In this document: piece after piece, positions 1 to 64,000 of the stretch
Layout of the letters: the number at the start of each line of letters is the position of its first letter
Numbering within the stretch: position 1 is the first letter of the stretch
NCBI GenBank assembly: GCA_040879145.1
Contig: JBBDKX010000036.1
Span: 434-64,433 of the forward strand
Source of the DNA: Candidatus Spechtbacterales bacterium
GTDB taxonomy: Bacteria > Patescibacteriota > Minisyncoccia > Spechtbacterales > 2-12-FULL-38-22
Length of the DNA: 64,000 nt
Direction: 5' to 3'
Notes under the pieces: model-generated
What the model saw: the letters and a program-made list of their open reading frames with translations, nothing else
Told to the model about the DNA's origin: nothing
Databases searched by the model: none
Position numbers and translations under genes: made by a program

Positions 1-401
1 GTGACTCTTTCACTAATGGTCGCCCAATTCGTAAGTGTTCCCCCAAACCAACGATTTACCAGATAAGGCATTCCTACAGCTTCGGCTGTTTCTTTAACCG
101 CCTCGCGCATAGGAAGCTTGGTTCCCACAAACAATATAACCTTTCCCTCTTCTGCAAGGCTTTTTATAACCTCCAGGGCCTCATCAAGTTTTTCACTTGT
201 GCGAGCAACATCTATGATGTGTACATTGTTTCGCACACCAAAAATATACGGAAACATCCCCGGATGAACATGGCTTTTTAGGTGTCCAAATTGAACCCCA
301 GCCTCAATAAATACCCTTAACTCTTTGGGTATGTCTGCTATATTTTCTTCTTCTGTTTTTTTAACCTCAGCTTCTGAGGTCTCTTTTTTGGTTTTTGGCA
401 T
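1..401 (-). CDS. rpsB: 30S ribosomal protein S2, partial (N-terminal part; gene continues beyond window start)
   Basis: Reverse translation gives MPKTKKET...GVQFGHLKSHVHPGMFPYIFGVRNNVHIID...ILFVGTK...GMPYLVNRWFGGTLTNW, a classic S2 N-terminal region; ATG at 399-401. Confidence 0.85.
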   Translation of the reverse strand, partial: MPKTKKETSEAEVKKTEEENIADIPKELRVFIEAGVQFGHLKSHVHPGMFPYIFGVRNNVHIIDVARTSEKLDEALEVIKSLAEEGKVILFVGTKLPMREAVKETAEAVGMPYLVNRWFGGTLTNWATISERV

Positions 402-491
402 ATGCTTGAAAGTATACCTAAAAAAAATTTTTATGGCAACCCCTCTCTACAAAATTGATAAAAAAAAGAACCCGTTGTCAGCAGGTTCTTT

Positions 492-1439
492 TCAAAGTTC
501 TTTGTTGTTGTCACAATCCACACAATCATCAACATCCTCGGTTCTTTCATAATCTTCAATATGGTCAAGGTGATTTTTAATCAAGCTTTCATCATCAGTT
601 CCAAATATGCGGCGCCTAATAAGGTCTTTAAGCATAAATTTTCCACCGGCTCCGACTCCGAGTATAATAATTGTTATCATAAAGAACGGTGTAATAAATC
701 TTGGCAATCCAGCCACATCCAAGGCATTCAATATATATACCCCTGCTGTGAATACGGTAACACCCAACGCAACCAGTTCTCCGTGTCTTTTTTGCGGGAT
801 ACCCGGCCTTACTATAGCAAATATGACATTATGCGCGACATAGCTGGATAAAATAATACTGTAACTCCATAAGTAGTCATCAACAAGCCGGACGCCTCCA
901 AAAGCATCTACCGTTAAGAGCATCAGTATAATGCCTGTGGTATATACGCTTAAAAAATAGAGGGCGCTATTGTGCCTTTTGCGCTGCACTTTTGGCAAAG
1001 TTATGATTTTCGCAATTGATGCTAAGGTAATTATAGCCACTGTAATATCGATAGCTACAAAAGCCGCGTCCGGCATAATTTTGAAATTCCAAAACTGGAA
1101 ACCTGCCAACAGTCCTACAAAAAACAGTACAGCAACGAAGCCCGTACCAACAAACTCGCCGTAAGAAGGCTGTGTTTTGGCATTGCCATTACTGTTCTTT
1201 TTTTCTATCTGCTCTTTTCTCTTTCTTTCCCTGTACAAAAGCGTACTTAAGAGAGAATAAGATAAATCAGCTGCCGCATAGGCCGCAACCACAGACGGTA
1301 AAAGAATCTCATCTGTAAAGCGCTTTCCTGTTGCGGACCAAAAAACAAGCGCTGTTATCAGAAGAGTAAAAATCATAACCGCCCAACGCAACACGGGGAT
1401 AGCATCGCTTGGCGTTCTTTTTCCTATGAAATCCTTCAT
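492..1439 (-). CDS. hypothetical polytopic membrane protein
   Basis: 315-aa ORF with multiple hydrophobic helices; no recognisable motif. Confidence 0.55.
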   Translation of the reverse strand: MKDFIGKRTPSDAIPVLRWAVMIFTLLITALVFWSATGKRFTDEILLPSVVAAYAAADLSYSLLSTLLYRERKRKEQIEKKNSNGNAKTQPSYGEFVGTGFVAVLFFVGLLAGFQFWNFKIMPDAAFVAIDITVAIITLASIAKIITLPKVQRKRHNSALYFLSVYTTGIILMLLTVDAFGGVRLVDDYLWSYSIILSSYVAHNVIFAIVRPGIPQKRHGELVALGVTVFTAGVYILNALDVAGLPRFITPFFMITIIILGVGAGGKFMLKDLIRRRIFGTDDESLIKNHLDHIEDYERTEDVDDCVDCDNNKEL

Positions 1440-1583
1440 CTTAAACCACCTCCTTTCTTTCTGGATTGTTCAAGTTCTGCTTAAATTTAAACACAATTAG
1501 TTTTTTTTGACAACAACGCAACCACAACAAGTACTCACGGACGAATAAGCTTACGTCTTTCTTTATTTAGCCATACAAGGGGT

Positions 1584-1612
1584 TTACATGAAATTATATT
1601 TGCTATATAATA
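1584..1612 (+). promoter_or_regulatory. sigma70-like promoter upstream of rpmE (TTTACA-17-TATAAT)
   Basis: tttaca tgaaattatatttgcta tataat directly 5' of rpmE. Confidence 0.4.
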
Positions 1613-1642
1613 TTTTTGTTTGTTACACATTTAATATTATTC

Positions 1643-1900
1643 ATGAAAAAAGGAATACATCCCGAATACCATACAAAAGCAAAAGTAAAGTGCGCTTGCG
1701 GCACTGAATTTATAGTTGGCTCTACACTTAAAGAAACTGAAGTTGAAACCTGCAGCAGGTGCCACCCCCTGTACACAGGACAGGAACGCGGAGCTATTAA
1801 AGGAGGACGTGTTGAAAAATTCCAGGAACGTCTCCAGAAAAAAGAGGGCTACAAGAAAAAATCTGAAAAACGAGCACGAAAAACCGAAGAAAAAACCTAA
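1643..1900 (+). CDS. rpmE: 50S ribosomal protein L31
   Basis: [10 protein letters not shown]...CxC...[10 protein letters not shown] motif set typical of L31; the track ORF is extended upstream. Confidence 0.9.
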
Positions 1901-2024
1901 GCTCGCTTCGCTCGCTTAAACCGCTGATAAATGCAGATAAAGCTGATAAGATGCGGATAGTATCGGCATAGAATCTGTTAAAATCAGCATAAATCCGCGG
2001 TTATTGTGAGGCAAAGCCGAACAG
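1901..2024 (+). repeat. intergenic repeat family R1, copy A (head gctcgcttcgc + phased GCNGAT/ATCNGC array + ttattgtgagg..gccgaaca tail), ending at the prfA start codon
   Basis: About 80% identical to copies at 42873-43002 (+) and 51780-51903 (-). Confidence 0.65.
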
Positions 2025-3071
2025 ATGATGGCCTCTGAAGAAAGAAAAAAAATAAAAGAAGAGTATGATTCTATTACAAATAGCCTCTCGTCTCAAGAGG
2101 TTATTTCGGATCATAAAAAATTACAGGAACTTTCAAAGAGGCATCGTGAACTAAAAGAGTTGCTTGATATACAGGAAAAAATAGTTAAAGTTGAAAAAGA
2201 AATACAGGAAAATGAGCAAATAGCCGAAAGTGAGACTGAAGAAGAACTCAAAACGATGGCAGAAGAAGAACTTGAAAAAGACAAGATTTTGCTGGATGGC
2301 TTACAAAACGACTTAAATGAAAAACTATATCCTGAGCCGGGCGCGCATATTAATGAGGTAATTATGGAAATACGAGCGGGAGTAGGCGGAGATGAGGCAG
2401 CGCTTTTTGCGCAAAATCTTTTTAATATGTATACAAGATACGCGGAGCTAAACGGATGGAAATTAAATATCATAGAGGAAAGTATAAGTGATCTAAAGGG
2501 TATAAAAGATGTAACACTTGAAATATCCGGTGAGGGGGTGTATTCAAAACTCAAAAATGAGAGCGGAGTGCACAGGGTGCAAAGAGTGCCTGAAACCGAA
2601 AAAAACGGCAGATTACATACCTCAAGCGCCTCTGTGGCGGTTTTACCCAAAGCGAAGCCTATAGATATTGAAATAAAACCGGAAGATGTAAAAATTGAAA
2701 CTTTTCGTTCTTCAGGGCCGGGAGGGCAAAATGTCAACAAAGTAGAAACAGCTGTGCGTGTAATACATATACCTTCCGGTATTGCTGTAGCATCCCAAGT
2801 GCACAAAAAACAAGCGCAAAACAAAGAAGCTGCCATGACACTGCTGAGAAGCCGCCTGCTTCAGCAAAAGCAGGAAGAGGCAGAAAGAAAGATACGTGCC
2901 GAAAGAAAAGAGCAGATAGGTTCCGGGGACAGAAGTGAAAAAATAAGAACCTACAACTTCCCGCAAGACAGAGTAACAGACCACAGAATAAACCACTCAT
3001 GGCATGGCATTGATAAAATTATGGCCGGTTACATTGACGAAATAGTTGCAGAAATAAGAAAAGAATTGTAA
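2025..3071 (+). CDS. prfA: peptide chain release factor 1
   Basis: SGPGGQNVNK GGQ motif and an RVQRVPETE PxT-type loop (here PET); 348 aa. Confidence 0.92.
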   Translation: MMASEERKKIKEEYDSITNSLSSQEVISDHKKLQELSKRHRELKELLDIQEKIVKVEKEIQENEQIAESETEEELKTMAEEELEKDKILLDGLQNDLNEKLYPEPGAHINEVIMEIRAGVGGDEAALFAQNLFNMYTRYAELNGWKLNIIEESISDLKGIKDVTLEISGEGVYSKLKNESGVHRVQRVPETEKNGRLHTSSASVAVLPKAKPIDIEIKPEDVKIETFRSSGPGGQNVNKVETAVRVIHIPSGIAVASQVHKKQAQNKEAAMTLLRSRLLQQKQEEAERKIRAERKEQIGSGDRSEKIRTYNFPQDRVTDHRINHSWHGIDKIMAGYIDEIVAEIRKEL

Positions 3072-3075
3072 AATA

Positions 3076-3168
3076 GCAATCCATCGGCAAGCTCAGGATA
3101 CTGAGTTTATCGAAGTATAGAAAATCCATCGGCAAGCTCAGGATACTGAGTTTATCTAAGTATGGAAA
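3076..3168. repeat. tandem direct repeat, 2 x ~46 bp
   Basis: aatccatcggcaagctcaggatactgagtttatcgaagtatagaaa repeated with 3 mismatches immediately after the prfA stop. Confidence 0.7.
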
Positions 3169-3392
3169 TCCTGGCGCTTAAAATATCGGCTCCATGGAAA
3201 CGTTCCTTAATTGTTCCTTAACAACCCTACGACCACTTCAAACTTGAGAGCATAAGCTTTCATTTATTAACGCTTATAAAACTAATTTTTATCCGGCTCT
3301 CAATTTGAAGTTCAGACTTGCAGTTTTAAATATGGTTTTTAAAAATTTGTTTAAACCTGTAAGTCTCGATTGAGAATAGGACAACCTCTACC

Positions 3393-4100
3393 ATGCAAAA
3401 CGACAACAAAGTGCTATTGCCACATCTTACGCAAACAACAGAAAATATTTCAGCCAGCTCTGCTCAAAATAGCGGACAGACAACGCAAAGCTTCAATTCA
3501 AATTTCATAGTAACAGTAGCTGATTCAGGCGCAACTGAACTATCCGGACCTCGATTTCATGAAAAAACACAGAAAACAGAAAAATCCTACAACAATGGGT
3601 GGGGTGGAAAAATAAAAAACACCCTAAAGAAAAAAAAATCTGTTATTGTAGCATTTGGAATTATTCTTACTTCCATCGTGGGAGGAGTTCTTCTTGCAAG
3701 TACGCTTAACTCAGGAACAGAAAGCCTGCAGTCAAACTTAACTGCGGCAGTAAATACTGAGACAGTAGTAACAACAAATAATACAAGCACGCTGAATATT
3801 ACATCTGAAAGCGCGACGGGAGAAATCACACAAACTGCAAGTTACGGCGAAGGTACAACTCATCTTGCCAGAAAAGCTGTATCTGAATACCTTGCTGTAA
3901 GCGGTGTTGAACTAAACGCGGAACAAAAAATATACGCGGAAGATTACTTGCGAAAAGCAACAGGCTCACAATCTCTTGAAGAAGGAGATGTGTTAATATT
4001 CGCGGCAAGCAACATAAAATCCGCTGTTGATGCCTCACTGGCACTCCAAGAGTGGCAACTAAACAACCTTTCCCAGTACACACAAAACGTACAGTTATAA
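3393..4100 (+). CDS. hypothetical membrane-anchored protein, Ser/Thr/Asn-rich
   Basis: 235-aa ORF with a single TM helix (VIVAFGIILTSIVGGVLLA), followed by a terminator. Confidence 0.5.
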   Translation: MQNDNKVLLPHLTQTTENISASSAQNSGQTTQSFNSNFIVTVADSGATELSGPRFHEKTQKTEKSYNNGWGGKIKNTLKKKKSVIVAFGIILTSIVGGVLLASTLNSGTESLQSNLTAAVNTETVVTTNNTSTLNITSESATGEITQTASYGEGTTHLARKAVSEYLAVSGVELNAEQKIYAEDYLRKATGSQSLEEGDVLIFAASNIKSAVDASLALQEWQLNNLSQYTQNVQL

Positions 4101-4107
4101 AACTAAA

Positions 4108-4133
4108 AACCCCGCATTGCGGGGTTTTTAGTT
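4108..4133 (+). terminator. rho-independent terminator (aaaaccccgcattgcggggttttt)
   Basis: Perfect GC stem plus a T-run after the 3393-4100 ORF. Confidence 0.6.
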
Positions 4134-4228
4134 TTATTTCAAAAGGGATCTACGCGCTCCGACGGCACTATCGTCGCCGGAACTGCGTAGTAATAAATAA
4201 TACTACATAATTTAAAAAATGTCAATAA

Positions 4229-5776
4229 TTATCGGCCTTCCAGTATGTCTATATCTCGTTGATACTCTGCCGCTCTTTTCATAACCTGGTCTCCGTAAAA
4301 CCTGTTGACACTCAAATTCCTCGTACAACTGCCTGAGTAATATATAAGCGCGGAACACCACTCAGAATTATATGTCTGGGCTCTCGCTCCACCATCGCCC
4401 AGCTTTACAGCAGAAGCGACAAAGGCGTCCAGTATAAGCCAAGGGTCCGCCGGACGTCCTAAGAGTGAAGAAACTCTGCTATGATACCCTAGCCACGTTG
4501 TCGGCAAAAATTGTGCCGGGCCCATAGCGCCTCCATAGCCAAATGGATACGGTGTATGTGCCGGACAACTAATAGATCCGTCCGCGCCTATTGTGGGCTT
4601 TGCGGAAGTTGTAATAGCATTATTAACACACATTGCAGGCCAACAAGACACTCTTGTATTATATGGATCCCGTCCAACACTTTGTGTAATTTGCAAAAAG
4701 GCCTGAACATCATTTCTTGCGTGGTCCGCTCTCATTATTCTTGGAATAAGGCTACCACTGTTTACTCCTCTTCCCATACCTGTCTCATCTACCAAAGTGC
4801 ACTGCCCAACATTTGCACCCCAAGAACTTTCCTGTTTTAAGATAGACAAAAGAAGTGCCGGGCGAACACCTGTAATTTCTCCCGCCCGCTTAGCATAGTC
4901 GTATGCCTCTTCAAAAGTTACCGCGATACCCGCGCCTTCAAGACGAAAGATTTGATTTCTAACTTCCTGTATTGTTTTTTGTTTTATCTCTGCGATTTCC
5001 CTGTATTCATATTCCTTGGACTTACTGGCATCAAGAAGATTTTCTTTTTCATCTACCTTTTCTGCAACCTGGGCTCTTTGAATAGTTTGTATTTGTAAAA
5101 ACTGTGACTGCTCATCCCTTTTTGCTTCCATTTCACGCTGTTCCTCTTCTATATCCGCCTTTATCTCTTTTACATCATCTAAGGTGAGTTTTAGCCCCTC
5201 CTGTAAATTTCTCCTTCTTGCAATATCATTAAAGAAATCCGAAAGCGTGTCCCCCATCAATAAAATTTCTACAGATGAAGTGTCTTCCATCTTATAAAGC
5301 CCTAAAATAATACTGCTCAAAAGTTGTTTTTGTTTCTCTTCCTTTTCACTTAACTCTTCTATTGCCTGCTGGTTTGTACTAATAGCAACCCCGGTTTGCT
5401 GTATTACCAGTTGAGTCTGTTGCTGTTGTAGGCGTATTTTTCTTATCTCTGCCTCAAGTATGGCAATATCTCTTTCATAACTTGCAGCTTCCTGACTATG
5501 TTTGTTTAATTCACCCTGTATTTCGTTAAGTTCCGCCTGAAGAAGTTCCAGCTGTTGTTGTAATTCTTTTTTTTCCTGTTCTATGGTTTTTTGATTTGTC
5601 GCAGAACCCTCCTCCTGGGCAAGCCCCGTAAAACCAAAAGAAAACACTGCAAAAGCAATAAAAAAAACCGATACAGACAAGCACATTACCAAAACGTTAA
5701 AGCGTCGCAGGCAGTGTGTATCTACCGGTTTTTTATTTATATTAAATTTTAGAGGGTCCTTTTTCATTATCCCCAT
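4229..5776 (-). CDS. coiled-coil protein with a C-terminal lytic transglycosylase-like (MltB/SLT) domain, N-terminal TM anchor
   Basis: GAMGPAQFLPTTW motif typical of lytic murein transglycosylases, and a long Q/E-rich coiled coil. The track ORF start at 5842 overlaps rplY, so an internal Met at 5776 is more likely. Confidence 0.65.
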   Translation of the reverse strand: MGIMKKDPLKFNINKKPVDTHCLRRFNVLVMCLSVSVFFIAFAVFSFGFTGLAQEEGSATNQKTIEQEKKELQQQLELLQAELNEIQGELNKHSQEAASYERDIAILEAEIRKIRLQQQQTQLVIQQTGVAISTNQQAIEELSEKEEKQKQLLSSIILGLYKMEDTSSVEILLMGDTLSDFFNDIARRRNLQEGLKLTLDDVKEIKADIEEEQREMEAKRDEQSQFLQIQTIQRAQVAEKVDEKENLLDASKSKEYEYREIAEIKQKTIQEVRNQIFRLEGAGIAVTFEEAYDYAKRAGEITGVRPALLLSILKQESSWGANVGQCTLVDETGMGRGVNSGSLIPRIMRADHARNDVQAFLQITQSVGRDPYNTRVSCWPAMCVNNAITTSAKPTIGADGSISCPAHTPYPFGYGGAMGPAQFLPTTWLGYHSRVSSLLGRPADPWLILDAFVASAVKLGDGGARAQTYNSEWCSALIYYSGSCTRNLSVNRFYGDQVMKRAAEYQRDIDILEGR

Positions 5777-5795
5777 TATAGCACAACAGAGAAAT

Positions 5796-6542
5796 TTATT
5801 CGGAGTCTTCCTCAGCTTCGCGTTCTTCTCTCTTTTCTTCACTTTCTGTCTTTATTTCAGCAATCTTATCATCTTCATCTCCCTCAAGAGTTTCGTCTTC
5901 TTCTTCTTCCGGTTCTTCCTCGCGCGGTTCTTCTATCTTAAATACAACTTCATCCTGTTCAACTTGGGCAGTAACTGTTGAAGGAAGGTTAAGGTCCTGA
6001 ACCAATATAGAATCTTCTATGTTTTCTAATACGGAAATATCCACCTCAACTCCATGTATAAGATCCTTCGGTAGTGCCTTAATGGGTAGCTCGTACATGT
6101 TTTGAACCAAAACACCTCCCTGCTCTTTAACAGCGGGGGCCTCGTTAATACTCTCAATATCAATAGAAATTTCAATTTCCGTATCCATAGGAAGCTGATA
6201 AAAATCAATGTGAACAAATTCCCCACTTACAGGATGTACCTGTACATCACGTACAAGAACAACGTTATCCTCCTCCTCCTGTTTTTGTGCCTGTGTGTCC
6301 TTATTATCTTCTCCTCTTTCTTTTTCTGCTTCAGACTCCTCTGTCTTTACTTTCATATCTAACGCTATCAAAGTTGTTTCTCCCGCCTCTTTATAGACAT
6401 TTAAAAACGTCTTCTTATTCACAGAAAGAGATATTGGTTTTATCCTGGGGCCATACATAACACCGGGAATTGAACCTTCCTTTAGAAGGTCTTTTGCTTT
6501 TATTTTATCAGGGTCTCGTTTTTTTACTTTTAGATGCAACAT
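5796..6542 (-). CDS. rplY: 50S ribosomal protein L25 / general stress protein Ctc, with an acidic C-terminal tail
   Basis: N-terminal MLHLKVKKRDPDKIKAKDLLKEGSIPGVMYG..., characteristic of L25/Ctc, and an E/D-rich tail. Confidence 0.8.
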   Translation of the reverse strand: MLHLKVKKRDPDKIKAKDLLKEGSIPGVMYGPRIKPISLSVNKKTFLNVYKEAGETTLIALDMKVKTEESEAEKERGEDNKDTQAQKQEEEDNVVLVRDVQVHPVSGEFVHIDFYQLPMDTEIEISIDIESINEAPAVKEQGGVLVQNMYELPIKALPKDLIHGVEVDISVLENIEDSILVQDLNLPSTVTAQVEQDEVVFKIEEPREEEPEEEEDETLEGDEDDKIAEIKTESEEKREEREAEEDSE

Positions 6543-6691
6543 GGTTTTGTTCGGCTCCGTCTCACAAAAAGTATAAAGTATAGAGTATGAAGTATAAAGG
6601 GTGCTTGTAAAAAGCTTTGCTCTATACTTTATACTGTATACTCTATACCTGAACGAGCGTGAAGCGCGAGTTTTAAGCTCGCGGAGCGAGC

Positions 6692-7024
6692 TTATTCTTC
6701 TAATGCCTTGTGGAGCTCCAGAACATCATCAGCTGTTATGGGCTTCATCTTCTTAAACTTATCTATATCTTCTTTTGCCATATCCGTCAACATGCCAACC
6801 GTTGTTACAAATCCGGTTCCACTCTTTAAGACGAAAACTATAGCAGAACTCTTGCACTCTGAACACTGTGTATATATATGGCTCAATTCCGGTTTGCGCG
6901 CCAAAACATGCGCGTTTCTTGCCTGAAAAGAAATTCCGCAAACCGAGCAATTTCCTATATATTTAAACTCGAAGTCTGTCTTGCGCATAAGTGATATATT
7001 ATTATAAATACCGCTGAATGTCAA
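6692..7024 (-). CDS. hypothetical small protein with CxxC...CxxC zinc-ribbon-like cysteines
   Basis: 110 aa; CSVCG and CSEC pairs. Confidence 0.45.
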   Translation of the reverse strand: MTFSGIYNNISLMRKTDFEFKYIGNCSVCGISFQARNAHVLARKPELSHIYTQCSECKSSAIVFVLKSGTGFVTTVGMLTDMAKEDIDKFKKMKPITADDVLELHKALEE

Positions 7025-7026
7025 AG

Positions 7027-7893
7027 CTATGCCTTGCCTGCTGCTCCAAATATTTCTAATTTCTGCTTTACAACCTCAGCTACCGCATTTCTGGCTACAT
7101 CAAGATACTTATAGGGAGCAACTTCATCTGGGTTTTCCTCCAGGGATTTACGCAAAGCATCTGTATAAGCAACTCTGAGCTCTGTTGATATGTGTATGTT
7201 GTTAAACCCCATATCTACCAGTTTTTTCATATCCTCATCGCTAATACCGCTGCCTCCATGCAATACAAATGTCACATCGGGCAAAGCAGCTCTTAGTTTT
7301 TCAACAAGTTCAAAACGAATTTGTGGCTTATTGGCAGCGATACCGTGTAAGTTTCCAATAACCGGCGCGAAGCGGTCTATACCTGTACGCTCAACAAATT
7401 CCACGGCCTGCTCCGGTTGTGTATAGCTGTCCTCCGGTATTTCAACAACCTCTTTATATATTTTAGAGGACTCGGTCGCAAAATATCCGAGTTCTCCTTC
7501 TACTTCAACCTCGGGCCGCGTGCTTTTTACATAGTCCACAACCTTTTTCACGCCTTCTATATTATCCTTATAACTTTCTTTTGAAAGGTCCGCATGTACT
7601 GAGTCATATCCGGCTTCAAACGCCTCAATAGCGGCGTCAGGGGTTTTGTGGTGATCGGCGTTCAAAAAAACAGGTATACCCTCTGTCTCTCGAAAACTCC
7701 GTACCAGATACAGTGCCTGTTTTGCGCCAACAAACTTCTGCTCCCCCTCAGATGTTCCCAAAACCACGGGGGCTTTTAATTCTCTTGCCGCGTCTAAAAT
7801 ACCGTTTAACTGGGCAAGACTGGCAAAATTGAAGTGTCCAACTGCCCATTTTTCTTTAAGCGCGCGCTTGTGTATTTCTGTAAGTGTTTCCAT
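7027..7893 (-). CDS. fba: class II fructose-bisphosphate aldolase
   Basis: HFNF..LNADHH..VLHGGSG motifs typical of class II FBA. Confidence 0.9.
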   Translation of the reverse strand: METLTEIHKRALKEKWAVGHFNFASLAQLNGILDAARELKAPVVLGTSEGEQKFVGAKQALYLVRSFRETEGIPVFLNADHHKTPDAAIEAFEAGYDSVHADLSKESYKDNIEGVKKVVDYVKSTRPEVEVEGELGYFATESSKIYKEVVEIPEDSYTQPEQAVEFVERTGIDRFAPVIGNLHGIAANKPQIRFELVEKLRAALPDVTFVLHGGSGISDEDMKKLVDMGFNNIHISTELRVAYTDALRKSLEENPDEVAPYKYLDVARNAVAEVVKQKLEIFGAAGKA

Positions 7894-7906
7894 TATAATT
7901 TTAATT

Positions 7907-9166
7907 CTATAACTGTATAGAGCCTTTGTGAAAATTATCTATAATTAATTCCTGTCTTTTTTCTTTGCCCACATATCTTTTAAATATCTCATTCCATAAA
8001 GCCTCATTCTGGTGGTAGTTGAACCTAGTAGGATCTCCCGATTTTTTTGAAACAAGAGACATCGCCGTATCTTCCATGTCAAAACTTACAAGCTGCTGCT
8101 CTCCTTCGTTATTCTCAAAATAACCTGCCACCCAGTCCAAATCATTCCAGAATTCAAGCCCTATCTCATCAAATTTTTCCCCAAAAGCAACCGCATCATC
8201 CTCTCCTCTTCTCCAGTGCAGAGATTCGGGATTTACACGGGGTAAAAATATTCTGGGATCCTCTGGGTCTACTTTCCATAAATACCGCTGAACAATAAGC
8301 CACTCCCCTTTTCCAATGGAATTTTTTTCGGGAACATCGCCACGCAAGAATGATAAAAATCTTTCATTAAATTCAGGGGTTTCCGCGTGTTTTTGAAAAA
8401 GCCTACTGTAAAAACTAACTTCATGAAAATAGTGGAAAAATAAAGCAAAATCACGCAAAAGCGCGCCATGCGCATTCTGATCTATCGGGTTTAAAAATAT
8501 AACTCCAAACTCCTTAAGATGACTTACGTTGTGGTGTTTTTTTGCCACAAATTTTCTGGCTATCTCTTCCCACTCTGGTCCCAAAACTCTAAGCTCTATC
8601 TGTCTTTTTTCAAAATCATCAGGTGTAAATTTTATATACGCGACGTCAAATGCCTTATGCATCCACTCATCTTTCTCTGTAAAGCGGAGCGCGCTCATAA
8701 CATCCATAACGTCCTCTTTTTCTAAAAGCTCATCTACATTTTTATATCCCAGATATTCAATAGTTCCCTCCGGAGGATATGCTCTTAATATTTCTTCTGC
8801 CTTCTCTTTTTTAAGAAAAAATCCACTGTCTTCTGATGTTATCTGATAAGCTGTGTTTCTAATTTTTTCAAACACATCCTTAACGCCTTGAGGTGTAGAA
8901 ACATCATCGCGCGTGATTCCTATATATTTATAAAGCTCTTCTTCGCCTTCATCTGCTTTGTCTGTAAGTGCGTCTATAACGTCCTCGGCCTTAGAGTTCC
9001 ATGATAACCCAAACTGCTCCAGGCGACTTTCTGTGTGCTTATCCATATCTTTTTCCATGCTTTCAATTACGCCTGATACTCCAACGATATCCTCCATATC
9101 TTTTTCAAGTTTTTCAAAAACTTCGGGGTCCACGTTTGCAATTTTTGAAAGTTTTGTTCTCGTCAT
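7907..9166 (-). CDS. hypothetical protein (419 aa) embedded in the glycolytic gene cluster
   Basis: Long intact ORF between fba and the PfkB kinase; no motif recognised. Confidence 0.55.
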   Translation of the reverse strand: MTRTKLSKIANVDPEVFEKLEKDMEDIVGVSGVIESMEKDMDKHTESRLEQFGLSWNSKAEDVIDALTDKADEGEEELYKYIGITRDDVSTPQGVKDVFEKIRNTAYQITSEDSGFFLKKEKAEEILRAYPPEGTIEYLGYKNVDELLEKEDVMDVMSALRFTEKDEWMHKAFDVAYIKFTPDDFEKRQIELRVLGPEWEEIARKFVAKKHHNVSHLKEFGVIFLNPIDQNAHGALLRDFALFFHYFHEVSFYSRLFQKHAETPEFNERFLSFLRGDVPEKNSIGKGEWLIVQRYLWKVDPEDPRIFLPRVNPESLHWRRGEDDAVAFGEKFDEIGLEFWNDLDWVAGYFENNEGEQQLVSFDMEDTAMSLVSKKSGDPTRFNYHQNEALWNEIFKRYVGKEKRQELIIDNFHKGSIQL

Positions 9167-10161
9167 TATATTTTTATTTCCTTAATTTCTAATTTTCCAA
9201 ATTTATCAGTAGAGTCGTTCTTTTTAAGAATTCCATTATTTGCCCCCCACTCGCCGACTACTCCGGTAGCATTGGTACTTCCCGCTTGTATGGCTTCGAG
9301 TATACTTTGTCCGCGCATTATAACACTTGTAAACCCGGAGCCAAAAGCATCCCCCGCACCTGTTCTGTCTTTAAACACAGGCTCTTTTAACGCTGGGGCT
9401 TCCCACTTTGTTTTTCCATCAGACACAGCCACACCTCCGGATCCTTTAGTCATAACAGCAATACCTTTAACCCAGCTGTCTAATTTTTCAAATACTTTGT
9501 GTTCATCTTTGTAATCTTCTCCTGTTAAATGCGCGGCCTCTTCCTGGTTTACAAACAAAATATCAACCTTATCAAGTAAAGGAATTAAAGACTCTCCCGA
9601 CTCAAGCTGTGTAGAGCCCGGATTCAATGCTATCTTAACTCCTTTTTCATGGGCTGTTGTTACCAACTCTTCAAATATCTCGGAGCTATCTCCTCCCATG
9701 TGGGTCACATATATCCATTTGGTACTTTGGAGCAAATTAAAATTAAACTCACTTTTTGGAAAATGTGCCGAAGCGCCCCTGTAAACAAAGATGCTTCGTT
9801 CTCCCGAAGTTGAGTGCACAATAACCGAATAGGCAGTTTTGTATTCATCACTGCCTATTATATGCTTTGTCTCAACTCCGGCCTTTTTAAGCTGTTCTTT
9901 AATGGTATTTCCTTCGGAATCATTTCCTGTTTTAGAAACCAGCGCAGCATTAAACCCCTGATTGGCAAAAGTAACTGCGGCGTTAACAGCACTGCCTCCG
10001 GTAGTAAGGTAAATGTTATCTATTTCTACTTTAGAGCCAGCAGGAATACAAACACCTTCCCCTGTTGAAAAATGTTCACTCTTTAAGGTGGTTAAAGCGC
10101 CGCTTTCAAGAAAAACGTCGCGTGTTGCGGAACCAATTGTTATAACATCAAATTTTGACAT
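9166..10161 (-). CDS. PfkB/ribokinase-family carbohydrate kinase (possibly a 6-phosphofructokinase-like role, given context)
   Basis: DRTGAGDAF anion-hole motif and a GG dipeptide region typical of the PfkB family. Confidence 0.8.
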   Translation of the reverse strand: MSKFDVITIGSATRDVFLESGALTTLKSEHFSTGEGVCIPAGSKVEIDNIYLTTGGSAVNAAVTFANQGFNAALVSKTGNDSEGNTIKEQLKKAGVETKHIIGSDEYKTAYSVIVHSTSGERSIFVYRGASAHFPKSEFNFNLLQSTKWIYVTHMGGDSSEIFEELVTTAHEKGVKIALNPGSTQLESGESLIPLLDKVDILFVNQEEAAHLTGEDYKDEHKVFEKLDSWVKGIAVMTKGSGGVAVSDGKTKWEAPALKEPVFKDRTGAGDAFGSGFTSVIMRGQSILEAIQAGSTNATGVVGEWGANNGILKKNDSTDKFGKLEIKEIKI

Positions 10162-10209
10162 ACTTATATTTTAACACAAAGTCAAAATATAAGAAAAAAC
10201 AACTATGTA

Positions 10210-11883
10210 CTATATTCTCTCTGCAAGATCGCGTGATACCTGCTCTAAAATAGCGCCGCTCATGTTAATAGCATCTTCAAAATTATTCACAACTCCGTCT
10301 AATTGAGCTTCGTAGACCTCATTTAGAATTTTCCCAAATTGGTGTCCCGGTTTCGCATTAAAGTGCTCTATTAAATGCCTTCCTTTAATTAGCGGGTCTG
10401 GTTTTTCATGTCCCACATTAAGTTCTTTAGCTCTTTGCAATAAAAAAACAGCGCCATCCTCACGCCATGCGTTAGTTGTTCCTCTGCCTTTAACATCTGC
10501 CTCCATCACCAAAACAAGCTCTTCAATACTTGCGGGTCCCAGCCGGCGAGCCAGGCGGTTAATAGTGGCGTCAGAAAGTTTTTTCTCCATAATATGCTCC
10601 TTGTTCATGGCCAAAAACATATGTTCCTGAATTAAAGGAAGCACGCGTGACTCTATCTCTTTGCCAAACTCCATTTTTGATAAAAATTTCTTTGCGGTTA
10701 AAACTCCCGCCTTCTCATGTCCGTGACTTATCCATCTTCCGTCTTTGTTTTCGGTAACATCCGGTTTGCCCACATCATGCAAAAGAGATGCAAGCATTAT
10801 TACAAGAGCATCATCTCCTTCCAATTTTTCTCTTGCTACTATGCTGGCGGCAACATCAGTCGTCATTTTTGTATGTATCCACACATCGCCTTCCGGATGC
10901 CACTCTTTTTCCTGCGGAGTACCCTCTAAAGCAGTAATTTGAGGGTGCAAAACTTTTAATGCGCCTGTTTGAAGCGCAACCTCCAACCCAACTGAAGGAC
11001 GCCTGCTTTTTAAAAGTAGTTTTTTCCACTCTTCTGTTATTCTTGCTGTGGGTAATTCTTTAAACTCATCTTCTTTGGTTATTTGTCGACACAGTTTAAG
11101 TGTTTCATCATTAACTTTAAATCCAAAACGAGCAGCAAATTGCGCCACACGCAAAACACGCAGAGGGTCGTCAATAAATGTTTTTGGATCTGTAGCGCGC
11201 AACACTCCTTTCGCAAGATCTTTGTGTCCGCCAAAACTATCTATTATTTCTCCTGTAAGCGGGTCCTGCGCAAGTGAATTTATTGTAAGGTCGCGCCTGC
11301 GCGCGGCCTCTTTTGGAGTAAGTCCGGGGTCGCCCTTTATTTCAAAACCCCTGTGCCCGTTTCCGTTTTTTGATTCGGTTCTTGGAATTGATATATCAAA
11401 TTCATCTTCGCCAAATTTTGCTTTTATAACACCAAAAGACCGACCCACAGTATCCATATGATCGGGGTTAATTTTTTCTAATATGCTCTCTATTTTGGAA
11501 AGTTCAACGCCGTATATTTCAATATCATAATCCTTACACTCTCTACCTAACAGCGCGTCTCTGACACCGCCACCCACCAAAAGAGCTCTCCCTCCTACCT
11601 GTTTTATTTCTTTTGCTAAACCTATAGCGGGCGTGGGAATATCTATAATACGCTCACCTTTCGCGGTAATTTTTTTCCACACACCTCCCCTTGCCTCAAA
11701 TACCCCAACCGGCCTCTCTTTCTCAAATACTTCCCTCATATCACCTTTATACGTAGCGAAAACAACCTGTCCGTTAACAGGGTCTATTAATTGCGTAATT
11801 GTAACACGCGTGCCTTTTGGCTGCCTTGCGCGCATTGTCAAAAACGGAGGTATGCTTTTGTAGATAGTTGGTTTACAAGTCAT
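10210..11883 (-). CDS. cca: CCA-adding tRNA nucleotidyltransferase with an HD domain and an ~85-aa N-terminal extension
   Basis: LLVGGGVRDALLG..DYDIE head motif, and a HD..HDVGK phosphohydrolase region. Confidence 0.85.
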   Translation of the reverse strand: MTCKPTIYKSIPPFLTMRARQPKGTRVTITQLIDPVNGQVVFATYKGDMREVFEKERPVGVFEARGGVWKKITAKGERIIDIPTPAIGLAKEIKQVGGRALLVGGGVRDALLGRECKDYDIEIYGVELSKIESILEKINPDHMDTVGRSFGVIKAKFGEDEFDISIPRTESKNGNGHRGFEIKGDPGLTPKEAARRRDLTINSLAQDPLTGEIIDSFGGHKDLAKGVLRATDPKTFIDDPLRVLRVAQFAARFGFKVNDETLKLCRQITKEDEFKELPTARITEEWKKLLLKSRRPSVGLEVALQTGALKVLHPQITALEGTPQEKEWHPEGDVWIHTKMTTDVAASIVAREKLEGDDALVIMLASLLHDVGKPDVTENKDGRWISHGHEKAGVLTAKKFLSKMEFGKEIESRVLPLIQEHMFLAMNKEHIMEKKLSDATINRLARRLGPASIEELVLVMEADVKGRGTTNAWREDGAVFLLQRAKELNVGHEKPDPLIKGRHLIEHFNAKPGHQFGKILNEVYEAQLDGVVNNFEDAINMSGAILEQVSRDLAERI

Positions 11884-11898
11884 GCTTTTTAAACTTAC

Positions 11899-11926
11899 TT
11901 AGCACCCTCTGAGGGTGCTAAGTAAG
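11899..11926. repeat. 28-bp hairpin-forming repeat (ttagcaccctctgagggtgctaag), left copy
   Basis: Near-palindrome; a second copy at 12503-12530 brackets the tRNA-like/ZnF segment. Confidence 0.7.
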
Positions 11927-12037
11927 ACAGAAATTATCCTCACCTGAGTCTCCACTGGGCATTGCCCATGGAGAGAGTGGAAACTCAGGTGAGGACAGGA
12001 GACAACACGATTAAACGTGTTGTCTCCTGTGTTGTCT

Positions 12038-12274
12038 TCAGTGCGAAAACGCGCTGAAGACGGACCGCAGAAACCTCTTCTTTTGGGGCTTCTCGGTCGG
12101 AGTGGGGGCAGTGGTGGAGGTGGAAACCGCAGCTGTCTTGTTGCGATTCTCCGCATTGCGCCGACGCTCGTTGCGACTGCCGCGGGTAACTCCACCACGG
12201 TCGTGATACACGGAATGAGTCTCCGCATATCGATTTGGAACGCGCTTCCCACATCCGGAAACATTGCACTTCAT
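12038..12274 (-). CDS. small Arg-rich protein with an N-terminal C2H2-like zinc finger (C3,C8,H20,H24)
   Basis: MKCNVSGCGKRVPNRYAETHSVYH (C-x4-C-x11-H-x3-H), preceded by the strong RBS aaggaggagcaaATG; lies within the GC-rich island. Confidence 0.4.
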   Translation of the reverse strand: MKCNVSGCGKRVPNRYAETHSVYHDRGGVTRGSRNERRRNAENRNKTAAVSTSTTAPTPTEKPQKKRFLRSVFSAFSH

Positions 12275-12344
12275 TTGCTCCTCCTTAAGGTACGTTTGAG
12301 GGACTTTCCCTCATATAAAAGCAAGTTTTTGATGCTTTTATTCG

Positions 12345-12420
12345 TGGCTGAACCGGGATTCGAACCCGGTATACTTTACCGCTTGAGGCGGAGTTTTCCA
12401 CACGTTGCCGTGCTCAGCCA
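12345..12420 (-). ncRNA. tRNA-like element (perfect 7-bp acceptor stem, perfect T-arm GGTTCGAATCC, degenerate D/anticodon arms; anticodon loop reads CCUCAAG, i.e. UCA)
   Basis: Reverse complement GGCTGAG...CCGGGTTCGAATCCCGGTTCAGCCA; a possible pseudo-tRNA or att-site remnant. Confidence 0.35.
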
Positions 12421-12502
12421 TGCGAGAGGCAGTTTACGACTTGCCCAGGTCGAAATATGCTACATGCCGTTCCTCCTTAGAAAACCTGCTCCTATGAACC
12501 CC

Positions 12503-12530
12503 TAGCACCCTCTGAGGGTGCTAAGAGTTC
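12503..12530. repeat. 28-bp hairpin-forming repeat, right copy (cctagcaccctctgagggtgctaaga)
   Basis: Same palindrome as at 11899-11926. Confidence 0.7.
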
Positions 12531-12573
12531 TTTTCGTGGAACGTGTTACCCTACCGACCTAGGGTTCGCCAAA

Positions 12574-12987
12574 TCAAATCATTGAATTGGCGTGCACCAT
12601 CCAGTTACGGATGGCTTGACCTGTCTGGGCCTCGTAGAAGCCCAGATGGCGGAAGACCGAGATCTTCCGACTCTCTCCCGTCTCGGGATCGGTCTCTTCG
12701 ACCGACTCCCGGCGGGAGAAGGCATACAGGACCTGTATGCTGTATGCCGCCAGCTCGTACTCGAGCTGCGGCATCAGGAAGGGCGCTCCGCCGATCATAA
12801 CGGCTTCGACACCTTCCTCTCGAGCGAGTGCGGCAAGCACCCTCGCTCGCTTTGACACCTCATCGGGTGTCGGTAGCTCCTCAAAAGTGAGAAGCTTCTG
12901 TACGAGCTCCTTGTTCTGGGGCTCATACGCCCCCGCCTCCACCTGCTCAGGCGAGGCGGCGTGCTGGGTTAAATTGAGGATGAACAT
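12574..12987 (-). CDS. hypothetical protein (137 aa) in the GC-rich island
   Basis: RBS ggagaaaggaaacaagATG; MFILNLTQHAASPEQ...VMIGGAPFLMP; the track ORF was trimmed to the RBS-supported Met. Confidence 0.5.
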   Translation of the reverse strand: MFILNLTQHAASPEQVEAGAYEPQNKELVQKLLTFEELPTPDEVSKRARVLAALAREEGVEAVMIGGAPFLMPQLEYELAAYSIQVLYAFSRRESVEETDPETGESRKISVFRHLGFYEAQTGQAIRNWMVHANSMI

Positions 12988-13024
12988 CTTGTTTCCTTTC
13001 TCCGTCCCGGGCATTTGCCTAGAA

Positions 13025-13219
13025 TCAGAACTTGAACCTTCTAGGAGCTTTGATTTCAACAACCATGCGAAGTGCACCAAGCACTCCGGCGATGGCCACG
13101 AAAACGGAAAGGTGCTTTAACATCCACGGGCATACAAATTTCAGAGACACGTACATAGCGCCTCCTGAAACTGCCGCTCCGGCGATGGCCACACCAACAA
13201 CGAACAATATGTTCTTCAT
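13025..13219 (-). CDS. small two-helix membrane protein (64 aa)
   Basis: Strong RBS aaaggaggaaataATG; hydrophobic AIAGAAVSGGA and VFVAIAGVLGAL segments. Confidence 0.45.
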   Translation of the reverse strand: MKNILFVVGVAIAGAAVSGGAMYVSLKFVCPWMLKHLSVFVAIAGVLGALRMVVEIKAPRRFKF

Positions 13220-13547
13220 TATTTCCTCCTTTAGGAAATTTTCTCCCGCTTACTCGTTATTCAGCGGAAAGTTTAAAGAGCTACGATGTTTGTTTAAACA
13301 CCGGGAATGAGTACTTCAACGCGCTGTGCTTGCTCAGTATAAAATATGCAACATTTACTTTTATCCTGAGTTTACCGAAGGACTCCTTCTCGAAGTTTAA
13401 TAAAAAGAACTCTTACGGGAAGAGTTCTTTTTATTATTGCCTCACTCCAGCCGAAGCCAGGGTGGGTAATAGTTGCGAATAAATCGCAGCGCTGTGATTT
13501 AAAACTCTCTCCAAAGTTTTATTCTATTTTAAAGGTGAGTTTGTTTA

Positions 13548-14030
13548 AAAACTCATAATGAGAGGGACAAGCCTTTATAAAATATATTTGCCTCCCTCTC
13601 CTTATAAATTTTTAAACTGATTTTAAGAACTCAGAATGAGAGGGCAAAGCGTGTTGTATAACTTTTTGCCTCCCTCTCCTTCCGAATGCTTAAACCTATT
13701 GTTCACTATTTACTGCTAACTGATTTTGTGAGGTACTGATAGCGAGAGAGTCAAGGTATGTAGTATTACTTTTGACCTACTCTCTCCCTATCAATATCTC
13801 AATTTTTACTTTTCATTCTATATTTACATTATAACATGCTTTAAATTATTTGTCAAGGGTTTTTAGTGATTTTGTAAAAATTTATGACAAAAAACTTTTT
13901 TCACTTTCCTTTAAGAACATCGCCATTATATCATACAACAAAAAATCTGTCAACCCCAATCGACAAAAAATTTAAATTTTTGTGAGGGGTTAAAAGCTTT
14001 TTTGACATTATTTTACCACCCCTCTCCTTT
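13548..14030. repeat. array of about 4 imperfect hairpin repeat units (gagaggga...tccctctcc core) in a ~1-kb non-coding AT-rich region
   Basis: Units at ~13548-13610, 13627-13690, 13738-13800 and 13982-14030; the first two are tandem with a ~78-bp period. Confidence 0.5.
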
Positions 14031-14087
14031 TTCCAGTAAACGGCAAAATAAAAAAACTGCCTATCGGCAATTTAAAATTTATCTAAA

Positions 14088-14286
14088 GGATTTCTGGTAT
14101 TAATTTTATTCCGTCGTAAGCGGGAATGAGAGAGCTTTGTGCAAATACCCGAAGCGAGTAGAAAAACGGCTCTGCCGCGAGGCCTATCCCGAAGGGTAGC
14201 TGGCGTTTTTCGTAAACGAGCGAGGTTGTCCCGCATTTCTTGAAGCGAACGAATGGCAGCGTGGAATAAAATTATACCAGAAATCC
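14088..14286. ncRNA. structured element with ends pairing (24-bp terminal inverted repeat) around a GC-rich core; copy 1 of 2
   Basis: Shares the core ttttattccgtcgtaagc...gggaatgagRgagctttgtgcaaatacccgaagc...gcgaacgaatggcagc..gtggaataaaat with 57396-57652; the outer stems differ but stay complementary in each copy. Confidence 0.4.
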
Positions 14287-14287
14287 T

Positions 14288-15307
14288 TTACTTCTTTTTT
14301 CTACCTATCACCATTTTAGATCGTTTTACTATATGCTCAACATCCATTTCAAAAACCCCAAAAAGCTCATCCGGTTCGCCACTCTCTCCAAACCTGTCCC
14401 TCGTTCCTATAAACTCCTGGGGCACAGGATAATGCTGGCTTAAATATTCACTTACCGCCGAACCCATGCCTCCTAAAATATTATGCTCTTCCGCTGTTAC
14501 TATAGCTCCTGTTTTTCTAACAGACGCCTCAATGGTCTCACCATCCAACGGCTTTATTGTATGACTGTTTATAACTTCCGCCTTGATCCCCTCCTCCTCT
14601 AATTCTTTAGCAGCTAATAGGGCTTTATAAACTAAAGGCCCGCATGCAACGATAGTTACATCTTTGCCTTCTGTAATTACATATGCCTTGCCTACCTCAA
14701 ACGGAGTTTTTTCTGTAGTGAACACAGCATAATTCGCGCGTCCAAGGCGCAGATAAGCAGGGCCGGGGCGTTCTGCCAGTTCCATGGTCGCTCTCTTTGC
14801 TTCATGTACATCCGCGGGAGCCACAACTGTCATACCCGGATGTGTCCTCATTAAAGCAATGTCTTCAAGCGCCTGATGTGTCGCGCCGTCAGGGCCTACA
14901 GAAATTCCCGCGTGAGAGCCCACAACTTTTACATTTATTTCTTTACTCTCTTCAGCTCCCCAGCTATTATAACTTATTGTTGTCCGTATCTGCTCATTGT
15001 TGCGCCCGGGAGAAAACACGGCATAAGACGACATAAAAACAATCTTTCCCGCGGCTGCCATTCCACTGGCAATAGTAGCGAGATTTTGTTCCGCCACTCC
15101 AAGCTCTACAAATCTTTCGGGGAATTTTTCGGCGAAAAAATGAGTGTTTGTGCTTTCTGTAAGATCGGCGCACAAAGCAACGATTTTCTCGTTTTTCTCC
15201 CCAGCTTCAAGCAGACCCTTTCCATAGCCGGCACGGGTTTTAGCCTTTTCTATTTTATCCACATCAAAAAGATTTGATACTAATTTTAGCTTTTTATTTA
15301 TTTTCAT
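14288..15307 (-). CDS. tkt: transketolase, C-terminal (pyrimidine-binding / C-terminal domain) subunit of a split enzyme
   Basis: Tkt central/C-terminal domain sequence; pairs with the N-terminal subunit just upstream. Confidence 0.88.
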   Translation of the reverse strand: MKINKKLKLVSNLFDVDKIEKAKTRAGYGKGLLEAGEKNEKIVALCADLTESTNTHFFAEKFPERFVELGVAEQNLATIASGMAAAGKIVFMSSYAVFSPGRNNEQIRTTISYNSWGAEESKEINVKVVGSHAGISVGPDGATHQALEDIALMRTHPGMTVVAPADVHEAKRATMELAERPGPAYLRLGRANYAVFTTEKTPFEVGKAYVITEGKDVTIVACGPLVYKALLAAKELEEEGIKAEVINSHTIKPLDGETIEASVRKTGAIVTAEEHNILGGMGSAVSEYLSQHYPVPQEFIGTRDRFGESGEPDELFGVFEMDVEHIVKRSKMVIGRKKK

Positions 15308-15509
15308 GATTTTGCTTATAAAATATACAATAGCAGAACATTAATAATTTGAGTGCAATTCTAGGCGCGGCTGGATGTTGAGGATAGCGAGCGAAAAGAA
15401 AGCTTGCTTTCTTTTCCGAGCGACGCAGACAATGCTTTGGAACACAGCGGAATTTGCATAATGGCAAATGAAGCGAGTACCGCAGGCCGCAACAACGAAA
15501 TGTGCCAAA

Positions 15510-16379
15510 TTATTGGTGTTCGCTTTCAATTTTACCTCCTAATGTGCGTAGGTCTTCTAAAGCTTCCTTCAATTCTTCCTTCGTTCCCGGAGGCTTGCCG
15601 TGCCACTCAAATTTATTCTCCATAAACTCAACTCCATATCCGGGAATTGTATTTGCAATTATCATAACAGGTTTCTCCTGTATAGCTTCGGCCTCGCGAC
15701 ATGCTTCCACAATATCAAGTATACTGTGGCCGTTTATCTCAATTACATGCCAACCGAAACTTTCGTATTTATGGTCCAAAGGTTCAAGTGGCATTATATC
15801 CTCTGTGTTGCCGTCTATTTGGATATTATTGCGATCCATAATCGCGGTTAAATTGCTTAGGTGGTATTTCGAGGCAAACATGGCACTTTCCCATGTATTA
15901 CCCGCATCCTGCTCTCCGTCGCTTACAAGGCAGTATGTTCGCCATGGTTTACCATCCATTTTTGCGGCGAGAGCCATTCCCGCCGCCTGTCCAAGACCGC
16001 TACCAAGCGGACCGCTTGTAGTTTCCAAACCAGGCAATGCTCCCCTGTGCGGGTGACCTTGCAAACGGGTGCCTAACTTGCGCAAAGTTTTAAGTTCTGT
16101 TCGTGGAAAATACCCCGCGTGTGCAAGAGTTACATACTGTACGGGGCAAATATGTCCATTGGAAAGTATAAGGCGATCTCTGTCTTCCCAGTCAGGGTTT
16201 TTAGAGTCATGGTCTAAAACATGAAAATACATGGCCGTAAAAACATCGGCCATGCCTAAAGGGCCGGCGCTGTGTCCGCTCCCTGCCTCAAAAAGCATCT
16301 CTAAAATGTCTTTTCTGATTGCATTGGCTTTTTTCTCCAAAGCCCTCTGTTTTTCTGAACTAATACTTAAAATCGGCAT
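15510..16379 (-). CDS. tkt: transketolase, N-terminal TPP-binding subunit
   Basis: GHSAGPLGMA...SNGH..DGEQDAGNTWE TPP-binding motifs. Confidence 0.88.
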   Translation of the reverse strand: MPILSISSEKQRALEKKANAIRKDILEMLFEAGSGHSAGPLGMADVFTAMYFHVLDHDSKNPDWEDRDRLILSNGHICPVQYVTLAHAGYFPRTELKTLRKLGTRLQGHPHRGALPGLETTSGPLGSGLGQAAGMALAAKMDGKPWRTYCLVSDGEQDAGNTWESAMFASKYHLSNLTAIMDRNNIQIDGNTEDIMPLEPLDHKYESFGWHVIEINGHSILDIVEACREAEAIQEKPVMIIANTIPGYGVEFMENKFEWHGKPPGTKEELKEALEDLRTLGGKIESEHQ

Positions 16380-16546
16380 AATTATTGTGTGGAGTGATTT
16401 TTAAATAAACGCCGTTGCAAACGCATACCCATAAAATGATTTTGTATTGTAAATTTATGCCACACTTTTGCTTCGCAGCGTTTGCAGTGGCAAAAATTTG
16501 CAATACAAAATCTATAAATAAAAAGAGTGGGGTGTTTATTTAAAAA

Positions 16547-17212
16547 TCACGAAACACTCTCTTGTAATTCTTCTATTGCCTTCTTCGGGTCGTTGCTGTT
16601 CCAGATGTATGAACCGCTCACTATCGCGTTCGCTCCCGCCTCAACCGCCTGTTTTGCGGTTTCGGGATTCATTCCCCCGTCTACCTCTATTGTAAGCTTT
16701 GGGTACTCTTGACGTAAAGTGGAAATCTTGACCAAACTTGCTTCCGCGTTAAAACTTCCTCCATAATATCCGAGACTTCCCGCAAAAATTAAAACAGCAT
16801 CTACATCATTTAAAAACTCGTCTAAAACAGTTATTGGTGTTTCGGGCAAAATAGCTATGCCCGCCTCTTTTCCCGCGTCTTTTATTTTTTTAATAATTTC
16901 GGCGTGTTGGGATGTAGCTTCGTAATGAAAGTAAATCCGCGCAACTCCCGAATCCTTTTCTTCAGAGTTCCCCGTTATCCAGGCATCTATTACATTTTCG
17001 GGTTCCGCCACCATTAAATGCGCTTCAATGAATACACCCGGGTCAATATCGTGCAAGGCAACAGGATCGCCCCAGGTTTTATTAGGCGCGAAATCGCCGT
17101 CAGCCGCATCCAAATGCATCCAGCCCACATAATTTTCAACAGCCCTTATTTTTTCCTCAACCTCTTTCTGAGTACGGACGGTTATCGAAGGTATTATTTC
17201 TATGTTTGTCAT
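16547..17212 (-). CDS. rpe: ribulose-phosphate 3-epimerase
   Basis: HLDAADGDFAPN..HLMV..IEVDGG..GSYIW pattern of Rpe. Confidence 0.85.
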   Translation of the reverse strand: MTNIEIIPSITVRTQKEVEEKIRAVENYVGWMHLDAADGDFAPNKTWGDPVALHDIDPGVFIEAHLMVAEPENVIDAWITGNSEEKDSGVARIYFHYEATSQHAEIIKKIKDAGKEAGIAILPETPITVLDEFLNDVDAVLIFAGSLGYYGGSFNAEASLVKISTLRQEYPKLTIEVDGGMNPETAKQAVEAGANAIVSGSYIWNSNDPKKAIEELQESVS

Positions 17213-17224
17213 AAGTTTCACTTG

Positions 17225-18127
17225 TTAGTTTTCTTTTTTATTATCTTCAACCTTAACATCCGAACTTTTAAGCGCCTTTAAATTAAGATAAAGCTCCACT
17301 GTGTAAATAATCGGTATCGGCATTAATAACCAACTTATTAAATCTGTTATATTTTGCCCAGTTTCAGGATAACTTATAAAAAGAATACCTAAAACAAGTG
17401 AGAGAAATATTGTAAAGATTGAAAAAATAACAATCATAAATGCCCATCGACTAAGATAACCCCACAAATCTCTTTTTATATATTCTTTACTTTTTCTTAA
17501 CGCATCCATGCCTACCGCATTCTCAAGAACAACGATAGTCGTTGCTAAACCATAAAATACGGCAAATATTACACCAGGAATTATTAAAAGAAGTAATCCC
17601 CCAAAAACAATTAGTCCAACAAGTATGGCTGTACCCAGATATTTAAAAAAATAATCTTTCGCCTGCTTATACAAAATAAAAACTCTTTTTTCATCTTTGT
17701 TTTTTATCGCCAATACAAGTGCTATCTGTTGAAGAATAAATACGGGTATTATTACCAAAATAGCAACAATACCAGCCATAAACGCATATCTGTCATCAGA
17801 TACTACATCCTTACCGGTAACCAAAAATAATGCGCCCAAAATAATAAATATCCAAAAAATCGGTATGCTAACAATACCCAGAAATGTACCCAATCTTTCT
17901 TTGTATGTACGTATGCTCCTGCTTAAAATTTCACTCCCTTTCATCATTTTGTCCGAGGAATACTCCAAGCTTTGACTAACAATCTTCTCGCTTTTAATAT
18001 ATAAAAATGCCTCTTCAATTTCTTCTTCTTTAAACTTGCGAAAACGCAAAGCCACCCGTATCTCAGTCTCGGACACACCCTCTTCCAATTGTTTTTTTAT
18101 ATAATCTATTATCTCCTGATTAGGCAT
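17225..18127 (-). CDS. hypothetical polytopic membrane protein with a cytosolic N-terminal domain
   Basis: 300 aa with 6-7 hydrophobic helices. Confidence 0.55.
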   Translation of the reverse strand: MPNQEIIDYIKKQLEEGVSETEIRVALRFRKFKEEEIEEAFLYIKSEKIVSQSLEYSSDKMMKGSEILSRSIRTYKERLGTFLGIVSIPIFWIFIILGALFLVTGKDVVSDDRYAFMAGIVAILVIIPVFILQQIALVLAIKNKDEKRVFILYKQAKDYFFKYLGTAILVGLIVFGGLLLLIIPGVIFAVFYGLATTIVVLENAVGMDALRKSKEYIKRDLWGYLSRWAFMIVIFSIFTIFLSLVLGILFISYPETGQNITDLISWLLMPIPIIYTVELYLNLKALKSSDVKVEDNKKEN

Positions 18128-18175
18128 GGTTTTTTGCTTGTTAGTTTAAATTATATCCTTAGAAAACTCCTGCTC

Positions 18176-18667
18176 CTAACCGGACATATCTATTTTTTTA
18201 ATTCTCCTAACGTGGCGTTCTTCGCCTGTGAACGGCGTTTCCAACCATAACTTTATTGCCTCCTCTGCCTCGTCGTCAGCTAAAAATCCGGATGCCAGAG
18301 AAAGAACGTTTGTATCATCATCTTCCCGGCTTAAAATTATCATATTATGAGGCTTGTCTTTTCTCCCCTGCCCCATTTCAGATATATCGGATGGCTCGCC
18401 GTAATACACAGCCGCGCGCACGTTATCAAAACGATTTGCCGCGATAGCCTCGCCCTGCCCGTTAAAGCCCAAAATTATCCCCCTTGTTTCTTCAGGGTCA
18501 TTTGCCACGGCTTTTGCCACGGGTTTTATAAAATCGGGGTAATCGTCCGCCTTATCGTACTCATACGCTCCCATATCGTCATACTCATATCCCCACTCCT
18601 GGAGCCAAACCTTTATTTTCTCTTTTAAATTGTATCCAGCGTGGTCACTGCCTAAATAAATCTTCAT
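18176..18667 (-). CDS. rpiB: ribose-5-phosphate isomerase B
   Basis: MKIYLGSDHAGYNLK... RpiB/LacAB signature. Confidence 0.9.
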   Translation of the reverse strand: MKIYLGSDHAGYNLKEKIKVWLQEWGYEYDDMGAYEYDKADDYPDFIKPVAKAVANDPEETRGIILGFNGQGEAIAANRFDNVRAAVYYGEPSDISEMGQGRKDKPHNMIILSREDDDTNVLSLASGFLADDEAEEAIKLWLETPFTGEERHVRRIKKIDMSG

Positions 18668-18687
18668 AAATTATGTGGTTGCCGGGG

Positions 18688-18775
18688 TCAGACCCCTCCC
18701 GCTTCGCTCAAGCGGTCTGACCCCAACTTTTAACTCAAACCCTGCATGGTCGCTTCCTAAATATATTTTCATAAG
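18688..18775 (-). pseudogene. orphan, diverged 5' fragment of an rpiB-like gene (MKIYLGSDHAGFELK) fused to a GC-rich hairpin
   Basis: atgaaaatatatttaggaagcgaccatgcagggtttgagttaaaa, followed by the palindrome ggggtcagacc...ggtctgacccc. Confidence 0.5.
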
Positions 18776-18776
18776 T

Positions 18777-19232
18777 TTAATCTAAAAATTCTTTAATATA
18801 TTTAATTGTAGGCTGATACCATTCTTTGATCGGGCGAAACGGCATATCATCTGCCAGGTACTGCACTTCAACCCTTAATATGTGCATATCGCGGTCTTCT
18901 TCCAGTTTTTCAACGCCGATTGCTTCTTCAAGAGGCTGTATGCGATTATTTATTTCTTCAAGCTTTTCCTTGTACTCATCTATAAATTTTTCACTGACCT
19001 TTTCCAATTCTGACAAAGCTTCTTTTAACCTGTCTTTATTGGCACCCTCGTTTGGAATATATCTTTGCACAGCGCTTTCAGTAATTATATCATTATATTT
19101 TTCAACAATACCGTAAAAACCATCGCGGAGATGGTTAAAAACTTCCCGGCCTAATTCTTTCTTTTCTTTATAAAGCCCGGCGATACTTTCCCAATCATTA
19201 TTTTCACGTTCAAATTTTGGTTTTTCAGGCAT
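18777..19232 (-). CDS. hypothetical protein (151 aa)
   Basis: Intact ORF; no motif recognised. Confidence 0.5.
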   Translation of the reverse strand: MPEKPKFERENNDWESIAGLYKEKKELGREVFNHLRDGFYGIVEKYNDIITESAVQRYIPNEGANKDRLKEALSELEKVSEKFIDEYKEKLEEINNRIQPLEEAIGVEKLEEDRDMHILRVEVQYLADDMPFRPIKEWYQPTIKYIKEFLD

Positions 19233-19236
19233 ATTT

Positions 19237-19875
19237 TTATTTTATTCCCAACTTTTTAAACTCTCTTTTTAAATCTTCTATTCCCCTAAATAAAACAGCA
19301 TCCATGCCCACTGCTTCAGCGCCGTCTATATTTGGCTGAAGGTCATCTATAAATACTGATTCTTCCGCTTTAACCTCTAATTTTTCAAGCGCTAATTTAT
19401 AAATTTCAGGACGTGGTTTATACAAATCTACCTCATTAGATAAAATAACCTCGTCAAAATGCTCTAAAAAGCCGAAATTCTTAAACACCTTCACATGATC
19501 ATCTATCGTATTTGAGATTATGCCAAGCTTATATTTACCGGGAGCCCTAAGTCCTTTTATTAATTCTACCATTTTTTTGTCCGTTCTTACCGTGCGCTTA
19601 TACACACCCGGGAATATATCATCCAAAACTTCATCTGCGGGGGGCTCAATATTTAACGCCTTACAAACTCTTTTCCAAAATTCAATATCCGTTATCTCCC
19701 CTGCCTGCAAAGTATCTATTTCGGCATTAAATGCCTGCATGTATTTCTCTTTCTCAACGGAAAAAAGCCCGATAGCGTAATCGTGCAGGCTGTCGTTGTT
19801 CCAGCGGGTTAAAATTACCCCACCTATGTCAAAAATTATAGCTTTTATTGTTGGATTTTTTTTCATTCTATTCAT
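19237..19875 (-). CDS. HAD-superfamily hydrolase
   Basis: IIFDIGGVIL motif I; HAD-like spacing of the later motifs. Confidence 0.75.
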   Translation of the reverse strand: MNRMKKNPTIKAIIFDIGGVILTRWNNDSLHDYAIGLFSVEKEKYMQAFNAEIDTLQAGEITDIEFWKRVCKALNIEPPADEVLDDIFPGVYKRTVRTDKKMVELIKGLRAPGKYKLGIISNTIDDHVKVFKNFGFLEHFDEVILSNEVDLYKPRPEIYKLALEKLEVKAEESVFIDDLQPNIDGAEAVGMDAVLFRGIEDLKREFKKLGIK

Positions 19876-20012
19876 TTTAACATACGTACTGCCGATTCTA
19901 GAAACTAAAAACCGGCATAATGAACCGCACCCCATTTAGTGGACACGAAAACGTCCACTTTTTTGTATTTTGATACAAAAGAGAATACAATTAATTCAAT
20001 AAACAAAAAAAT

Positions 20013-20426
20013 ATGAGAAAAGAATTCACCCAGGATGAAATAAGAAGGTTAAACTCCAATGATGGCGTACAGAGCTGTACATCCAAGAGTATAACATTCA
20101 CCGAGACATTTAAAACAAAGGCTCTAAAGAGGTATGCGGATGGCCTAATGCCGATTCAGATATTCAGAGATATGGGCCTGGATGTTAACATAATCGGAAG
20201 AAAAACTCCCAAACGATGCATAGAAAGATGGAGAAAGCAGCTTAAAACAGAAGGTAGCCTTAAAGATAGTCGGGGCAAGCATTCTAAAGGAGGAGGCAGA
20301 AAACCAAAAGAAAAGATACCTAAAGATGAAAAGGAAAGAATAAAGTATCTTGAAGCCAAAGTGGCATATCTTGAGAAAGAGAACGCTTTTTTAGCAAAGC
20401 TCCGGGCCAAAAGAAAGGAGGAGTAA
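20013..20426 (+). CDS. IS3-family transposase OrfA (HTH + leucine zipper)
   Basis: 137 aa with a basic/LZ C-terminus KYLEAKVAYLEKENAFLAKL. Confidence 0.85.
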   Translation: MRKEFTQDEIRRLNSNDGVQSCTSKSITFTETFKTKALKRYADGLMPIQIFRDMGLDVNIIGRKTPKRCIERWRKQLKTEGSLKDSRGKHSKGGGRKPKEKIPKDEKERIKYLEAKVAYLEKENAFLAKLRAKRKEE

Positions 20427-21286
20427 TAATACTCAGGCCGCATCAGAAGTATGCTATTATCAGGAGCATACACAAGAACATTAAGATACTCTGCGAAATA
20501 GCAGAAGTATCAACAAGCGGATACTACAAAAGGCTCAAAACCGCGGATGATAAAGATAAGGACTACGAAGACTATCTGACTATCAAAAAGATATGCCAAA
20601 AAGGCAAAATGAGGTGGGGATATCGCAGAGTATGCATGGAATTAGATGGAAAGATGAACCACAAGAAGATCCTGCGCATAATGAACAAGTACGGACTTCT
20701 GGCAAAAACAAGGAGAGCCAATCCTTACAGGCAGATGGCTAAAAAGACCCAAGAACATAGAACCTTTCCAAATATATTAGATCGCAATTTCAAACAAGAA
20801 CATCCGCGCTCAGTATTTTGCGCAGATATCACATATCTTCCTTTTAATCACCGTTTCGCGTATCTGTCTGCCGTGAAGGACATAGCCACCAAGGAAATCG
20901 TAGCAGCACACCTTTCCATGCACATAGACGTGGAACTGGTGATAAGGACCATGGAAAAGTTCCGTAAAGATTCGTATATGCATAAAGAAGCCCTGATCCA
21001 TTCAGATCAAGGCTTCCATTACACCAATCCGGAGTTCATTGCGCTAACGAAACAGCTTAGATTAACGCAGTCAATGTCTAGAAAAGGAAATTGCATAGAC
21101 AACGCGCCAATAGAATCTTTCTTCGGGCACTTCAAGGATGAGATAGATTACAAGTCATGCAGAACATTTGAAGAATTAGAAATGCTCATTAACAATTACA
21201 TAGACCATTACAACAACGAAAGGAGGCAATGGGAATTAAAAAAGATGACCCCCGTACAATACAGAGATCATCTTTTGATGAAATAG
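20375..21286 (+). CDS. IS3-family transposase OrfB (DDE integrase core), expressed by a -1 frameshift from orfA
   Basis: The -1 frame opens at 20375; slippery heptamer T TTT TTA at 20387-20393; STSGYYKR, HSDQGFHYT and NAPIESFFGHFK motifs. Confidence 0.85.
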   Translation, partial: ERERFFSKAPGQKKGGVIILRPHQKYAIIRSIHKNIKILCEIAEVSTSGYYKRLKTADDKDKDYEDYLTIKKICQKGKMRWGYRRVCMELDGKMNHKKILRIMNKYGLLAKTRRANPYRQMAKKTQEHRTFPNILDRNFKQEHPRSVFCADITYLPFNHRFAYLSAVKDIATKEIVAAHLSMHIDVELVIRTMEKFRKDSYMHKEALIHSDQGFHYTNPEFIALTKQLRLTQSMSRKGNCIDNAPIESFFGHFKDEIDYKSCRTFEELEMLINNYIDHYNNERRQWELKKMTPVQYRDHLLMK

Positions 21287-21338
21287 CCGCTTTTTTATTC
21301 GTGTCCACTAAATGGGGTGCGGTTCATTATGCCGGTTT

Positions 21339-21629
21339 TTAGTTTCTTCTCTGAATTTCCCTGTATACTACTGAGCGATGTTCTATCAATAAAATATATA
21401 TATTGCGCCCGTTTACCTTAAAAATAATCCTGTAATCCCCCACTCTTAATTTTCTATACCCTTTCAAATTTTGCCGCAATGGCTGGCCGAATATTTCAGG
21501 ACGCGTTGAAAGCTTTGTCTCTATGCTCTCTTTGATGCGCTTTTGCCAGATTTTACTTAATTTGGGAATATCTTCAGAAATAACAAGCGGATGATATTCT
21601 ATACTAAACTTACTTCCAGGCATTTTCAT
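21339..21629 (-). CDS. RelE/ParE-family type II toxin
   Basis: LRVGDYRIIFKVNGRNIYILLIEHRSVVY; the stop codon lies inside the IS3 right terminal repeat. Confidence 0.8.
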   Translation of the reverse strand: MKMPGSKFSIEYHPLVISEDIPKLSKIWQKRIKESIETKLSTRPEIFGQPLRQNLKGYRKLRVGDYRIIFKVNGRNIYILLIEHRSVVYREIQRRN

Positions 21630-21834
21630 GCTTTACATATTTTACATTTTTTATATCACGCTTCTCAGCCATCTCGCCTAAAACAATATCCTCTTCAACC
21701 ACAAGCGCTTCTTTCAAAAGTTCAAGTGTTTTTGTGGCAACAGGAACATCGTCCCTCTTGGCAAGGGCTGATAACGCTTTTTCCATTTCCTCAGAAACAG
21801 AAAGATTTATTCTTTTTTTGGTTTTATAAGCCAT
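21610..21834 (-). CDS. ribbon-helix-helix (CopG/RelB-like) antitoxin
   Basis: MAYKTKKRINLSVSEEMEKALSALAKR...; overlaps the toxin start by 20 nt. Confidence 0.7.
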   Translation of the reverse strand: MAYKTKKRINLSVSEEMEKALSALAKRDDVPVATKTLELLKEALVVEEDIVLGEMAEKRDIKNVKYVKHENAWK

Positions 21835-22064
21835 ATACTTATATGTAACAAATTTGTAACACTGTGTCAACACCTATCTTAACTGCGCGGTTTATGTTTT
21901 TCATTATATAAATGTAGTAATTTTGATCCCACACCACATCGGATGCGAGACAGGTATTTAGATGATATATGTAGAAATTGATAAAATTTGGCGTAATACA
22001 AGGCGTAAGCGAGGAGCGGAATAAGGCGTAGGTGATAACTACGTCGTTGAGCACCGCAGGCAGG

Positions 22065-22323
22065 CCCTCTATTTAAAATACAGAATTCATTTAGCGGAGC
22101 GTATATTCTCCATATTCGAGGCGTGAGGAGTGAAATGCACAAATGTGCATGAGCGACGAAAACAAAGAATATGGAGAATATACGCCCGCCCTTTGGGAAG
22201 CAAAATAATGCACTGCCTGCTGTGTTGCTCCTCGCTTGCGATACTATGGCATCGCCACACTCGTCGCGCCGTGCATCCAGTGCATTATTTTGCTTCTAAA
22301 GCGTATTCTGTATTTTAAATAGA
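22065..22323. repeat. ~260-bp multi-hairpin palindromic element bounded by 22-bp perfect inverted repeats
   Basis: Outer repeat ccctctatttaaaatacagaat / attctgtattttaaatagaggg; inner 19-bp and 16-bp inverted repeats. Confidence 0.45.
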
Positions 22324-22365
22324 GGGCTAAACGCAGTAGTACGTCAAATTTTAAATTTCCTTTCC

Positions 22366-24024
22366 TTACTTATGGTCTATGTGCTTCATTGCATACTCCA
22401 TACTACTATTCACCTTCTTTCCCGGGTTAAAAATATTTTCGGAATCAAATATATTTTTTGTTTCTTCAAAGAGGTGGTATATTTCCTCGCCGTACATCTG
22501 CTTAAGGTACGGGCTACGTATTAAGCCGTCGTTGTGCTCGGCGGTAATTGACCCTTTATATTCTAAGACCAAGTCATATATCTTTTTGGAAACTATAGGA
22601 ATTTTTGCCCTCTCCTCTTCGCGGCTTAAATCCATCAAAGGAATTATATGAAAGTTTCCGCTTGCCGCATGCCCTGCAATTGTCTCTTTGATTCCGTACT
22701 CTTTTAAAATTGCGTGCACTTTTGGCAAAACCTCGGGCAAATGTTCGGGTTTTACTATAAAATCATCAATAAAAGGCGCTGTTCTTTTTCCTTTTACATG
22801 CTCTCGCAATAAACTAAAACTCTTTCTCCGAATAACAAAGTACTTTTCACTCTCCTCGTTTTCGTACAGATAACGAACCTTCGCGTTATATTTTCCAAGA
22901 ATTTCGCGCGCCTTTTCCAGTTTACGCTCCGCCTCTTCCTCTTCGTTCTCAGCAAATTGGGCAAGTATTATCATTTTTGGCAATTTCATCATACGGAGTG
23001 TAATAAGCGCTTCGGGAATAAATTTAACCAAAAGTGAAAGTAGGTTTTCTCCCGGAACCATTTTTGCAATACTTGGGAAAAACCTCAAAGCCAACTTAAG
23101 TGTCTCATCATCAAAAGCTTCTATCGCCTCCGGTTCCAGCTCCAAAAGTTCGTTTACCATTTGCGGCAACTCTTTAATATCCGGTAAAAATATTGCCGCT
23201 AATTTTGTATAAGGCTCGGGGGTTATAAGTTGTATTTCAGCTTCTGTCATAAAGCCAAGCGTACCCTGCGCGCCAACAAAAATTTGCGCCATGTTAAACT
23301 CCCCTTTTTCTCTGTCCCAAATATCCCAGAGTTTATACCCGGCTGAATTCTTAGCTACATCCGGCTTTGCTTTTTTGATAGCATCGTAATTGTTTTCTAC
23401 GAGCTCATGCATCTTTCTGTAAACTTCGCCCTCAAAGTTGTCTTGAGCTTTTTTGCGTTCTAACTCCTCTTTCATGATTTTTCCAAACTCATACTCATTG
23501 CCGTCCGCCAGTACCATTTTTACCTTATTTACAAATCGCTCCGTTTTTCCATGGCGCGTTGTTTTTTCACCACCCGAATTATTATTTACTATACCCCCCA
23601 TGGCGGCCAAACTCTTTGAGGCCGGGTAAGAAGGCATAAGTAGATTCTTTTCCAAAGTTGCCTTTTCAAAGTCTCTGTAAAAAACTCCCGGCTGTGTGCG
23701 AGCTGTTTTTGTACTCTCATCTATTTCAAAATGATTCATGTGTTCAGTAAAACTAAGCACTACACTCTCAGTAAGCGGACCGCCGGTCATGTCAGTTCCC
23801 GCGGAACGCGCGGTTACAGAAACATCTTTCCCGGCTCTTTTCTGTTCAGCAGCAAACTTAACCGCCGCTTTAACATCGGCGACGTCCTTTGGAAACACAA
23901 CCACAGCGGGCTTAATTTTAAACAAGCTCGCGTCGGTTGAGAATTTCTCAAGAGTGGCATCATCTGTCTTAACTTCTCCTTTTATTAAATTTTTTAAATC
24001 AGATTCTAAATTCATACTTGACAA
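22366..24024 (-). CDS. FAD-binding oxidoreductase (GlcD / D-lactate dehydrogenase-like family)
   Basis: FAD-binding PCMH-type N-terminal region; 552 aa. Confidence 0.8.
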   Translation of the reverse strand: MSSMNLESDLKNLIKGEVKTDDATLEKFSTDASLFKIKPAVVVFPKDVADVKAAVKFAAEQKRAGKDVSVTARSAGTDMTGGPLTESVVLSFTEHMNHFEIDESTKTARTQPGVFYRDFEKATLEKNLLMPSYPASKSLAAMGGIVNNNSGGEKTTRHGKTERFVNKVKMVLADGNEYEFGKIMKEELERKKAQDNFEGEVYRKMHELVENNYDAIKKAKPDVAKNSAGYKLWDIWDREKGEFNMAQIFVGAQGTLGFMTEAEIQLITPEPYTKLAAIFLPDIKELPQMVNELLELEPEAIEAFDDETLKLALRFFPSIAKMVPGENLLSLLVKFIPEALITLRMMKLPKMIILAQFAENEEEEAERKLEKAREILGKYNAKVRYLYENEESEKYFVIRRKSFSLLREHVKGKRTAPFIDDFIVKPEHLPEVLPKVHAILKEYGIKETIAGHAASGNFHIIPLMDLSREEERAKIPIVSKKIYDLVLEYKGSITAEHNDGLIRSPYLKQMYGEEIYHLFEETKNIFDSENIFNPGKKVNSSMEYAMKHIDHK

Positions 24025-24054
24025 ATAAATTAGCTTATGCTATTATGTTCATAC
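24025..24054 (+). promoter_or_regulatory. near-consensus sigma70 promoter (TTGACA-17-TATTAT)
   Basis: ttgacaaataaattagcttatgctattatg on the + strand. Confidence 0.4.
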
Positions 24055-24055
24055 C

Positions 24056-24187
24056 GTTAAGGAGTTGTGGGACCCTTATATGGTTTTTTACCCGAATCGC
24101 TCACCGTGAAGGGTACCCGTGTCTATTGAGTGAGATGGACTGAAGCCACAGTGCTGATCCGCTGTGATGTTCGAGGGTTTTTTCTTC
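24056..24187 (+). ncRNA. candidate small RNA (~130 nt) ending in gagggttttttc
   Basis: Consensus promoter, no ORF and a T-run end; no + strand gene lies downstream. Confidence 0.3.
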
Positions 24188-24347
24188 CAAAAGCCGGTCA
24201 GGGCATCCCACACTTTAAACCCGTATGCTGCGCGCTGCGGGTTCTCTTATTTATATAATGTGGAAATTTTCAGATTTTGACGCAAATCTACCTGCCTGCC
24301 GGCAGGCAGGGGCGCTGACAACGAAATGCACCAAATTTTAAAGTTCA

Positions 24348-25376
24348 TTAAACTAACTTCCCAACATCAACAACATGCTTAAGCAAAGCCCCTGTATACC
24401 CCCACTCATTATCGTACCAAGCCATAATCTTTACCATGTCGCCGTCAACAACTCTTGTAAATGTCAGGTCCGCTATTGAAGCGTGAGTGTTGCCTATAAT
24501 ATCTGTAGAAACAAGCGGTTCCTCAGTTACTGTAAATACTCCTTCCCATTTTTCCTCTTTAGCGGCGTTTCGCAGAATGTCGTTTATCTCTTCAGTTGAG
24601 GTTTTTCGCTTTGCCAAAAACGTAAAATCTATAATAGAGCCCACGATCACAGGAACACGAATTGCCACAGCGTCAAATTTATCACTTAAATCAGGTACGG
24701 CTTTTGCCGCAGCCAGTGCCGCTCCTGTGTGCGAGGGAATAATGTTCATTGCCGCCGCCCTTCCTCTTGTGTGGTCTTTTGAGTTTGGGCCATCAACCAG
24801 TGACTGTGTCGCGGTGTAGCCATGCACTGTCGTCATCATGCTTTTTACAATTCCCGGCTCATTTAGCATTATTGCCGCCACAGGAACTACGGCATTTGTA
24901 GTACATGAAGCGTTTGAAGTTATTTTTGCAAGCTCTTTGTTGGAAAGCTCTTCTTTGTTTGTACCGGCCAAAGGATGTGGAGTTTCTTCATCTTTTGCGG
25001 GTGCTGATATTACCACTCGCTTTGCTCCCGCATCCAAGTGGGCCGAGGACTTCTCTGTGCTTGTGAAAAATCCCGTACTCTCCACAACAACATCAACGTC
25101 CAACTCTTTCCATGGAAGCTCCGCGGGTTCTTTTTGGCTTAAATAAGGATACTTCTTCCCATCTACCACAAGATAATTGGCTCCACCACTAACTTCTGTT
25201 TCTACTTTTTTATTATAAGGTCCGTAAGCCGAATCGTACCGCAAAAGATAAGCTATATTGTCTATTGTTGTTAAATCATTAATCGCAACCACCTCAAGCT
25301 CTTCCAACTCAAGTGCTTGTTTAAATACTGCGCGGCCTATTCGGCCAAAACCATTTATTGCTATTTTAGTTGACAT
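24348..25376 (-). CDS. gap: glyceraldehyde-3-phosphate dehydrogenase
   Basis: INGFGRIGR...SNASCTTN motifs. Confidence 0.93.
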   Translation of the reverse strand: MSTKIAINGFGRIGRAVFKQALELEELEVVAINDLTTIDNIAYLLRYDSAYGPYNKKVETEVSGGANYLVVDGKKYPYLSQKEPAELPWKELDVDVVVESTGFFTSTEKSSAHLDAGAKRVVISAPAKDEETPHPLAGTNKEELSNKELAKITSNASCTTNAVVPVAAIMLNEPGIVKSMMTTVHGYTATQSLVDGPNSKDHTRGRAAAMNIIPSHTGAALAAAKAVPDLSDKFDAVAIRVPVIVGSIIDFTFLAKRKTSTEEINDILRNAAKEEKWEGVFTVTEEPLVSTDIIGNTHASIADLTFTRVVDGDMVKIMAWYDNEWGYTGALLKHVVDVGKLV

Positions 25377-25427
25377 ATTTTTAAACTATTTCACCCAAAG
25401 GCTAAACCGTCTCCGGCGAAAATTTTA

Positions 25428-26138
25428 TTAATTAATAAACCCCGAAAGAAAATCACCCACAAAATAGGCAACCACAGCGGCAAGACCTGCAACCAGCAAC
25501 ATCTCAAATCCTCCTGCCCACCACTTTTTATCTGAATACATAGTTCGCGCGCTACCAACTAAAAACATGGCTCCGCCCGCAAATATGCTCGCGTACAAAA
25601 ATTGATTTGTTATAACGCTGTCATAAAAAATAACAAAAGGCAAAAGCGGGATAGTTCCTGCTATTATAAAAGCTACAAGTGTCACAATAGATGCCTTAAC
25701 CGCGTCTGAGTTTGTTGTAATAGATAAGCCCCTTCTTTCAAAAATTATAAAATCTAAAAAGAATTTTTTATTTTTTATAATAAGAGGTGTTATTGTTTCG
25801 GCGTCTTGCGCGCTATACCCCTTTCCGCTAAAAATTTCCTTTACTTCTTTTTTTGCATCTTCGGTGGACGTATCAAACACTCTTTCTTCTTTGGACAACT
25901 CGCTTTCATACTGGTCGCTTTCAGATTTAGTTCCCAAATAATTTCCCGCCGCCATAGAAATACCGTCAGCCAAAACATTTGCAAATCCTAATATCAAAAC
26001 AACAACAGGGCTCAGTGAAGCTCCCACAACTCCCGCAACAATAGCAAAAGTTGTAACAATACCATCGCTTGCGGCATACACCGCATCTTTAAGATAATTT
26101 TCTGCCAAATTATTTATTTTTCCTATCATATTAAACAT
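25428..26138 (-). CDS. VIT1/CCC1-family iron/manganese transporter
   Basis: AASDGIVTTFAIVAGVVGA motif; 5 TM helices. Confidence 0.75.
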   Translation of the reverse strand: MFNMIGKINNLAENYLKDAVYAASDGIVTTFAIVAGVVGASLSPVVVLILGFANVLADGISMAAGNYLGTKSESDQYESELSKEERVFDTSTEDAKKEVKEIFSGKGYSAQDAETITPLIIKNKKFFLDFIIFERRGLSITTNSDAVKASIVTLVAFIIAGTIPLLPFVIFYDSVITNQFLYASIFAGGAMFLVGSARTMYSDKKWWAGGFEMLLVAGLAAVVAYFVGDFLSGFIN

Positions 26139-26215
26139 TGTAATACACTCTTGTACTTAGAGCAAAATTTTCTGTGTATAAAAAAGCCCCGGAAATTACC
26201 GGGGCATCAAAAGTA

Positions 26216-26743
26216 CTAATTAAAAACAGGGTCTAATTCCTCAAAAAGATAGTGGATCAAATCACGCAATTTGTGGCTGAATTCTGTAACATCTTTTGTG
26301 TCAAAATCAAAACCCATGTCCTCAGCGCCTTCAGGCACGAGGTCTATATATTCAGAATGCGTACGCGACTTTTTAACAATAAAGCGCAAAAGATCCAACA
26401 TAAGCTGAGGACGGCTCTCATTAAATCTATCGTACACAAACGGGTAACGGGGAAAAGCGTTTCTAACTCCTTTCTTTACAAGCTCCTCCTGCTTTTTGCG
26501 GTATGCTTCCACGCCGGCCTTGCTGCTTTTGGCATCAAGCCCTATCCAAAGATGTAAATTTCCGGTGCCTTTTATCTCAATATCAACACCTTGATAGTCA
26601 AGCTTTTTGGAAGATGTAAGCAGTATCGGAGCATTGTACTCATCCCGAAGCGCGTACAAAGCATTAATTACTTCTCTTTCAGTAAAATCGCCTTTTTCAC
26701 GCGCGAGTTTATCAAATGTCTGCAAAGAAGCTCTCCTGTGCAT
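26216..26743 (-). CDS. hypothetical protein (175 aa)
   Basis: Intact ORF. Confidence 0.5.
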   Translation of the reverse strand: MHRRASLQTFDKLAREKGDFTEREVINALYALRDEYNAPILLTSSKKLDYQGVDIEIKGTGNLHLWIGLDAKSSKAGVEAYRKKQEELVKKGVRNAFPRYPFVYDRFNESRPQLMLDLLRFIVKKSRTHSEYIDLVPEGAEDMGFDFDTKDVTEFSHKLRDLIHYLFEELDPVFN

Positions 26744-26861
26744 GCGTTAACCCTTTGCCTTTCTGTTTTGCTTAAAGAAACCTACAATAATATATACTTT
26801 TTATTATATTATGTCAAGGTTTAAAATAAAAAAGACCTGTATTTTACAGGTCTTTTAAAGA

Positions 26862-27197
26862 TCATAAATACTGTCCCATGCCTTCGTCTTCTTCCTGTTG
26901 TGAAGTTTGATTGCCGTGCTCACCCCGTTCTCTATAAAACATGCCTGCATACTGCTCCTGCGCGCGAGCTATCTCATTTTGAAGTAATATGCGGCCGGTT
27001 TGAAACCCGGTATTATACCCGGACTCATATCCGGCCTCATGTCCGTCAGTATGGCCTGCTTCGTAAGCGGATGAGTTTATAATTACCAAAACATCCTTTT
27101 CTGACACGCCCTGCTTTCTAAGCCGGTCAAAACGTTTAAAAATATCGTTTGCAAGAATCTTGTTAGGGTCGTTGTCGTCTGAGACAGAAGTATCCAT
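26862..27197 (-). CDS. hypothetical acidic protein (111 aa)
   Basis: Intact ORF. Confidence 0.45.
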   Translation of the reverse strand: MDTSVSDDNDPNKILANDIFKRFDRLRKQGVSEKDVLVIINSSAYEAGHTDGHEAGYESGYNTGFQTGRILLQNEIARAQEQYAGMFYRERGEHGNQTSQQEEDEGMGQYL

Positions 27198-27314
27198 ACA
27201 AAAACCTCCTTTTGTTAATCATGTGCTAAGTTTATAATTATATTTTTGAAGAGATTTGTCAATAAAAAAATAGGCCCACAACTTACTTTAAATAAGTTGC
27301 GGGCCTCTTGGTAC

Positions 27315-27590
27315 TCACAGATACCCACCTTGGCTGGACAGTTCTGCCTGCGGTGGCTCGCTGGCGGGTCTTTGTCGTTGTTGCATCTGCTGGATGGCAA
27401 GAGCCATGCCCTGCTCTCTGCCTGCCTGCATATTAACCTCAGCAACTTTCTGAAGGTTCACACCTATCAGAAAAGACTTTTCTGCGATACTCTTTTGAAT
27501 ATTGGCCTGGGACAGCCCTTCAGCGAGCAATGCTGGCCGAAGGGCTTCAGCTGTTTCCAGAAAAATCTCCAGAATAGGATTGTTCATCAT
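27315..27590 (-). CDS. hypothetical small protein (91 aa) with a strong RBS, GC-rich
   Basis: aaaggaggaaaatgATG. Confidence 0.5.
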   Translation of the reverse strand: MMNNPILEIFLETAEALRPALLAEGLSQANIQKSIAEKSFLIGVNLQKVAEVNMQAGREQGMALAIQQMQQRQRPASEPPQAELSSQGGYL

Positions 27591-27647
27591 TTTCCTCCTT
27601 TCTATGATAGAGCCCCGGGTTCCAAAGAACCCGGGGCCGGTTGGTGC

Positions 27648-27785
27648 TTAGGATTCCTTGTCCTTGGAATCCTGCTTCTTCTTGTCGGCCTTCTTGTCGG
27701 CGCGACGTCGCTTGTTGGTGGGGTTGGGCGGTCCGCAGACCGGCCCGTCGCACCCACAACGACCACCAATGACCTTTTGAGCCAT
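27648..27785 (-). CDS. 45-aa Cys-rich basic peptide (MAQKVIGGRCGCDGPVCGPPNPTNKRRRADKKADKKKQDSKDKES); not in the ORF track (under 60 aa)
   Basis: RBS aaaggaaagaaATG; followed by a perfect 11-bp GC hairpin (27612-27640). Confidence 0.35.
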   Translation of the reverse strand: MAQKVIGGRCGCDGPVCGPPNPTNKRRRADKKADKKKQDSKDKES

Positions 27786-27828
27786 TTCTTTCCTTTCTTG
27801 CTTCACTAAAAGAGCGAAGCGGGTCTTG

Positions 27829-28029
27829 TTACTTCACAGGAATATGACTTACGTCAAATCCCTGAAGCTCGCACTGTTCGGCCTGCCAGCCGGTGATATA
27901 AAAGCCCGAGTATTCCTCAGACTGCTCTATCCACCGGACACATTCCGCTTCCTCCGCCCTGTTGACCCCCATGTGCAGCACAAGCCACACAAGCAGAAAA
28001 AACAGGAAAAACAGAATTGCATTTCGCAC
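27829..28029 (-). CDS. small secreted or membrane protein (66 aa), GTG start
   Basis: ggaggtagcactGTG; N-terminal hydrophobic ILFFLFFLLVWLVL. Confidence 0.4.
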   Translation of the reverse strand: MRNAILFFLFFLLVWLVLHMGVNRAEEAECVRWIEQSEEYSGFYITGWQAEQCELQGFDVSHIPVK

Positions 28030-28165
28030 AGTGCTACCTCCTTCAAGGTACTAACTGACAACATTATATCATACTTTATATAATTTGTCCAGTATTTCTG
28101 GCAAGGACTGTCCTTGCCAGAAAATATATTTCAAAAGTTGTCCAGCACTACCATGAGTCATTAAT

Positions 28166-28184
28166 ACACCGGTCTGACCGGTGT
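28166..28184. promoter_or_regulatory. palindrome ACACCGGTC-N-GACCGGTGT, copy 1 of 3; flanked on both sides by the palindrome ctggcaaggactgtccttgccag
   Basis: Other copies at 28719-28737 and 29351-29369, all intergenic within the small-gene island. Confidence 0.5.
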
Positions 28185-28228
28185 CTGGCAAGGACTGTCC
28201 TTGCCAGACATGCATGCGAGTAAACAAT

Positions 28229-28268
28229 AAAAAGCCCCCGCACTATCCAGCTGGAGTGTGGGGGCGAA
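28229..28268 (-). terminator. rho-independent terminator for the 28278-28616 gene
   Basis: Reverse complement gcccccacactccagctggatagtgcgggggc + ttttt. Confidence 0.6.
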
Positions 28269-28277
28269 TCCCGGATA

Positions 28278-28616
28278 TTATTCCGGGATTATGTCTGACT
28301 TTTTGCAATGTTCTATAAACTTTCGTACAGATTCTTCATACTTTTCCCTGCTAAAATTCGGCATATCTTTCCTAAGATGATAGGGAATATTGCCCTCTAT
28401 AGAAGGTATAACTACCCCACCTCTTTCAAACCTTCTGCGCTCGTTTTGCGGCAAATCCAAAAAAATATCTATATCTTTTTCGGTGTAACCTGTAATTCTG
28501 TATTCCCGCTCAGCACTTTGTACAGGATACGAACGAGAGGGATTTCTTCTAAAAAATTTCCTCAAAATTCTGTGCGCGCACTTTCTCTCATCTCTTCTAA
28601 AAAGACTCATCCGCAA
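28278..28616 (-). CDS. hypothetical basic protein (112 aa)
   Basis: Intact ORF. Confidence 0.5.
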   Translation of the reverse strand: MRMSLFRRDERKCAHRILRKFFRRNPSRSYPVQSAEREYRITGYTEKDIDIFLDLPQNERRRFERGGVVIPSIEGNIPYHLRKDMPNFSREKYEESVRKFIEHCKKSDIIPE

Positions 28617-28685
28617 CTCCTTTATTTATGAACTGCCAATATCATAACAAAAAACCAATCTTAGTCAACCAAATTTTAATATTAA

Positions 28686-28712
28686 ATGGGAAAACCGGTT
28701 TTCCCATTTAAT
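28686..28712. terminator. palindromic hairpin aaatgggaaaaccggttttcccattta (second copy at 40478-40504)
   Basis: Perfect stem; T-rich flanks. Confidence 0.5.
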
Positions 28713-28718
28713 TTTAAA

Positions 28719-28737
28719 ACACCGGTCTGACCGGTGT
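28719..28737. promoter_or_regulatory. palindrome ACACCGGTCTGACCGGTGT, copy 2
   Basis: Identical to copies 1 and 3. Confidence 0.5.
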
Positions 28738-28789
28738 AAAAAAAGCCCCGCACGTTGAAGTTTGGGGCTTCTTGTGCGGGGCTAAAGAG

Positions 28790-29224
28790 CTATGTAAGTG
28801 CGATTTTGGATCCGTTTGAAAGTATCCAGAATACAAAATCGTTTTCTGGGATTCCAATCTTAGCTCCAACTTCGCGGAGTCGCTTGTGAATCTTTTCCGG
28901 AACAGTGCCGGTTTGTGATTCCACGCCCAGAATCGCATTTACAAGATTCGCAAAAAGGTTGAGGGACGCTGCCTCCTCCTGCGTCATACCTACTTCAAGA
29001 CGTTTACTGACCAGAGTCCGCTTCAGTTCCCAAGCGGGACCTTCTTCCGTCTGACGATGGCGCGCGCCCAATCTCTCAAGAGCGCCTCTGATCTTTCGCT
29101 CTGCAGATGCTAAATTGCCCTCCAGCGATTCCACTTTACAGGAGTAGGATTCATGCAAATTGTTCCTGTTGTCAAGAACGTGATGTAGGTGACCCCATTC
29201 CTCAACGGTGAGTTGAATTTTCAT
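28790..29224 (-). CDS. hypothetical protein (144 aa), GC-rich
   Basis: RBS gaaaggaaaaagaATG; a terminator hairpin at 28740-28788 follows. Confidence 0.5.
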   Translation of the reverse strand: MKIQLTVEEWGHLHHVLDNRNNLHESYSCKVESLEGNLASAERKIRGALERLGARHRQTEEGPAWELKRTLVSKRLEVGMTQEEAASLNLFANLVNAILGVESQTGTVPEKIHKRLREVGAKIGIPENDFVFWILSNGSKIALT

Positions 29225-29350
29225 TCTTTTTCCTTTCTTCGGGTTTTGCAAATACTGCGAAAAGTATATCACAGTTAAACTAAAAAATCAAGTTTCAGTT
29301 TTAATTCTCGGCAATTTTTATATTTGGATGCAATTCTAAAAATCATTAAT

Positions 29351-29369
29351 ACACCGGTCTGACCGGTGT
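29351..29369. promoter_or_regulatory. palindrome ACACCGGTCTGACCGGTGT, copy 3
   Basis: Identical to the other copies. Confidence 0.5.
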
Positions 29370-29431
29370 ATAGCAAGGTCGGTACTTAAAAAAGATCTGC
29401 CGAAGCAACTACATCTTTCTCAAATACTGCC

Positions 29432-29510
29432 CTGTGTAACTATTTTTAATTTTGCTAACTTCTTGCGGTGTGCCTTGTGCTACGACATACCCGCCCTCAT
29501 CACCTCCTTC
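29432..29510 (-). repeat. orphan duplicate of the last ~78 bp of uvrA (encodes ...[10 protein letters not shown])
   Basis: 78/79 identical to 29889-29967 (the true uvrA 3' end); flanks the GIY-YIG insert. Confidence 0.85.
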
Positions 29511-29575
29511 CCGATTTTGTTCAAATCTACGATTTGACCCAAAATCGTGGATCCTCGATTTCTCAACAACAGTTG

Positions 29576-29821
29576 CTATTTTTTATTGATAAGCCGCTCA
29601 ATGGCAGCTCGACTTTTCCATCCTTTGATTTGCTTCTCTCTCCTGCGCGCCTCGCTAAGCGTTTTATACTCTTCTAAATGCACTAATTCCCAAGGCTGAG
29701 CTGTCTTAGTGGATTTAACACAACCTTGATTATGTCGCTCTAAGCGACCCAATATATCATTACAAGACCCGATGTAATAAATACCTTTATTTAAAGATTT
29801 AATAATATAAATATAGTACAT
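29576..29821 (-). CDS. small stand-alone GIY-YIG nuclease-domain protein (YhbQ/UPF0213-like)
   Basis: [30 protein letters not shown]...KGWKSR. Confidence 0.75.
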
Positions 29822-29854
29822 AGATAGCAACTGTTGGAGAAATCGGGACAGGCC

Positions 29855-32689
29855 CTATTGATTTAGGACCTTTCGGAGGTATTGACCAGTGTAACTATTT
29901 TTAATTTTGCTAACTTCTTGCGGTGTGCCTTGCGCTACGACATACCCGCCCTCATCACCTCCTTCCGGTCCTAAATCAATCAAATGGTCGGCGTTTTTCA
30001 CAATATCCAGATTGTGCTCTATAACCAAAACTGAATTTCCTGTTGTAACAAGATCTTTAAGTACGCTTAAAAGTTTATTTACATCATCGGGATGCAGTCC
30101 TGTTGTGGGCTCGTCCAAAATATACAGAGTTTGTCCCGTTCCCCTGCGCGCAAGCTCTGTCGCAAGCTTTACCCTTTGCGCCTCCCCTCCGGAGAGCTGT
30201 GGCGCGGGCTGGCCTAAATGAATATACCCAAGTCCTACCTGAGCCAAAACATCCAGCTTGTTACGAACATAGGGTATGTTTTCAAAAAACTCGCGGGCTT
30301 CATCTACTGTCATCTCCAAAACATCGTGAATATCTTTTCCTTTGTATTTTATTTCCAAAACTTCTTTGTTATATCTTTTCCCTCCGCATGTTTCACACTC
30401 CACATAAATATCGCTCATAAAAAACATTTCTACCTTTGTTACTCCCCCACCCCTGCAACGCGAACACCTGCCACCTTTTACATTAAAGCTAAAACGACCA
30501 GGCTTATATCCACGTGCCCGCGATTCAGGAAGCCCCGCAAAAAGTTCACGAACCGGAGTAAACACATTTGTATAGGTTGCGGGATTACTGCGAGGCGTTC
30601 TGCCTATGGGCGACTGATCAATTACAATAGCTTTATCCAGATTATGCAAACCGATGATGCTTTTATGCTCGCCGGGCATGGTGTGCGCGCCGTGAAACTC
30701 TCGCCTTAATACTTTTGCCATAACATCATTTACAAGCGAACTCTTGCCCGAACCCGAAACACCTGTTATTGCAACAAGTTTGCCGAGCGGAATTTTCACA
30801 TCAATGTTTTTTAAATTATTGTGCCTTACTCCCTTAACGGTTAGATATTTTTGCGCATTACTTTTATTTTTTGGAATTTGAGCTTTGACATTTGACATTG
30901 GCATACGTTCGCCTACACGGCGTTTGCCATTCATATATTCCCCCGTCAGCGATTTAGATTTAAGGAGTTGATTATAAGTTCCCTCAAAAACAACCTCTCC
31001 CCCGTGTTTTCCCGCACCCGGACCAATATCTATAATATAGTCTGCTTCTTTTATGGTTAGCGTGTCGTGTTCTACGACCAAAACACTGCTACCCAAATCC
31101 CGCAACTCCTTCATGGTATCTATAAGGCGCTTTTGGTCCCGTGCGTGAAGACCGATTGAGGGTTCGTCCAAAATATACAAGACCCCGGCAAGATGTGAAC
31201 CCAGTTGTGTCGCAAGTTGAATGCGCTGCGCCTCTCCCCCGGACAAAGTTCCGGCCTGACGGGACAAAGTTAGGTAGTGCAACCCTACTCTACGCAAAAA
31301 ATTAAGCCTGTTGACTACCTCTTTAACTACCGGCTCCATTATCTTTTTTTCCGCGCTATTAAAATCTTTACTGTTAGGCAATTCAGAAAAAAAGACGTGC
31401 GCGTCATTAATGTGGTAGCTTACAACATCGTAAATGTTTTTACCTGCTATTTTTACAGACAGGGCTTCTTTTTTAAGACGCTTACCCTGACAAGCGGGAC
31501 AGTTGCGAATATTCATATATTTTTCTATCTCCGCGCGAGTGTGCTCACTCTCAGTCTCCTTGTGCCTGCGTTCCAAATTAGGTATTACGCCTTCCAGGTT
31601 TTCATCTCCGTAAAGTACAATATCCAAAGCTGACTTAGGCAAATCTTTTATCCTCACACTCATTGAAAAACCATACTTTTGACTCATCCTGTGGAGTATC
31701 GTCCAATACCATCCCTGGCGGCCAACCCTATGCGAAGCCATCATCCAAGGACGTATAGCTCCCTCATCCAGTGTTAAGTTTTTATTCGGCACAACAAGCT
31801 CAGGGTCAACTTCCATCTTTGTACCGAGGCCCGAACACTCGGGGCAAGCGCCGTAAGGACTATTAAATGAAAAAGTGCGCGGTTCTACCTCGCGCATGCT
31901 AAACCCGCACTTAGGACAAGCAAACTTTTCAGAAAAAACATGCTCGTCATACACAGGTTGAACCTGTGTATTTTTATGTAAAACTATTAGCTGTCCCTTT
32001 CCTATCTTTAAGGCCGTTTCTATGGAATCTAAAAGCCGTATTTTATCAAGCTCCTTTTCTATTTCCAACTTATCTACAACAACATCTATTGAGTGCTTTT
32101 TCTTAGGATCCAATTCTTTCCCCAATGCTTCTGCGAACGCCATGATAGTGCCGTCAACCCGCGCACGCACAAAACCCGCACTTCCAACCTCTTCTAAAAT
32201 TGCCTTATGCTCACCCTTCTTTCCTGAAACAAGAGGTGCTAAAATCACAACTTCGCCCTTCAGTTTTTTAACTGTTTCCGATATTTCCTGTGGACTGGAT
32301 GCCTCAATTAAAATATTACAATTAGGACAATACGGCTTTCCAATATGCGCAAACAAGAGCCGTAAATAATCGTATATTTCTGTTATCGTGCCCACCGTTG
32401 AACGTGGATTTTTGGAAACCGTCTTTTGGTCTATCGCGATTGCGGGAGAAATACCCTCAATGCTGTCCACTTCCGGCTTATCCATGACACCCAAAAACTG
32501 CCTGGCGTAACTTGAAAGTGATTCTACATAACGTCTTTGGCCTTCCGAATATATGGTGTCAAAAACAAGTGAGCTTTTACCTGAACCGCTTACACCCGTA
32601 AAAACCACAAGACTATTCTTGGGAACATCAATATCTATATTCTTTAAATTGTGGGTTTTAGCGCCCTTTATTTTTAGTTTATTGGTCAT
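29855..32689 (-). CDS. uvrA: excinuclease ABC subunit A
   Basis: Two ABC ATPase modules (GVSGSGKSSL twice); zinc fingers CPKCGFSMREVEPRTFSFNSPYGACPEC; 944 aa. Confidence 0.95.
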   Translation of the reverse strand: MTNKLKIKGAKTHNLKNIDIDVPKNSLVVFTGVSGSGKSSLVFDTIYSEGQRRYVESLSSYARQFLGVMDKPEVDSIEGISPAIAIDQKTVSKNPRSTVGTITEIYDYLRLLFAHIGKPYCPNCNILIEASSPQEISETVKKLKGEVVILAPLVSGKKGEHKAILEEVGSAGFVRARVDGTIMAFAEALGKELDPKKKHSIDVVVDKLEIEKELDKIRLLDSIETALKIGKGQLIVLHKNTQVQPVYDEHVFSEKFACPKCGFSMREVEPRTFSFNSPYGACPECSGLGTKMEVDPELVVPNKNLTLDEGAIRPWMMASHRVGRQGWYWTILHRMSQKYGFSMSVRIKDLPKSALDIVLYGDENLEGVIPNLERRHKETESEHTRAEIEKYMNIRNCPACQGKRLKKEALSVKIAGKNIYDVVSYHINDAHVFFSELPNSKDFNSAEKKIMEPVVKEVVNRLNFLRRVGLHYLTLSRQAGTLSGGEAQRIQLATQLGSHLAGVLYILDEPSIGLHARDQKRLIDTMKELRDLGSSVLVVEHDTLTIKEADYIIDIGPGAGKHGGEVVFEGTYNQLLKSKSLTGEYMNGKRRVGERMPMSNVKAQIPKNKSNAQKYLTVKGVRHNNLKNIDVKIPLGKLVAITGVSGSGKSSLVNDVMAKVLRREFHGAHTMPGEHKSIIGLHNLDKAIVIDQSPIGRTPRSNPATYTNVFTPVRELFAGLPESRARGYKPGRFSFNVKGGRCSRCRGGGVTKVEMFFMSDIYVECETCGGKRYNKEVLEIKYKGKDIHDVLEMTVDEAREFFENIPYVRNKLDVLAQVGLGYIHLGQPAPQLSGGEAQRVKLATELARRGTGQTLYILDEPTTGLHPDDVNKLLSVLKDLVTTGNSVLVIEHNLDIVKNADHLIDLGPEGGDEGGYVVAQGTPQEVSKIKNSYTGQYLRKVLNQ

Positions 32690-32849
32690 AAATTTATAGG
32701 AGTTAGGCTTTAGCTTTTTAGCTTCTTAGACGTTATTTTTGTTTTTCCTACAAAGCTAAGAACCTAACTCCTAAGACCTACTCACGAAGTAAGCATACCA
32801 TTATACAGTGTTGTCAATAGTTAATCAAGTAGTGTACAATATGTCCGCA

Positions 32850-34187
32850 ATGAACAAAAATGTATCGATAGAGAAGATAAAAGAACTCCCCCAAAAACCA
32901 GGCGTGTATTTTTTAAAAAATAAAAACGGGGATGTTTTTTACATTGGAAAAGCAATAAACATAAAAAGCAGGGTGCAAAACCATAAAAACAACAGTGACC
33001 TTTTTAAACCTGAAAAAATACATACTGTTGAGTGGGTGGAAACTGTAAACGAGATAGAAGCGCTCTTAAAAGAGTCTGAGTACATAAAAAAACTTAACCC
33101 AAAAATGAACATCCGCCTGCGAGATGATAAAAAATATTTTTATGTAGGAATTACCGGCGAAGATTTGCCGCGGATATTTATTACCCACCAACCACTCAAC
33201 AAGAAACAAGGTACAAGGATACAAGAAACAAACAAATCTCAAATTACAAATTCCAAACAAAAAGCTAAAAGCCAAAAGCTAAAAGCTATAACCTACTTAG
33301 GTCCCTATACTGACGGAGGGGCTTTAAAGTTGACCCTCAAATACCTAAGAAGGCTTTTTCCTTACTACACAACAAATCCAAAACGGCCTCTTTCCGCTAA
33401 AAAACATGGCAAGCTCCTCTGTTCTTACTGCCATCTCGGATTATGTCCGGGTCCGGAACCTAAAAAAAGCGAGTACCTAAAAAGTATCAAAGTAATGAAG
33501 CAAATCCTTAAGGGCAGAAAAAAGAGCGTAATAAGCGCCCTCAAAAAAGAGATGAAAGAAAACTCCAGACTGGAGAAATTTGAAAAAGCGGCCGAACTTC
33601 GCAATATTGCTCAATCCGTTGAAAATATCTTTTCTCACAACACAGTCCTGCCATGGAATGAAGAAGTCAGTAGCAAGCGAACAGATATGGGAACTGCCGA
33701 ATATCTTGCAAATCTTGTTGGATCAAAAAAACCAATACACTCCATTGAGGGTTACGACATATCAAATATTCAGGGAAAAGAACCCACAGCATCAATGGTG
33801 CGATTTCAAAACGGAAAGCCGGAAAAAAACTTATACAGAAAATTCAATATCAAATCTCCGGATGAACCCAACGACTACCTAATGATGCGCGAAGTTGTCA
33901 GGCGACGATTAAAAAACAACTGGCCCCTTCCGGACCTCATGCTTATTGACGGCGGTCGCGGACAATTAAATTCAGTTCTTGTTGAACTTCGCAGTGCAAA
34001 AGTTAACATACATGCGGTATCTCTTGCTAAGCGCGAGGAGGAGTTATACCTGCCCAAACAAGTAAAACCCATTCCCCTAAATACAATGCCCAGTGAAGTT
34101 GAAAACCTTTTGCGCTATGCCCGGGATGAAGCGCACAGATTTGCTGTAAGCCACCACCGCCAAAGACACAGAAAAAAATTCCAATAA
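32850..34187 (+). CDS. uvrC: excinuclease ABC subunit C, short form lacking the C-terminal (HhH)2 domain
   Basis: N-terminal GIY-YIG (PGVYFLKNKNGDVFYIGKA) and the endonuclease V-like region IEGYDISNIQG; ends ~150 aa short of a typical UvrC. Confidence 0.8.
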   Translation: MNKNVSIEKIKELPQKPGVYFLKNKNGDVFYIGKAINIKSRVQNHKNNSDLFKPEKIHTVEWVETVNEIEALLKESEYIKKLNPKMNIRLRDDKKYFYVGITGEDLPRIFITHQPLNKKQGTRIQETNKSQITNSKQKAKSQKLKAITYLGPYTDGGALKLTLKYLRRLFPYYTTNPKRPLSAKKHGKLLCSYCHLGLCPGPEPKKSEYLKSIKVMKQILKGRKKSVISALKKEMKENSRLEKFEKAAELRNIAQSVENIFSHNTVLPWNEEVSSKRTDMGTAEYLANLVGSKKPIHSIEGYDISNIQGKEPTASMVRFQNGKPEKNLYRKFNIKSPDEPNDYLMMREVVRRRLKNNWPLPDLMLIDGGRGQLNSVLVELRSAKVNIHAVSLAKREEELYLPKQVKPIPLNTMPSEVENLLRYARDEAHRFAVSHHRQRHRKKFQ

Positions 34188-34255
34188 TCTTGCGTAGGGC
34201 ATTGTTTTGTTTGGATTTTTTTGATATCCTAAACTTATAACTTTTAAATTTAATT

Positions 34256-34615
34256 ATGTTGTTTACTTCAGTGCTAAAAATAGTTGTTAACGCGTTTGCC
34301 ATATACTTGGCATCTTTGCTTTTAGACGGCGTACAACTAAATATACCGAACGAATCACAGTGGCAGTATTACGCTATCTTCGCTTTAATTGGTTTTGTAA
34401 TATGGTTTGGCAATACAGTAATAAAGCCGGTTCTTAAAGTATTGACTTTTCCGCTCATTCTTGTAACATTCGGTTTGTTCAATGTTGTGCTTAACATGCT
34501 TATTTTGTGGGGTGCAGACCTACTGCTTCCTCAATTAGAAATAACAGGATTTCTAACTCTGTTGTGGGCATCATTAATAGTTTCATTTATTAACGGCTTA
34601 CTATTTTTTATATAG
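34256..34615 (+). CDS. DUF360 / phage-holin-4-like small membrane protein
   Basis: 4 TM helices; GtrA/YvlD-like topology. Confidence 0.55.
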   Translation: MLFTSVLKIVVNAFAIYLASLLLDGVQLNIPNESQWQYYAIFALIGFVIWFGNTVIKPVLKVLTFPLILVTFGLFNVVLNMLILWGADLLLPQLEITGFLTLLWASLIVSFINGLLFFI

Positions 34616-34730
34616 CTCGCTTCGCCTGCCTGTGCGTGAACGCACGCAGACAGGCTCGCAGGTATCAGGTTTTAGGTTTTAGGTATTAGACTAATATCTA
34701 ATACTTAGTGCTTAAAACCTATTTGTGAAC
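34615..34730 (+). repeat. intergenic repeat family R2 copy (gctcgcttcgc + GC hairpin cctgcctgtgcgtgaacgcacgcagacagg + AT-rich aggtatYaggttttag hairpin)
   Basis: Homologous copies at 36988-37100 (+), 42132-42275 (-), 55128-55262 (-) and 58796-58913 (-). Confidence 0.65.
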
Positions 34731-34740
34731 GAAGTTAACT

Positions 34741-34825
34741 CCGACGCTATCAAAATCTTTGATTTTGTTATAGCGTCGAGGATCCACGATACCGCAAGCG
34801 AATCAAAGATTCGGGTGGTATCGGG
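34741..34825 (+). promoter_or_regulatory. double-hairpin leader element (E3) immediately 5' of secG
   Basis: GACGCTAT[CAAAATCtttGATTTTG]ttATAGCGTC and CGATACCGCaag[CGAATCaaaGATTCG]ggtGGTATCG; about 97% identical to 37108-37195. Confidence 0.6.
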
Positions 34826-34833
34826 GCAAATAC

Positions 34834-35061
34834 ATGGATTTAAAAAACATTCTTCTAATTGCGCAGGTAATAATATCTATCGCGCTAATGACAACAATAC
34901 TACTCCAAAGAAGAGGCGCAAGCCTTGGGGCTACCTTTGGAGGTGGCGGCGGAGGAGGATACTACCAAAAAAGAGGGGCAGAAAAACTGCTTTTTAATGC
35001 GAGTATCGTGCTTTCTATGCTATTTATAGGAATAGCTTTTGTAATACTTGTGATCTCATAG
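34834..35061 (+). CDS. secG: preprotein translocase subunit SecG
   Basis: 75 aa, two TM helices and a Gly-rich loop (GATFGGGGGGGYY), as in SecG. Confidence 0.75.
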   Translation: MDLKNILLIAQVIISIALMTTILLQRRGASLGATFGGGGGGGYYQKRGAEKLLFNASIVLSMLFIGIAFVILVIS

Positions 35062-35136
35062 TTTGCTACGTTCATATAACATAGGTCGTATAACGTATAA
35101 CATCGCGCTTGCTTCGCGAGCACCTAAAAATGTTCT

Positions 35137-36987
35137 ATGTTCCAAGTTCTATGTTCTGTAATTTTGTGTGGCAAAACCGAACAAATGTTTAAAAGAAAGG
35201 AAAATAGACTACTTGCTAAGGAAGGGGCTAAAAAAGAAAAGGAAACCGTAAAATTTAGCCAGCGAATACATGATGGATATGTATCGCTGGTTTCTTTTGG
35301 TAAAGGAGTGTTCCACAGATTCAAACCTCAGGAAAAATATTTTGCGGGCATCGCCGCGCTTATTATTATAAGCTCTCTTTTTGCCATAGGTGTACAGGTG
35401 TACATAACAAAAACAAGCTCTGTTCCAGCCTTTGGCGGAGAATACAGAGAGGCAGTTATCGGTGTTCCGCGTTTTATAAATCCCGTACTTGCGTCTACTA
35501 ACGATGTAGATAGAGATTTGGTCCACCTTGTTTACTCATCTTTGGTGCGCTACGACAAAAATGGGGGTATAGTTCCCGATCTTGCAGAAGAATACACAAT
35601 ATCAGAAGACGGAAAACAGTATCGCTTTACTCTAAAAAACAACCTAAGGTGGGAGGATGGAACTCCCCTCACCGTCGATGATATTTTATACACGATAGGG
35701 CTCATACAAAATCCGCAGTACTCAAGTCCGCTGTTTCAAAGCTGGCAGGGTGTCCAGGTATTTAGCGAAGATAGCAGAACAGTAATTTTTGAACTATCCT
35801 CTCCTTATCCGGCATTTATAGAAAATGTCACCTTAGGAATCCTTCCAAAACACATATGGCAGGATGTAGATGAAAAAAATTTTGTTTTAACAGATTTGAA
35901 TTTAAAACCCATAGGTTCGGGGCTATACAAAGTTGAAAAATTCACAAAAGACAACGCGGGTTTTATATCCTCTTACACGCTTGTGCGCAACGAAAGATAT
36001 TACAACCAAAAACCGTTTATAAATAAGATTACTTTTAAATTTTTCTCATCAGAAACAGACACGGTAAAAGCTTATAACGCCAAGAGTGTAGACGGAATAT
36101 CTTTCATTTCTTCAGGGGTAATAACCGAAATGGAAGACAAAGAAGCCTTCAATATGCATGAATTTAAAATGCCAAGATATTTTTCCATATTCATTAACAA
36201 GGAAAAAAACGAGGCCTTGCAAGACCTAAAGGTGCGCCAGGCTTTAAGTTACGCCACCAACAGAAAACAAATAATAGACGGCGTTCTTTTAGGTTACGCG
36301 CAAGAGGTGGGAACCCCCATACCTCCCAACTTAACTTCATACTACAATGAAAGCGCTGAATTTTTAGACTACAATCCGGAAAAAGCGCGAGAACTTCTTA
36401 GAGAAGCGGGGTGGGAGGACAACAACGAAGATGGTATTTTAGAAAAAAGTACAGGGGAAGAAGATGCCGAAGTGCAGGAATTATCCTTAACCCTTGTAAC
36501 AGCGCAGCGTCCCGAACTTGAGCAGGTTGCGCAACTACTACAAGAGCAGTGGAGGCAAGTTGGAATCAACTTAAATTTTAAAACAGAAGAGTTGGGAGAA
36601 CTTCAACAAAGCACAATACGTTCGCGCAACTATGAGCTACTCATGTTTGGAGAGATTCTCGGAACCATACCGGATCCCTTCAGTTTCTGGCATTCTTCAC
36701 AAAAAAATGACCCGGGACTTAATCTTGCAAATTATGATAATAGGGAAATAGATAAGCTGCTTGAAGAGGCGCGGCAAGAGACAAACAAAGAGGCACGCAT
36801 TGAAAAGCTTAACGAATTTCAGCTCAAGGTAACGGCGGATGTGCCTGCAATATTCCTGTATGACCCCGCATATCTTTACCCTATACAAAAAAGCATACGA
36901 GGAATTGAACCTGTCTTTATGGTTGACAGCTCGTGGCGATTCGCAGACATACAAAACTGGTATATAGCAACTAAGAGAGTATTTTAA
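35137..36987 (+). CDS. ABC transporter substrate-binding protein, family 5 (oligopeptide/dipeptide type), N-terminally membrane-anchored
   Basis: SBP_bac_5-like sequence; the start may be an internal Met near 35185. Confidence 0.75.
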   Translation: MFQVLCSVILCGKTEQMFKRKENRLLAKEGAKKEKETVKFSQRIHDGYVSLVSFGKGVFHRFKPQEKYFAGIAALIIISSLFAIGVQVYITKTSSVPAFGGEYREAVIGVPRFINPVLASTNDVDRDLVHLVYSSLVRYDKNGGIVPDLAEEYTISEDGKQYRFTLKNNLRWEDGTPLTVDDILYTIGLIQNPQYSSPLFQSWQGVQVFSEDSRTVIFELSSPYPAFIENVTLGILPKHIWQDVDEKNFVLTDLNLKPIGSGLYKVEKFTKDNAGFISSYTLVRNERYYNQKPFINKITFKFFSSETDTVKAYNAKSVDGISFISSGVITEMEDKEAFNMHEFKMPRYFSIFINKEKNEALQDLKVRQALSYATNRKQIIDGVLLGYAQEVGTPIPPNLTSYYNESAEFLDYNPEKARELLREAGWEDNNEDGILEKSTGEEDAEVQELSLTLVTAQRPELEQVAQLLQEQWRQVGINLNFKTEELGELQQSTIRSRNYELLMFGEILGTIPDPFSFWHSSQKNDPGLNLANYDNREIDKLLEEARQETNKEARIEKLNEFQLKVTADVPAIFLYDPAYLYPIQKSIRGIEPVFMVDSSWRFADIQNWYIATKRVF

Positions 36988-37100
36988 GCTCGCTTCGCCT
37001 GCCTGTGCGTGAACGCACGCAGACAGGCTCGCAGGTATTAGGTTTTAGCTTTTAGGTATCAGACTAGTACCTAGTACCCACAACCTATTTTGTGAGGTGG
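36988..37100 (+). repeat. R2 repeat copy upstream of pgi
   Basis: gctcgcttcgcctgcctgtgcgtgaacgcacgcagacaggctcgcaggtattaggttttagcttttaggtatcag... Confidence 0.65.
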
Positions 37101-37107
37101 AGCGAAT

Positions 37108-37195
37108 CCCGACGCTATCAAAATCTTTGATTTTGTTATAGCGTCGAGGATCCACGATACCGCAAGCGAATCAAAGATTCGGGCGGTATCGGGAC
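37108..37195 (+). promoter_or_regulatory. double-hairpin leader element (E3), copy 2, immediately 5' of pgi/pmi
   Basis: Same two nested hairpins as 34741-34825. Confidence 0.6.
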
Positions 37196-37201
37196 AAAAA
37201 C

Positions 37202-38206
37202 ATGAATGAAAAAAATATAGACTCGTATAATATGAGGCAAATAATACTGGACTTTCCCAGGCAGTTCCCCGTCGGGTACGGTGCAGTTGGTGATGCGGGA
37301 AAAGAATTTACAAGCAAAGAGTTTAAAAACATAATTATCGCGGGAATGGGAGGGTCAGCGCTTGCGGGGGAGGTTTTAACACTTCTTTCAGGAGCATTAA
37401 AACTTCAACTACCTGTGTTTATACATCGAGATTACGGATTAAGCTCTATGGCAAACAAAAACAGTCTTATTGTAACCCTATCCTACTCAGGTAATACAGA
37501 GGAAACTCTTTCCGTGTATCAGGCAGCCAAAGAAAAGGGTATAACGCTTGCGGTTATTACAAGCGATGGAAGTCTTAAGCAGATGGCCAAAAAAGACAAA
37601 AAACCTTTAGCAATTGTGCCCGAGGGTATCCCCCCTCGCCTCGCAATTGGATATCAATTTTCTGCTCTTTTGGCTATACTTTCAAATGTGGGGATAATTG
37701 AACCAAAAGAAGATGTGGTGCAAAAAATATCCTCTGAGTTGAAATCCGCTGAAGTAATGAGTCTCGCAAAAGAATTGGTGGGTGAGATAAAAGAAAAAAC
37801 TCCCATAATATACTCATCCAAGGCAAATAGTCCCCTTGCATACATAATGAAGATACAGATAAACGAGAACGCGAAAAGACACGCTTTTTATAACTCGTTT
37901 CCGGAACTTAATCACAATGAAATACTGGGATACGAAAACTCAAACCCCGACAACTTCTTTGTCTTTATGTTGCGGGATAAAAACGACCACCCGAAAAATC
38001 AAAGAAGAATGGAAATAACAGCCAGACTGCTTGAAAAAAGAAAGTACAAAGTTAAATTTATTGACATTGAGGGTGAAAATATGTATAATAGAGCTTTCAA
38101 TGCCATACTTTTTGGCACTTGGCTCTCATATTATTTAGCTATACAAGATAGTATAGACCCCACTCCTGTTACCCTGATAAAAGAAATTAAACGCTCGCTC
38201 AGTTAA
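37202..38206 (+). CDS. bifunctional phosphoglucose/phosphomannose isomerase (SIS domain)
   Basis: IIIAGMGGSALAGEVL SIS motif; archaeal-type PGI/PMI family length. Confidence 0.75.
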   Translation: MNEKNIDSYNMRQIILDFPRQFPVGYGAVGDAGKEFTSKEFKNIIIAGMGGSALAGEVLTLLSGALKLQLPVFIHRDYGLSSMANKNSLIVTLSYSGNTEETLSVYQAAKEKGITLAVITSDGSLKQMAKKDKKPLAIVPEGIPPRLAIGYQFSALLAILSNVGIIEPKEDVVQKISSELKSAEVMSLAKELVGEIKEKTPIIYSSKANSPLAYIMKIQINENAKRHAFYNSFPELNHNEILGYENSNPDNFFVFMLRDKNDHPKNQRRMEITARLLEKRKYKVKFIDIEGENMYNRAFNAILFGTWLSYYLAIQDSIDPTPVTLIKEIKRSLS

Positions 38207-38301
38207 AACTTCGCTCTCTTTAGCTTTCAACTTCTGGCTTTTGAACCATTGCGTCAAAGGCGCAATATAAGCTAACAAGCTAAAAGCTATAAGCTAACTC
38301 T

Positions 38302-38385
38302 GCGCAGATGGCGGAATCGGTAGACGCGCTACGTTCAGAACGTAGTGGGCGCAAGCCCGTGGAGGTTCAAGTCCTCTTCTGCGCA
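38302..38385 (+). tRNA. tRNA-Leu (anticodon CAG), type II with a long variable arm
   Basis: GCGCAGA acceptor; GGCGGAATCGGTAGACGC D-arm; CTACG-TTCAGAA-CGTAG anticodon arm; GGAGGTTCAAGTCCTCT T-arm. Confidence 0.9.
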
Positions 38386-38387
38386 CA

Positions 38388-38544
38388 ATTTAACGAAGTG
38401 AAATTGAGAGTAGGAGAGGATGCAGAACCTCAGGAAGGGGTCCCACCAGAGGCGGGCAAGCAGGCCTGCCTGCCGGCTCGCCTCGCTCTCTCGGCGGAGC
38501 GGGCAGGCAGGGAAGCGGGGGGAGTCCTCTTCTGCGCACATGTA
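38388..38544 (+). repeat. GC-rich ~140-bp insert ending in an 18-bp direct repeat of the tRNA-Leu 3' end (agtcctcttctgcgcaca)
   Basis: Contains the CCTGCCTGCC...GGGCAGGCAGG palindrome (38465-38511); an attL/attR-like duplication. Confidence 0.6.
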
Positions 38545-38614
38545 TTATTATAAATTAACATACAAACTAATTAACACTGTATTCGAACTCTAAAGAATAC
38601 AATAATTTTGCATT

Positions 38615-40405
38615 ATGAATGCACAACAAAACACACAAAGAAGGTCTCCGCGTCCGCCTGCTATGCAGGCAGATTCGTCTGCGCACATATCAACAAGTAG
38701 AGACCCTCAAGCGCAAAAAACAAGTACAGCACCAGAATCAGTTGTAAAAATAATACCTATAGGCGGTCTTGAAGAAGTGGGTCGCAACATGGCGGCTATT
38801 GAATACCAAAACAAGGTATTAATAATTGATGTGGGTTTGCAGTTTCCGGAAGAAGATATGCCGGGAATTGATTACATAATACCCAACATCTCATACTTTA
38901 CCGAAAATAAAGAAAAGGAAATTGTGGGAGTGATAATAACCCACGGGCACCTGGACCATTTTGGAGCCATCCCGCACATAATACCCAAACTGGGAAACCC
39001 TCCTATGTTTGCCACGAAGCTAACAAAAGCTTTAATACTAAAAAGACAAACAGACCATCCTGAATCAGGTCCCATTGAAGTAACTGAGTTCACCAAAGAC
39101 GACGTTTTAAAACTACACCCTTTTGAAATAGAATTTTTCCATGTAAATCACAATGTTCCCGATAGTGTGGGTCTTGTAATAAAGACGCCCGAGGGAAACA
39201 TTATGCATACGGGTGATTTCAAGTTTGACCACTCCCCCGTAGGGGAAGAACCGGCTGACATAGGAAGAATAGTACAGCTTGCATCCCGGGGCATAGATGT
39301 TTTAATGTGCGACTCAACTAACTCGGAAACTCCCGGATACACACTAAGCGAAAGTGAGGTTCAAAGAAACCTTGAAGAGATAGTAAAAGCAGCGCCTGGA
39401 AGAGTAATTGCAGCAACTTTCGGCTCTCTTACAAGCCGCGTGCAGGAACTTATAAACATAGCCGAAAAACATGACCGATATGTTGTATTAGACGGTTATA
39501 CAATGCGGACAAACTACGAGATAGCAAAAGAGTTAGGATATATAAAATCACCGAGAGGCAGGGTCGTATCCATGAAAGAGATAAAAAAATACCCTCCAGA
39601 GAAGATTATAGTTATATGTACGGGAGCCCAAGGAGAGGGAGAAGCCGTGCTTATGCGAATTGCGAATAAAGAACACCAGCACATACAGTTGCAGAAAGGA
39701 GATTCTGTTATATTCAGTTCTTCAATAGTTCCCGGAAACGAACGTGCTGTACAAGGGTTAAAAGACTTACTAATGAGTCAGGGAGCTAAAATTTTCCATT
39801 CACAACTTATGGATATACACGCTTCCGGACACGCCTCAGCGGAGGACTTAAAGCTTATGTTTAACCTTGTAAAGCCTACATATTTGATACCCATACATGG
39901 ACACAGATATATGCGCCAGACCGAGGCAGACCTGGCTGAAAGCGTGGGTATACCTCAGGAAAACTCTATGGTTATTGAAAACGGGCGGGTTGTTACATTA
40001 AGTAAAAAAGATGGTTTGCAGGTAACAAAGGAGCGTGTGCCGACATCTTACGTTATGGTTGACGGACTCGGCATTGGAGACGTCGGACAGGTAGTCTTGC
40101 GGGACAGACAAGCACTCAGCCAGGATGGAATGCTTGTTGTTATAGCTGTTGTCGATTCAGAAAAAGGCAAGGTGCGGGGAAATCCCGATATAATATCAAG
40201 AGGGTTTGTGTACCTTAGAGAATCAAAACCTCTGTTAATGGATGTGCGCAAAAAAACCAAGGCAATAGTAGAGCACGCGGCAAGCGAGGGTGGCACCACA
40301 AACTGGGATTACGTAAAAGAAAACATACGCGATCAGCTGGGAAAACTACTTTTCCAAAAGACAAAGAGAAGGCCGATGATACTACCTGTTATCATACATA
40401 CCTAA
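38615..40405 (+). CDS. rnj: ribonuclease J (metallo-beta-lactamase / beta-CASP)
   Basis: VIITHGHLDHFGAIP, HTGDFKFD and a C-terminal RNase J domain; N-terminal Pro/Ser-rich extension. Confidence 0.88.
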   Translation: MNAQQNTQRRSPRPPAMQADSSAHISTSRDPQAQKTSTAPESVVKIIPIGGLEEVGRNMAAIEYQNKVLIIDVGLQFPEEDMPGIDYIIPNISYFTENKEKEIVGVIITHGHLDHFGAIPHIIPKLGNPPMFATKLTKALILKRQTDHPESGPIEVTEFTKDDVLKLHPFEIEFFHVNHNVPDSVGLVIKTPEGNIMHTGDFKFDHSPVGEEPADIGRIVQLASRGIDVLMCDSTNSETPGYTLSESEVQRNLEEIVKAAPGRVIAATFGSLTSRVQELINIAEKHDRYVVLDGYTMRTNYEIAKELGYIKSPRGRVVSMKEIKKYPPEKIIVICTGAQGEGEAVLMRIANKEHQHIQLQKGDSVIFSSSIVPGNERAVQGLKDLLMSQGAKIFHSQLMDIHASGHASAEDLKLMFNLVKPTYLIPIHGHRYMRQTEADLAESVGIPQENSMVIENGRVVTLSKKDGLQVTKERVPTSYVMVDGLGIGDVGQVVLRDRQALSQDGMLVVIAVVDSEKGKVRGNPDIISRGFVYLRESKPLLMDVRKKTKAIVEHAASEGGTTNWDYVKENIRDQLGKLLFQKTKRRPMILPVIIHT

Positions 40406-40426
40406 AATATAAAATTTTATCAAACT

Positions 40427-40453
40427 TAAAACCCCGCTTTACACGGGGTTTTA
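40427..40453. terminator. bidirectional rho-independent terminator aaaaccccgctttacacggggtttt
   Basis: GC stem flanked by A-run and T-run. Confidence 0.6.
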
Positions 40454-40500
40454 AGTTTGATATTTATATTTTGACTAAATGGGAAAACCGGTTTTCCCAT

Positions 40501-40656
40501 TTATTTTAACTCTTCCAAGGTATCCAAAAGCTCCTTTTCTTTACTTTCAAGCAATTCTTCACTACGAGCATCAACTATTAACCGTAACTTCGCCTCCGTA
40601 TTAGATGCGCGAAGCAAAAAGCTCCAATCGGGATACTCAACACGCAACCCGTCCAT
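40501..40656 (-). pseudogene. remnant of a second, diverged phosphohexomutase C-terminal domain (DGLRVEYPDWSFLLRASNTEAKLRLIVDA...)
   Basis: Homologous to the pgm C-terminus (DGARVNFEELEGWGLVRVSNTGPNLTLRFEA) but only ~45% identical; no N-terminal domains. Confidence 0.45.
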
Positions 40657-40742
40657 TTCATTGCAAGAATGGCGAGGTCGGACCTTGCCAAAAAAATGTA
40701 TCACAGCCGTGATACATTTTTGATACGATTTGATACAATTTT

Positions 40743-42131
40743 CTACCCCGCAACCCATTCTTTTGAGACAAAATCATAACGGGAAAGCTTTTCTCGGAAT
40801 ATTTGTTCTATTTTTTTTAAATTCTCTTCTGTTTTGGCTTCAAACCGAAGCGTGAGGTTGGGGCCGGTATTTGAAACACGCACAAGCCCCCAGCCCTCTA
40901 ATTCTTCAAAATTAACGCGTGCGCCGTCAATGTCTATAACAGCATAGCCCTCTTTTTTAAATTCCTCGGTTACTTCTTTTACAGTACCAAACTTTTTATC
41001 ATCCGGCGTTTCGGCGGTATAGCCCGGACTTGAAATATATTGCGGTGTTTCCGCCTCTAACTCTGAGACGCTTTTGTTCTGCTCTGAAAAATACTGCACT
41101 AAACTAACTGCCGCCATAGAGGCATCATCAAAACCATAGTAGTTGTGCTTTAAAAATATATGGCCGCTGAGCTCCGCCCCTAGCTCTGCTTTTTCTTTCT
41201 TCATAATTCTCTTAATATTTGAATGGCCAGTTGGCGCCATTACGGCCTCACCTCCGTGCGCCTCAATATCTTCGGGTAGCGCCTTTGAGCTTTTGACATC
41301 ATAAATTATCTTGGCTGCCGACTTATTTTCTAAAACAAGGCGGGATAAAAATATAGAAAACTTATCCGGCCATACAATTTGCCCTACTTCATCAACCATA
41401 CCTAAACGGTCGCCGTCACCGTCAAAGGCGAACCCGAAATCTGCCTTATTCTCTAAAACAACTTTTGCAGTATCTTCCATCATTTTAGTGTCAGCTGGAT
41501 TTGGCGTATAATTTGGAAAGTCAGCATCAGGTTTTGTATAACGCTCAACCACCTCACACCCTATGGTACGTAACAAGTCGGGAGCAAAAAGCCCTGCCGT
41601 GCCGTTGCCCGTATTTACAACTATCTTAAATTTCTTTTCAACATTTACACGCGATGATAGATCTTTTATATACTCCTTTTTTATATTTTCTTTTCTAACC
41701 CCTCCCCCATCGTGTTCTTCGAGATCATTATCCAATATCATTTTATACAGCCCTTTTAACTCCTTGCCCCCAAGCGTACTCGCAAAACCATCTGCCAGTT
41801 TTGCGCCGTTCCATCCTTTGGGGTTGTGTGATGCGGTTATCATTATGCCACCTCCTGTTTTAAAATAAAACTGCGCCCAGGACATCATGGGCGTCATAAC
41901 AGTACCTATATTTATTACTTTCCTGCCCGTAGATACAAGGCCTTTTATAGCAGCCTCGCGAAATTTCTCAGATGTTGAACGGCTGTCATTGCCTATTACA
42001 ACAGTTTCAATGCCTTTGCGCGCCAAATAGGTGCCGTATGCACGACCTATAAGCTCCAGAGAGCTAATATTTAGCTCATCGTTGCTTTCTCTTCCGCGTA
42101 TATCATATTGGCGAAAAATTGATTCATTCAT
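40743..42131 (-). CDS. phosphoglucomutase/phosphomannomutase (alpha-D-phosphohexomutase family)
   Basis: GIMITASHNPKGWNG active-site loop; all 4 domains. Confidence 0.88.
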   Translation of the reverse strand: MNESIFRQYDIRGRESNDELNISSLELIGRAYGTYLARKGIETVVIGNDSRSTSEKFREAAIKGLVSTGRKVINIGTVMTPMMSWAQFYFKTGGGIMITASHNPKGWNGAKLADGFASTLGGKELKGLYKMILDNDLEEHDGGGVRKENIKKEYIKDLSSRVNVEKKFKIVVNTGNGTAGLFAPDLLRTIGCEVVERYTKPDADFPNYTPNPADTKMMEDTAKVVLENKADFGFAFDGDGDRLGMVDEVGQIVWPDKFSIFLSRLVLENKSAAKIIYDVKSSKALPEDIEAHGGEAVMAPTGHSNIKRIMKKEKAELGAELSGHIFLKHNYYGFDDASMAAVSLVQYFSEQNKSVSELEAETPQYISSPGYTAETPDDKKFGTVKEVTEEFKKEGYAVIDIDGARVNFEELEGWGLVRVSNTGPNLTLRFEAKTEENLKKIEQIFREKLSRYDFVSKEWVAG

Positions 42132-42275
42132 AGATTTTATTTCGGCTCTACCTCACAAAATAGGTATTAGGTTTTAGCTATTAGGTATTACACTAGTGTA
42201 GCACCTAATAGCTAAAACCTAATACCTGCGAGCCTGTCTGCGTGCGTTCACGCATAGGCAGGCGAAGCAAGCTTG
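42132..42275 (-). repeat. R2 repeat copy upstream of pgm, with a perfect 25-bp inverted repeat AGGTATTAGGTTTTAGCTATTAGGT
   Basis: Reverse complement gcttcgcctgcctatgcgtgaacgcacgcagacaggctcgcaggtattaggttttagctattaggt... Confidence 0.65.
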
Positions 42276-42311
42276 TTGACTAATACACTTATTATGATAC
42301 CATATCTAAGT

Positions 42312-42869
42312 ATGTCAGACACAATAATAAAACCAAAAAAATCATATGAATTGTACATGCTTCTAAGCCCCGCGTCCTTTGATGGAGATGTTTCGGGTGT
42401 AGAGGAAGCTGTTGGTAAGATTTTACAAAAACATGGAGCACAAATAGAACGATCAGATAGGTTCACAAAAAAAGATTTAGCTTACAATATACAAAAATTT
42501 GGCTATGCGTACGCTGCAAGTGTTTATTTTTTTGCTCCAACTGAAAGTATAGAGGAAATAACAACTGAGCTAAATACATCAGATATAGAGTTTCTGCGAA
42601 TATTAATTACAAAAGCTCAAAAAAGACCTAAAATTTCTACAAAGCCACGCAGAACAAAACCAAAGCAAAATACGGAAGAAATGTCTAAAGAAAAGGTGGC
42701 TGTTACTGAAGCTAATCCTAAAAAAGAGGAGGTAGCATCAAAAAATACTGACGAACCAAACACAAAAAAAGAACAGAACCAAAAAAATGAAGACAAAGAA
42801 CCGGATGGAGATAAAATAACATTAGACGACATAGACAAGAGGCTTGATGAAATAATGGAACAACTATAA
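42312..42869 (+). CDS. rpsF: 30S ribosomal protein S6 with a long charged C-terminal extension
   Basis: YELYMLL...LAYNIQKFGYAYAASVYFFAP pattern of S6. Confidence 0.75.
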   Translation: MSDTIIKPKKSYELYMLLSPASFDGDVSGVEEAVGKILQKHGAQIERSDRFTKKDLAYNIQKFGYAYAASVYFFAPTESIEEITTELNTSDIEFLRILITKAQKRPKISTKPRRTKPKQNTEEMSKEKVAVTEANPKKEEVASKNTDEPNTKKEQNQKNEDKEPDGDKITLDDIDKRLDEIMEQL

Positions 42870-42872
42870 TTA

Positions 42873-43485
<613 letters not shown>

Positions 43486-43563
43486 GCTCGGACTAAAGCC
43501 CTCGTAATTTCAAATTTAGAATGCTGAATTTCAAATGAATGACTAAATGACCCAATGTTTCAA

Positions 43564-43623
43564 CCTGCCTGCCGGTCCCGACTCTCGATGAGAGTACGAG
43601 GACTCGAAATCGGAGCAGGCAGG
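43564..43623. repeat. GC-rich palindromic mini-element CCTGCCTGCCGG...GCAGGCAGG inserted between ssb and rpsR
   Basis: Same terminal motif as 24291-24310, 38465-38511 and 57619-57638. Confidence 0.55.
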
Positions 43624-43684
43624 AATTAAAGCATTAAAAAATTAAATTGAAATTTAAAATTTAGAATTTAAAATTTTTGCCAAA

Positions 43685-43891
43685 ATGAAAGAATGTCAAA
43701 TTTGTAAAAATCAAATGATGGTTGACTGGAAAAACGCAGAACTTTTGCGTCGTTTTATGGATTACGATTTTAAAATCATGTCCCCAAGAAAAACGGGAAC
43801 GTGCGCGAAACACCAAAGACAAGTTGCAAAAGCTATCAAAAGGGCGCGACAGGCAGGAATACTGCCTTATACACCAATGCTAAGCGACTAG
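43685..43891 (+). CDS. rpsR: 30S ribosomal protein S18
   Basis: ...LLRRFMDYDFKIMSPRKTGTCAKHQRQVAKAIKRARQAGILPY. Confidence 0.9.
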   Translation: MKECQICKNQMMVDWKNAELLRRFMDYDFKIMSPRKTGTCAKHQRQVAKAIKRARQAGILPYTPMLSD

Positions 43892-44006
43892 TTGTATTAT
43901 AAAAAGAACCTACAAAGAGGATCTTTATACTAAGTAAAACAGCAAACCAACACTAAAAAAACCGCTCCAATGGAGCAGTTTTTTTAGTGTTGGAAATTAA
44001 TATTTT

Positions 44007-45026
44007 TTAACTAACTGCTTTTAATATCTCCCTCTCTATCTCTTTTGCTACCTTACTATTATCTTTTAGAAATTCTTTGGCGCCTTCTATTCCCTGTCCC
44101 AATTTCTGATCTCCGTAACTAAACCATGCACCTGATCTCTTAACCACATCATACTTAACACCGGCATTAACCAAGTCACTCAAATAGGATATCCCTTCAT
44201 TATAGAAGATATCAAACTCGGCGGTTCTAAACGGAGGCGCTGTTTTATTTTTTACCACTTTGCTTTTTACCCTGTTCCCTATTATTTCTTCCCCGCTTTT
44301 TATTTTTGCGGACTGACGCACCTCTATGCGAACTGATGAATAAAACTTAAGCGCGTTTCCCCCTGTTGTGGTTTCCGGATTGCCGAACATAACACCGATC
44401 TTCATTCTTATCTGGTTAATGAAGATTATTGCGGTATCGCTTTTTTGGGCTATGGCTGTAAGCTTTCTGAGGGCTTTTGACATTAAACGGGCCTGTAGCC
44501 CGATCTGTTGGTCTCCCATCTCTCCCTCTATTTCTGCTCTTGGAGTTAAGGCAGCCACAGAGTCTATAACTATCAAGTCCAAGGACCCGCTGCGAACCAA
44601 ACTTTCCACAATATCCAATGCCTGTTCCCCGCTATCGGGTTGTGATATTAAAAGATCTTTCATTTTAACTCCTATGCGTTTTGCATACTCAGGATCAAGC
44701 GCGTGCTCAGCATCTATAAAAGCGCATAAACCACCCTTCTTTTGCGCTTCAGCTATTACATGCAGGGTGAGTGTTGTTTTCCCGGAGCTTTCAGGGCCAT
44801 ATACCTCGGTTATTCTGCTTTTTGGAACCCCTCCTCCAAGCGCGATGTCCAGAGAAATGGAACCTGTGCTTATTCTTTCTATTTTACTTTTTACATGCGG
44901 ATCCATCTGCATTATGGACCCTTCGCCAAATTTAGTTCTTATATCCTCCAATACCGCGCTTAAAGCGTTTTCATCTTTTTTCCCTTCCTTTGGTGCGGAG
45001 CTTTTTTTAGTTTCTTTTTTTGTCAT
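44007..45026 (-). CDS. recA: recombinase A
   Basis: GPESSGKTT Walker A; [28 protein letters not shown]. Confidence 0.95.
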
Positions 45027-45080
45027 AAAATTTTATTAACTTCTGTCTCAATTTTAACGTTAAAAACCTATAGGGTCAAA

Positions 45081-45710
45081 TTACAGCTTAAGTATCTTTC
45101 TCGCTGTCTCTACTTCTTTACCTGCAGGGCTTATGGCTTTAATAGTTATTGTGTTCAAACCGGCACTTAGAGGTACTCTAACTTCAAAGTTGCCGCCTTT
45201 TTGGGGTTCCACCTCCTGCCCGTCAATAAATATCTTTTCCGCGTTTTGAACCTCACCCTGAATAAACACAGAATCTTCTTCCGTTACACTACTAAAATCA
45301 ACGGGGTTAAGTACTTCAACTTGTGGAATCTCAGAAACAAGCTTTTGGTTAAAGTAAAAAAAAACGGCAAGAGCTATGCCTGAAAGCAAAACAACTGTAA
45401 GTATTATGTGTTTTGAAGTAATAATAAAAGAGGGTTGTGATATTTTTGTATCAGTTTCTGCACCTTTTTCAAGAAGGTCTTGATTCTCTCTCTCAAACTG
45501 CAATATAATCTCATCCGCGTTTTCATTGCAAGCTCCTGCCCACTTTTTAATAAACCCGCGTATGTATACGGGGCTTGGAAGTTTTTCAAAATCATTATTT
45601 TCCAGACGAAGCAGATACTTTTCCTGAATCTTAGTAGATTTAGATAATTCCTCTATAGACAACTCTGCATCCTCCCGCATCAATTTTAGATTTTCTCCTA
45701 TACTGGACAT
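45081..45710 (-). CDS. RodZ-like cytoskeleton protein (XRE HTH + TM + C-terminal domain)
   Basis: N-terminal HTH (IGENLKLMREDAELSIEELSKSTKI) and a KLPSPVYIRGFIKKWA RodZ signature. Confidence 0.65.
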   Translation of the reverse strand: MSSIGENLKLMREDAELSIEELSKSTKIQEKYLLRLENNDFEKLPSPVYIRGFIKKWAGACNENADEIILQFERENQDLLEKGAETDTKISQPSFIITSKHIILTVVLLSGIALAVFFYFNQKLVSEIPQVEVLNPVDFSSVTEEDSVFIQGEVQNAEKIFIDGQEVEPQKGGNFEVRVPLSAGLNTITIKAISPAGKEVETARKILKL

Positions 45711-45726
45711 AATTTTTTTAATTTAG

Positions 45727-47982
45727 TTAGGCCAAATACTCATCATCATCTTCTTCATATTCCTCATTATCCGCGTTTTCTTCAAGCATCTTTTGACCCG
45801 CCATATCCTCTTCCTCAAGATACACATCTCTGGGTTTTGAGCCTTCTGCCGGGCCGACAACGCCATTTTCTTCAAGCATATCCAAAAGACTCGCTGCGCG
45901 CGCGTATCCCACTCTTAACTTTCGCTGTAAGTATGAAGCAGACGCTTTTTGCGCCTCAATTACCAGCTGTTTTGCGTAATCGTACAGCTCATCGTCTGCT
46001 TTTGATAAGCCAGCGCCATCAAAATCTATAGAATGGTTTGGTGAATTAACTGCCCGCGGTGAAAAGTCTTTAACCTCCTCCACCCCACTCTCTTCGGTTC
46101 TGAGATTTTCTCTTTGTTTTCGCAAATGGTCTGTAACCTTTTTTATTTCTGTCTCGCTAACAAAGGCGCCCTGTACTCTCGAAGGTTTTGAACGATCAGG
46201 TGAAAGATAAAGCATGTCACCTTTTCCAAGCAATTTTTCAGCACCGCCCATGTCAAGAACTGTGCGTGAATCTACTTGAGAAGCAACCTGAAACGCCATG
46301 CGAGCTGTTATGTTGGCCTTAATAAGACCCGTAATGACCTCCACTGAAGGACGCTGAGTGGCAAGAACAAGGTGTATTCCAACGGCGCGAGCCATCTGAG
46401 CTATCCTTACGATAAGCGCCTCCACTTCCTTGCCCTTAGAAGACATAAGATCTGCAAGCTCATCTATAACTATTACTATATAAGGCAATTGGTCTCCCGC
46501 CTCTATAACCTTTTTGTTGTTATTATAAGAAAATATATCTCGGGAACCCACCTGAGAAAGCTCGTCAAACCTCCTTTCCATCTCGTTAACAGCCCACTTT
46601 AGCGCGTTAACAGCTTTACTATTGTCTACCACTATTGGAGCTAAGAGATGGGGTATATCAGCATAAACAGAAAACTCCACACGCTTTGGATCTACCATAA
46701 TAAAACGAAGTAAGCGCGGGTGGTTTTTGTAAAGCATGCTTAAAATAACAGCGTTAAGCGCTATCGTCTTACCACTGCCGGTAGAGCCGGCTATAAGCAG
46801 GTGGGGCATGCGACTAAGGTCTGCATAAACAGGTGCTCCTTTCACATCTCGACCCAGAGCCATGGTTAAATCACCCTCTGCTTCGGCAAACTTAGGATTT
46901 TCTATAAGATTTCGCAAACGAACCCATGTAGTAGCTTTATTTGGAATCTCAATACCGACAAAAGAACGACCCGGTATTGGTGCCTCTATTCTTATCGGAT
47001 GTGCCGCAAGCGCCAGGCTTAAATCATTGCCAAGAGCTGTAATACGCGCCAGTTTCACGCCCTCAGCCGGCTTTAAAGTATACTGGGTTACTGTCGGACC
47101 CACATTTACCTCGCCCATCTCAACATCTATTCCGAAATTCTGCAGAGTTCTCTTAATAATATTCGCGTTAGCCACAATATCACCGCTTGTAGGTTTTCCA
47201 GTTTCGGGCTCAAGTAGTTCTGAGGAGGGGAACTCATAATTTGCGAACTCACCCTGTGTAAGCTGTGTAAAAGACTCTTCTTTTTGTTTCCCCCTTTTTT
47301 TGTTTTGTTTTTTATTTTCAACCACGGAAGATTTAGGTTCTTCTTTTTGGTCTGCACCCCGCTCATCTTCTTCGTCTATTTCACTTTTAGATTTTTTCTT
47401 GAACTTCTTACCGGGAACTGCGCCTCCAATATCTAAGGCACCTTTTCTGATTCTTCTTTGCTCGGCAATTCCCTCCAGAAACTTACTCACATTAATATGA
47501 AATCCAAGAATTACAGAAATGGCTATAATTGAAAGCAAGAGTATAACAGCGGCTACTCCTCCCATAAAATGAAGAGGTACATACGAGAACAAATATCCCC
47601 AATAACCGCCCCGAAGTATGTGAACATCGCTTGAATATCCGCTTATTGCAAATATGCCTAAAACGCTGGAGAAAAACAAAAAAGCCGCCAACACGGTTGA
47701 TTTGTTTGACTCCCTACTCCAGGAAAATACAAAACCAAGCGCTACAGCGACAAGCACAAATGGCGCAACATACATACCCCACCCAAATATATTATTCAAA
47801 AATTCAGAAAATACCTCGCCGAACTGTCCGGCTTTATCAAACAAGCTTAAAAAACTCAAAAGAGCTATAGCTATAAGTGTCGTACTCCATATTCCTTTCT
47901 TTACACCCGGATCCAGCTCATGCTTCAATTTCTTCTTCTTTTTGGAAGACACTTTTTTAAGAGGTTTCTTCTTCTTTGCCAT
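45727..47982 (-). CDS. ftsK: DNA translocase FtsK/SpoIIIE
   Basis: 4 N-terminal TM helices; motor domain with the GSTGSGKT Walker A; the track start is a GTG at 48036, the Met at 47982 is more likely. Confidence 0.88.
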   Translation of the reverse strand: MAKKKKPLKKVSSKKKKKLKHELDPGVKKGIWSTTLIAIALLSFLSLFDKAGQFGEVFSEFLNNIFGWGMYVAPFVLVAVALGFVFSWSRESNKSTVLAAFLFFSSVLGIFAISGYSSDVHILRGGYWGYLFSYVPLHFMGGVAAVILLLSIIAISVILGFHINVSKFLEGIAEQRRIRKGALDIGGAVPGKKFKKKSKSEIDEEDERGADQKEEPKSSVVENKKQNKKRGKQKEESFTQLTQGEFANYEFPSSELLEPETGKPTSGDIVANANIIKRTLQNFGIDVEMGEVNVGPTVTQYTLKPAEGVKLARITALGNDLSLALAAHPIRIEAPIPGRSFVGIEIPNKATTWVRLRNLIENPKFAEAEGDLTMALGRDVKGAPVYADLSRMPHLLIAGSTGSGKTIALNAVILSMLYKNHPRLLRFIMVDPKRVEFSVYADIPHLLAPIVVDNSKAVNALKWAVNEMERRFDELSQVGSRDIFSYNNNKKVIEAGDQLPYIVIVIDELADLMSSKGKEVEALIVRIAQMARAVGIHLVLATQRPSVEVITGLIKANITARMAFQVASQVDSRTVLDMGGAEKLLGKGDMLYLSPDRSKPSRVQGAFVSETEIKKVTDHLRKQRENLRTEESGVEEVKDFSPRAVNSPNHSIDFDGAGLSKADDELYDYAKQLVIEAQKASASYLQRKLRVGYARAASLLDMLEENGVVGPAEGSKPRDVYLEEEDMAGQKMLEENADNEEYEEDDDEYLA

Positions 47983-47989
47983 TTTGTTC

Positions 47990-48110
47990 GGCTTCGCATC
48001 ACAAAACAAGATTACACTGATAATAACTGATACCACTGATGATTTTTACATGCATCAGCGTAATCAGCCATTATCTGTGATATCTAAGCGAGCGAAGCGA
48101 GCTTAGCGAG
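47990..48110 (-). repeat. degenerate R1-like repeat upstream of ftsK (3 x CTGAT direct + 3 x ATCAG inverted at ~10-bp phase, then the gagcgaagcgagc head)
   Basis: cactgataataactgataccactgatgatttttacatgcatcagcgtaatcagccattatctgtgat ... aagcgagcgaagcgagcttagcgagc. Confidence 0.5.
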
Positions 48111-51100
48111 CTATTTCTTTTTATTATAACCTGTTCCCGCTGGTATTATTTTACCAATAATTACGTTCTCCTTCAAACCTTTGAGTTCATCTTTACGCCC
48201 CTCTATAGCAGCTTGAATAAGCACTCTGGCTGTTTCTTGGAAAGAGGCCGCGGACAAAAAGCTATCAGTGGTAAGCGCTACTTTTGTAATACCTAAAAGC
48301 AATCTTGTTCCTTTTGCCTTTTCTTTTTTAGCATTTTCAAGCGTTTCATTAGCAATCTGGAACTGTGATTGCACAACTATCTCTCCGGGGCTAAACCTTG
48401 AATCTCCGGGTTCGCTAATCCTAACGCGAGAGAACATCTGGCGTGCTATAATTTCTATGTGCTTGTCATGGATTGTAGCACCGTGTGAGGTGTATATTTT
48501 TTGCACCTCATCAACAACATACTTTTGAACACCCTCCTTGCCCTTCTGCTTATACAGTTCTTTTAAGTCTATATTTCCTTCTGTCAGCTGTGCTCCCGGG
48601 GTAACAAGATCACCCTTTTCAACCCATAAAGCAACGTTCAAAGGTACCGCATACTCAACCACATCCTTAGCTTTAGATTTTTTACCTGATGATTTCTTGC
48701 TTTCTACTGTAACAGGCCCGTTGGAGGTTTTTATTTTTATAACGCGCGCCTTTTCTGTATCTTCAATAGCTTCAACCTTGCCATCCACCTCTGATATAGC
48801 GGCTTTACCCTTAGGGGTTCTAACCTCAAATATCTCTTCAATACGAGGCAGTCCCTGAGTAATGTCTGCGGTTCCTGCCACACCACCGGTGTGGAACGTA
48901 CGCATGGTAAGCTGAGTTCCGGGCTCTCCAATTGCCTGCGCGGCAATTACTCCAACCGCCTCGCCTGAGACAACTATTTCTCCTCTACCAAGATCTAAAC
49001 CGTAACACCTCGCGCATATACTCCCATCCTTGCAGGTTATAGGGCTAAATGCCTTAACCTCTCTAATACTGTCGTCGGCATCAATTTGCTTAGCTTTAGT
49101 ATAGTCTATAAAATCTCCCTTCTTAACGATTACAGTTTTATCTTTACCCTTAACAGATGCGGCTGCGACACGGCTATATATCTTTTCAGAAAATGCCTGC
49201 CCTGTATCTTTAATGTTTTCTCTTAGGAAAACAGCGCCCTTTACATCATCGCACTTTTTATTACGTACTATAAGGTCTTGTGTTACATCAACAAGCCGTC
49301 TTGTCAAATATCCCGCGGATGCTGTACGCAAAGCTGTATCCGCGGTACCTTTTCGCGCGCCATGTGTTGAAATAAAGTATTCAAGAGCGGTAAATCCTTC
49401 TTTGTAGCTACTCTCCACGGGCATCTCCATAATTTGTCCTGCTGGGTTCACAACAGAACCCTTCATGCCCATCATCTGCACCGGCTGAGACCACGAGCCC
49501 CTCGCACCGGAGGAAACAATAAGCGCGACTGAGCCATGCGGATCAAGATACTTTGGAACCATCTTTTCTACTTTACGCTTTGATTCGGCCCATACCTCAA
49601 TTATCTTGCTACGCCTCTCTTGTGTGCTCAAAAGCCCGTCTTCAAACTGTCCCTGTATCTCAGCTATTCTCTTGTGTGCTTCTTTTAATATCCCCGGCTT
49701 TTCATCCGGAACTTTAAGGTCGTCCATGCTCCATGTCGTGCCTGAAATTGTTGAGTAATGAAAACCAAGATTTTTAATCCTATCCAAAACTCCTACAGTC
49801 TCTTCAGCTCCAAACTCACGCAATATTTCCGCGGTAATATTCTTAAGCGCCTTAGAGTTAAGCTCTTCGTTAATAAACGGGTATTCTTCAGGAAGCGCGT
49901 CATTAAAAATCACTCTTCCCGCACAAGTCTCTATAAATCTTTCGTCTTCAGGAATATTCTTAAATTTGGGATTATCCCTATCAACCTTAAGTTTTATTGA
50001 TGCTTTTATATTCATAACTCCGGAGTCAAACGCGAGAATAACATCATCCATTGAGTAAAATGCCTCTCCTTCGCCCTTAGCTCCTTCTTTTATCTTACTC
50101 ATCCAGTAACACCCTAAAACCATATCCTTTGTGGGATTAACAATTGGTTCACCTGTAGCGGGCTTACTCAAGTTAACCGAAGAAAGCATAAGAGTTCTTG
50201 CCTCCTCCTGGGCTTCTTCAGAAAGCGGTAAATGCACAGCCATCTGGTCACCGTCAAAGTCCGCATTAAATGCGGTACAAACAAGCGGGTGTAACTGAAT
50301 CGCGTTACCCTCTATAAGTACAGGTTGAAATGCCTGTACACCTAAGCGGTGCAGAGTAGGAGCTCTGTTCAAAAGCACATACTTGCCTTCAATTACTCCT
50401 TCCAATATGGCCCACACCTCGGGAGGCGCGTCGTCTATCATATGATTAGCCGCGCGCACGTTATATGCGAGTTCTTTTTCTAAAATTTGATTTATAACAA
50501 AAGGTCTAAAGAGTTCAAGCGCCATCTTTTTAGGCAGACCGCACTGGCTTAAATCAAGCTCAGGGCCGACAACAATAACGGAGCGTCCCGAATAGTCCAC
50601 ACGCTTACCAAGCAAGTTTTGGCGAAATCTTCCCTGCTTTCCTTTTAGCATGTCCGCGAGTGATTTAAGCGCTCTTCTTCCGCCGGATGTTGCGGTAACA
50701 ACAGTCTTTCCCGGTCGCGCGGAATTATCCAGCAACGCATCCACCGCTTCTTGGAGCATTCTGCGTTCATTTCTAACAATAACTTCAGGCGCGTTAAGTT
50801 CAATCAGACGCTTAAGGCGATTATTTCTGTTAATCACTCTTCTATAGAGGTCGTTAAGGTCGCTTGACGCGTACCTGCCTCCATCCAATTGCACCATAGG
50901 CCTAAGCTCAGGAGGCAATATAGGAAGGTATGTCAGAAACATCCAGTCAGGATCTATGTCGGCATCTTTCATTCTTTGCGCTAAAATCAATCTGCGGTAT
51001 ACCTTCTTTTTCGCAACGGAATTTGTCCCCTTATCCTGTATCTCCTTTTTAAGTTCTTTAATGAGTTTATCAAGGTCAAGATCCTGCAATATCTTCTTTA

Positions 51101-51746
51101 CCGGTTCAGAACCTGTACTGGCCTCAAATATCTCACCATACTTTAGACTCATGTCGTGATAATCGTATTCATTCAAAATAGCAAGAAGTTTAAGATTCTT
51201 AAGTCTTGACAACTCTCTGTCGCGCAACTCTTTAAGTTTGGCTTTTTCTTTATCCTCTAAACCGCGTACCTTTTTCTTGTACTCGGCATGAACACGCTTG
51301 ATAGCATCTTCCTTTTTTTCACCATCCAAACTAATAACTATATAGTTCGCGTAATATATAACCTTCTCCAATTGTTGTATAGGAGCTCCAAGTATCATAC
51401 CCATCCTGCTGGGCACTCCTCTCAAAAACCAGATGTGGGCTATGGGGGTAGCAAGCTTAATGTGGCCCATTCGCTCACGCCTCACACTGCTACGTGTTAC
51501 CTCAACACCACACTTATCACAAATAACACCCTTATATCTTACCCTTCTGTATTTTCCACAATAGCACTCATAGTCCTTTTCGGGACCAAATATTCTCTCG
51601 CAAAAAAGACCGTCCTTTTCAGGCTTTTGGGTTCTGTAATTAATGGTTTCGGGCTTTGTAACCTCGCCATGCGACCACGAAAGAATGTCCTCGGGAGAGG
51701 CGATTTTTAATTGTATTGATTTTAGGTCTGATACTTTAAGGCTCAT
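48111..51746 (-). CDS. rpoC: DNA-directed RNA polymerase subunit beta'
   Basis: 1211 aa; NADFDGDQM catalytic motif and zinc-binding cysteines. Confidence 0.97.
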   Translation of the reverse strand: MSLKVSDLKSIQLKIASPEDILSWSHGEVTKPETINYRTQKPEKDGLFCERIFGPEKDYECYCGKYRRVRYKGVICDKCGVEVTRSSVRRERMGHIKLATPIAHIWFLRGVPSRMGMILGAPIQQLEKVIYYANYIVISLDGEKKEDAIKRVHAEYKKKVRGLEDKEKAKLKELRDRELSRLKNLKLLAILNEYDYHDMSLKYGEIFEASTGSEPVKKILQDLDLDKLIKELKKEIQDKGTNSVAKKKVYRRLILAQRMKDADIDPDWMFLTYLPILPPELRPMVQLDGGRYASSDLNDLYRRVINRNNRLKRLIELNAPEVIVRNERRMLQEAVDALLDNSARPGKTVVTATSGGRRALKSLADMLKGKQGRFRQNLLGKRVDYSGRSVIVVGPELDLSQCGLPKKMALELFRPFVINQILEKELAYNVRAANHMIDDAPPEVWAILEGVIEGKYVLLNRAPTLHRLGVQAFQPVLIEGNAIQLHPLVCTAFNADFDGDQMAVHLPLSEEAQEEARTLMLSSVNLSKPATGEPIVNPTKDMVLGCYWMSKIKEGAKGEGEAFYSMDDVILAFDSGVMNIKASIKLKVDRDNPKFKNIPEDERFIETCAGRVIFNDALPEEYPFINEELNSKALKNITAEILREFGAEETVGVLDRIKNLGFHYSTISGTTWSMDDLKVPDEKPGILKEAHKRIAEIQGQFEDGLLSTQERRSKIIEVWAESKRKVEKMVPKYLDPHGSVALIVSSGARGSWSQPVQMMGMKGSVVNPAGQIMEMPVESSYKEGFTALEYFISTHGARKGTADTALRTASAGYLTRRLVDVTQDLIVRNKKCDDVKGAVFLRENIKDTGQAFSEKIYSRVAAASVKGKDKTVIVKKGDFIDYTKAKQIDADDSIREVKAFSPITCKDGSICARCYGLDLGRGEIVVSGEAVGVIAAQAIGEPGTQLTMRTFHTGGVAGTADITQGLPRIEEIFEVRTPKGKAAISEVDGKVEAIEDTEKARVIKIKTSNGPVTVESKKSSGKKSKAKDVVEYAVPLNVALWVEKGDLVTPGAQLTEGNIDLKELYKQKGKEGVQKYVVDEVQKIYTSHGATIHDKHIEIIARQMFSRVRISEPGDSRFSPGEIVVQSQFQIANETLENAKKEKAKGTRLLLGITKVALTTDSFLSAASFQETARVLIQAAIEGRKDELKGLKENVIIGKIIPAGTGYNKKK

Positions 51747-51779
51747 ATTTTTGTTCCTACCTGCGCCGCATTATGCAAC

Positions 51780-51903
51780 GCGGCAGGCAGGCACTTCGTT
51801 CACATTAACCGCTGATATATGCTGATTTTGCGGATTTTATGCTGATAACATCCGCATCTATCTGCTTTTATCCGCATTAATCCGCGGTTTAAGCGAAGCG
51901 AGC
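51780..51903 (-). repeat. R1 repeat copy C, occupying the rpoB-rpoC intergenic spacer
   Basis: Reverse complement taagctcgcttcgcttaaaccgcggattaatgcggataaaagcagatagatgcggatgttatcagcataaaatccgcaaaatcagcatatatcagcggttaatgtgaacgaag. Confidence 0.65.
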
Positions 51904-54900
51904 TTAATTTTCTTCTTCAATTTCAACATTAAGACCCAGGGCCTTGAGTTCATTTACCAGCACGTTAAAGGATTCCGGTATGTTGGGTTTTTTAATAGAC
52001 TCTCCCTTTATAATACTTTCATACGCGGCGGACCGTCCCATAACATCGTCACTCTTAATGGTTAATATTTCCTGTAAATTATGTGCTGCGCCGTAACCTT
52101 CAAGCGCCCACACTTCCATCTCTCCAAATCTTTGTCCTCCAAACTGACTCTTTCCTCCAAGAGGCTGTTGGGTAATAAGTGAATAAGGTCCGATGGAACG
52201 CATATGTATCTTATCTTCTATCATGTGCACTAACTTAAGAACGTACATATACCCTACAGTAACATCCTGCTCAAAAGGCTCTCCTGTGCGCCCATCGCGC
52301 AACTGAATTTTTCCATTCTCAGGAAGTCCCGCTTTTTTCAGCTCTCCCTTAATATCCTCTTCGGTAGCACCTGAAAAAGTTGGTGTTACAGCCCTATATC
52401 CCAGCTCATGAGCGGCCCATCCAAGGTGAGTTTCAAGTATCTGTCCAATATTCATACGCGAAGGCACACCAAGCGGGTTAAGCACTATATCTACCGGAGT
52501 ACCGTCGGGCATAAAAGGCATATCTTCTTCCATTAAAACCCTGGAGATAACTCCTTTATTACCATGACGTCCTGCAATTTTGTCTCCCGCTTCTATCTTC
52601 CTTAGTTGAGCTACCTCTACCTGTATAGACTTAATAACTCCGGTGGGGAGCTTGTCCCCATTGTCACGGGAAAATACAGTAACTCCAACCACTCTTCCGC
52701 GCTTACCATGCGGAGTCCTCAAGGATGTATCTTTTACATCGCGGGCCTTTTCGCCAAATATCGCTCTAAGTAGTCTCTCTTCACTGGTAAGGTCTGCCTC
52801 ACCCTTAGGTGATATTTTTCCAACAAGTATGTCTCCGGGGTTTACCTCAGCCCCTATTCTTACAATCCCCTCCTCATCCAGGTCTTTAAGTTTATCTTCA
52901 CCCACATTCGGAATATCCGGTGTTGTTATTTCGGGTCCAAGCTTTGTTTCACGAACATCAATAGTAAAATCTTCTATATGTATTGAAGAAAGGGTGTCAT
53001 TCTTAACCAGGCGCTCACTTATAAGAATGGCATCTTCAAAATTACCACCTCTCCATGGCATAAAGGCAACTAATATGTTTTTACCCAATGAAAGCACGCC
53101 ATCACTTACAGATGAGGTGTCAGCCAAAAGATCTCCCTTCTTTATTTTATCTCCGGGCTTTACCTTCGGAGATTGATGTATTACTGTATATTGGTTTGAG
53201 TGTATAAAATTCTTAAGCTCATATTCTGTGGTTCCCTTTTTACTTTTTGTGGAGCTGTTTCCGTAGCGTACTACAATTTTATTGCCATCCGACTCTTCAA
53301 CAACGCCATTATCTTCAGCATATACTCCCAAACCGGAATCTTTAGCAATTTTCTCTTCAAGTCCTGTTCCCACAAGCGGAGCTTCGGGTCGTACACAGGG
53401 AACAGCCTGTCTTTGCATGTTCGCGCCCATCAATGCGCGATTTGCGTCGTCATGTTCCAGGAAGGGAATTATAGCTGTTGCAACAGATATGGACTGTCTT
53501 GGAGATACGTCCATATACTGCACATCTTTTTTATCAACAAAAGTCGGTACTCCTTTAATTCGCGCCTGCACAAGCTTATCTTTAAGGTTGTTGTTTGAAT
53601 CAACATTTGTAGCAGAAGAAGCTATGACATTTCTCTCTTCCTTTAACGCGTTCAAGAATTCTATATCCTTTGTCAACTTTCCATTTTTTACTACAAAATA
53701 CGGAGTCTCAAGAAAACCTAACTCATTAATTCTCGCGTAAGACGCCATTCGGGTTACGATTCCAACATTCGGACCTTCGGGAGTCTGTATGGGGCAAATT
53801 CTTCCGTAGTGAGACGGCTGCACGTCACGCACCTCAAAACCAGCGCGTTCACGCGTTAAACCTCCTGGTCCTGTAGCAGAGAGAATTCTTTTGTGCTCAA
53901 GTTCGCTCAATGGGTTTGTATTATCCATGAACTGCGAAAGTTGTCCTGTGGTGAAAAACTCCTTAACAACAGATGCAACAGGCCTCGCATTAACAAGCTG
54001 TACAGGAGTTACAGTATCAACATCCAGGGTAGACATCCTGTCCTTTGCAATCCTTTCCATTCGGGTAAGTCCTACACGCAATCTGTTTTGCAGTAGCTCC
54101 CCTATAGAGCGCACCCTTCTGTTTCCCAGGTGGTCTATGTCGTCAGCCTTGGCATCGGGATCTTCGTTCATGTGAATAACCTCCGCGATAACAGCTATAA
54201 GATCTTCTTTTTTAAGCACTCTGTCCTCAGGCTCAAACTCTGTTTTTTTAGGATCTTCTGTTTTAAATCCAAGCTCTTCAAATATTCCCCCTAAACGCTG
54301 ATTACTTTTCCATCGTCCGACATTTGACAAATCGTACCTGTCAAAGTTAAAGAACATGTTATCCAAAAGATTCTTTGCGTTATCCGCGGTTGCAAAATCT
54401 CCCGGACGTACGCGCTTATATATTTCAATATATGCCTCTTCAGCGCTCTTTGTTGTGTCTTGCTTTAATGTTTCTAAAATATAATCTATCTCTGAATTAG
54501 CTATGATTTTTTTAAACGCCTTTTGTATATCGGCGTCACTCATACCAAAAGTACGCAAAATAGTCGTTGCGGCAATTTTTCTTTTTCTGTCTATTTTTAG
54601 ATAAATAGCGCCTGAATAATGTGTTTCAAATTCAAGCCACGCGCCTCGGTTTGGTATTATTTTTGCCCCAAAACGCTGCTGTCCGCGTGACACCTCAGAT
54701 GTAAAAACAGCACCAGGAGAGCGTATCAACTGAGAAATCATTACTCTCTCAACACCATTTACAACAAAGGTACCCCTTGATGTCATAAGAGGAAAATCAC
54801 CAAGATATACTTCCTGTTCTTTTATCTCTCCGGTCTTTTTATTTTTAAGTTTTACAAGCGCGCGCAAAGCCGCCTCATATGAAGCATTCTGTTTGCGAGC

Positions 54901-55116
54901 GGTAGCCTCTGTATACTTGGGCTCTTCAAGGCGATACTCATCAAACCAAAGCTCAAGATCTTTACCGCCATAGTCTCTTATTGGGGATATTTCGCTAAAA
55001 AGCGCCTTCAATCCCTTATCCCAGAACCACTGATAAGACTCCCTCTGAACATCCAGAAGATTAGGGAGTTCTGCTTCTTTATATGTATGATGAGAAAAAA
55101 CTTTTATAGGAAGCAT
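51904..55116 (-). CDS. rpoB: DNA-directed RNA polymerase subunit beta
   Basis: 1070 aa; the rifampicin cluster and C-terminal catalytic region are conserved. Confidence 0.97.
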
Positions 55117-55127
55117 AAAATTTTATT

Positions 55128-55262
55128 CCTGCCTGCGCCGGCTACGCTAGCGCGGCAGGCAGGTTGCTTAGCCTTACAAGTAGGTTTTAGGTACTAGGGG
55201 TTAGGTATTAGTCTAATACCTAAAAGCTAAAACCTGATACCTGCTCGCGAAGCGAGCTTAAT
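55128..55262 (-). repeat. R2-like repeat upstream of rpoB (a variant lacking the inner GC hairpin but with an adjacent cctgcctgcgcc...gcggcaggcagg hairpin)
   Basis: Reverse complement gctcgcttcgcgagcaggtatcaggttttagcttttaggtattagactaatacctaacccctagtacctaaaacctac. Confidence 0.6.
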
Positions 55263-55512
55263 TTAAACAGACAAAAAAACACCTGCTCCGCAGATACGGA
55301 GTTTCTTTGAGACTGCTATTCAGTTTTATTTTTTACTTTTCAACCCCAAAATATTGATAGAACCCCCACCTCTAAGGGTTTATGATATACTCTTATACAT
55401 AATACCTGTGTTTAAAAAAAAGTCAACCCCAATCATATTTTGTAAAGCAAAATATGGAATTTTTAATGTTTTAATTTTCAAATCAAAAGATAAGGCAAAA
55501 ATGGAACAAAAG

Positions 55513-55695
55513 CTATTTTTTCCAATCCTTTATAATAATCTTGCCGTCTTTTTCTTCAACTACAACTTTTTGCCGCTCGCGCCAGCCGAGCTTTTTTACT
55601 ATCTCTTTTGGTAAAGTTAAACCAAACGAAGCGCCCTCGCGCCCTGTCCGCATTATTTTCCTTATATTTTTTTCTTCTAATTTCCGCCTGCCCAT
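55513..55695 (-). CDS. AbrB/MazE/SpoVT-family small DNA-binding protein (solo)
   Basis: IRKIMRTGREGASFGLTLPKEIVKKLGW...DGKIIIK swapped-hairpin pattern. Confidence 0.55.
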   Translation of the reverse strand: MGRRKLEEKNIRKIMRTGREGASFGLTLPKEIVKKLGWRERQKVVVEEKDGKIIIKDWKK

Positions 55696-55912
55696 ATTTT
55701 TTATTATATAATTTGTTATATAATAGTCAAACTTATCTGTTGCATAGTTTTTCTATTTCTATAAAAACTTTTTGAAAATCTTTGTTTATAAAAAATGTAT
55801 CAATAAATCTTTTTCTATTTTCTTCGGAAATATTAAGGATCTTATCTATCTTCCACGCCTCAAAACCCTGTGATTTGCCCTTTTCAACCTTAAGGTCATT
55901 TATATCTCCTTC

Positions 55913-56296
55913 CTATTGAAAAACATAAATCGCGCGCAGTACATTGTTAGTCATCCCTGTTATCTCATCATAAAAACGGCCTCTCATGGTCAAAATATAT
56001 TGAAGTTCGTCAATATTCGCCTCTATGCTTGCTTCTTCTTCAAGCTCCTTGACGGCTGCAGTTTCAAAGCTATCACCTATCTCAACATGCCCGCCAACCG
56101 AAGCGTCAAGCAAATCGGGATATGTATCCTTATCTTTAGCCCTGTGTTGGAATATTATTTTACAATCCGGAGTATACAACCATACGTGCACCTCTCTGTG
56201 CAATAAACCCTTTTCGTGTATATCCTCTCTTGTTGCCTCACCAATTATTTCTCCTTTTTTATTTACAATATTTAATTTTTCGCCATCTTTAGTCAT
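55913..56296 (-). CDS. Nudix hydrolase
   Basis: Nudix box GGHVEIGDSFETAAVKELEEEASI. Confidence 0.8.
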   Translation of the reverse strand: MTKDGEKLNIVNKKGEIIGEATREDIHEKGLLHREVHVWLYTPDCKIIFQHRAKDKDTYPDLLDASVGGHVEIGDSFETAAVKELEEEASIEANIDELQYILTMRGRFYDEITGMTNNVLRAIYVFQ

Positions 56297-56332
56297 AATC
56301 TTATAATAACAAAAACCCCGCCTTGTGCGGGA

Positions 56333-56725
56333 TTATCTCTTGTCAATTTTATTGGAATGGCTTTTCAGCCATTTTACAATGTCAGAAATTTCTAATTTAT
56401 CCTCAACTGTCTTTAATGCAAACTCAACCACCTCTTCATCAGTGGCTTTAAATATATATCCATTATTTTCCAAAAACACAGAGGCGACAGTTATTGCGGT
56501 TCGTTTATTACTGTCCACAAAAGGATGCTGTGTTATTATCTCCCGCAGATATACAGCGGCTTTTTCGTAAATACTGTTGTAAAGAATTTTTCCAAAAACT
56601 TTTTGTTTTGGCGCGCTTTCCAAACTCAAAACGGCGTGACTATCACGCACACCATGAGAGCCTCCAGTTTCATCAACTACCATGGAATGTATTAAAAGTA
56701 TTTGCTCTGAAGTTAAATAGCGCAC
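56333..56725 (-). CDS. Doc/Fic-family toxin
   Basis: HPFVDSNKRTA (Doc variant of the Fic motif). Confidence 0.8.
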   Translation of the reverse strand: MRYLTSEQILLIHSMVVDETGGSHGVRDSHAVLSLESAPKQKVFGKILYNSIYEKAAVYLREIITQHPFVDSNKRTAITVASVFLENNGYIFKATDEEVVEFALKTVEDKLEISDIVKWLKSHSNKIDKR

Positions 56726-56727
56726 AA

Positions 56728-56967
56728 TTATTTATCCGCTAATTCATTTAAAGCTCCTCGATAACGGTCAATGAAGTTCATAGTAAGCTTGGCTATCTTC
56801 TCATCTTCTTTAGATATCTCTGTGGCGGAATGTATTGTTATAACCTTATTCTTCCTATTGAAATTTACCTCAACATTATCACCCGGCTTTAAGCCCAGTT
56901 CTTTTAACGCTTTCTTTGAAAGGGTAACTCCTGCGGAGGTTCCTATTTTTATAACTTTTTGAGACAT
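56728..56967 (-). CDS. AbrB/MazE-type antitoxin (Phd-like partner of Doc)
   Basis: VIKIGTSAGVTLSKKALKELGLKPGDNVEV; 3 bp upstream of doc. Confidence 0.7.
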   Translation of the reverse strand: MSQKVIKIGTSAGVTLSKKALKELGLKPGDNVEVNFNRKNKVITIHSATEISKEDEKIAKLTMNFIDRYRGALNELADK

Positions 56968-57018
56968 ATTTTCAAAAATTAATATTATATAAGCTACACT
57001 ATATAATCTGCGCCGTTC

Positions 57019-57081
57019 GAAAAAAGAAATAAATTTTAAGAAAAAAGCAAGCTTTTTTCTTAAAATTTATTTCTTTTTTGC
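57019..57081. promoter_or_regulatory. 63-bp near-perfect palindrome (29-bp arms) upstream of the phd/doc-like operon
   Basis: gaaaaaagaaataaattttaagaaaaaagc aag gcttttttcttaaaatttatttcttttttgc. Confidence 0.55.
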
Positions 57082-57185
57082 TCGCTATCCTCGATTATAA
57101 TAACATTATAATATATGCAGGAATGCTGTCAATAGCTTACGCTTACCACAAGTACTCTTCTTGGGCACCAAACGCCTCGCCCGCC

Positions 57186-57295
57186 GTGTATATCCTCTCT
57201 TGTTGCCTCACCAATTATTTCTCCTTTTTTATTTACAATATTTAATTTTTCGCCATCTTTAGTCATACTCTTATTATACTAAAAAACCGCCCTCT
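57186..57295 (-). repeat. orphan duplicate of the Nudix gene 5' end (start codon + first ~26 codons, 85 bp identical to 56216-56300)
   Basis: gtgtatatcctctcttgttgcctcaccaattatttctccttttttatttacaatatttaatttttcgccatctttagtcata present twice. Confidence 0.8.
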
Positions 57296-57395
57296 TAGGC
57301 AGTCAGGCTTTTCAGATTTTGAATTAGTTCTATATCGCAAAAATTCTAAGATTTGCTTACACTCAACTCAACCAAGGCCGGAAACAGCAACCATT

Positions 57396-57652
57396 TTATT
57401 CCGTCGTAAGCCCGTCTCGCCTGAGGCTTGCCGAGGTGGACGGGAATGAGGGAGCTTTGTGCAAATACCCGAAGCTTATAAGAAAAGGGTCTTGCCTTTA
57501 GGCCTATCTTTTGCGTGTGGGCAAAAGTAGCTGTCGCTTTTCCGTTAAGTAAGCGAGGTTTACCCGCCGAAGCCTTGGCGTAGGCTGGGCTGTATTTGCC
57601 AAAGCGAGCGAATGGCAGCCTGCCTGCCGGCAGGCAGGCGTGGAATAAAATG
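57396..57652. ncRNA. structured element copy 2 (same core as 14088-14286), with a 14-bp terminal inverted repeat and an embedded CCTGCCTGCCGGCAGGCAGG palindrome
   Basis: Conserved blocks ttttattccgtcgtaagc, gggaatgagggagctttgtgcaaatacccgaagc, aggcctatc, gcgaatggcagc, gtggaataaaat. Confidence 0.4.
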
Positions 57653-57675
57653 GTTACTATTGGAGGCTAAATCAC

Positions 57676-58788
57676 CTACTCTACTCCTATGCTTCTAAAT
57701 GTTGAATGGCGGTAAATACTCTGCACTATTCCCAGCGCTAAAAACAAGGTTAAAAGGCTTGAACCTCCATAACTTACAAATGGTAGCGGAAGACCTGTTA
57801 TGGGAGCTATGCCAAAAGACATCGCGATATTTAGGAATAACTGAAAAATTATCATAACAGAAACTCCTATTATTGTTAGTCTTGCAAAGTTGTCACTCGC
57901 GTACTTGGATATCACAAAAAGACGCCAAAACAGAACTCCGTACAATAAAATAATTGCCAAAGACATAACTACGCCAAATTCCTCTATTATAGCCGCGAAT
58001 ATAAAGTCGGTGTGGGCTTCAGGTAAAAAGCCGAGCTGGCTTTGAGTTCCCTGGGCAAAACCCTTTCCCCACATACCGCCTGAACCCACAGACACTCTTG
58101 ACTGTATTGAATTATATCCGGTTCCATAAGGGTCGGCTGTAGGATTTAAAAAAGTATGTATTCTGTCTTTTTGATAGGGTTGTAGCATAAAGCTCCACGC
58201 CAAAGATGCAAGAATAATTCCGACCATTCCTAAAACTGCCAAATGCTTAACCTTAATTCCCGCCACAAGCATCATTCCAACCCAAATGACTGTTAATATC
58301 GCGAATGAGCCAAAATCGGGTTGTATTAAAACAAGCGCTGAGGGAATAAACACATACAATCCCGACACCACAATATGGTGCATTCTGTATATCTCAACAT
58401 GCCTCATAGAAAAATACTTAGCAAGAATAAATACAAGTATAAGCTTTAAAGGTTCAACCGGCTCTATATTTATAGGGCCCAACGGTATCCAGCTCTTAGC
58501 TCCCCTAACCTCCGGAGCAAATAAATAAACAATGAGCAAGCCAACTAACGCAAGGGCGTACAAAAACAACACAGGAGAAAAGTGAAGACGCAAAAGCCTG
58601 TAATCAATTGAAGAAAAGAAAAAAAATACGGCCACACCCAAACCAAGCCACACTAACTGTTTATAAAAATTCAAAAGATCGGGCTGGCTCAGGCTAAACA
58701 AAGAAACGAGTCCCACAACAACAAGTAAAATGGATGCTGTAAACAGCACCCAGTCATAACCCTGAAGTTTTTTGCCGAAATTGTTCAT
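57676..58788 (-). CDS. SEDS-family peptidoglycan glycosyltransferase (RodA/FtsW)
   Basis: 10 TM helices; LPLPFVSYGGSSLL conserved C-terminal motif. Confidence 0.85.
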   Translation of the reverse strand: MNNFGKKLQGYDWVLFTASILLVVVGLVSLFSLSQPDLLNFYKQLVWLGLGVAVFFFFSSIDYRLLRLHFSPVLFLYALALVGLLIVYLFAPEVRGAKSWIPLGPINIEPVEPLKLILVFILAKYFSMRHVEIYRMHHIVVSGLYVFIPSALVLIQPDFGSFAILTVIWVGMMLVAGIKVKHLAVLGMVGIILASLAWSFMLQPYQKDRIHTFLNPTADPYGTGYNSIQSRVSVGSGGMWGKGFAQGTQSQLGFLPEAHTDFIFAAIIEEFGVVMSLAIILLYGVLFWRLFVISKYASDNFARLTIIGVSVMIIFQLFLNIAMSFGIAPITGLPLPFVSYGGSSLLTLFLALGIVQSIYRHSTFRSIGVE

Positions 58789-58795
58789 AAAAAAG

Positions 58796-58913
58796 TTTTA
58801 GGTTTTAGGTATTAGGTACTAGGTTCTAGATATTAGTCTAATCCCTAAAAGTTAAAACCTGGTACCTGCGAGCCTGTCTGCGTGCGTTCACGCACAGGCA
58901 GGCGAAGCGAGCC
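58796..58913 (-). repeat. R2 repeat copy immediately upstream of the rodA/ftsW start
   Basis: Reverse complement gctcgcttcgcctgcctgtgcgtgaacgcacgcagacaggctcgcaggtaccaggttttaacttttagggattagactaatatctagaacctagtacctaatacctaaaacctaaaac. Confidence 0.65.
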
Positions 58914-58914
58914 T

Positions 58915-59793
58915 TTAGAAAATGCTCCAACCCTGGAATCGTTTAAACAGTTCGGGTAACTGAAAATAGTTGCGTGAATCAGCATCTCCTCTGGAACCCT
59001 CGGTTTCAATGGGTCTGTCTACTCCAAACTGTCTTACAAAGTTTTCATTCTTTAGTACATTAGAGTACGCGTATACATTATATTTTACAACATCATCCAA
59101 GGGTACAAATTGAGACCAAAACATTTCCACCTCTCTCATTTCACCCTCCAGTACTGTCTGTATGGATGTTCTGTTAACAGCAATTATATCTCCTCTACTA
59201 TCAAAAAGAATGCCAAAAACTCTTACATCCGTCAATCCAAATACAGAATTATTTTTAACAAACGCGGCAAGGCGCGCGTAAAAAACATTTGAATCCAACA
59301 ACCGCTCAAGTTTAAGGTCAAAGACATCCAAATTAAGGGAGATAAAATCGTCAAGCTGTCTCCACAGTACATCCCGAAAATCCAGGCTAACATCATCAAA
59401 AAAAGAATTCACCTCCATGTTTGTAAGCACAATATACTTTTCTTCTGCAGGTAGTATGTAGGAAGTTTCTTCTATAGCATGGACCTCTGACCCATTACTG
59501 GAAAATACAACTCTATATCGCAGTTCTTCTGCGCCGTGCTCAGGGTTTGGATTTCTAAGTTTAATAACAACATCGTAAACATTCCCCTGTTTTGGCAAAG
59601 CTTGTACGTCTAAAACCTCCAGACTATCTAAAGACGGGCCTTGGTCAGGTGTTTGATATGGTGTTTGGTATGGCTCTTCCGGCTCAGTATTATCCGCAAA
59701 AATACGGGCTAATAAAAAACCTCCCGCAGATATGGCAAGCCCCAGAACAGAAACAGTAATTACCAGTATTACTAATTGTTTTACAGATCTCAT
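58915..59793 (-). CDS. hypothetical membrane-anchored protein (292 aa)
   Basis: N-terminal TM helix; repeated PYQTP. Confidence 0.5.
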   Translation of the reverse strand: MRSVKQLVILVITVSVLGLAISAGGFLLARIFADNTEPEEPYQTPYQTPDQGPSLDSLEVLDVQALPKQGNVYDVVIKLRNPNPEHGAEELRYRVVFSSNGSEVHAIEETSYILPAEEKYIVLTNMEVNSFFDDVSLDFRDVLWRQLDDFISLNLDVFDLKLERLLDSNVFYARLAAFVKNNSVFGLTDVRVFGILFDSRGDIIAVNRTSIQTVLEGEMREVEMFWSQFVPLDDVVKYNVYAYSNVLKNENFVRQFGVDRPIETEGSRGDADSRNYFQLPELFKRFQGWSIF

Positions 59794-59883
59794 TATATAA
59801 AACCTTCTAATACATCCTTATACTATCATAAATTTAAATGTTGATTAATAGAAAAATCAACCAAAATAAAAAAACAGATATAA

Positions 59884-59989
59884 GGCGTCTACCTACTTTC
59901 CCAGCGCGAAGCTAGTATCATCGGCCTTAGAGGATTTCACTGCCGTGGTCGGAATGGGAACGGGTGGAGCACCTCCAGCATAAACGCCT
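59884..59989 (-). rRNA. rrf: 5S ribosomal RNA
   Basis: Reverse complement ...cccgttcccattccgaccacggcagtgaaatcctctaaggccgatgatactag...; terminal stem ggcgtc/gacgcc. Confidence 0.9.
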
Positions 59990-60043
59990 TATATCTGTTT
60001 TTTTGTTTTTATTAACACGAACAAAACCTAAAAAGTTATTCAA

Positions 60044-60060
60044 AAGAAACTTATAATTCC
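60044..60060. promoter_or_regulatory. 3' half of the 23S processing stem (cttataattccgcggtt), pairing with 63699-63715 (aaccgcggaattataag)
   Basis: 17-bp perfect complementarity flanking the 23S gene. Confidence 0.6.
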
Positions 60061-60415
60061 GCGGTTGAAACACTGACCGCTTTCCCTCTGTGTTTGTAAA
60101 AACACAGAGGTATGACTATTAGTACTACTCAGCTTAACCCCTCTCAGGGCTTACACTTATAGCCTATCAACCTGTTAGTCTAACAGGAGTCTAAGAGCTC
60201 TAATCTTGAGGCGGGCTTCGTGCTTATATGCTTTCAGCACTTATCCCTTCCGAACATAGCTACCCAGCGATGCTCCTGGCGGAACAACTGGTACACCAGA
60301 GGTTCGTTCACTCCGGTCCTCTCGTACTAGGAGCGAGTCCCCTCAAAGCTCAAGCGCCCACGGAAGATAGGGACCAACCTGTCTTGCGACGGTCTGAACC
60401 CAGCTCGCGTAGCGT

Positions 60416-60451
<36 letters not shown>

Positions 60452-60481
60452 CCAGCCCCAGGATACGCCGAGCCGACATCG

Positions 60482-60872
60482 CTGTCGATTTTTCTCTTGT
60501 TGCCAAGAGGATCGGACTATATCTTCATCCTATTGCGGACTTTAGGCGTTCTTAGCCATAGCCTCGCTTTTTATAATAGGAGTCGGCGTGTTGTCCTTCA
60601 AATTTTTTCGAAGAACCTCCCCTTTCGGGTCAGTCTCTACGGGGTCATAACCCAATTTGTATTCCATAGATGGAATAATATGTGGTTTAACGATCTGCTT
60701 AAGCAATGGAATACTCGATTAACCACAGGTCTTTGAAATTGAGTTAGACTTCCCACGGTATTGTCCATACGTATATTCTACCATTATTTGGTAGCGCTAG
60801 TGCATGGAGTTCACCGTTATAAGCCGAATTGTTTTTGTATGAGATTACTCTCATAGGCACCCCGATATGTTA
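60482..60872 (-). ncRNA. probable group I intron (~391 nt, no ORF) inserted at 23S position ~2500 (E. coli numbering) in the peptidyl-transferase region
   Basis: Interrupts GGCACCU | CGAUGUCGGCUC; 5' exon ends in U, insert ends in G; IGS GGGGUGCC pairs with the exon GGCACCU; UAGUC P7-like element. Confidence 0.6.
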
Positions 60873-61492
60873 AGGTGCCGAACCTCCCCGTCGATGTGGA
60901 CTCTCGGGGGAGACCAGCCTGTTATCCCCGGGGTAACTTTTATCTGGTGATCTTCCTCTTTTCTATAAAAGAAGGTCGGTTCACTAAGTTCTGCTTTCGC
61001 AACTCTCTACTCCAGTAAACTGGAGTAGAGTCTGTTACTTCCCTGAGATTAAAATCACAGGGTTTTACAGAGCGCGGCTTATTTGCCTTGCAGTAAAGCT
61101 GGCTTGTGCCTTTACACTATCGCTCCGATTTCCATCCGGAGCTAGCCAACCTTAATAAACGCCTCCGCTACCATTTAGGAGGCAAGCGCCCCACTTAAAC
61201 TACCTACCATCCACTGTCCCGAATGTGTTTAGCATCCGGTTAGTCACAGTATTTTGAAAGATGGGTATTTCACTGGCGACTCCACACTGGCCGAAACCAG
61301 CGCTTCAAAGTCTCCCCACTATGCTACGCAGCCAAAACACTGCAACAATAGAAAGCTGTAGTAAAGCTCCCGGGGTCTTTCCGTCTATCCGCGGGTAACC
61401 GGCATCTTCACCGGTACTGCATTTTCACCGGGCTTCTCGTCGAGACAGTTGTCCAGTCGTTACGCCTTTCGTGCGGGACAGAACTTACCTGC

Positions 61493-61541
<49 letters not shown>

Positions 61542-62341
61542 CGGCGCTTGTATCACCAGCTTTCCAGCGAACTGGAAAACCAACAATACTTAACGTTCCG
61601 GCATTGGTCAGGCGTCACCCCCTATACATCCCCTTACGGGTTCGCAGGGAGCTGTGTTTTTGATAAACAGTCGCTAGACAGACTTTAGCTGCGCCCTATA
61701 TTGCTATAGGGAAGGCATATCCCTAAGTTACGCCTAGTTTTTTTGCCGAGTTCCTTGACGAGAACTCACCCGTTCGCCTTGGTATACTCTACCTGCCCAC
61801 CTGTGTCGGTTTGCGGTACGGATTCATATCTATTAACCTTAGAAGCTTTTCTCGGAAGGTTGCTGGGAGGAATAATCTCCATTACAGAGACTTTTCCCGA
61901 CGCTTAGAATTGCCTTACGGCCACCTGGGCATTTCTCCCAGGCATTCCTTACGCAAGGAACACAAATCCAATAACATGCTCCCCTTACTAACCTCCGTCA
62001 CTCCGTCGAATAAATATGAAGAGATGGAATATTAACCATCTGTCCATCCCCGTGACCCTTTCGGGCCCCGGGTTAGGGCCGCCTAACCCTTGGCTGATTG
62101 ACATTGCCAAGGAAACCTTGGGCTTTCGGCGTGGGGGTCTCTCACCCCCATTGCGGTTACTCATGCCAACATTCTCTCTTCCTGCCGCTCCACCATGCCT
62201 TACAGCACAGCTTCAGCGCAACAGAAATGCTCTCCTACCACACACTACCCAAAGGTAGTGCATCCACGTCTTCGGTAGTAAACTTTAGCCCCGTTAAATT
62301 TTCAGCGCAGAAACTCTCGACTAGTAAGCTGTTACGCACTT

Positions 62342-62374
<33 letters not shown>

Positions 62375-62878
62375 AGCTGTTTGTGAATTTCTACATCTTT
62401 TCCCACTTAGTTTACATTTAGGGACCTTAGACTGTGATCTGGGCTGTTTCCCTTTTGAACATGGAGCTTAGCCCCCATATTCTAACTTCCTGCTATGACT
62501 TGATAGAATTCGGAGTTTATCTGATCTTACTCAGCAAATGCCTCGCAAGACCAATTAGTGCTCTACCTCTACCAAGATAAGGCAGGAGCTAGCCCTAAAG
62601 CTATTTCGGAGAGAACCAGCTATTACCAGGCTCGATTAGCTTTTCACTGCGACCCACGGCTCATCCCCTCCTATTGCATCAGAAGTGGGTTCGGGCCTCC
62701 CCCCGGTCTTACCCGGGGTTCACCCTGGCCATGGGTAGATCGCCTGGCTTCGGGTCTATTGCGTGCTACTTTAATTCGCCGTATTAAGACTCGGTTTCCC
62801 TATGGCTTCGTTCGTTAAAGAACTTAGCCTGCAACACACAATAACTCGTTGGCTCATTCTGCAAAAGGCACTGCGTCA

Positions 62879-63013
62879 CCCCTCACATGGAATGAATCCT
62901 GCTTACATTTCACTAAAAAGTGATGATGTTTTTAGCATTATTTTAATTTAAGAATATTTCCTGAACTACGATTTTACCCGCAGGCCAAGAAATATTCATT
63001 CCATGTGAGGGGC
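62879..63013 (-). other. ~135-nt AT-rich expansion hairpin in 23S domain I (replaces the short E. coli hairpin ACGCTTAGGCGTG)
   Basis: cccctcacatggaatgaat ... attcattccatgtgagggg closing stem. Confidence 0.5.
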
Positions 63014-64000
63014 TCCGCATCCTTGTAGGCATATGGTTTCAGGTTCTATTTCACCGCCCTCACCGGGCTACTTTTCACCTTTCCCTCACGGTACTTGTTC
63101 GCTATCGATCACCAAAGATATTTAGCCTTACCCGATAGGTCGGGTAGATTCACCCGAGATGGACGTGTCTCGGGCTACTCAGGATACACAACCGGTAATC
63201 AAAACTTTTAAAATACGGGGCTTTTACCCTCTTTGGCCGCCCTTTCCAGGGTCATTTTTCTAAGTTCTTCATACGTTATGTCGTGTCCTACAACCCCATT
63301 TTGTGCAAGCACAAAATGGTTTGGGCTCCTCCCTCTTCGCTCGCCGCTACTAAGGGAATACGTGACCTAATGGTCTTTTGTATCTTTTCCTCCGCTTACT
63401 GAAATGTTTTACTTCAGCGGGTACGGTCTCCGGCATAAAGCCGGAGTACTGTGGGTTTGCCACAGTGGGTTTCCCCATTCGGAAATCTCCGGATCAAAGG
63501 TTGCTACGCACCTCCCCGAAGCTTATCGCAGCTACGCCACGTCCTTCATCCCTCTTTGGTGTCAAGGCATCCACCATATGCCCTTATAAAATGTTACAAC
63601 ACTCAACGGAATAAGTGTTGTAACTACGGTCAATGTAGATCTAACTCTGAGTCGTAAAGGAAGGGTCTAAAGACCCCCTACAAACCAAAGTTAGATAACC
63701 GCGGAATTATAAGACTCTCTTGTTAGTCCTCTATCTATCAAATAAAATCAAACTTGAAAGATAAAGGACAATTGTATTCCATATAAATATAGAATACGGA
63801 TAACTTTTTATGTCTTGTCGTTGTCCTCTAACTTTTCCTGTAAAGTTTTGAGGACATATGAATCTCATAGAAAGACCTACAAGATTATTTGACAAAGTTC
63901 AACAAAAAAGCCGCTCGCAAGCGACTGTCTGAGTGCGCGCAAATTGTGGCGCATTAGCCGCTTGTCTTAAATTTCTTTATTGAGCTTTTTTGCATACTCA

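Follow-up and report, generated by a model that had tools for sequence, protein, structure and literature searches.

The repeat R1 represents a single sub-family within a set of 12 or more palindromic, noncoding repeats that occupy the gaps of presumably co-transcribed genes in 64 kb of a Candidatus Spechtbacterales (Patescibacteria) MAG from the candidate phyla radiation (CPR). The family that contains R1 is probably mobile. R1 belongs to a modular repeat that has multiplied in this genome and is not filed under any named family; no Rfam family or literature report matches it, and the kind of repeat is one already known. We consider it reasonably probable that the elements represent an interspersed palindromic repeat similar to MITEs, BOX, and ERIC, which would be transcribed along with the neighboring genes, form a long hairpin, and be tolerated in one polarity only. 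Our analysis covers the 64-kb stretch, referred to here as the window, together with about 150 kb of sequence from relatives.

The four R1 copies that the initial annotation had listed are all present (Table 1), and the genes downstream of them were confirmed by Pfam, with the flanking pairs being L31>PrfA, S6>SSB, RpoB>RpoC, and RpoC>FtsK. The proposed plan of four GCNGAT followed by four ATCNGC half-sites was recovered in each full copy as four [G/A]CNGAT and then four ATCNG[C/T] units spaced 9 to 11 nt apart (mean, 10 nt), and the ftsK copy has three of each. An identity of about 80% had been given for the full copies; we measured 75 to 80% between pairs of the three full copies, and 61 to 66% between these and the ftsK copy. 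The description of the copies as ending at start codons does not hold for rpoC, where R1 homology stops near 51796 and a second GC-rich hairpin (CCTGCCTGCCGCG...CGGCGCAGGTAGG, ~51753-51791) lies inside the tail. Likewise, four is correct as a count of R1 but not as the size of the family, as the window contains no fewer than 12 elements with the head and/or the tail. The R1 copies are not an assembly artefact. A separate assembly of run SRR27977663, from Logan, contains an exact match to the 3' half of the copy at prfA, and the Logan contigs end within the elements, as is expected of multicopy palindromes.

Table 1. Elements of the repeat family in the 64-kb window, by position
Position	Strand	Type	Location	Composition	Folding
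1901-2024	+	R1	rpmE (L31) stop to prfA ATG at 2025	Head, 4 GCNGAT, 4 ATCNGC, tail	MFE -39.4, z -3.8
6543-6691	-	R3	Before rplY (L25/Ctc)	R1-like head and tail; interior GTATAVA units, period 7	z -8.0
32690-32807	+	R6, head-less relative	uvrC leader	AGGMKTT/AGCTTTT units as hairpin; degenerate tail CACGAAGTAAGC	
34616-34833	+	R2	Before secG	Head, GC hairpin, AGGTWTT units, type-B tail GTGAACGAAGT; two-hairpin leader module at 34741-34833	
35062-35184	+	R4	secG stop to solute-binding-protein ATG	Apex GCTTGCTTCGCGAGC hairpin, arm period 7, canonical tail	
36988-37201	+	R2	Before pgi	Leader module as at secG (37109-37201); 93-94% identical to the 34616 copy	
42132-42272	-	R2	5' leader of phosphoglucomutase gene (pgm)	Downstream of promoter-like site 42318-42291	MFE -67.6, z -8.3
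42870/42873-43002	+	R1	rpsF stop to ssb ATG at 43003		z -5.3
43486-43684	+	R5	ssb stop to rpsR ATG	GCTCGG head, AATTTCA-type units, central CCTGCCTGCC...GCAGGCAGG hairpin	
47983-48110	-	R1-like, divergent	rpoC stop to ftsK ATG at 47982	Triple GCTCGC head, CTGAT/ATCAG units, canonical tail	MFE -53.8, z -7.7
51747-51903	-	R1	rpoB stop to rpoC ATG at 51746	R1 part ~51796-51903; GC hairpin module ~51753-51791 nested in tail	
55117-55257	-	R2	Directly before rpoB ATG	R2 element plus GC hairpin module	z -5.0
58789-58914	-	R2	Hypothetical gene to ftsW	Tail lost; 5 units in 3' arm	

The elements are about 118 to 229 nt long each and make up ~3% of the window. Their common head is pyrimidine rich, GCTCGCTTCGC[TCGC], and their common tail is purine rich, TTGTGAGGCGGAGCCGAAC. 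The head GCTCGCTTCGC, with no more than one mismatch, occurs 12 times in the window versus 0.83 expected. The tail occurs 7 times versus 0.15 expected. At the 5' end stands the pyrimidine-rich terminal word GCTCGC-TTC-GCTCGC, and at the 3' end stands its imperfect inverted repeat, the purine-rich word GTGAGGCGGAGCCGAAC or GTGAACGAAGTGAAC. The interiors, however variable, follow one design: they are unrelated palindromes in which one arm consists of a few short tandem units and the other of their complements. Sister sub-families with an R1-like head and tail use the unit words AGGTWTT, GTATAVA, and AATTTCA, and elements in relatives use TTACTAAA, TACGAAA, and TGCGAAT. The 10-nt period is limited to R1, with the other sub-families at 7 to 8 nt. 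An optional nested GC hairpin module, CCTGCCTGCC...GGCAGGCAGG, recurs at no fewer than nine loci. The R2 copies are 88 to 94% identical to one another and differ in unit number. Stop codons are present in nearly every frame of the elements (1 to 6 per frame).

The initial annotation had named no described cis-element with this architecture as known to it, and we agree, having found no Rfam match beyond generic hairpins and none in the literature. With the gathering score as cutoff, Rfam matches over the whole window were limited to rRNA, tRNA, and one group I intron; a permissive scan of 42100-43700 returned only sub-threshold miRNA-precursor matches on both strands; and a literature search with the terminal words as exact strings found no paper.

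Orientation and position are regular. In a strand-blind search of the window, the heads aim at the adjoining downstream gene in all 12 cases, and the seven same-plan elements of other genomes (one each in L124, L125, and L130 and two each in L126 and L128) are likewise co-oriented. None of the six convergent spacers in the window holds an element. Transposase-driven MITEs do not usually show so strict a polarity. The purine share is 24 to 35% in the head of most copies and 53 to 70% in the tail. Most genes in the window lack a Shine-Dalgarno site, and their leaders are A/T rich; the GAGG/GGAG of the tail was rejected as such a site because, at 13 to 22 nt from the ATG, it is too far away.

Folding supports the earlier suggestion that the 5' untranslated or intercistronic RNA would form a long hairpin with regular interruptions. 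The head base-pairs with the tail, the two being imperfect terminal inverted repeats, and stems are 20 to 33 bp long. The outermost helix of most elements has its base 0 to 10 nt past the stop codon and 4 to 13 nt ahead of the ATG. Compared with shuffled sequences, fold energies have z scores between -3.0 and -7.7 in R1 and between -3 and -8.3 over all elements. Where R1 half-sites pair, the central N is mostly mismatched. We found no folding advantage of sense over antisense (MFE difference, -13.9 to +6.7 kcal/mol; mean near 0) and no asymmetry from G-U pairs. The covariation check that had been proposed for the R1 copies yielded essentially nothing (3 of 23 pairs; covariation term, -0.25), the sequences being few and highly similar.

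The order ftsW-rpoB-rpoC-ftsK-HTH-recA-(rpsR)-ssb-rpsF/pgm is kept among relatives, and in the closest sequenced relative (L122/L123; RpoC 82% identical) five sites that are filled in the window are 4 to 25 nt long or overlapping: rpoB-rpoC (157 nt in the window; 4 nt in L122/L123, 7 nt in L125, and 1 nt in L129), rpoC-ftsK (128 versus 20 nt), rpsF-ssb (133 versus 16 nt, and 29 nt in L129), the rpsF/pgm gap that contains the pgm leader (141 versus 25 nt), and the gap before ftsW (126 nt versus 5 nt or overlapping). The ssb-rpsR gap, filled by R5 in the window, is 5 nt in L125 and L130. Neither the canonical head nor the canonical tail is present in the L122/L123 sequence examined. From the placement of R1 in conserved operons, a signal dedicated to their expression or processing had been suggested, which the empty rpoB-rpoC, rpoC-ftsK, and rpsF-ssb gaps of L122 do not support. 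Nor is R1 a control site conserved at prfA, ssb, rpoC, or ftsK.

The rpsF-ssb gap is occupied in four lineages with the left junction TAA-TTAA(A/G)CTC (RpoC 71 to 75% identical to that of the window), and the same-plan elements found there in L125, L126, and L130 have other interiors; L126 also carries a head and tail without an interior. The occupancy of this gap with the same left junction suggests long retention and hence possibly selection. Together with the identities within R1 and R2 in the one genome, the different interiors at rpsF-ssb in relatives point to amplification or gene conversion within genomes.

Several of these features are those of a MITE. The elements are small, within the 50- to 500-bp range of MITEs, noncoding, multicopy, and interspersed; they have terminal inverted repeats (head GCTCGCTTCGCTCGC pairing with tail GTGAGGCGGAGCCGAAC, and longer repeats of 17 to 18 bp, GCTCGGCTTCGCCTCGCG and CGTGAGGCGTAGCCGAAC, in L128); and their sites are filled in one genome and empty in another. 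No consistent target-site duplication was seen at any copy when filled and empty sites were compared, and the left flank is usually the TAA or TAG stop. The window contains no autonomous element with the termini of the family, its lone transposase being of IS3 type (19900-21347) with unrelated 50-bp inverted repeats. A blastn search against plasmids and phages gave no match. Long stem-loops are known from the transcripts of small bacterial repeats of 100 to 200 bp, and ERIC and Correia elements that are co-transcribed influence the stability of the mRNA (PMC2229807).

We therefore hypothesize the following for a MITE/BOX/ERIC-like repeat. Copies would insert into, or persist only in, the 4- to 25-nt spacers of co-transcribed genes or short 5' leaders, where they would be transcribed within the mRNA; a promoter-like CTGACA-16-CATAAT immediately upstream of the pgm copy (42318-42291) fits such a transcribed position. 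The RNA of an element may then form a hairpin of 100 to 130 nt, the base of which would bring the stop codon of the preceding gene close to the start codon of the following one and leave the A-rich leader right before the ATG single stranded. In the opposite orientation, a pyrimidine-rich, fully paired GC word would be set against the start codon in this Shine-Dalgarno-poor genome, which might account for the polarity. Expression effects, such as RNase III-type cleavage, transcript stabilization, or cistron insulation, would probably be a by-product rather than a dedicated gene-specific function. The closeness to start codons is also largely a by-product, as the native spacers are only 4 to 25 nt long and an insertion there abuts both stop and start. 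From the presence of the repeat within tight essential operons, it would follow that insertions of 120 to 220 nt are tolerated if they fold on themselves and keep a single polarity.

Several known repeat systems share parts of this picture. ERIC/IRU, the 127-bp imperfect palindromes of enterobacteria, are similar in size, in their transcribed intergenic sites (including sites inside operons), and in being present or absent between related genomes; however, they occur in both orientations. Unlike the elements here, they have neither tandem-unit arms nor sub-families with swapped interiors, with sequence compared through Rfam and literature strings only. When co-transcribed, ERIC has orientation-dependent effects on flanking mRNA (PMC2229807). 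BOX of Streptococcus pneumoniae and BrickBuilt/MITEPgRS of Porphyromonas gingivalis are likewise intergenic, form stable hairpins, and combine conserved end modules with variable internal tandem units; MITE families with common terminal inverted repeats but different internal tandem repeats are known, and BOX/BrickBuilt resemble our elements in just this respect (PMC4596501). Their internal units are direct and 23 to 45 nt long, whereas ours are palindromic and 6 to 10 nt long, and they lack the strict polarity and stop-to-start fit; moreover, the BrickBuilt terminal repeats GAGACCTTTGCA match known IS elements, whereas no such IS was found in the window. Correia/NEMIS elements of Neisseria are of comparable length (100 to 155 bp), have terminal inverted repeats, show mobilization as filled versus empty sites, and are co-transcribed, with an RNA hairpin that is an RNase III substrate (PMC2229807, PMC2649163); their TA duplication, IHF site, and promoter-forming ends were not seen in our elements.

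Mycobacterial MIRUs are intercistronic, share the polarity of flanking genes, and insert at start codons, which is thought to limit their impact on expression (PMC12548453). They are direct repeats with a small ORF coupled at a -4 spacing that overlaps the flanking stop and start, whereas our elements are palindromes rich in stops in almost every frame and so are not MIRUs. Short GC-rich palindromes that join into larger hairpins and amplify within a genome are typical of REP/BIME/REPIN (PMC3116915, PMC3733652), and the CCTGCCTGCC...GGCAGGCAGG module resembles a REP. REPs, however, are mostly situated at the 3' ends of genes or in convergent spacers, the latter being empty here, and depend on RayT. 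They are palindromes of 20 to 40 nt with a GTAG/CGTC tag; GTAG follows the GC module at only two loci (24310 and 51760), and the window contains no RayT/Y1 transposase. The intercistronic RNase III sites of phage T7, long internally looped hairpins between cistrons of one transcript, offer an analogy of function only, as they are unique conserved sequences rather than a repeat family, and cleavage of the elements here is hypothetical.

A domesticated cis-acting RNA, serving either as an RNase III-type processing or stabilizer site that uncouples neighboring cistrons or as a device for translational coupling or shunting, is a rival reading that we regard as possible but unlikely. In its shunt version, a terminating ribosome would melt the head:tail stem and free a start region held beside the stop codon, for which an RNA-unfolding model of translational coupling supplies a mechanism (PMC12548453). 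The strict polarity, the stop-to-start fit of the helix base, stem lengths as expected for substrates of double-strand-specific nucleases, an rpsF-ssb spacer filled in four lineages with ends kept and interiors replaced, and the occurrence of the terminal words in a second Shine-Dalgarno-poor phylum are all consistent with such a role. Against it stand the empty sites at the same essential genes in the closest relative, the lack of a folding advantage of sense over antisense, the negligible covariation and mismatched central N of R1, and at least three copies (pgm, rpoB, and uvrC leaders) that have no upstream ORF to couple.

Readings at the DNA level fare worse. The initial annotation had likened R1 to an iteron-like array of 10-bp-phased GCNGAT/ATCNGC sites for a dimeric protein, which would regulate prfA, ssb, rpoC, and ftsK. 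The regular spacing of 4+4 half-sites in all three full copies and a 15- to 16-bp dyad from the two central half-sites fit this idea, but sub-families that share the termini and genomic habit of R1 are built from unrelated units at 7 to 8 nt, so that one binding protein or helical-phase rule cannot explain the family. Four direct and then four inverted units suit a hairpin, whereas a dimer would need adjacent dyads; the nearest relative lacks sites upstream of the same genes; and Pfam revealed no regulator or rep gene associated with copies in the regions around them. The array is thus highly improbable. Scarcely more credible is a Correia-like mobile promoter, outward or internal, that drives the downstream gene. 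It could draw on TTGATG-15 nt-TAGAAT at the R1 apex of the ssb copy, TAGAAT/TAAAAT in the others, and a TTGAAA-16-TAAAAT match within the 3' arm of R5 at ssb-rpsR. A consensus scan, however, found no promoter inside R1 and five matches in total versus 5.5 in shuffled sequences, the -35-like hexamer differs between copies, and the operons holding the elements need no internal promoter in relatives. Of the earlier comparison with a promoter- or RBS-bearing mobile repeat akin to BOX or Correia, the mobile repeat stands as the best fit, and the promoter and RBS are not supported. We give almost no credence to guide-RNA or cassette arrays (TIGR-Tas, CRISPR-like, or integron attC). TIGR arrays are common in Patescibacteria and have short alternating repeats, with a 36-nt unit of two alternating 8- to 12-nt repeats and 9-nt spacers adjoining a Nop-domain tas gene (PMC12045711). 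The units here are 6 to 8 nt within a palindrome, and Pfam showed no tas gene nearby. Integron attC sites are imperfect palindromes of ~60 to 140 bp that follow the stop codon in a single polarity; they have RYYYAAC...GTTRRRY ends, an integrase, and cassette genes, and were rejected here on the wrong end motifs and on housekeeping neighbors such as rpoB/rpoC.

Outside the relatives, the search for the termini returned mostly chance matches. The pattern CTCGCTTCGCN{90,120}AGCCGAAC hit 120 loci over genome contigs, all by chance and mostly in GC-rich genomes; L113, its single CPR match, was checked and is also chance. Four matches to the tail 18-mer in viral contigs are compatible with chance, none being in an element context. 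A stricter head-to-tail pattern had four matches in the window (0 expected) and retrieved a single contig from a metagenome collection, L128, which belongs to Bacteroidota and in which terminal words near-identical to those of the window occur in stop-to-start hairpin elements. This near identity hints at constraint past neutral decay. If confirmed, the Bacteroidota words would indicate either horizontal spread of a nonautonomous element among very distantly related bacteria or a conserved RNA or DNA word. It is doubtful, although conceivable, that the elements form an unrecognized class of polar stop-to-start hairpin cassettes in, or adapted to, Shine-Dalgarno-poor bacteria, with functional terminal words of 16 to 18 nt shared by Patescibacteria and Bacteroidota. 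Jointly with this, and just as doubtfully, a terminating ribosome might be exposed anew or passed on over a distance of more than 100 nt between the juxtaposed stop and start, as a bacterial analogue of shunting, or the hairpin might direct processing, with the arms turning over by symmetric unit expansion.

On the reading that we prefer, a mobile palindromic repeat, the setting itself is of interest. CPR genomes are regarded as streamlined, and yet ~3% of this stretch is a proliferating repeat, which lies inside some of the most conserved operons (rpoB-rpoC, rpsF-ssb-rpsR, and rpmE-prfA). The elements thereby provide a natural experiment on the required and forbidden content of intercistronic spacers in a Shine-Dalgarno-poor organism. 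On the practical side, they break short-read assemblies and mislead start-codon calling. In the ORF listing, upstream alternative starts of ssb, ftsK, and the solute-binding protein gene extend into elements.

All four copies of R1, the repeat with GCNGAT/ATCNGC half-sites, are present as the initial annotation placed them, and Pfam confirmed their neighbors as L31>PrfA, S6>SSB, RpoB>RpoC, and RpoC>FtsK. Full copies consist of four [G/A]CNGAT half-sites followed by four ATCNG[C/T] half-sites with a start-to-start spacing of 9 to 11 nt; the ftsK copy has three of each. Identity is 75 to 80% among the prfA, ssb, and rpoC copies and 61 to 66% between these and the ftsK copy. The rpoC copy does have R1 homology but does not run into the ATG as had been described: its R1 match stops ~50 nt short, and a second, GC-rich hairpin is inserted within the R1 tail. 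A Logan assembly from an independent read set agrees exactly with the prfA copy over its 3' half, and thus the elements are no assembly artifact; Logan contigs break inside the elements, as expected for multicopy palindromes.

R1 is a sub-family of a larger element family. The pyrimidine-rich 5' terminal word (head; GCTCGCTTCGC) had 12 matches versus 0.83 expected in a strand-blind search of the window, and the purine-rich 3' terminal word (tail; TGTGAGGNNRAGCCGAA) had 7 matches versus 0.15 expected in a search of the window. Inspection of these match sites and of all intergenic spacers of the window revealed at least 12 elements of one plan, which combined make up ~3% of the window. Their order is upstream stop codon, head (GCTCGC-TTC-GCTCGC), optional GC hairpin (CCTGCCTG...CAGGCAGG; at least 9 loci), palindromic interior, tail (TTGTGAGGCGGAGCCGAAC or TTGTGAACGAAGTGAAC), an A-rich stretch of a few bases, and ATG. 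The head is predicted to base-pair with the tail, and the outermost helix of most elements has its base 0 to 10 nt past the stop codon and 4 to 13 nt ahead of the start codon. The interiors differ wholly between sub-families, each having a few tandem units in its 5' arm, with the complementary units in its 3' arm: GCNGAT with a period of 10 nt in R1, AGGTWTT (7 nt) in R2 (5 copies, 88 to 94% identical), GTATAVA (7 nt) in R3, period-7 units in R4, and an AATTTCA-type unit (7 to 8 nt) in R5.

The heads are aimed at the immediate downstream gene in 12 of 12 cases, on both DNA strands, and none of the six convergent spacers of the window holds an element. Purine content is 24 to 35% in the head of most copies and 53 to 70% in the tail. 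Most window genes lack a Shine-Dalgarno sequence and have leaders that are only A/T-rich; the GAGG/GGAG of the tail lies 13 to 22 nt from the ATG, too distant to serve as one. No promoter was predicted inside R1. A promoter-like CTGACA-16-CATAAT is located just upstream of the phosphoglucomutase-gene copy, which therefore lies in the 5' UTR. Upstream GTG/ATG/TTG starts in a longest-ORF listing extend ssb, ftsK, rpsF, and a solute-binding protein gene into elements.

Long hairpin folds were obtained for 4 of 4 R1 copies (z of -3.0 to -7.7 versus dinucleotide shuffles). The tests for selection at the RNA level came out negative: both strands folded equally well (sense-antisense differences of -13.9 to +6.7 kcal/mol, without trend), RNAalifold found almost no covariation among R1 copies (3 of 23 pairs; covariation term, -0.25), and Rfam gave no family match. 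The central N of opposed R1 half-sites is mostly mismatched. On these results the hairpin is a property of a DNA palindrome, one that may or may not act as RNA.

The RpoC of the window is 100% identical to a Candidatus Spechtbacterales MAG protein. We compared the syntenic region in eight relatives with RpoC 82 to 69% identical. The closest (L122/L123; RpoC, 82%) has the gene order of the window with far shorter spacers: 4 nt versus 157 nt in the window for rpoB-rpoC, 20 versus 128 nt for rpoC-ftsK, 16 versus 133 nt for rpsF-ssb, 25 versus 141 nt for rpsF/pgm, and overlapping or 5 nt versus 126 nt for x-ftsW; no canonical head or tail occurs in the 19 kb compared. With native spacers of only 4 to 25 nt, any insertion is bound to touch the stop codon as well as the start codon, and this accounts for the proximity to start codons. 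Elements of the common plan with differing interiors occur in other relatives at some of these spacers, including rpoC-ftsK in L124 (AGCTCGC..., TGCGAAT units, ...TGTGAGCTTGCGAACAAA-ATG) and rpsF-ssb in L125 (ACTCGCCTTGCTCGC, TTACTAAA units, TTTGTGAACGAAGTGAAC) and L130 (TACGAAA units); the L126 element has head and tail without interior. L131, a GC-richer Spechtbacterales relative, has an unrelated repeat family of its own that occupies both the rpsF-ssb and the ssb-rpsR gap; these spacers are thus recurrent landing sites. We conclude from the syntenic spacers that expression of these core genes does not need the elements and that element copies are more like same-genome paralogues than like orthologues elsewhere.

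Among metagenome contigs, the strict head-to-tail pattern had a single match, the 2-kb contig L128, whose ABC ATPase is 92% identical to a Bacteroidota-MAG protein and ~80% identical to Bacteroidales proteins. This match alone could be chance, as about one is expected in the metagenome collection. Hairpin elements (z of -6.3 and -7.2) occupy both L128 stop-to-start spacers and the orthologous spacer of L134, a stretch of that Bacteroidota MAG, and are built of 16- to 18-nt GC-rich words (CACGAGCGCAGCGAGT, TGTGAGGCG(A/C)AGCCGAAC, and CGCGACCAAAGGGAGC) with T/A-rich linkers between them. The window tail matches the second word at 17 of 18 positions, and inverting the first word gives the window head. 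When the Bacteroidota spacers were searched against the whole window (blastn-short), the strongest matches were confined to element termini (tail, 19/20; head TAACTCGCTTCGCTC, 15/15), and the others were 10 to 15 nt long with chance-level E values. The repeated words, together with position and polarity, make a real relationship between the two sets of elements likely; this cross-phylum sharing of terminal words may stem from horizontal transfer or from a functional word common to both lineages. Plasmid, phage, Rfam, and literature searches gave no matches to these elements or words.

The best-supported reading, which we hold to be fairly probable, is that the elements are interspersed palindromic repeats of the MITE/BOX/ERIC type, marked by imperfect terminal inverted repeats, exchangeable interiors of tandem units, module nesting, a recent amplification in this genome, and orthologous sites that are filled in some cases and empty in others. 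Known MITE families have common TIRs and differing internal tandem repeats (PMC4596501), and MIRU insertions lie at start codons and share the polarity of the gene (PMC12548453). Small bacterial repeats of 100 to 200 bp yield transcripts with long stem-loop folds, and the effect of ERIC and Correia elements on mRNA stability depends on orientation (PMC2229807, PMC2649163). We hypothesize that the elements are cotranscribed with flanking genes and that survival would require an element to fold onto itself while the A-rich leader ahead of the ATG stays single-stranded, a filter that could yield the single polarity. The elements are not filed as MITEs in the strict sense: no target-site duplication was found at them and no cognate transposase within the window, whose sole insertion sequence has unrelated ends and is of the IS3 type. 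In the literature that could be searched, we found no description of such elements from Patescibacteria.

The main rival, a domesticated RNA device for processing, stabilization, or translational coupling, is favored by the strict polarity, by the repeated occupation of rpsF-ssb in four lineages with a conserved left junction, and by the terminal words in common with a Bacteroidota lineage; we regard it as unlikely. The iteron-like array proposed in the initial annotation is poorly supported and highly improbable, since no other sub-family shows the 10-nt phase or the GCNGAT unit. That interpretation is thus supported in part, for the hairpin and the mobile repeat, and is not supported for the iteron array and the gene-specific signal.

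Coordinates of repeats, elements, and other features in the window and in related contigs
Feature	Position	Strand	Remarks
IS3-family insertion sequence (HTH_Tnp_2 + rve ORFs)	19900-21347		perfect 50-bp terminal inverted repeats unrelated to hairpin elements
GC-rich hairpin module CCTGCCTG(CC)...(GG)CAGGCAGG	24291-24310, 34625, 36998, 38465-38520, 43564-43640		
GC-rich hairpin module, further loci	51753-51791, 55125-55163, 57619-57638, 58902		
Two-hairpin leader module, ~95 nt	34741-34833, 37109-37201		copies 94% identical; precedes secG, pgi
Structured noncoding sequence, ~190 nt, two copies	14100-14290, 57420-57640	minus	
5S and 3.5-kb 23S rRNA genes	59880-63597	minus	
tRNA-Leu(CAG) and duplicate of its 3' end agtcctcttctgcgcaca	38302-38553		duplicate ~150 nt later
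AAAAGCT/AAAGCC unit run, like R2/R6 interiors	33233-33297		in-frame in UvrC linker, translated ...KQKAKSQKLKAITY
Common motif TTTGG(C/T)(A/G)CATTTCGTTGT	15480-15509, 24320-24347	minus	directly after two stop codons
Other repeated palindromes	28097-28208, 28165/28718/29350, 28683/40476, 3078-3167		list includes tandem duplication
Mechanical longest-ORF starts	42979, 48036, 35137, 42273		upstream of real starts
Real starts	ssb 43003; ftsK 47982; solute-binding protein 35185; rpsF 42296		rpsF ATG 42294-42296
L131 repeat family, starts AGTAGGTACTTGACGAACG	18142-18344, 18834-19088	minus	
L128 hairpin elements	731-857, 1575-1767	minus	
L134 hairpin element	4590-4801		

The GC hairpin module, which may be a REP-like unit, is often nested in elements or adjoins them, and it immediately precedes the start codons of rpoB and rpoC; in L124 it is likewise present before rpoB. 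The two-hairpin leader module could be an unrecognized cis-regulatory RNA, and a third copy of its motif CGAGGATCCACGAT lies at ~29290, upstream of a gene ending near 29272. The ~190-nt structured copies, 81% identical over 68 nt and flanked by ggaataaaat/attttattcc, occupy the two longest intergenic regions of the window and had no Rfam match at gathering score. The tRNA-Leu(CAG) 3'-end duplicates enclose a GC hairpin, and the duplication looks like a scar of integration at the tRNA gene. The run in the UvrC linker may represent repeat units absorbed by the coding region, and the common motif after stop codons may be a further kind of head among intergenic elements. The repeated palindromes are TCTGGCAAGGACTGTCCTTGCCAGA (two copies), ACACCGGTCTGACCGGTGT (three), and TAAATGGGAAAACCGGTTTTCCCATTTA (two), and a 45-nt tandem duplication is located downstream of prfA. 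A group I intron (60493-60884) interrupts the 23S rRNA gene, consistent with a Patescibacteria genome.

Follow-up and report, generated by a model that had tools for sequence, protein, structure and literature searches.

A probable mosaic islet with a virus-type Csx20-family gene beside the transketolase genes of a Candidatus Spechtbacterales chromosome

The window analyzed here is a stretch of 64,000 nucleotides (nt) from a metagenome-assembled genome (MAG) of Candidatus Spechtbacterales (CPR/Patescibacteria). Between cca, whose neighbor is pfkB as judged by synteny, and the split transketolase genes (tkt) lies a GC-rich segment, termed the islet herein (11884-13300). The first-pass annotation had described this segment as a sharp GC-rich island, and a GC scan confirmed this: GC content is 52.6% (peak, 61%), versus 41.6% for the whole window, with values of 49 to 61% across 11900-13250 and of 36 to 45% in both flanks in a 300-nt scan. 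The bin 12001-13000 is the sole non-rRNA 1-kb bin of the window above 50% GC. The three open reading frames (ORFs) listed previously, of 64, 137, and 78 amino acids (aa), and an ATG-TAG site at 12460-12465 are all present, and the small ORFs share one orientation. The genes and features of the locus are as follows (window coordinates).

10210-11883, minus strand: CCA-adding/poly(A) polymerase-type gene (cca), identified by Pfam
11894-12030, no strand assigned: three near-perfect hairpins (11995-12030, 11937-11995, and 11894-11926)
12038-12274, minus strand: 78-aa basic ORF with the pattern C3-x4-C8-x11-H20-x3-H24 and an AAGGAGG Shine-Dalgarno (SD) sequence; coding doubtful
12297-12341, minus strand: pair of small hairpins following the tRNA-like element, the first (12341-12315) an AU-rich stem that has a U run and the second (12313-12297) UGAGGGAAAGUCCCUCA; fold z = -4.1
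12345-12419, minus strand: 75-nt tRNA-like element
12460-12480, minus strand: putative start-stop site (AAGGAGGAACGGC-ATG-TAG), with AAGGAGG, a 6-nt spacer, and ATG-TAG at 12465-12460
12496-12530, no strand assigned: hairpin H1, shortly beyond the 3' end of the Csx20-like gene, holding one copy of a 23-nt repeat (12503-12525)
12574-12987, minus strand: 137-aa protein of the Csx20 family (Pfam PF27247, "MJ1673"), a probable cA4-binding ring nuclease of phage/mobile-element type
13025-13219, minus strand: 64-aa protein with two hydrophobic helices (ORF also called by NCBI, WDZ40_03990)
13296-13310, minus strand: upstream boundary of the islet, the 3' half of a hairpin unit (ACTCATTCCCGGTG), beyond which similarity to a relative (locus L234) stops
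13398-14031, minus strand: conserved noncoding locus with promoters, hairpin units, and a terminator
13436-13398, minus strand: strong terminator between the promoters and the islet ORFs
14031-13974, 13791-13734, 13683-13628, and 13605-13550, minus strand: four hairpin units of ~57 nt
13953-13925 and 13856-13828, minus strand: two consensus sigma-70 promoters, predicted from sequence
14288-15307 and 15510-16379, minus strand: split transketolase genes (tkt), identified by Pfam

Strong SD sequences had been reported as rare in this DNA, which is the case (among 40 ORFs of 150 aa or more, a single one has AGGAGG), and as present on all three islet ORFs. The latter holds for the 64-aa ORF (AAGGAGG at 13231-13225), the 78-aa ORF, and the ATG-TAG site, but not for the 137-aa gene, the ATG of which is preceded by GGAGAAAGGAAACAAG only and lacks AAGGAGG. 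A second islet with strong SD sequences lies at ~27200-28050.

A sharp GC step in a metagenomic contig might also arise by assembly, through the joining of a GC-rich fragment of another organism into the MAG contig, and the right-hand junction (12293-11884) is indeed found in the MAG assembly only. However, an independent Logan contig repeats 17000-12293 at 100% identity and crosses the left host/islet junction, and the corresponding locus of a related MAG holds a membrane gene homologue, a tRNA-like element, and cargo rich in GC. We consider such a chimera extremely improbable.

The 137-aa protein runs counter to the earlier statement that homology to known systems is not evident in the island. 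A total of 347 homologues were recovered for this protein, and PF27247 is recorded in precomputed annotation for its own entry (P0001) and for all 120 homologues listed; both the profile match and the core motifs that define the PF27247/MJ1673 superfamily were found. All 21 of the 21 invariant family residues are retained, including N5, L6, T7, Q8, H9, G66, G67, A68, S91, R93, K108, and H114. For 28 of 28 aligned family members, the sole model matches were NCBIfam NF040559 (CAS_Csx20) and PADLOC Csx20, with a best NF040559 E value within the family alignment of 9.6e-10 (~1e-9). The 137-aa protein itself scores 16.3 bits against NF040559 (E = 0.0096), below the curated equivalog cutoff of 70 bits; judged by sequence, it is best classed as a relative of Csx20 and not as an equivalog, and since its score is far under the cutoff, its activity could differ from that of Csx20. 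The AF2 model (pLDDT, 92.9) appears to have a Rossmann-like alpha/beta fold, the nearest BFVD structures to which are uncharacterized viral proteins (TM, 0.77 to 0.82).

The 137-aa gene is unambiguously coding, with GC contents of 0.65, 0.39, and 0.73 at the three codon positions. Its GC3 of 0.725, compared to ~0.35 for the host, indicates that it was acquired, and its host-codon score (-0.226, versus 0.093 ± 0.031 for host genes) is ~10 standard deviations off. It is absent at the same locus in related genomes. The closest relatives of the protein (59 to 60% identity) are encoded on viral contigs of 56 to 65% GC. Searches with patterns biased toward close relatives of the query gave 202 matches on IMG/VR viral contigs, and Csx20-like genes also occur on one cultured phage (RM378) and two plasmids. 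In these searches, CPR bacteria account for 24 of the 68 genome loci of the stand-alone Csx20-like branch, and in CPR loci these genes have GC contents 5 to 15 points above their surroundings. The gene in the window is intact and recently acquired, and its stand-alone branch is widespread on metagenomic viral contigs and among CPR genomes.

Csx20 was shown biochemically to be a ring nuclease that acts on cyclic tetra-adenylate (cA4) (bioRxiv 10.1101/2024.09.24.614671), cleavage being known for a canonical Csx20 only. Phage csx20 homologues have been put forward as counter-defense genes (bioRxiv 10.64898/2026.07.27.740549), and MJ1673 is a small protein that accompanies type III-A systems (PMC3973734). 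By homology, the 137-aa protein is predicted to be a CARF-like Rossmann domain protein that would bind and linearize cA4 and thereby act as a ring nuclease. Linearization of cA4 would switch off the cOA-activated effectors of type III CRISPR-type signaling, which would amount to an anti-defense role if the protein serves a mobile element and to an off-switch if it has been co-opted by the host. The Pfam-scanned flanking genes (cca and both tkt genes) include no type III CRISPR-Cas neighbors.

The island had also been proposed to be a compact module, a view that its distribution does not support. Clustering of neighboring genes revealed no conserved neighbor of the Csx20-like gene and no partner in more than 7 of 151 loci. 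Searches with tblastn and blastn detected the 64-aa ORF, the 78-aa ORF, and the noncoding parts in 0 of 152 Csx20-like loci, and no two islet components were found together elsewhere.

The 64-aa protein shows Kyte-Doolittle peaks at residues ~1 to 24 and 33 to 56 and carries a basic tail; the gene has a GC3 of 0.54. With its pair of hydrophobic helices, its basic tail, and the strong SD sequence of its gene, the protein would suit a small-toxin cassette, as suggested in the first-pass annotation, or a toxin-antitoxin cassette, in which it would be a membrane toxin or holin-like effector controlled by its neighbors. Against this, the protein matches no toxin family in PADLOC, Pfam, or PHROGs, no antisense promoter or RNA was detected, the gene is never found beside a Csx20-like gene elsewhere, and the genes that follow its homologue in a relative are unrelated; we consider a toxin cassette very improbable. 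That homologue (P0122; 73 aa, 51% identity, E = 6e-10) is the single one among 1.8 billion representatives and is encoded downstream of tkt, in the syntenic position, in MAG GCA_033721955.1 (locus L231). The membrane gene is thus conserved in a related genome, and since a counterpart of the tRNA-like element occurs at the same locus of this MAG, both are resident features and not parts of a mobile module. The foreign origin formerly assigned to the whole island stands for the 137-aa gene (codon usage, viral relatives, absence in relatives) but not for these two features, which, at a minimum, have resided for longer in a spot that is hypervariable.

The variability of this spot was apparent from the loci of relatives, none of which exceeds 90% nucleotide identity. 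An empty-site test through cca was uninformative because the closest Cca proteins in the metagenome collection are only 48% identical and are never encoded next to tkt; the comparison was therefore based on TktC relatives. In locus L238, pfkB directly follows tktC, while L237, L235, and L231 carry inserts at the tktC-pfkB site that differ in each. The relative with a 90% identical TktC (L234) has the leader in common with the window and diverges exactly at ~13296. L231 and L235 contain GC-rich noncoding fillers at this locus, which cannot be aligned with each other or with the window, and the cargo ORFs of L231 and L234 belong to no Pfam or PHROG family. Examination of relatives at the locus, an approach suggested with the first annotation, thus recovered the 64-aa homologue and the tRNA-like element in L231 and no Csx20-like gene. 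Taken together, we think it probable that the GC-rich segment in the hypervariable tktC-pfkB gap is a mosaic islet derived from mobile elements, most likely phages, and that it does not form a coherent functional cassette.

The previously noted tRNA shape of the element at 12345-12419 was borne out by folding, which gave a four-way junction (z = -3.6). The 7-bp acceptor stem and the T arm (CCGGG/UUCGAAU/CCCGG) are intact, and the D and anticodon arms are degenerate. A functional tRNA was rejected for want of a canonical cloverleaf: ARAGORN did not call the element by default and called it as a mispaired tRNA-Arg(gcg) at an 80% threshold, and the Rfam model RF00005 gave nothing at E < 5. A suppressor tRNA was also rejected, since reading the anticodon as UCA requires a mismatched 3-bp stem. 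ARAGORN searches for tmRNA were negative even with the relaxed threshold; the third acceptor pair is C3-G, and since the element has no G3:U70, tag ORF, or pseudoknots, it is not a tmRNA. The element is a tRNA-shaped minihelix, not a decoding tRNA.

The counterpart in L231 (6033-6126), likewise not called as a tRNA, has an identical T arm at 16 of 17 positions, the 3' flank GCCACGA in common, and three acceptor pairs in which both bases differ, a pattern that points to conservation in the related genome; with two sequences compared, the universal T-arm motif could mimic kinship among unrelated tRNA relics. A pattern built from the acceptor and T loop had no match in JGI metagenome contigs, nor did two exact stretches of the element in viral contigs. 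A looser T-arm pattern recovered nothing beyond ordinary tRNAs of phages (tRNA-Met for the most part) and a small number of uncalled relics, and a descriptor scan of the collected loci showed no association of tRNA-like elements with Csx20-like genes. The acceptor stem and T arm are the portion of a tRNA that is recognized by RNase P, RNase Z, the CCA-adding enzyme, and tRNA-targeting integrases. As only this portion is retained, the most likely role of the minihelix, at present or in the past, is that of a signal for RNA processing or a target for recombination.

The distal third of the islet spans 11884-12573. The 78-aa ORF, annotated earlier as a C2H2-type zinc finger gene, does contain the C-x4-C-x11-H-x3-H pattern, but this spacing of cysteines and histidines is the whole of the support for a finger: the ORF had no match in Pfam (E < 1), PHROGs, NCBIfam, or PADLOC, and it had no homologue among 5.8 billion proteins. 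Its exact sequence is missing from a protein collection that includes its neighbors, cca and the 64-aa gene, whose accession numbers there differ by two. Single-sequence AF2 gave a pLDDT of 59 (46 to 53 over residues 1 to 30) and no beta-beta-alpha finger, and three further long ORFs overlap it. The 78-aa ORF is probably a non-gene. The ATG-TAG element may be a start-stop site or what is left of a truncated gene.

Several frames of 11884-12573 are poor in stop codons, and the 148 nt beyond the 78-aa ORF, comprising three hairpins, fold with a dG of -92.3 kcal/mol (z = -13.65). The GAGGGAAAGTCCCTC hairpin is located at 12298-12312, and Rfam searches of the islet at gathering and E-value thresholds found nothing. 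RNase P was considered and rejected, as the GAGGGAAAGUCCCUC hairpin, like comparable strings of L231 and L235, has only a superficial likeness to the P4 motif and no RNase P model matches. Overall, the distal third is best read as structured noncoding DNA or RNA.

An alternative is that the entire segment is an ancestral structured-RNA region whose GC richness stems from RNA structure and whose ORFs are incidental. Such a view fits the very stable folds (z = -13.7), the conservation of the tRNA-like element in a relative, the GC-rich noncoding fillers at the same locus in L231 and L235, the several frames poor in stop codons, and the unsupported 78-aa ORF. It conflicts with the 137-aa gene, which is coding (347 homologues, GC3 periodicity, and a confident fold) and missing at the locus in relatives, and with the conserved protein homologue of the 64-aa gene; it is tenable for the distal third only, which is already noncoding in the mosaic-islet reading. 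For the islet as a whole, we judge it decidedly improbable.

The hairpins of the distal third also contain the repeat that had been taken to bracket the tRNA-like element and the 78-aa ORF. Two copies are present, as described, but the exact direct repeat is 23 nt long rather than 28 nt (11900-11922 and 12503-12525; two copies only in the window, versus 0.01 expected); the second copy is carried by the hairpin at 11894-11926, which abuts the annotated cca start. Searches of viral contigs and of the collected loci did not recover the 23-nt core. The islet could be what remains of a single element (prophage or satellite) that integrated by site-specific recombination, with the repeats as attL/attR-like scars and the tRNA-like element as a decayed tRNA target. 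The exact repeat, the tRNA-derived element between its copies, the viral-type cargo, and the fact that contigs of three assemblies break within the region would all agree with this. However, the islet ORFs include no integrase, excisionase, or other phage gene, and the 1.4 kb had no DNA match in phage records. In addition, the tRNA-like sequence does not include the repeat, its 3' end has no second copy in the window, the Csx20-like gene is outside the repeat-bracketed segment, and L231 has the tRNA-like element without the 23-nt repeats. A single integrated element is thus unlikely, and we retain a mosaic islet as the preferred reading.

Upstream of the islet, the DNA at 13300-14290 had been regarded as trailing noncoding DNA with hairpin repeats. 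Instead, its AT-rich part (13300-14053) appears to be a conserved, promoter-driven array of hairpin units. The locus is ~80% identical at the nucleotide level to L234 and 69% identical to L231. In each unit (AAGGAGAGRG...CYCTCTCATT), two stems separated by a bulge are closed by a loop; the units show covariation, and a covariance model of the units matches L234, L231, and L235/L236. There is no Rfam family for this locus or for L231, L234, and L235. The GC-rich filler after the units differs in each of four relatives.

An integron-like or hairpin-mediated capture array, in which a strong promoter drives small promoterless cassettes, each terminated by a recombination hairpin, and the hairpin units are attC-like sites around GC-rich inserts, would account for several of these features, namely, the consensus promoters upstream, the small ORFs of one orientation, each with its own SD sequence, the hairpin after every ORF, the conserved and covarying units, and the different filler after the units in each relative. 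The details disagree with it: neither the Pfam-scanned cca and tkt genes nor the Pfam families recorded for the relatives' loci include an integrase or recombinase, RYYYAAC/GTTRRRY attC boxes are absent by eye from H1, H1', and the leader units, and H1 and H1' are perfect palindromes with no extrahelical bases. Moreover, the terminator at 13436-13398 splits the promoters from the ORFs, and the units are clustered upstream of the ORFs and not between them. We consider a capture array of this kind quite improbable.

A broader and more speculative reading, to which we give rather little credence, is that the unit downstream of tktC in Spechtbacterales is an undescribed CPR-specific RNA locus or a DNA "landing pad" that gathers unrelated GC-rich foreign segments, by integron-like capture or as a new, highly expressed structured noncoding RNA, with no recognizable recombinase. 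The parts of a landing pad would be the promoters, the covarying hairpin array, and, farther on, the tRNA-like minihelix; the segments gathered would be the Csx20-like islet here and the noncoding fillers of 500 to 650 nt in relatives. As part of the same speculation, the stand-alone Csx20-like clade, for which CPR bacteria supply 24 of 68 genome loci, may have a function other than quenching CRISPR signaling.

Under the preferred reading of a mosaic islet, the GC-rich DNA is accounted for by ordinary horizontal acquisition, and it is presumably expressed. The only recognizable gene of the islet, the 137-aa gene, is a further member of a known family, and it provides a concrete case of a virus-type Csx20-family gene fixed in a CPR chromosome. 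If these proteins are ring nucleases, cyclic-oligoadenylate signaling and its suppression would matter in the interactions of CPR bacteria with their viruses or their hosts. The tktC-pfkB gap emerges as a hypervariable hot spot, and the unclassified conserved hairpin array beside the islet is a candidate new RNA motif.

Several known systems resemble parts of this locus. Integron cassette arrays and CALINs likewise combine a strong promoter upstream, hairpins after short ORFs on one strand, and variable content, but here intI was not found, the attC R'/R'' boxes are absent by eye, and a terminator stands between the promoters and the ORFs. The minihelix shares an acceptor stem and a canonical T arm (GGUUCGAAUCC), with no working anticodon arm, with tRNA relics and tRNA-like RNAs (att-site tRNA genes, the tRNA-like domain of tmRNA, YrlA, and mascRNA). 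It differs from tmRNA in lacking G3:U70, a tag ORF, and pseudoknots and from att sites in lacking a duplicated 3' half, and it belongs to no Rfam family. Phage morons and islets also place a gene of foreign composition with its own translation signals between core genes, with content that differs per relative; the islet departs from them in that it has no mobility gene and no clear target-site duplication and in that part of it is common to relatives. AcrIII-1/Crn2 proteins (DUF1874) are small viral cOA-degrading, stand-alone accessory enzymes that defeat type III CRISPR signaling. The Csx20-like gene is distributed in a similar way, on 202 viral contigs and with no fixed neighbors, but the fold family is unrelated, and the 137-aa protein has no DUF1874 match in sequence or structure. 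The closest resemblance in family terms is to Csx20, with which the 137-aa protein shares a single domain of ~120 to 140 aa and, for its aligned family, Csx20 models as the sole matches; its predicted alpha/beta fold may be Rossmann/CARF-like. It differs in its score (16 versus 70 bits), in its scanned neighbors, which are not cas genes, and in its placement in a stand-alone branch whose members come chiefly from viral contigs and CPR genomes.

The best-supported reading of the GC-rich segment at 11884-13300 (the islet) is a mosaic of mobile-element origin that would have lodged in a variable hot spot and would carry phage-type cargo of the Csx20 family. The islet lies in a series of minus-strand features, listed here in the direction of transcription.

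16379-15510, minus strand: tktN
15307-14288, minus strand: tktC
between tktC and the islet, minus strand: AT-rich non-coding DNA, ∼1 kb
13398-14031, minus strand: conserved non-coding locus with two promoters, four hairpin units, and a terminator
11883-10210, minus strand, after the islet: cca
10161-9166, minus strand: 331-aa open reading frame (ORF), assigned as pfkB by its alignment with the gene annotated PfkB in a related locus (L235)

The protein encoded by the 137-aa gene matches identically a GenBank entry from a Candidatus Spechtbacterales MAG, which makes the window CPR/Patescibacteria DNA. The GC content of the window is 41.6%, and the GC rise described in the first-pass annotation was confirmed (49 to 61% across 11900-13250 versus 36 to 45% in the flanks; 52.6% over 11884-13300), with the islet holding the only non-rRNA 1-kb bin above 50% GC. 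All features proposed from the sequence were found at their positions or a few bases off, although the repeated core of the supposed 28-bp hairpin repeat measures 23 nt (two copies in the window versus 0.01 expected by chance). The stretch from the 78-aa ORF to cca folds into three hairpins of extraordinary stability (ΔG of −92 kcal/mol, z = −13.7). Strong Shine-Dalgarno sequences had been assigned to all three islet ORFs; AAGGAGG precedes the 64-aa and 78-aa ORFs and also the ATG-TAG site but is absent before the 137-aa gene, and the motif's rarity in the host held (AGGAGG on 1 of 40 long host ORFs). Each islet edge (11888-11894 and 13293-13299) bears the 7-mer TTTAAAC; since the window holds 31 copies on both strands, this is likely chance and no evidence of target-site duplication. 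Homologues of Cca align only from about residue 65 to 100 of the annotated 557-aa product onward, and AAGGTGAT stands before an internal ATG (11739, M49); translation of cca may thus begin 144 nt further downstream than annotated, which would assign 11740-11883 to a longer non-coding zone after the hairpins.

The relatives of Cca (≤48% identity, never adjoining tkt) were too distant to inform on the locus, and the comparison therefore rests on TktC relatives. In L238, pfkB directly follows tktC, and in L237 a 496-aa dockerin-type protein is encoded between them. L235 and L236 have a promoter, one hairpin unit, and ∼650 nt of GC-rich non-coding DNA with a terminator at its end, followed by other genes, and L231 has HAD and hydrolase genes, the hairpin array, ∼500 nt of GC-rich non-coding DNA, the membrane gene, orphan ORFs, and the tRNA-like element. 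The closest relative, L234 (TktC 90% identical), is about 80% identical to the window across the AT-rich region, equal to the level of coding genes, and diverges right after CTCTCATTCCCGGTGTT (window ∼13296) into an unrelated ORF, a point that coincides with the upstream boundary first drawn for the islet. By these differing contents, the tktC-pfkB gap is a hypervariable hot spot. An assembly chimera would also produce an abrupt junction, but an independent Logan contig matches 17000-12293 exactly, so that the left junction is no assembly artifact. In four independent assemblies, contigs end within the variable cargo downstream of tktC (L233 at window position 12293; L231, L232, and L234 at their own ends), consistent with strain-level heterogeneity there. 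The GC-rich stretches after the hairpin units (L231:4000-4500 and L235:4450-5100; 500 to 650 nt, 48 to 54% GC, no called gene), of which the L235 one has a clean terminator at its end, could not be aligned with each other or with the islet and matched no Rfam family; they may be structured RNAs of no known family or further foreign inserts.

The DNA at 13300-14290 had been described as trailing non-coding DNA with hairpins. It is non-coding and does contain hairpins, but 13300-14053 is no passive spacer: it carries two perfect sigma-70 promoters (TTGACA-17-TATAAT, with extended −10), a perfect terminator, and four bulged hairpin units of ∼57 nt in tandem (consensus AAGGAGAGRG-AGG-YAAA...TTTR-CYCTCTCATT). 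Such units also follow tktC in three related MAGs (L234, L231, and weakly L235/L236). They covary: 87% of cells are paired versus 34 to 61% in slid controls, double changes affect five pairs, and none of 500 shuffles scored as high as the actual units; no Rfam family matched the locus. From the terminator we infer that transcription from these promoters yields a non-coding RNA of its own and does not serve the islet ORFs. Adjacent to it, a 207-nt element at 14054-14290 (minus strand; fold z = −4.7) has a GC-rich core within a closing stem of ∼28 bp, which starts at the tktC stop codon, and an intrinsic terminator (14073-14054) after the stem; it is a MITE-like or unusually long terminator structure, similar in its 3′ part (CTCTCTCATTCCCGC) to the 3′ half of the hairpin units.

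The 64-aa protein has two hydrophobic segments. A search of 1.8 billion representatives gave one homologue (P0122, 51% identity), whose gene sits downstream of tkt in a different MAG (L231/L232). That locus also carries a tRNA-like element (L231:6033-6126) with a nearly identical T arm, the same 3′ flank (GCCACGA), and three acceptor-stem pairs changed on both sides. Neither element was called as tRNA or tmRNA by ARAGORN or Rfam; at a relaxed ARAGORN threshold, that of the window appears as a mispaired tRNA-Arg. Its acceptor and T-loop pattern had no match in JGI metagenome contigs, nor did two exact stretches of it in viral contigs. The minihelix keeps exactly the tRNA part recognized by RNase P, RNase Z, the CCA-adding enzyme, and integrases, which suggests a role, as yet unproven, as processing signal or recombination target. 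In the cargo view of the islet, the membrane gene and the minihelix would be older residents of the locus. The 78-aa ORF, put forward as a zinc-finger gene, remains unproven as a gene: family profile and homologue searches returned nothing, no confident fold was predicted, three other long ORFs overlap it, and its exact sequence is missing from a protein collection that contains the annotated neighbors cca and the 64-aa gene.

Two further observations concern other parts of the window. A second stretch of small ORFs (26750-29850, about 66 to 160 aa), with AAGGAGG sites on the minus strand at 27211, 27600, and 28043 and GC bumps to 51 to 54% at 27350-27950 and 28850-29150, may be another foreign islet. 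The 23S rRNA gene (60099-63597, minus strand) is interrupted at 60493-60884 by a group I intron (Rfam RF00028, 51.2 bits).

A purely structural RNA region, for which the stable hairpins might speak, fails on the 137-aa gene, which is clearly coding. Foreign origin, to be tested by codon usage, was upheld for this gene: with a GC3 of 0.725 and a codon score of −0.226 (host, 0.093 ± 0.031), its composition is foreign. Its closest homologues lie on viral contigs of 56 to 65% GC, and in CPR genomes the gene typically exceeds its surroundings by 5 to 15 GC points. If the islet were one integrated element with the 23-nt repeats as its ends, the Csx20-like gene would lie outside it. No integrase is evident among the Pfam-scanned flanking genes (cca and both tkt genes) or the called genes of related loci; this counts against an integron-like capture array, for which no attC boxes were found on reading the hairpins by eye. 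A toxin cassette likewise fails at least one tested point. The mosaic islet with Csx20-family cargo remains the best-supported reading.

The islet had been described as having no evident homology to known systems, but the 137-aa protein has 347 homologues (E ≤ 1e-3; 50 to 65% identity) in CPR bacteria, Proteobacteria, Bacteroidota, and Archaea, all tagged PF27247 (MJ1673). NCBIfam CAS_Csx20 and three PADLOC Csx20 models are the sole matches for 28 of 28 aligned family members; the window protein itself scores weakly (16 bits versus a 70-bit cutoff), and by these profiles it is a divergent relative and not a canonical Csx20. The gene has 202 confirmed IMG/VR matches and is carried by one cultured phage (RM378) and two plasmids. 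It shows no conserved neighbor across related loci. Stand-alone copies occupy 68 genome loci (L005-L072), 24 of them in CPR bacteria (Saccharibacteria, Paceibacteria, and others), a share that may partly reflect bias, as the search patterns preferentially recover proteins close to the query. The first description of MJ1673 was as a small type III-A-associated protein (PMC3973734). Csx20 is a cA4 ring nuclease by experiment (bioRxiv 10.1101/2024.09.24.614671) and is present in a few phage genomes, where it has been proposed to act in counter-defense (bioRxiv 10.64898/2026.07.27.740549, a 2026 preprint); the 137-aa cargo is probably a cA4 ring nuclease as well. The 137-aa protein belongs to a known family, and ordinary horizontal acquisition accounts for the islet; a small chance of novelty remains with the hairpin array that fits no class, the tRNA-like element, and the enrichment of stand-alone Csx20-like genes in CPR bacteria.

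Follow-up and report, generated by a model that had tools for sequence, protein, structure and literature searches.

A small family of rod-shaped structured elements at gene ends in two uncultured Spechtbacterales genomes

ERIC/IRU and Correia/NEMIS elements are short, non-coding, multi-copy sequences that lie between genes beside gene ends, pair their own ends into a long stem-loop, occur in longer and shorter versions through internal insertions and deletions, and are present in some related genomes but not in others. RNA transcribed from them is known to fold and to influence adjacent mRNAs (PMC2229807, PMC3184786). An element that we find twice in a 64,000-nt stretch of a Candidatus Spechtbacterales genome (the window, which denotes the whole stretch analysed) has the same layout and the same variation in length and presence, but it lacks TA duplications or termini, is G+C-rich relative to its genome and has no known parent insertion sequence (IS). 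Its fold, unlike theirs, is branched and holds about 33 invariant unpaired, purine-rich positions, and one copy carries wholly different outer arms.

Other described systems share different parts of this architecture. In the Y RNAs YrlA and YrlB and in 6S-1/6S-2 RNA, as in the element, the closing helix varies in sequence but stays complementary, long and short paralogues can be adjacent, and a conserved loop near the base is combined with a variable distal part; unlike these RNAs, the element has no Rfam match, no nearby gene for Ro/TROVE or another partner protein, no conserved promoter or terminator of its own, and no synteny. Integron attC sites likewise conserve structure above sequence, with bulged bases, an internal loop near the base, a variable apex and a fixed orientation 3′ of open reading frames, but the element has no R″/R′ cores, is much longer and adjoins core genes, and no integron integrase is seen in the window. 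Retron msr-msd RNAs are closed by terminal inverted repeats (a1/a2) that differ between elements and remain complementary, as here; however, the genes beside the copies encode a tktC-like protein, RodA, and NYN and CHRD proteins rather than a reverse transcriptase, and the copies are multiple and tandem. Genomes of CPR bacteria (Patescibacteria) are small and little explored for non-coding RNA. The best reading of the element is a copy-number-variable structured-RNA module that combines features of a non-autonomous DNA transposon (MITE) and of a small RNA.

Five copies in two genomes

Copy 1 (c1) occupies 14088-14286 on the + strand (199 nt; covariance model 182-186 bits, E about 1e-46), and copy 2 (c2) occupies 57377-57667, also on the + strand (291 nt; 194.5 bits). 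The initial annotation had reported two look-alike copies at these loci, and both are present. It had the location of c2 right but the boundaries too narrow (57396-57652), as c2 reaches further out, with GCCGGAAACAGCAACC at 57377-57392 and GGTTACTATTGGAGGC at 57652-57667; because these outer arms are kept in three copies of another genome, we count them as part of the element. The blocks described as common to both copies were located in each: GAGCTTTGTGCAAATACCCGAAGC is an exact 24-mer that occurs window-wide only at 14132 and 57452 (chance expectation 0), ATTTTATTCCGTCGTAAGC is found within the window at 14103 and 57393 only, and CGAATGGCAGC lies at 14250 and 57609. The copy-specific extensions of the terminal stem are also as first described, with complementary sides in each copy, GGATTTCTGGTATTA facing TATACCAGAAATCC in c1 and AACC facing GGTT in c2, and the 30-nt insertion noted in c2 (within 57411-57444) is real and folds as a hairpin of its own.

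A search with nhmmer and a covariance model, the latter having been proposed together with the original description, retrieved a family of exactly five members scoring 70-216 bits: the two window copies (14084-14289 and 57374-57672) and three more at 3102-3321, 1892-2088 and 2983-3078 of contig L001, a 3.4-kb contig from another Ca. Spechtbacterales MAG (GCA_033721955.1). The L001 copies, which we call L1F, c3 and mini, include elements of 212 nt and 189 nt besides the 88-nt mini, and two subfamilies can be distinguished, c2/L1F and c3/mini. No sixth member was present in about 310 kb of related loci, and none in the RodA-neighbourhood loci of nine relatives (L011-L013, L017-L030); the RodA of the window itself gave no record in an exact look-up. 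With filters off, a scan of the window gave generic hairpins only besides c1 and c2; the weak covariance-model matches (16433-16515, 42159-42228 and others) were set aside as generic palindromes, which match in either orientation and contain none of the loop motifs. An 18-mer from the conserved blocks identified L001 as the sole true locus in a genome contig collection, its eight other matches being coding or due to chance, and a 19-mer gave a single, false match (L010) in a metagenome contig collection. Searches of a viral contig collection with the conserved blocks gave chance matches only, and c2 had no blastn match (distant setting) among phages and plasmids. Rfam gave no match at gathering score over the window, none at E <= 10 on either strand of 450-nt stretches around c1 and c2, and chance matches only in a permissive scan of 13150-14100; ARAGORN and Rfam searches for tRNA and tmRNA returned only a tRNA-Leu at 38302-38386. 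The family is thus small, previously undescribed and lineage-restricted, comprising five copies in two uncultured Spechtbacterales (CPR) MAGs. Its members range from 88 to 291 nt, and a coding reading was rejected, since each frame contains stops in some copy and the indels are not multiples of three.

A rod fold maintained through compensatory change

Both strands of c1 and c2 fold far below shuffled sequences in energy (z = -4.2 to -5.4), and the five-copy alignment yields a common fold with 91.1% of cells paired. Both-side changes are seen in 23 of 62 pairs, whereas shuffles give 9.0 ± 2.2 (none of 500 attains 23) and slid-partner controls 1-7, counts that derive from five sequences in two MAGs aligned by fitting to the model, so that covariation above controls, the generic criterion for a structured non-coding RNA, is to be read with that sample in mind. 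As the copies fall into subfamilies (c2/L1F and c3/mini), the independent events are fewer than the cells counted. The excess supports the earlier suggestion that the helices are selected as a folded single strand, and the single-sequence minimum free energy (MFE) structure of L1F (z = -6.3) is the same as the fold derived by hand. Overall, the rod fold has been maintained through compensatory change.

The rod is closed by a long stem joining the two ends of each copy. In c1 the outer part of this stem pairs 14088-14102 with 14273-14286 over 14 bp with one bulge, in a sequence that has no counterpart in the outer arms of the four other copies, and is followed by a T-rich tract, TTTACTTCTTTTTT; in c2 the 5′ arm GCC-GGA-AACAG-CAACC (57377-57392) pairs with 57652-57667, contains a 3x3 internal loop (G-N-A / G-N-A) and is kept in the L001 copies. 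The outer stem covaries (G-C to C-G), as does the adjoining terminal helix P1i itself (A-U to C-G and U-A to C-G), in which ATTTTATTCC pairs with GGAATAAAAT (14103-14112 with 14263-14272 in c1 and 57393-57402 with 57642-57651 in c2; alignment columns 20-29 with 274-283). Outside the base of the rod, conservation ends. Above P1i comes the conserved basal block GTCGT-AAGCGGGAATGAGAGA (14113-14133 in c1), also kept in mini, whose first five bases form the short helix P1x (GUCGU / RYGGC; in c1 with ATGGC at 14253-14257) and whose remainder is the purine-rich 5′ side of an asymmetric internal loop. This loop has 16 nt on the 5′ side (AAGCGGGARUGARNGA) and 6 nt on the 3′ side (GANNGA) and is bordered by G·A pairs. 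The 3′ basal side of c1 (14247-14272) accordingly reads as loop GAACGA, P1x arm ATGGC, bulge AGCGT and the P1i arm. In the mini copy the base folds as in full copies.

Full-length copies add a long-range helix, P2, formed in c1 by GCTTTG(T)GCAAATAC (14134-14148) with 14233-14246 and in c2 by 57454-57468 with 57592-57605. In c1 it is partly degenerate, with 3 G·U pairs and 2 mismatches, and in c2 it comprises 14 bp and a bulged U; across copies 7 of its 14 pairs are double-changed, and the bulged U is invariant, surviving five compensatory swaps. A local hairpin, GCUUUG..CGAAGC, which appears in single-sequence MFE structures, was dropped in favour of P2 because c3 keeps P2 through five double changes, whereas the local hairpin would need a register shift. 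The distal domain (14149-14232 in c1) consists of a CCGA..GAGG helix with tandem G·A, P3 (GAAAAACG / CGTTTTTC) and the variable apical hairpins P4 (GCC-GCGA-GGC) and Px (CTA(T)CCC-GAA-GGGTAG). One position of P3 is A-U, G-C or U-A in different copies, and Px has been swapped from CUA(U)C/GUAG to UGA(G)C/GUCA. The helix CGUUU/AAGCG proposed by RNAalifold was replaced by P3 (GAAAAN/NUUUUC), which fits four of four full copies, and a canonical K-turn at CCGA/GAGG was rejected, since bulge and G·A pairs follow each other in the wrong order for one. Extra hairpins are tolerated solely at loops and bulges: the c2-specific insertion hairpin (57411-57444) sits in the basal loop, on its 5′ side, and a further c2-specific branch (57559-57591) at the junction where the GAGG helix meets the 3′ arm of P2.

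Purines predominate in the unpaired blocks, which hardly vary and, at the base, persist even in mini; these blocks are under sequence constraint. Purines fill 26 of the 33 columns that are unpaired and invariant, and C only one. Between c2 and L1F identity is 80%, compared with 70% for rodA DNA of the same two genomes, and the G+C content of the element (48-54%) exceeds that of the window (42%) and of the flanks (32-36%).

The rod-like outline had been likened initially to 6S or SRP RNA; the closing helix and internal loop would suit this, and two 6S paralogues do occur in some bacteria. A housekeeping role of this kind, as a 6S RNA paralogue or SRP RNA, is effectively refuted. No Rfam model, including those for 6S RNA (RF00013) and SRP RNA, matched at E <= 10, three copies (mini among them) share the one 3.4-kb contig, and the copies are non-syntenic, with no element at the corresponding site 3′ of rodA in the close relatives L011 and L012. 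Where a 6S-like fold would have a central bubble, the conserved loop is instead basal and asymmetric, below a branched distal part of 3-4 helices.

The same features bear on whether the element acts as folded single-stranded DNA, in recombination or replication, whether like attC, as a single-strand origin or as an IS200/IS605-type end. Conservation of structure above sequence in the stems, the internal loop of the outer stem, the single bulged bases and the variable apical length (88-291 nt overall) would all suit such a site, as would the placement directly 3′ of open reading frames in one orientation; on L001, with its accessory genes, the succession ORF-element-ORF-elements recalls an array of cassettes. 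The paired R″/R′ consensus (RYYYAAC / GTTRRRY) is nonetheless unmet on either strand (CGGAAAC / GTTGGAG in the + sense, CTCCAAC / GTTTCCG in the minus sense), because the GGA triplets face each other unpaired. Known attC sites are moreover shorter than the element, its neighbours tktC and rodA are not cassettes but syntenically conserved core genes, and no integrase, HUH transposase or Rep gene is seen in the window, which together make a single-stranded DNA site highly improbable.

Gene ends, strand and turnover

Each window copy directly follows a gene on the minus strand. The stop codon of a tktC-like gene (transketolase C-terminal half; 14288-15307) lies 1 nt from c1 and that of rodA (57676-58788) 8 nt from c2; the initial annotation was right about the neighbours, though it gave the distances as 2-25 bp. 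Intrinsic-terminator-like hairpins with T runs on the gene strand follow directly beyond c1 (14054-14073) and 70 nt beyond c2 (57285-57304), so that the order on the gene strand is stop codon, element, terminator, which fits co-transcription with the upstream gene. Orientation relative to the upstream gene is identical at all four loci. These observations raise the alternative of a cis-acting 3′-UTR module on the minus strand, co-transcribed with tktC or rodA and serving as a stabiliser, RNase III site or part of a terminator, much like ERIC and Correia elements. It gains further ground from the other rod-like inserts that relatives carry at the same post-stop position, and from the minus-sense fold, which is also well below shuffles (z = -4.4 to -5.4). 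The minus sense, however, turns 16 G·U pairs into A·C mismatches and the tandem G·A into C·U, makes the invariant unpaired positions pyrimidine-rich (12 C), and leaves about 33 invariant unpaired nucleotides that a simple stabiliser would not need. On L001, strong gene-strand terminators also stand upstream of the elements and would insulate them from the preceding genes. On balance we regard the 3′-UTR module as unlikely.

The selected strand may instead be the + strand of the window, antisense to the flanking genes and opposite in sense to that co-transcription. This is a weak call, made from the ratio of G·U to A·C, the tandem G·A sites and the lower MFE in all five copies. On the + strand the ratio is 16:5 (p = 0.027), or 8:5 (p = 0.58) once the invariant-wobble helix P1x is left out; helix junctions repeatedly carry tandem G·A in the + sense; and the MFE is lower in the + sense for five of five copies, part of the strand difference being compositional, while z-scores favour neither strand consistently. 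Near c1 and c2 the + strand offers weak -10-like hexamers only, none of them conserved, as promoter.

Comparison with relatives points to turnover at the rodA 3′ site. Copy 2 lies at the rodA-proximal edge of a strain-specific island of about 2.3 kb (55430-57718) between rodA and the rpoB leader, which further contains a NUDIX gene, an AbrB-like/Doc pair and a NUDIX fragment and is missing from the closest relative, L011. No element is found 3′ of rodA in L011 (RodA 90% identical) or L012, and in L013 and L027 the site holds different, unrelated rod-like inserts; the orthologous rodA 3′ site is thus polymorphic for insertion. The copies are not syntenic, and L1F is the closest relative of c2 yet stands in an unrelated context. 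Copies have been gained, lost or relocated among related genomes.

Such a pattern is what an ordinary MITE would leave, and the initial annotation had cautioned that transposon ends could look the same. Under this alternative the rod would simply follow from terminal inverted repeats that are long and imperfect, the conserved blocks would bind transposase and the RNA would have no role; bacterial MITEs are known to yield long stem-loop transcripts (PMC2229807). A multi-copy, non-coding element of 88-291 bp would qualify in form, and the caution was apt in two respects: the outer arms GCCGGAAACAG... / ...CTGTTGRAGGC are near-identical in four of five copies, and orthologous sites differ in presence, with c2 at the island edge. 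Mini, internally deleted, retains both ends, and the subfamilies are common to both genomes at non-syntenic places. In other respects the element differs. None of the five copies has a target-site duplication, and reading their flanks directly revealed no direct repeats or TA termini. In c1 the outermost 14-15 nt bear no relation to the arms of the other copies and yet pair perfectly, and the element is G+C-richer than its flanks, whereas MITEs are typically A+T-rich (PMC2229807). Divergence sits in compensatory pairs while internal unpaired blocks are invariant, a pattern not to be expected of sequence between ends that bind transposase. The window has a single IS, of the IS3 family (19900-21347); its 50-bp ends are unrelated, and it was rejected as parent. 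We consider a MITE rather unlikely, though the likeliest of the alternatives.

A candidate module and its possible working part

The reading that we tentatively prefer, with confidence a little short of an even call, is a new family of structured nucleic-acid modules restricted to this lineage, with a conserved fold, copies that are mobile or gained and lost, an RNA made from the + strand and a working part at the base. A rod with compensatory pairs that is found at different gene ends in relatives behaves like a structured RNA module subject either to movement or to gain and loss. Under the preferred reading, the RNA would be transcribed as a convergent unit antisense to the end of the neighbouring gene. 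The basal stem and conserved loop would probably be the working part, because nothing else survives in the 88-nt mini, and would most likely serve as a putative protein-binding platform or as a cis-site for the element's own propagation. The distal domain may be an accessory extension that is structurally constrained. The module appears non-autonomous, since neither a promoter nor a gene nor a target duplication comes with it.

The element is accordingly a concrete new candidate for either a functional RNA or a new kind of non-autonomous mobile element dependent on a folded single strand, given its well-supported fold of about 200 nt, its near-invariant loops, and conservation between the two genomes that is better than that of a core gene. 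We also speculate, as a decidedly doubtful extension, that it represents a class of mobile structured RNA in CPR bacteria, a promoter-less and protein-less rod spreading between gene ends via an RNA or single-stranded DNA intermediate, with a purine-rich basal loop that recruits a host or helper enzyme or is itself catalytic or regulatory. If true, it would be less a DDE-type MITE than a bacterial counterpart of SINE- or retrozyme-like elements.

The 3′ ends of genes act as hot spots in these genomes, with unrelated rod-like inserts replacing each other at one site; this turnover bears on the annotation and binning of CPR MAGs and on the fate of intergenic DNA in reduced genomes. The palindrome first noted inside c2 exists (CCTGCCTGCCGGCAGGCAGG, 57619-57638, + strand), but does not characterise the family. 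It is one member of a different, dispersed hairpin family, which has an identical copy at 24291-24310 and others at 38465-38511 and 55128-55163. In c2 this small repeat, which is unrelated to the element, has inserted into the AGC/GT bulge.

Copies and anatomy of the element

The sequence blocks that the initial annotation described as shared by two copies are exact and unique to those two places: the 24-mer GAGCTTTGTGCAAATACCCGAAGC matches only at 14132 and 57452 in the window, where 0 matches are expected by chance, and ATTTTATTCCGTCGTAAGC is confined to positions 14103 and 57393. The terminal pairing also held, with complementary ends ATTTTATTCC / GGAATAAAAT, as did the complementarity of the copy-specific stem extensions inside each copy. 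Copy 1 spans 14088–14286 (199 nt); the extent of copy 2 had been drawn too short, and its real span is 57377–57667 (291 nt). The two copies, on both strands, far outperform dinucleotide-shuffled sequences in folding (z = −4.2 to −5.4). Neither copy matched an Rfam family in either orientation, even with the threshold relaxed to E <= 10, and the rod-like outline that had suggested a 6S or SRP RNA did not translate into a model match, a fitting architecture or the right copy number; the copies are also non-syntenic, and such an identity is scarcely credible.

The window itself is part of a Candidatus Spechtbacterales (CPR) MAG; an NCBI protein under that name is 100% identical to its RodA. Scanning one genome per species with an 18-mer yielded one true relative, the 3.4-kb contig JAWVZY010000057.1 of a second Spechtbacterales MAG (L001), the remaining eight matches being coding or chance. 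Using nhmmer and then a covariance model, we found three copies there, all on the same strand: L1F (3107–3318, 212 nt), L1c3 (1897–2085, 189 nt) and an 88-nt ‘mini’ copy, L1m (2988–3075), 31 nt away from L1F. Since no real family member was found in metagenome, viral, phage and plasmid collections, nor any in the RodA neighbourhoods of related genomes (~310 kb), the family as known comprises five members in two genomes. These fall into three subtypes: copy 2 with L1F (80% identical), L1c3 with the mini copy (91%), and copy 1 alone, at 59–70% identity to the other full-length copies and 56% to the mini. L1c3 and the mini copy have in common a 3′ tail, GAAGCG-YR-TAAAAAACC, plus a hairpin, indicating that the duplicated unit in their genome reaches past the rod.

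Read from outside to inside in the + sense, antisense to the flanking genes, the rod begins in four copies with an outer stem of GCC, a GGA loop, AACAG and 4–5 bp, answered on the 3′ side by 4–5 bp, CUGUU, a GRA loop and GGC; the resulting symmetric 3x3 G-N-A / G-N-A loop is conserved. In copy 1 this stem is swapped for an unrelated, fully paired 14-bp stem. Helix P1i (AUUUUAUUCC / GGAAUAAAAU) follows; here L1c3 and the mini have C-G in place of A-U, and L1F has C-G in place of U-A. Next is P1x (GUCGU / RYGGC), in which the U·G is invariant and the variation fits wobble pairing only. The asymmetric loop beyond it opposes 5′ AAGCGGGARUGARNGA to 3′ GANNGA, carries a 3′ bulge, AGCGU, and could form tandem G·A pairs at both ends. 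P2 is GCUUUG(U)GCAAAUAC / GUAUUUGCCAAAGC; in L1c3 it becomes GUUCAU(U)AGAAAUAU / AUAUUUCUAUGAGC, with both sides changed in five pairs and the bulged U kept, and in L1F a C-G becomes U-A. Next come CC/GG with G·A/A·G, a short helix, and P3 (GAAAAN / NUUUUC, inner pair A-U, G-C or U-A), and the rod ends in an apex that varies and carries two hairpins, P4 and Px; in Px, CUA(U)C..GUAG gives way to UGA(G)C..GUCA. The extras confined to copy 2, a 30-nt hairpin, a 33-nt branch and a 20-nt palindrome, all lie in loops, bulges or junctions. The mini copy retains the parts from the outer stem to the asymmetric loop and nothing more, in agreement with its predicted folding.

It is on this anatomy that we tentatively base our reading, to which we give a little less than an even chance: a new, non-autonomous, copy-number-variable structured module under one-strand selection on its fold and loops, most likely as + sense RNA. 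The basal stem and conserved loop would be its working part, because these alone are retained in the mini copy, and the distal domain may be accessory.

Covariation, constraint and the probable selected strand

Standard pairs fill 91.1% of cells when the five sequences are aligned to the model. Changes on both sides occur in 23 of 62 pairs, against 9.0 ± 2.2 in column shuffles, none of which (0/500) reaches 23, in a sample of five sequences only that includes two pairs of close relatives and an alignment fitted to the model. A control in which the 3′ partners were slid by 1–3 columns gave 1–7 such pairs. The covariation score was 0.294 versus 0.137. Double changes affect 7 of 14 pairs in P2 and 5 of 6 in Px, and the single-sequence MFE structure of L1F recovers the hand-derived architecture (z = −6.3). 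Copy 2 and L1F are 80% identical where the rodA DNA of the same two genomes is 70% identical, the 33 invariant unpaired columns include 26 purines and one C, and G+C is 48–54% in the element versus 42% in the window and 32–36% in the flanks. This pattern of constraint is that of a structured nucleic acid under selection rather than repeats in decay.

A plain DNA MITE is an unlikely account: no target-site duplication or TA ends occur at the family copies, which are G+C-rich where MITEs are typically A+T-rich, the internal loops are invariant, and the outer arms of copy 1 are unrelated to those of the other copies. In the window no parent IS was found, its IS3-family element having unrelated 50-bp ends. 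In genomic behaviour the element does resemble the small interspersed repeats of the ERIC/Correia class, which have pairing ends and transcripts that fold (PMC2229807, PMC3184786), and in conservation pattern it resembles a small RNA that has multiple paralogues and a loop for protein binding by its closing stem.

The selected strand, we infer, leans towards the + sense. For this sense, G·U outnumber A·C oppositions 16:5 (p = 0.027), helix ends repeatedly show G·A / A·G oppositions where the opposite sense would have C·U, the loops are purine-rich, and the MFE is lower in 5/5 copies (e.g. −84 vs −61 and −65 vs −44 kcal/mol). Against it, the ratio without P1x is 8:5 (p = 0.58), the z-scores show no consistent strand preference, and no credible + strand promoter was found. 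The order on the gene strand also counts against it, running from stop codon through element to intrinsic terminator (14073->14054 for copy 1 and 57304->57285 for copy 2, both minus), as might be expected of a 3′-UTR stabiliser or processing site. We regard that alternative as distinctly improbable given the strand asymmetry in wobbles and G·A pairs and the arrangement in L001, where every element is flanked on both sides by strong gene-strand terminators, each a hairpin with a T run (2962–2990, 3335–3375, 1830–1895 and 2095–2125). An attC-like or other single-stranded DNA site is more doubtful still, the R''/R' core motifs of attC being absent, and no reverse transcriptase adjoins the element as in retrons. 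Failing defining tests of MITE, 6S, SRP, attC and retron, the structured module is not placed in any named family.

Gain and loss at genomic sites

Relatives keep the order rodA-rpoB-rpoC-ftsK with a rodA-rpoB gap of 0.2–0.5 kb, versus 2.5 kb in the window. Compared with L011, the closest relative (RodA 90% identical, DNA ~85%), the window has between these two genes an extra, strain-specific 2.3-kb island at 55430–57718 that carries copy 2 at its rodA edge. It holds genes for a NUDIX protein (55913–56296), a Fic/Doc protein (56333–56725) and its AbrB-like partner (56728–56967), a 45-aa NUDIX-like N-terminal fragment (57129–57266) and a perfect promoter (57132->57105). No element lies 3′ of rodA in L011 or in a second relative, L012. 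The rodA locus of the MAG that yielded L001 (L013) shares the segment beside copy 2 (57272–57361, 73% identical) and has at copy 2's place a different, well-folding insert of ~125–160 nt (z = −5.0; rod-like, L013 2806–2965). In a further locus, L027, another repeat lies 3′ of rodA (1908–1962), with 26/28 nt shared with L001 2812–2839, within a region (2700–2960) that we count among the unrelated rod-like inserts. L1F, the nearest relative of copy 2, adjoins NYN and CHRD genes, not rodA. As the site 3′ of rodA differs among relatives and L1F sits in another context, gain, loss or relocation of the element takes place between genomes, and several repeat families seem to use gene 3′ ends as hot spots.

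Other repeats and features in the window

The embedded palindrome noted in copy 2 is present, though not as a feature of the rod family: it belongs to a distinct family of hairpins, CCTGCCTGC..GCAGGCAGG, dispersed at 24291–24310, 38465–38511, 55128–55163 and 57619–57638, with none expected by chance. The 20-nt palindrome of copy 2 is identical to the hairpin at 24291, which sits 38 nt beyond the 3′ end of gap. Another member is the conserved hairpin of the rpoB leader (55117–55165, minus), where CCUGCC..GGCAGG is followed by (G)GAAUAAAAUU and AUG; the hairpin recurs in a relative (L017 3021–3055), and the leader looks like an inverted version, 2.5 kb away, of the copy 2 3′ end (a hairpin with GUGGAAUAAAAU). 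It could be a regulatory leader or a recombination partner. A ~150-nt insert directly 3′ of tRNA-Leu(CAG) (38386–38536) includes one CCTGCC hairpin and terminates in the tRNA 3′ end repeated in direct orientation (GTCCTCTTCTGCGCA), which recalls the footprint of a tRNA-integrated element.

Adjoining copy 1, 0.9 kb without long ORFs (13150–14080) contains two perfect sigma70-type promoters, TTGACA-17-TATAAT (13953->13925 and 13856->13828, minus), and four or more hairpins related to one another, AAGGAGAGGG(A)GGCAAA..TTTGCCCTCTC, among them two 78-nt units in tandem (13544–13699); Rfam gave zero matches there. The IS3-family IS (19900–21347) has perfect 50-bp terminal inverted repeats and encodes OrfA (HTH_Tnp_2, 20013–20426) and OrfB (rve, 20609–21286), its left repeat overlapping the start of a HAD-hydrolase gene (19237–19935). 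Intergenic A+T-rich imperfect palindromes of 60–85 nt (16433–16515, with a GCGAAGC tip, 42159–42230, 57009–57088, 40408–40473 and 43939–44002) give weak covariance-model matches on both strands and are probably bidirectional terminators. The window also carries a 5S rRNA (59880–59991) and a 23S rRNA (60099–63597, minus), the latter with a group I intron (60493–60884, minus) and other large inserted stretches that the bacterial model lacks.
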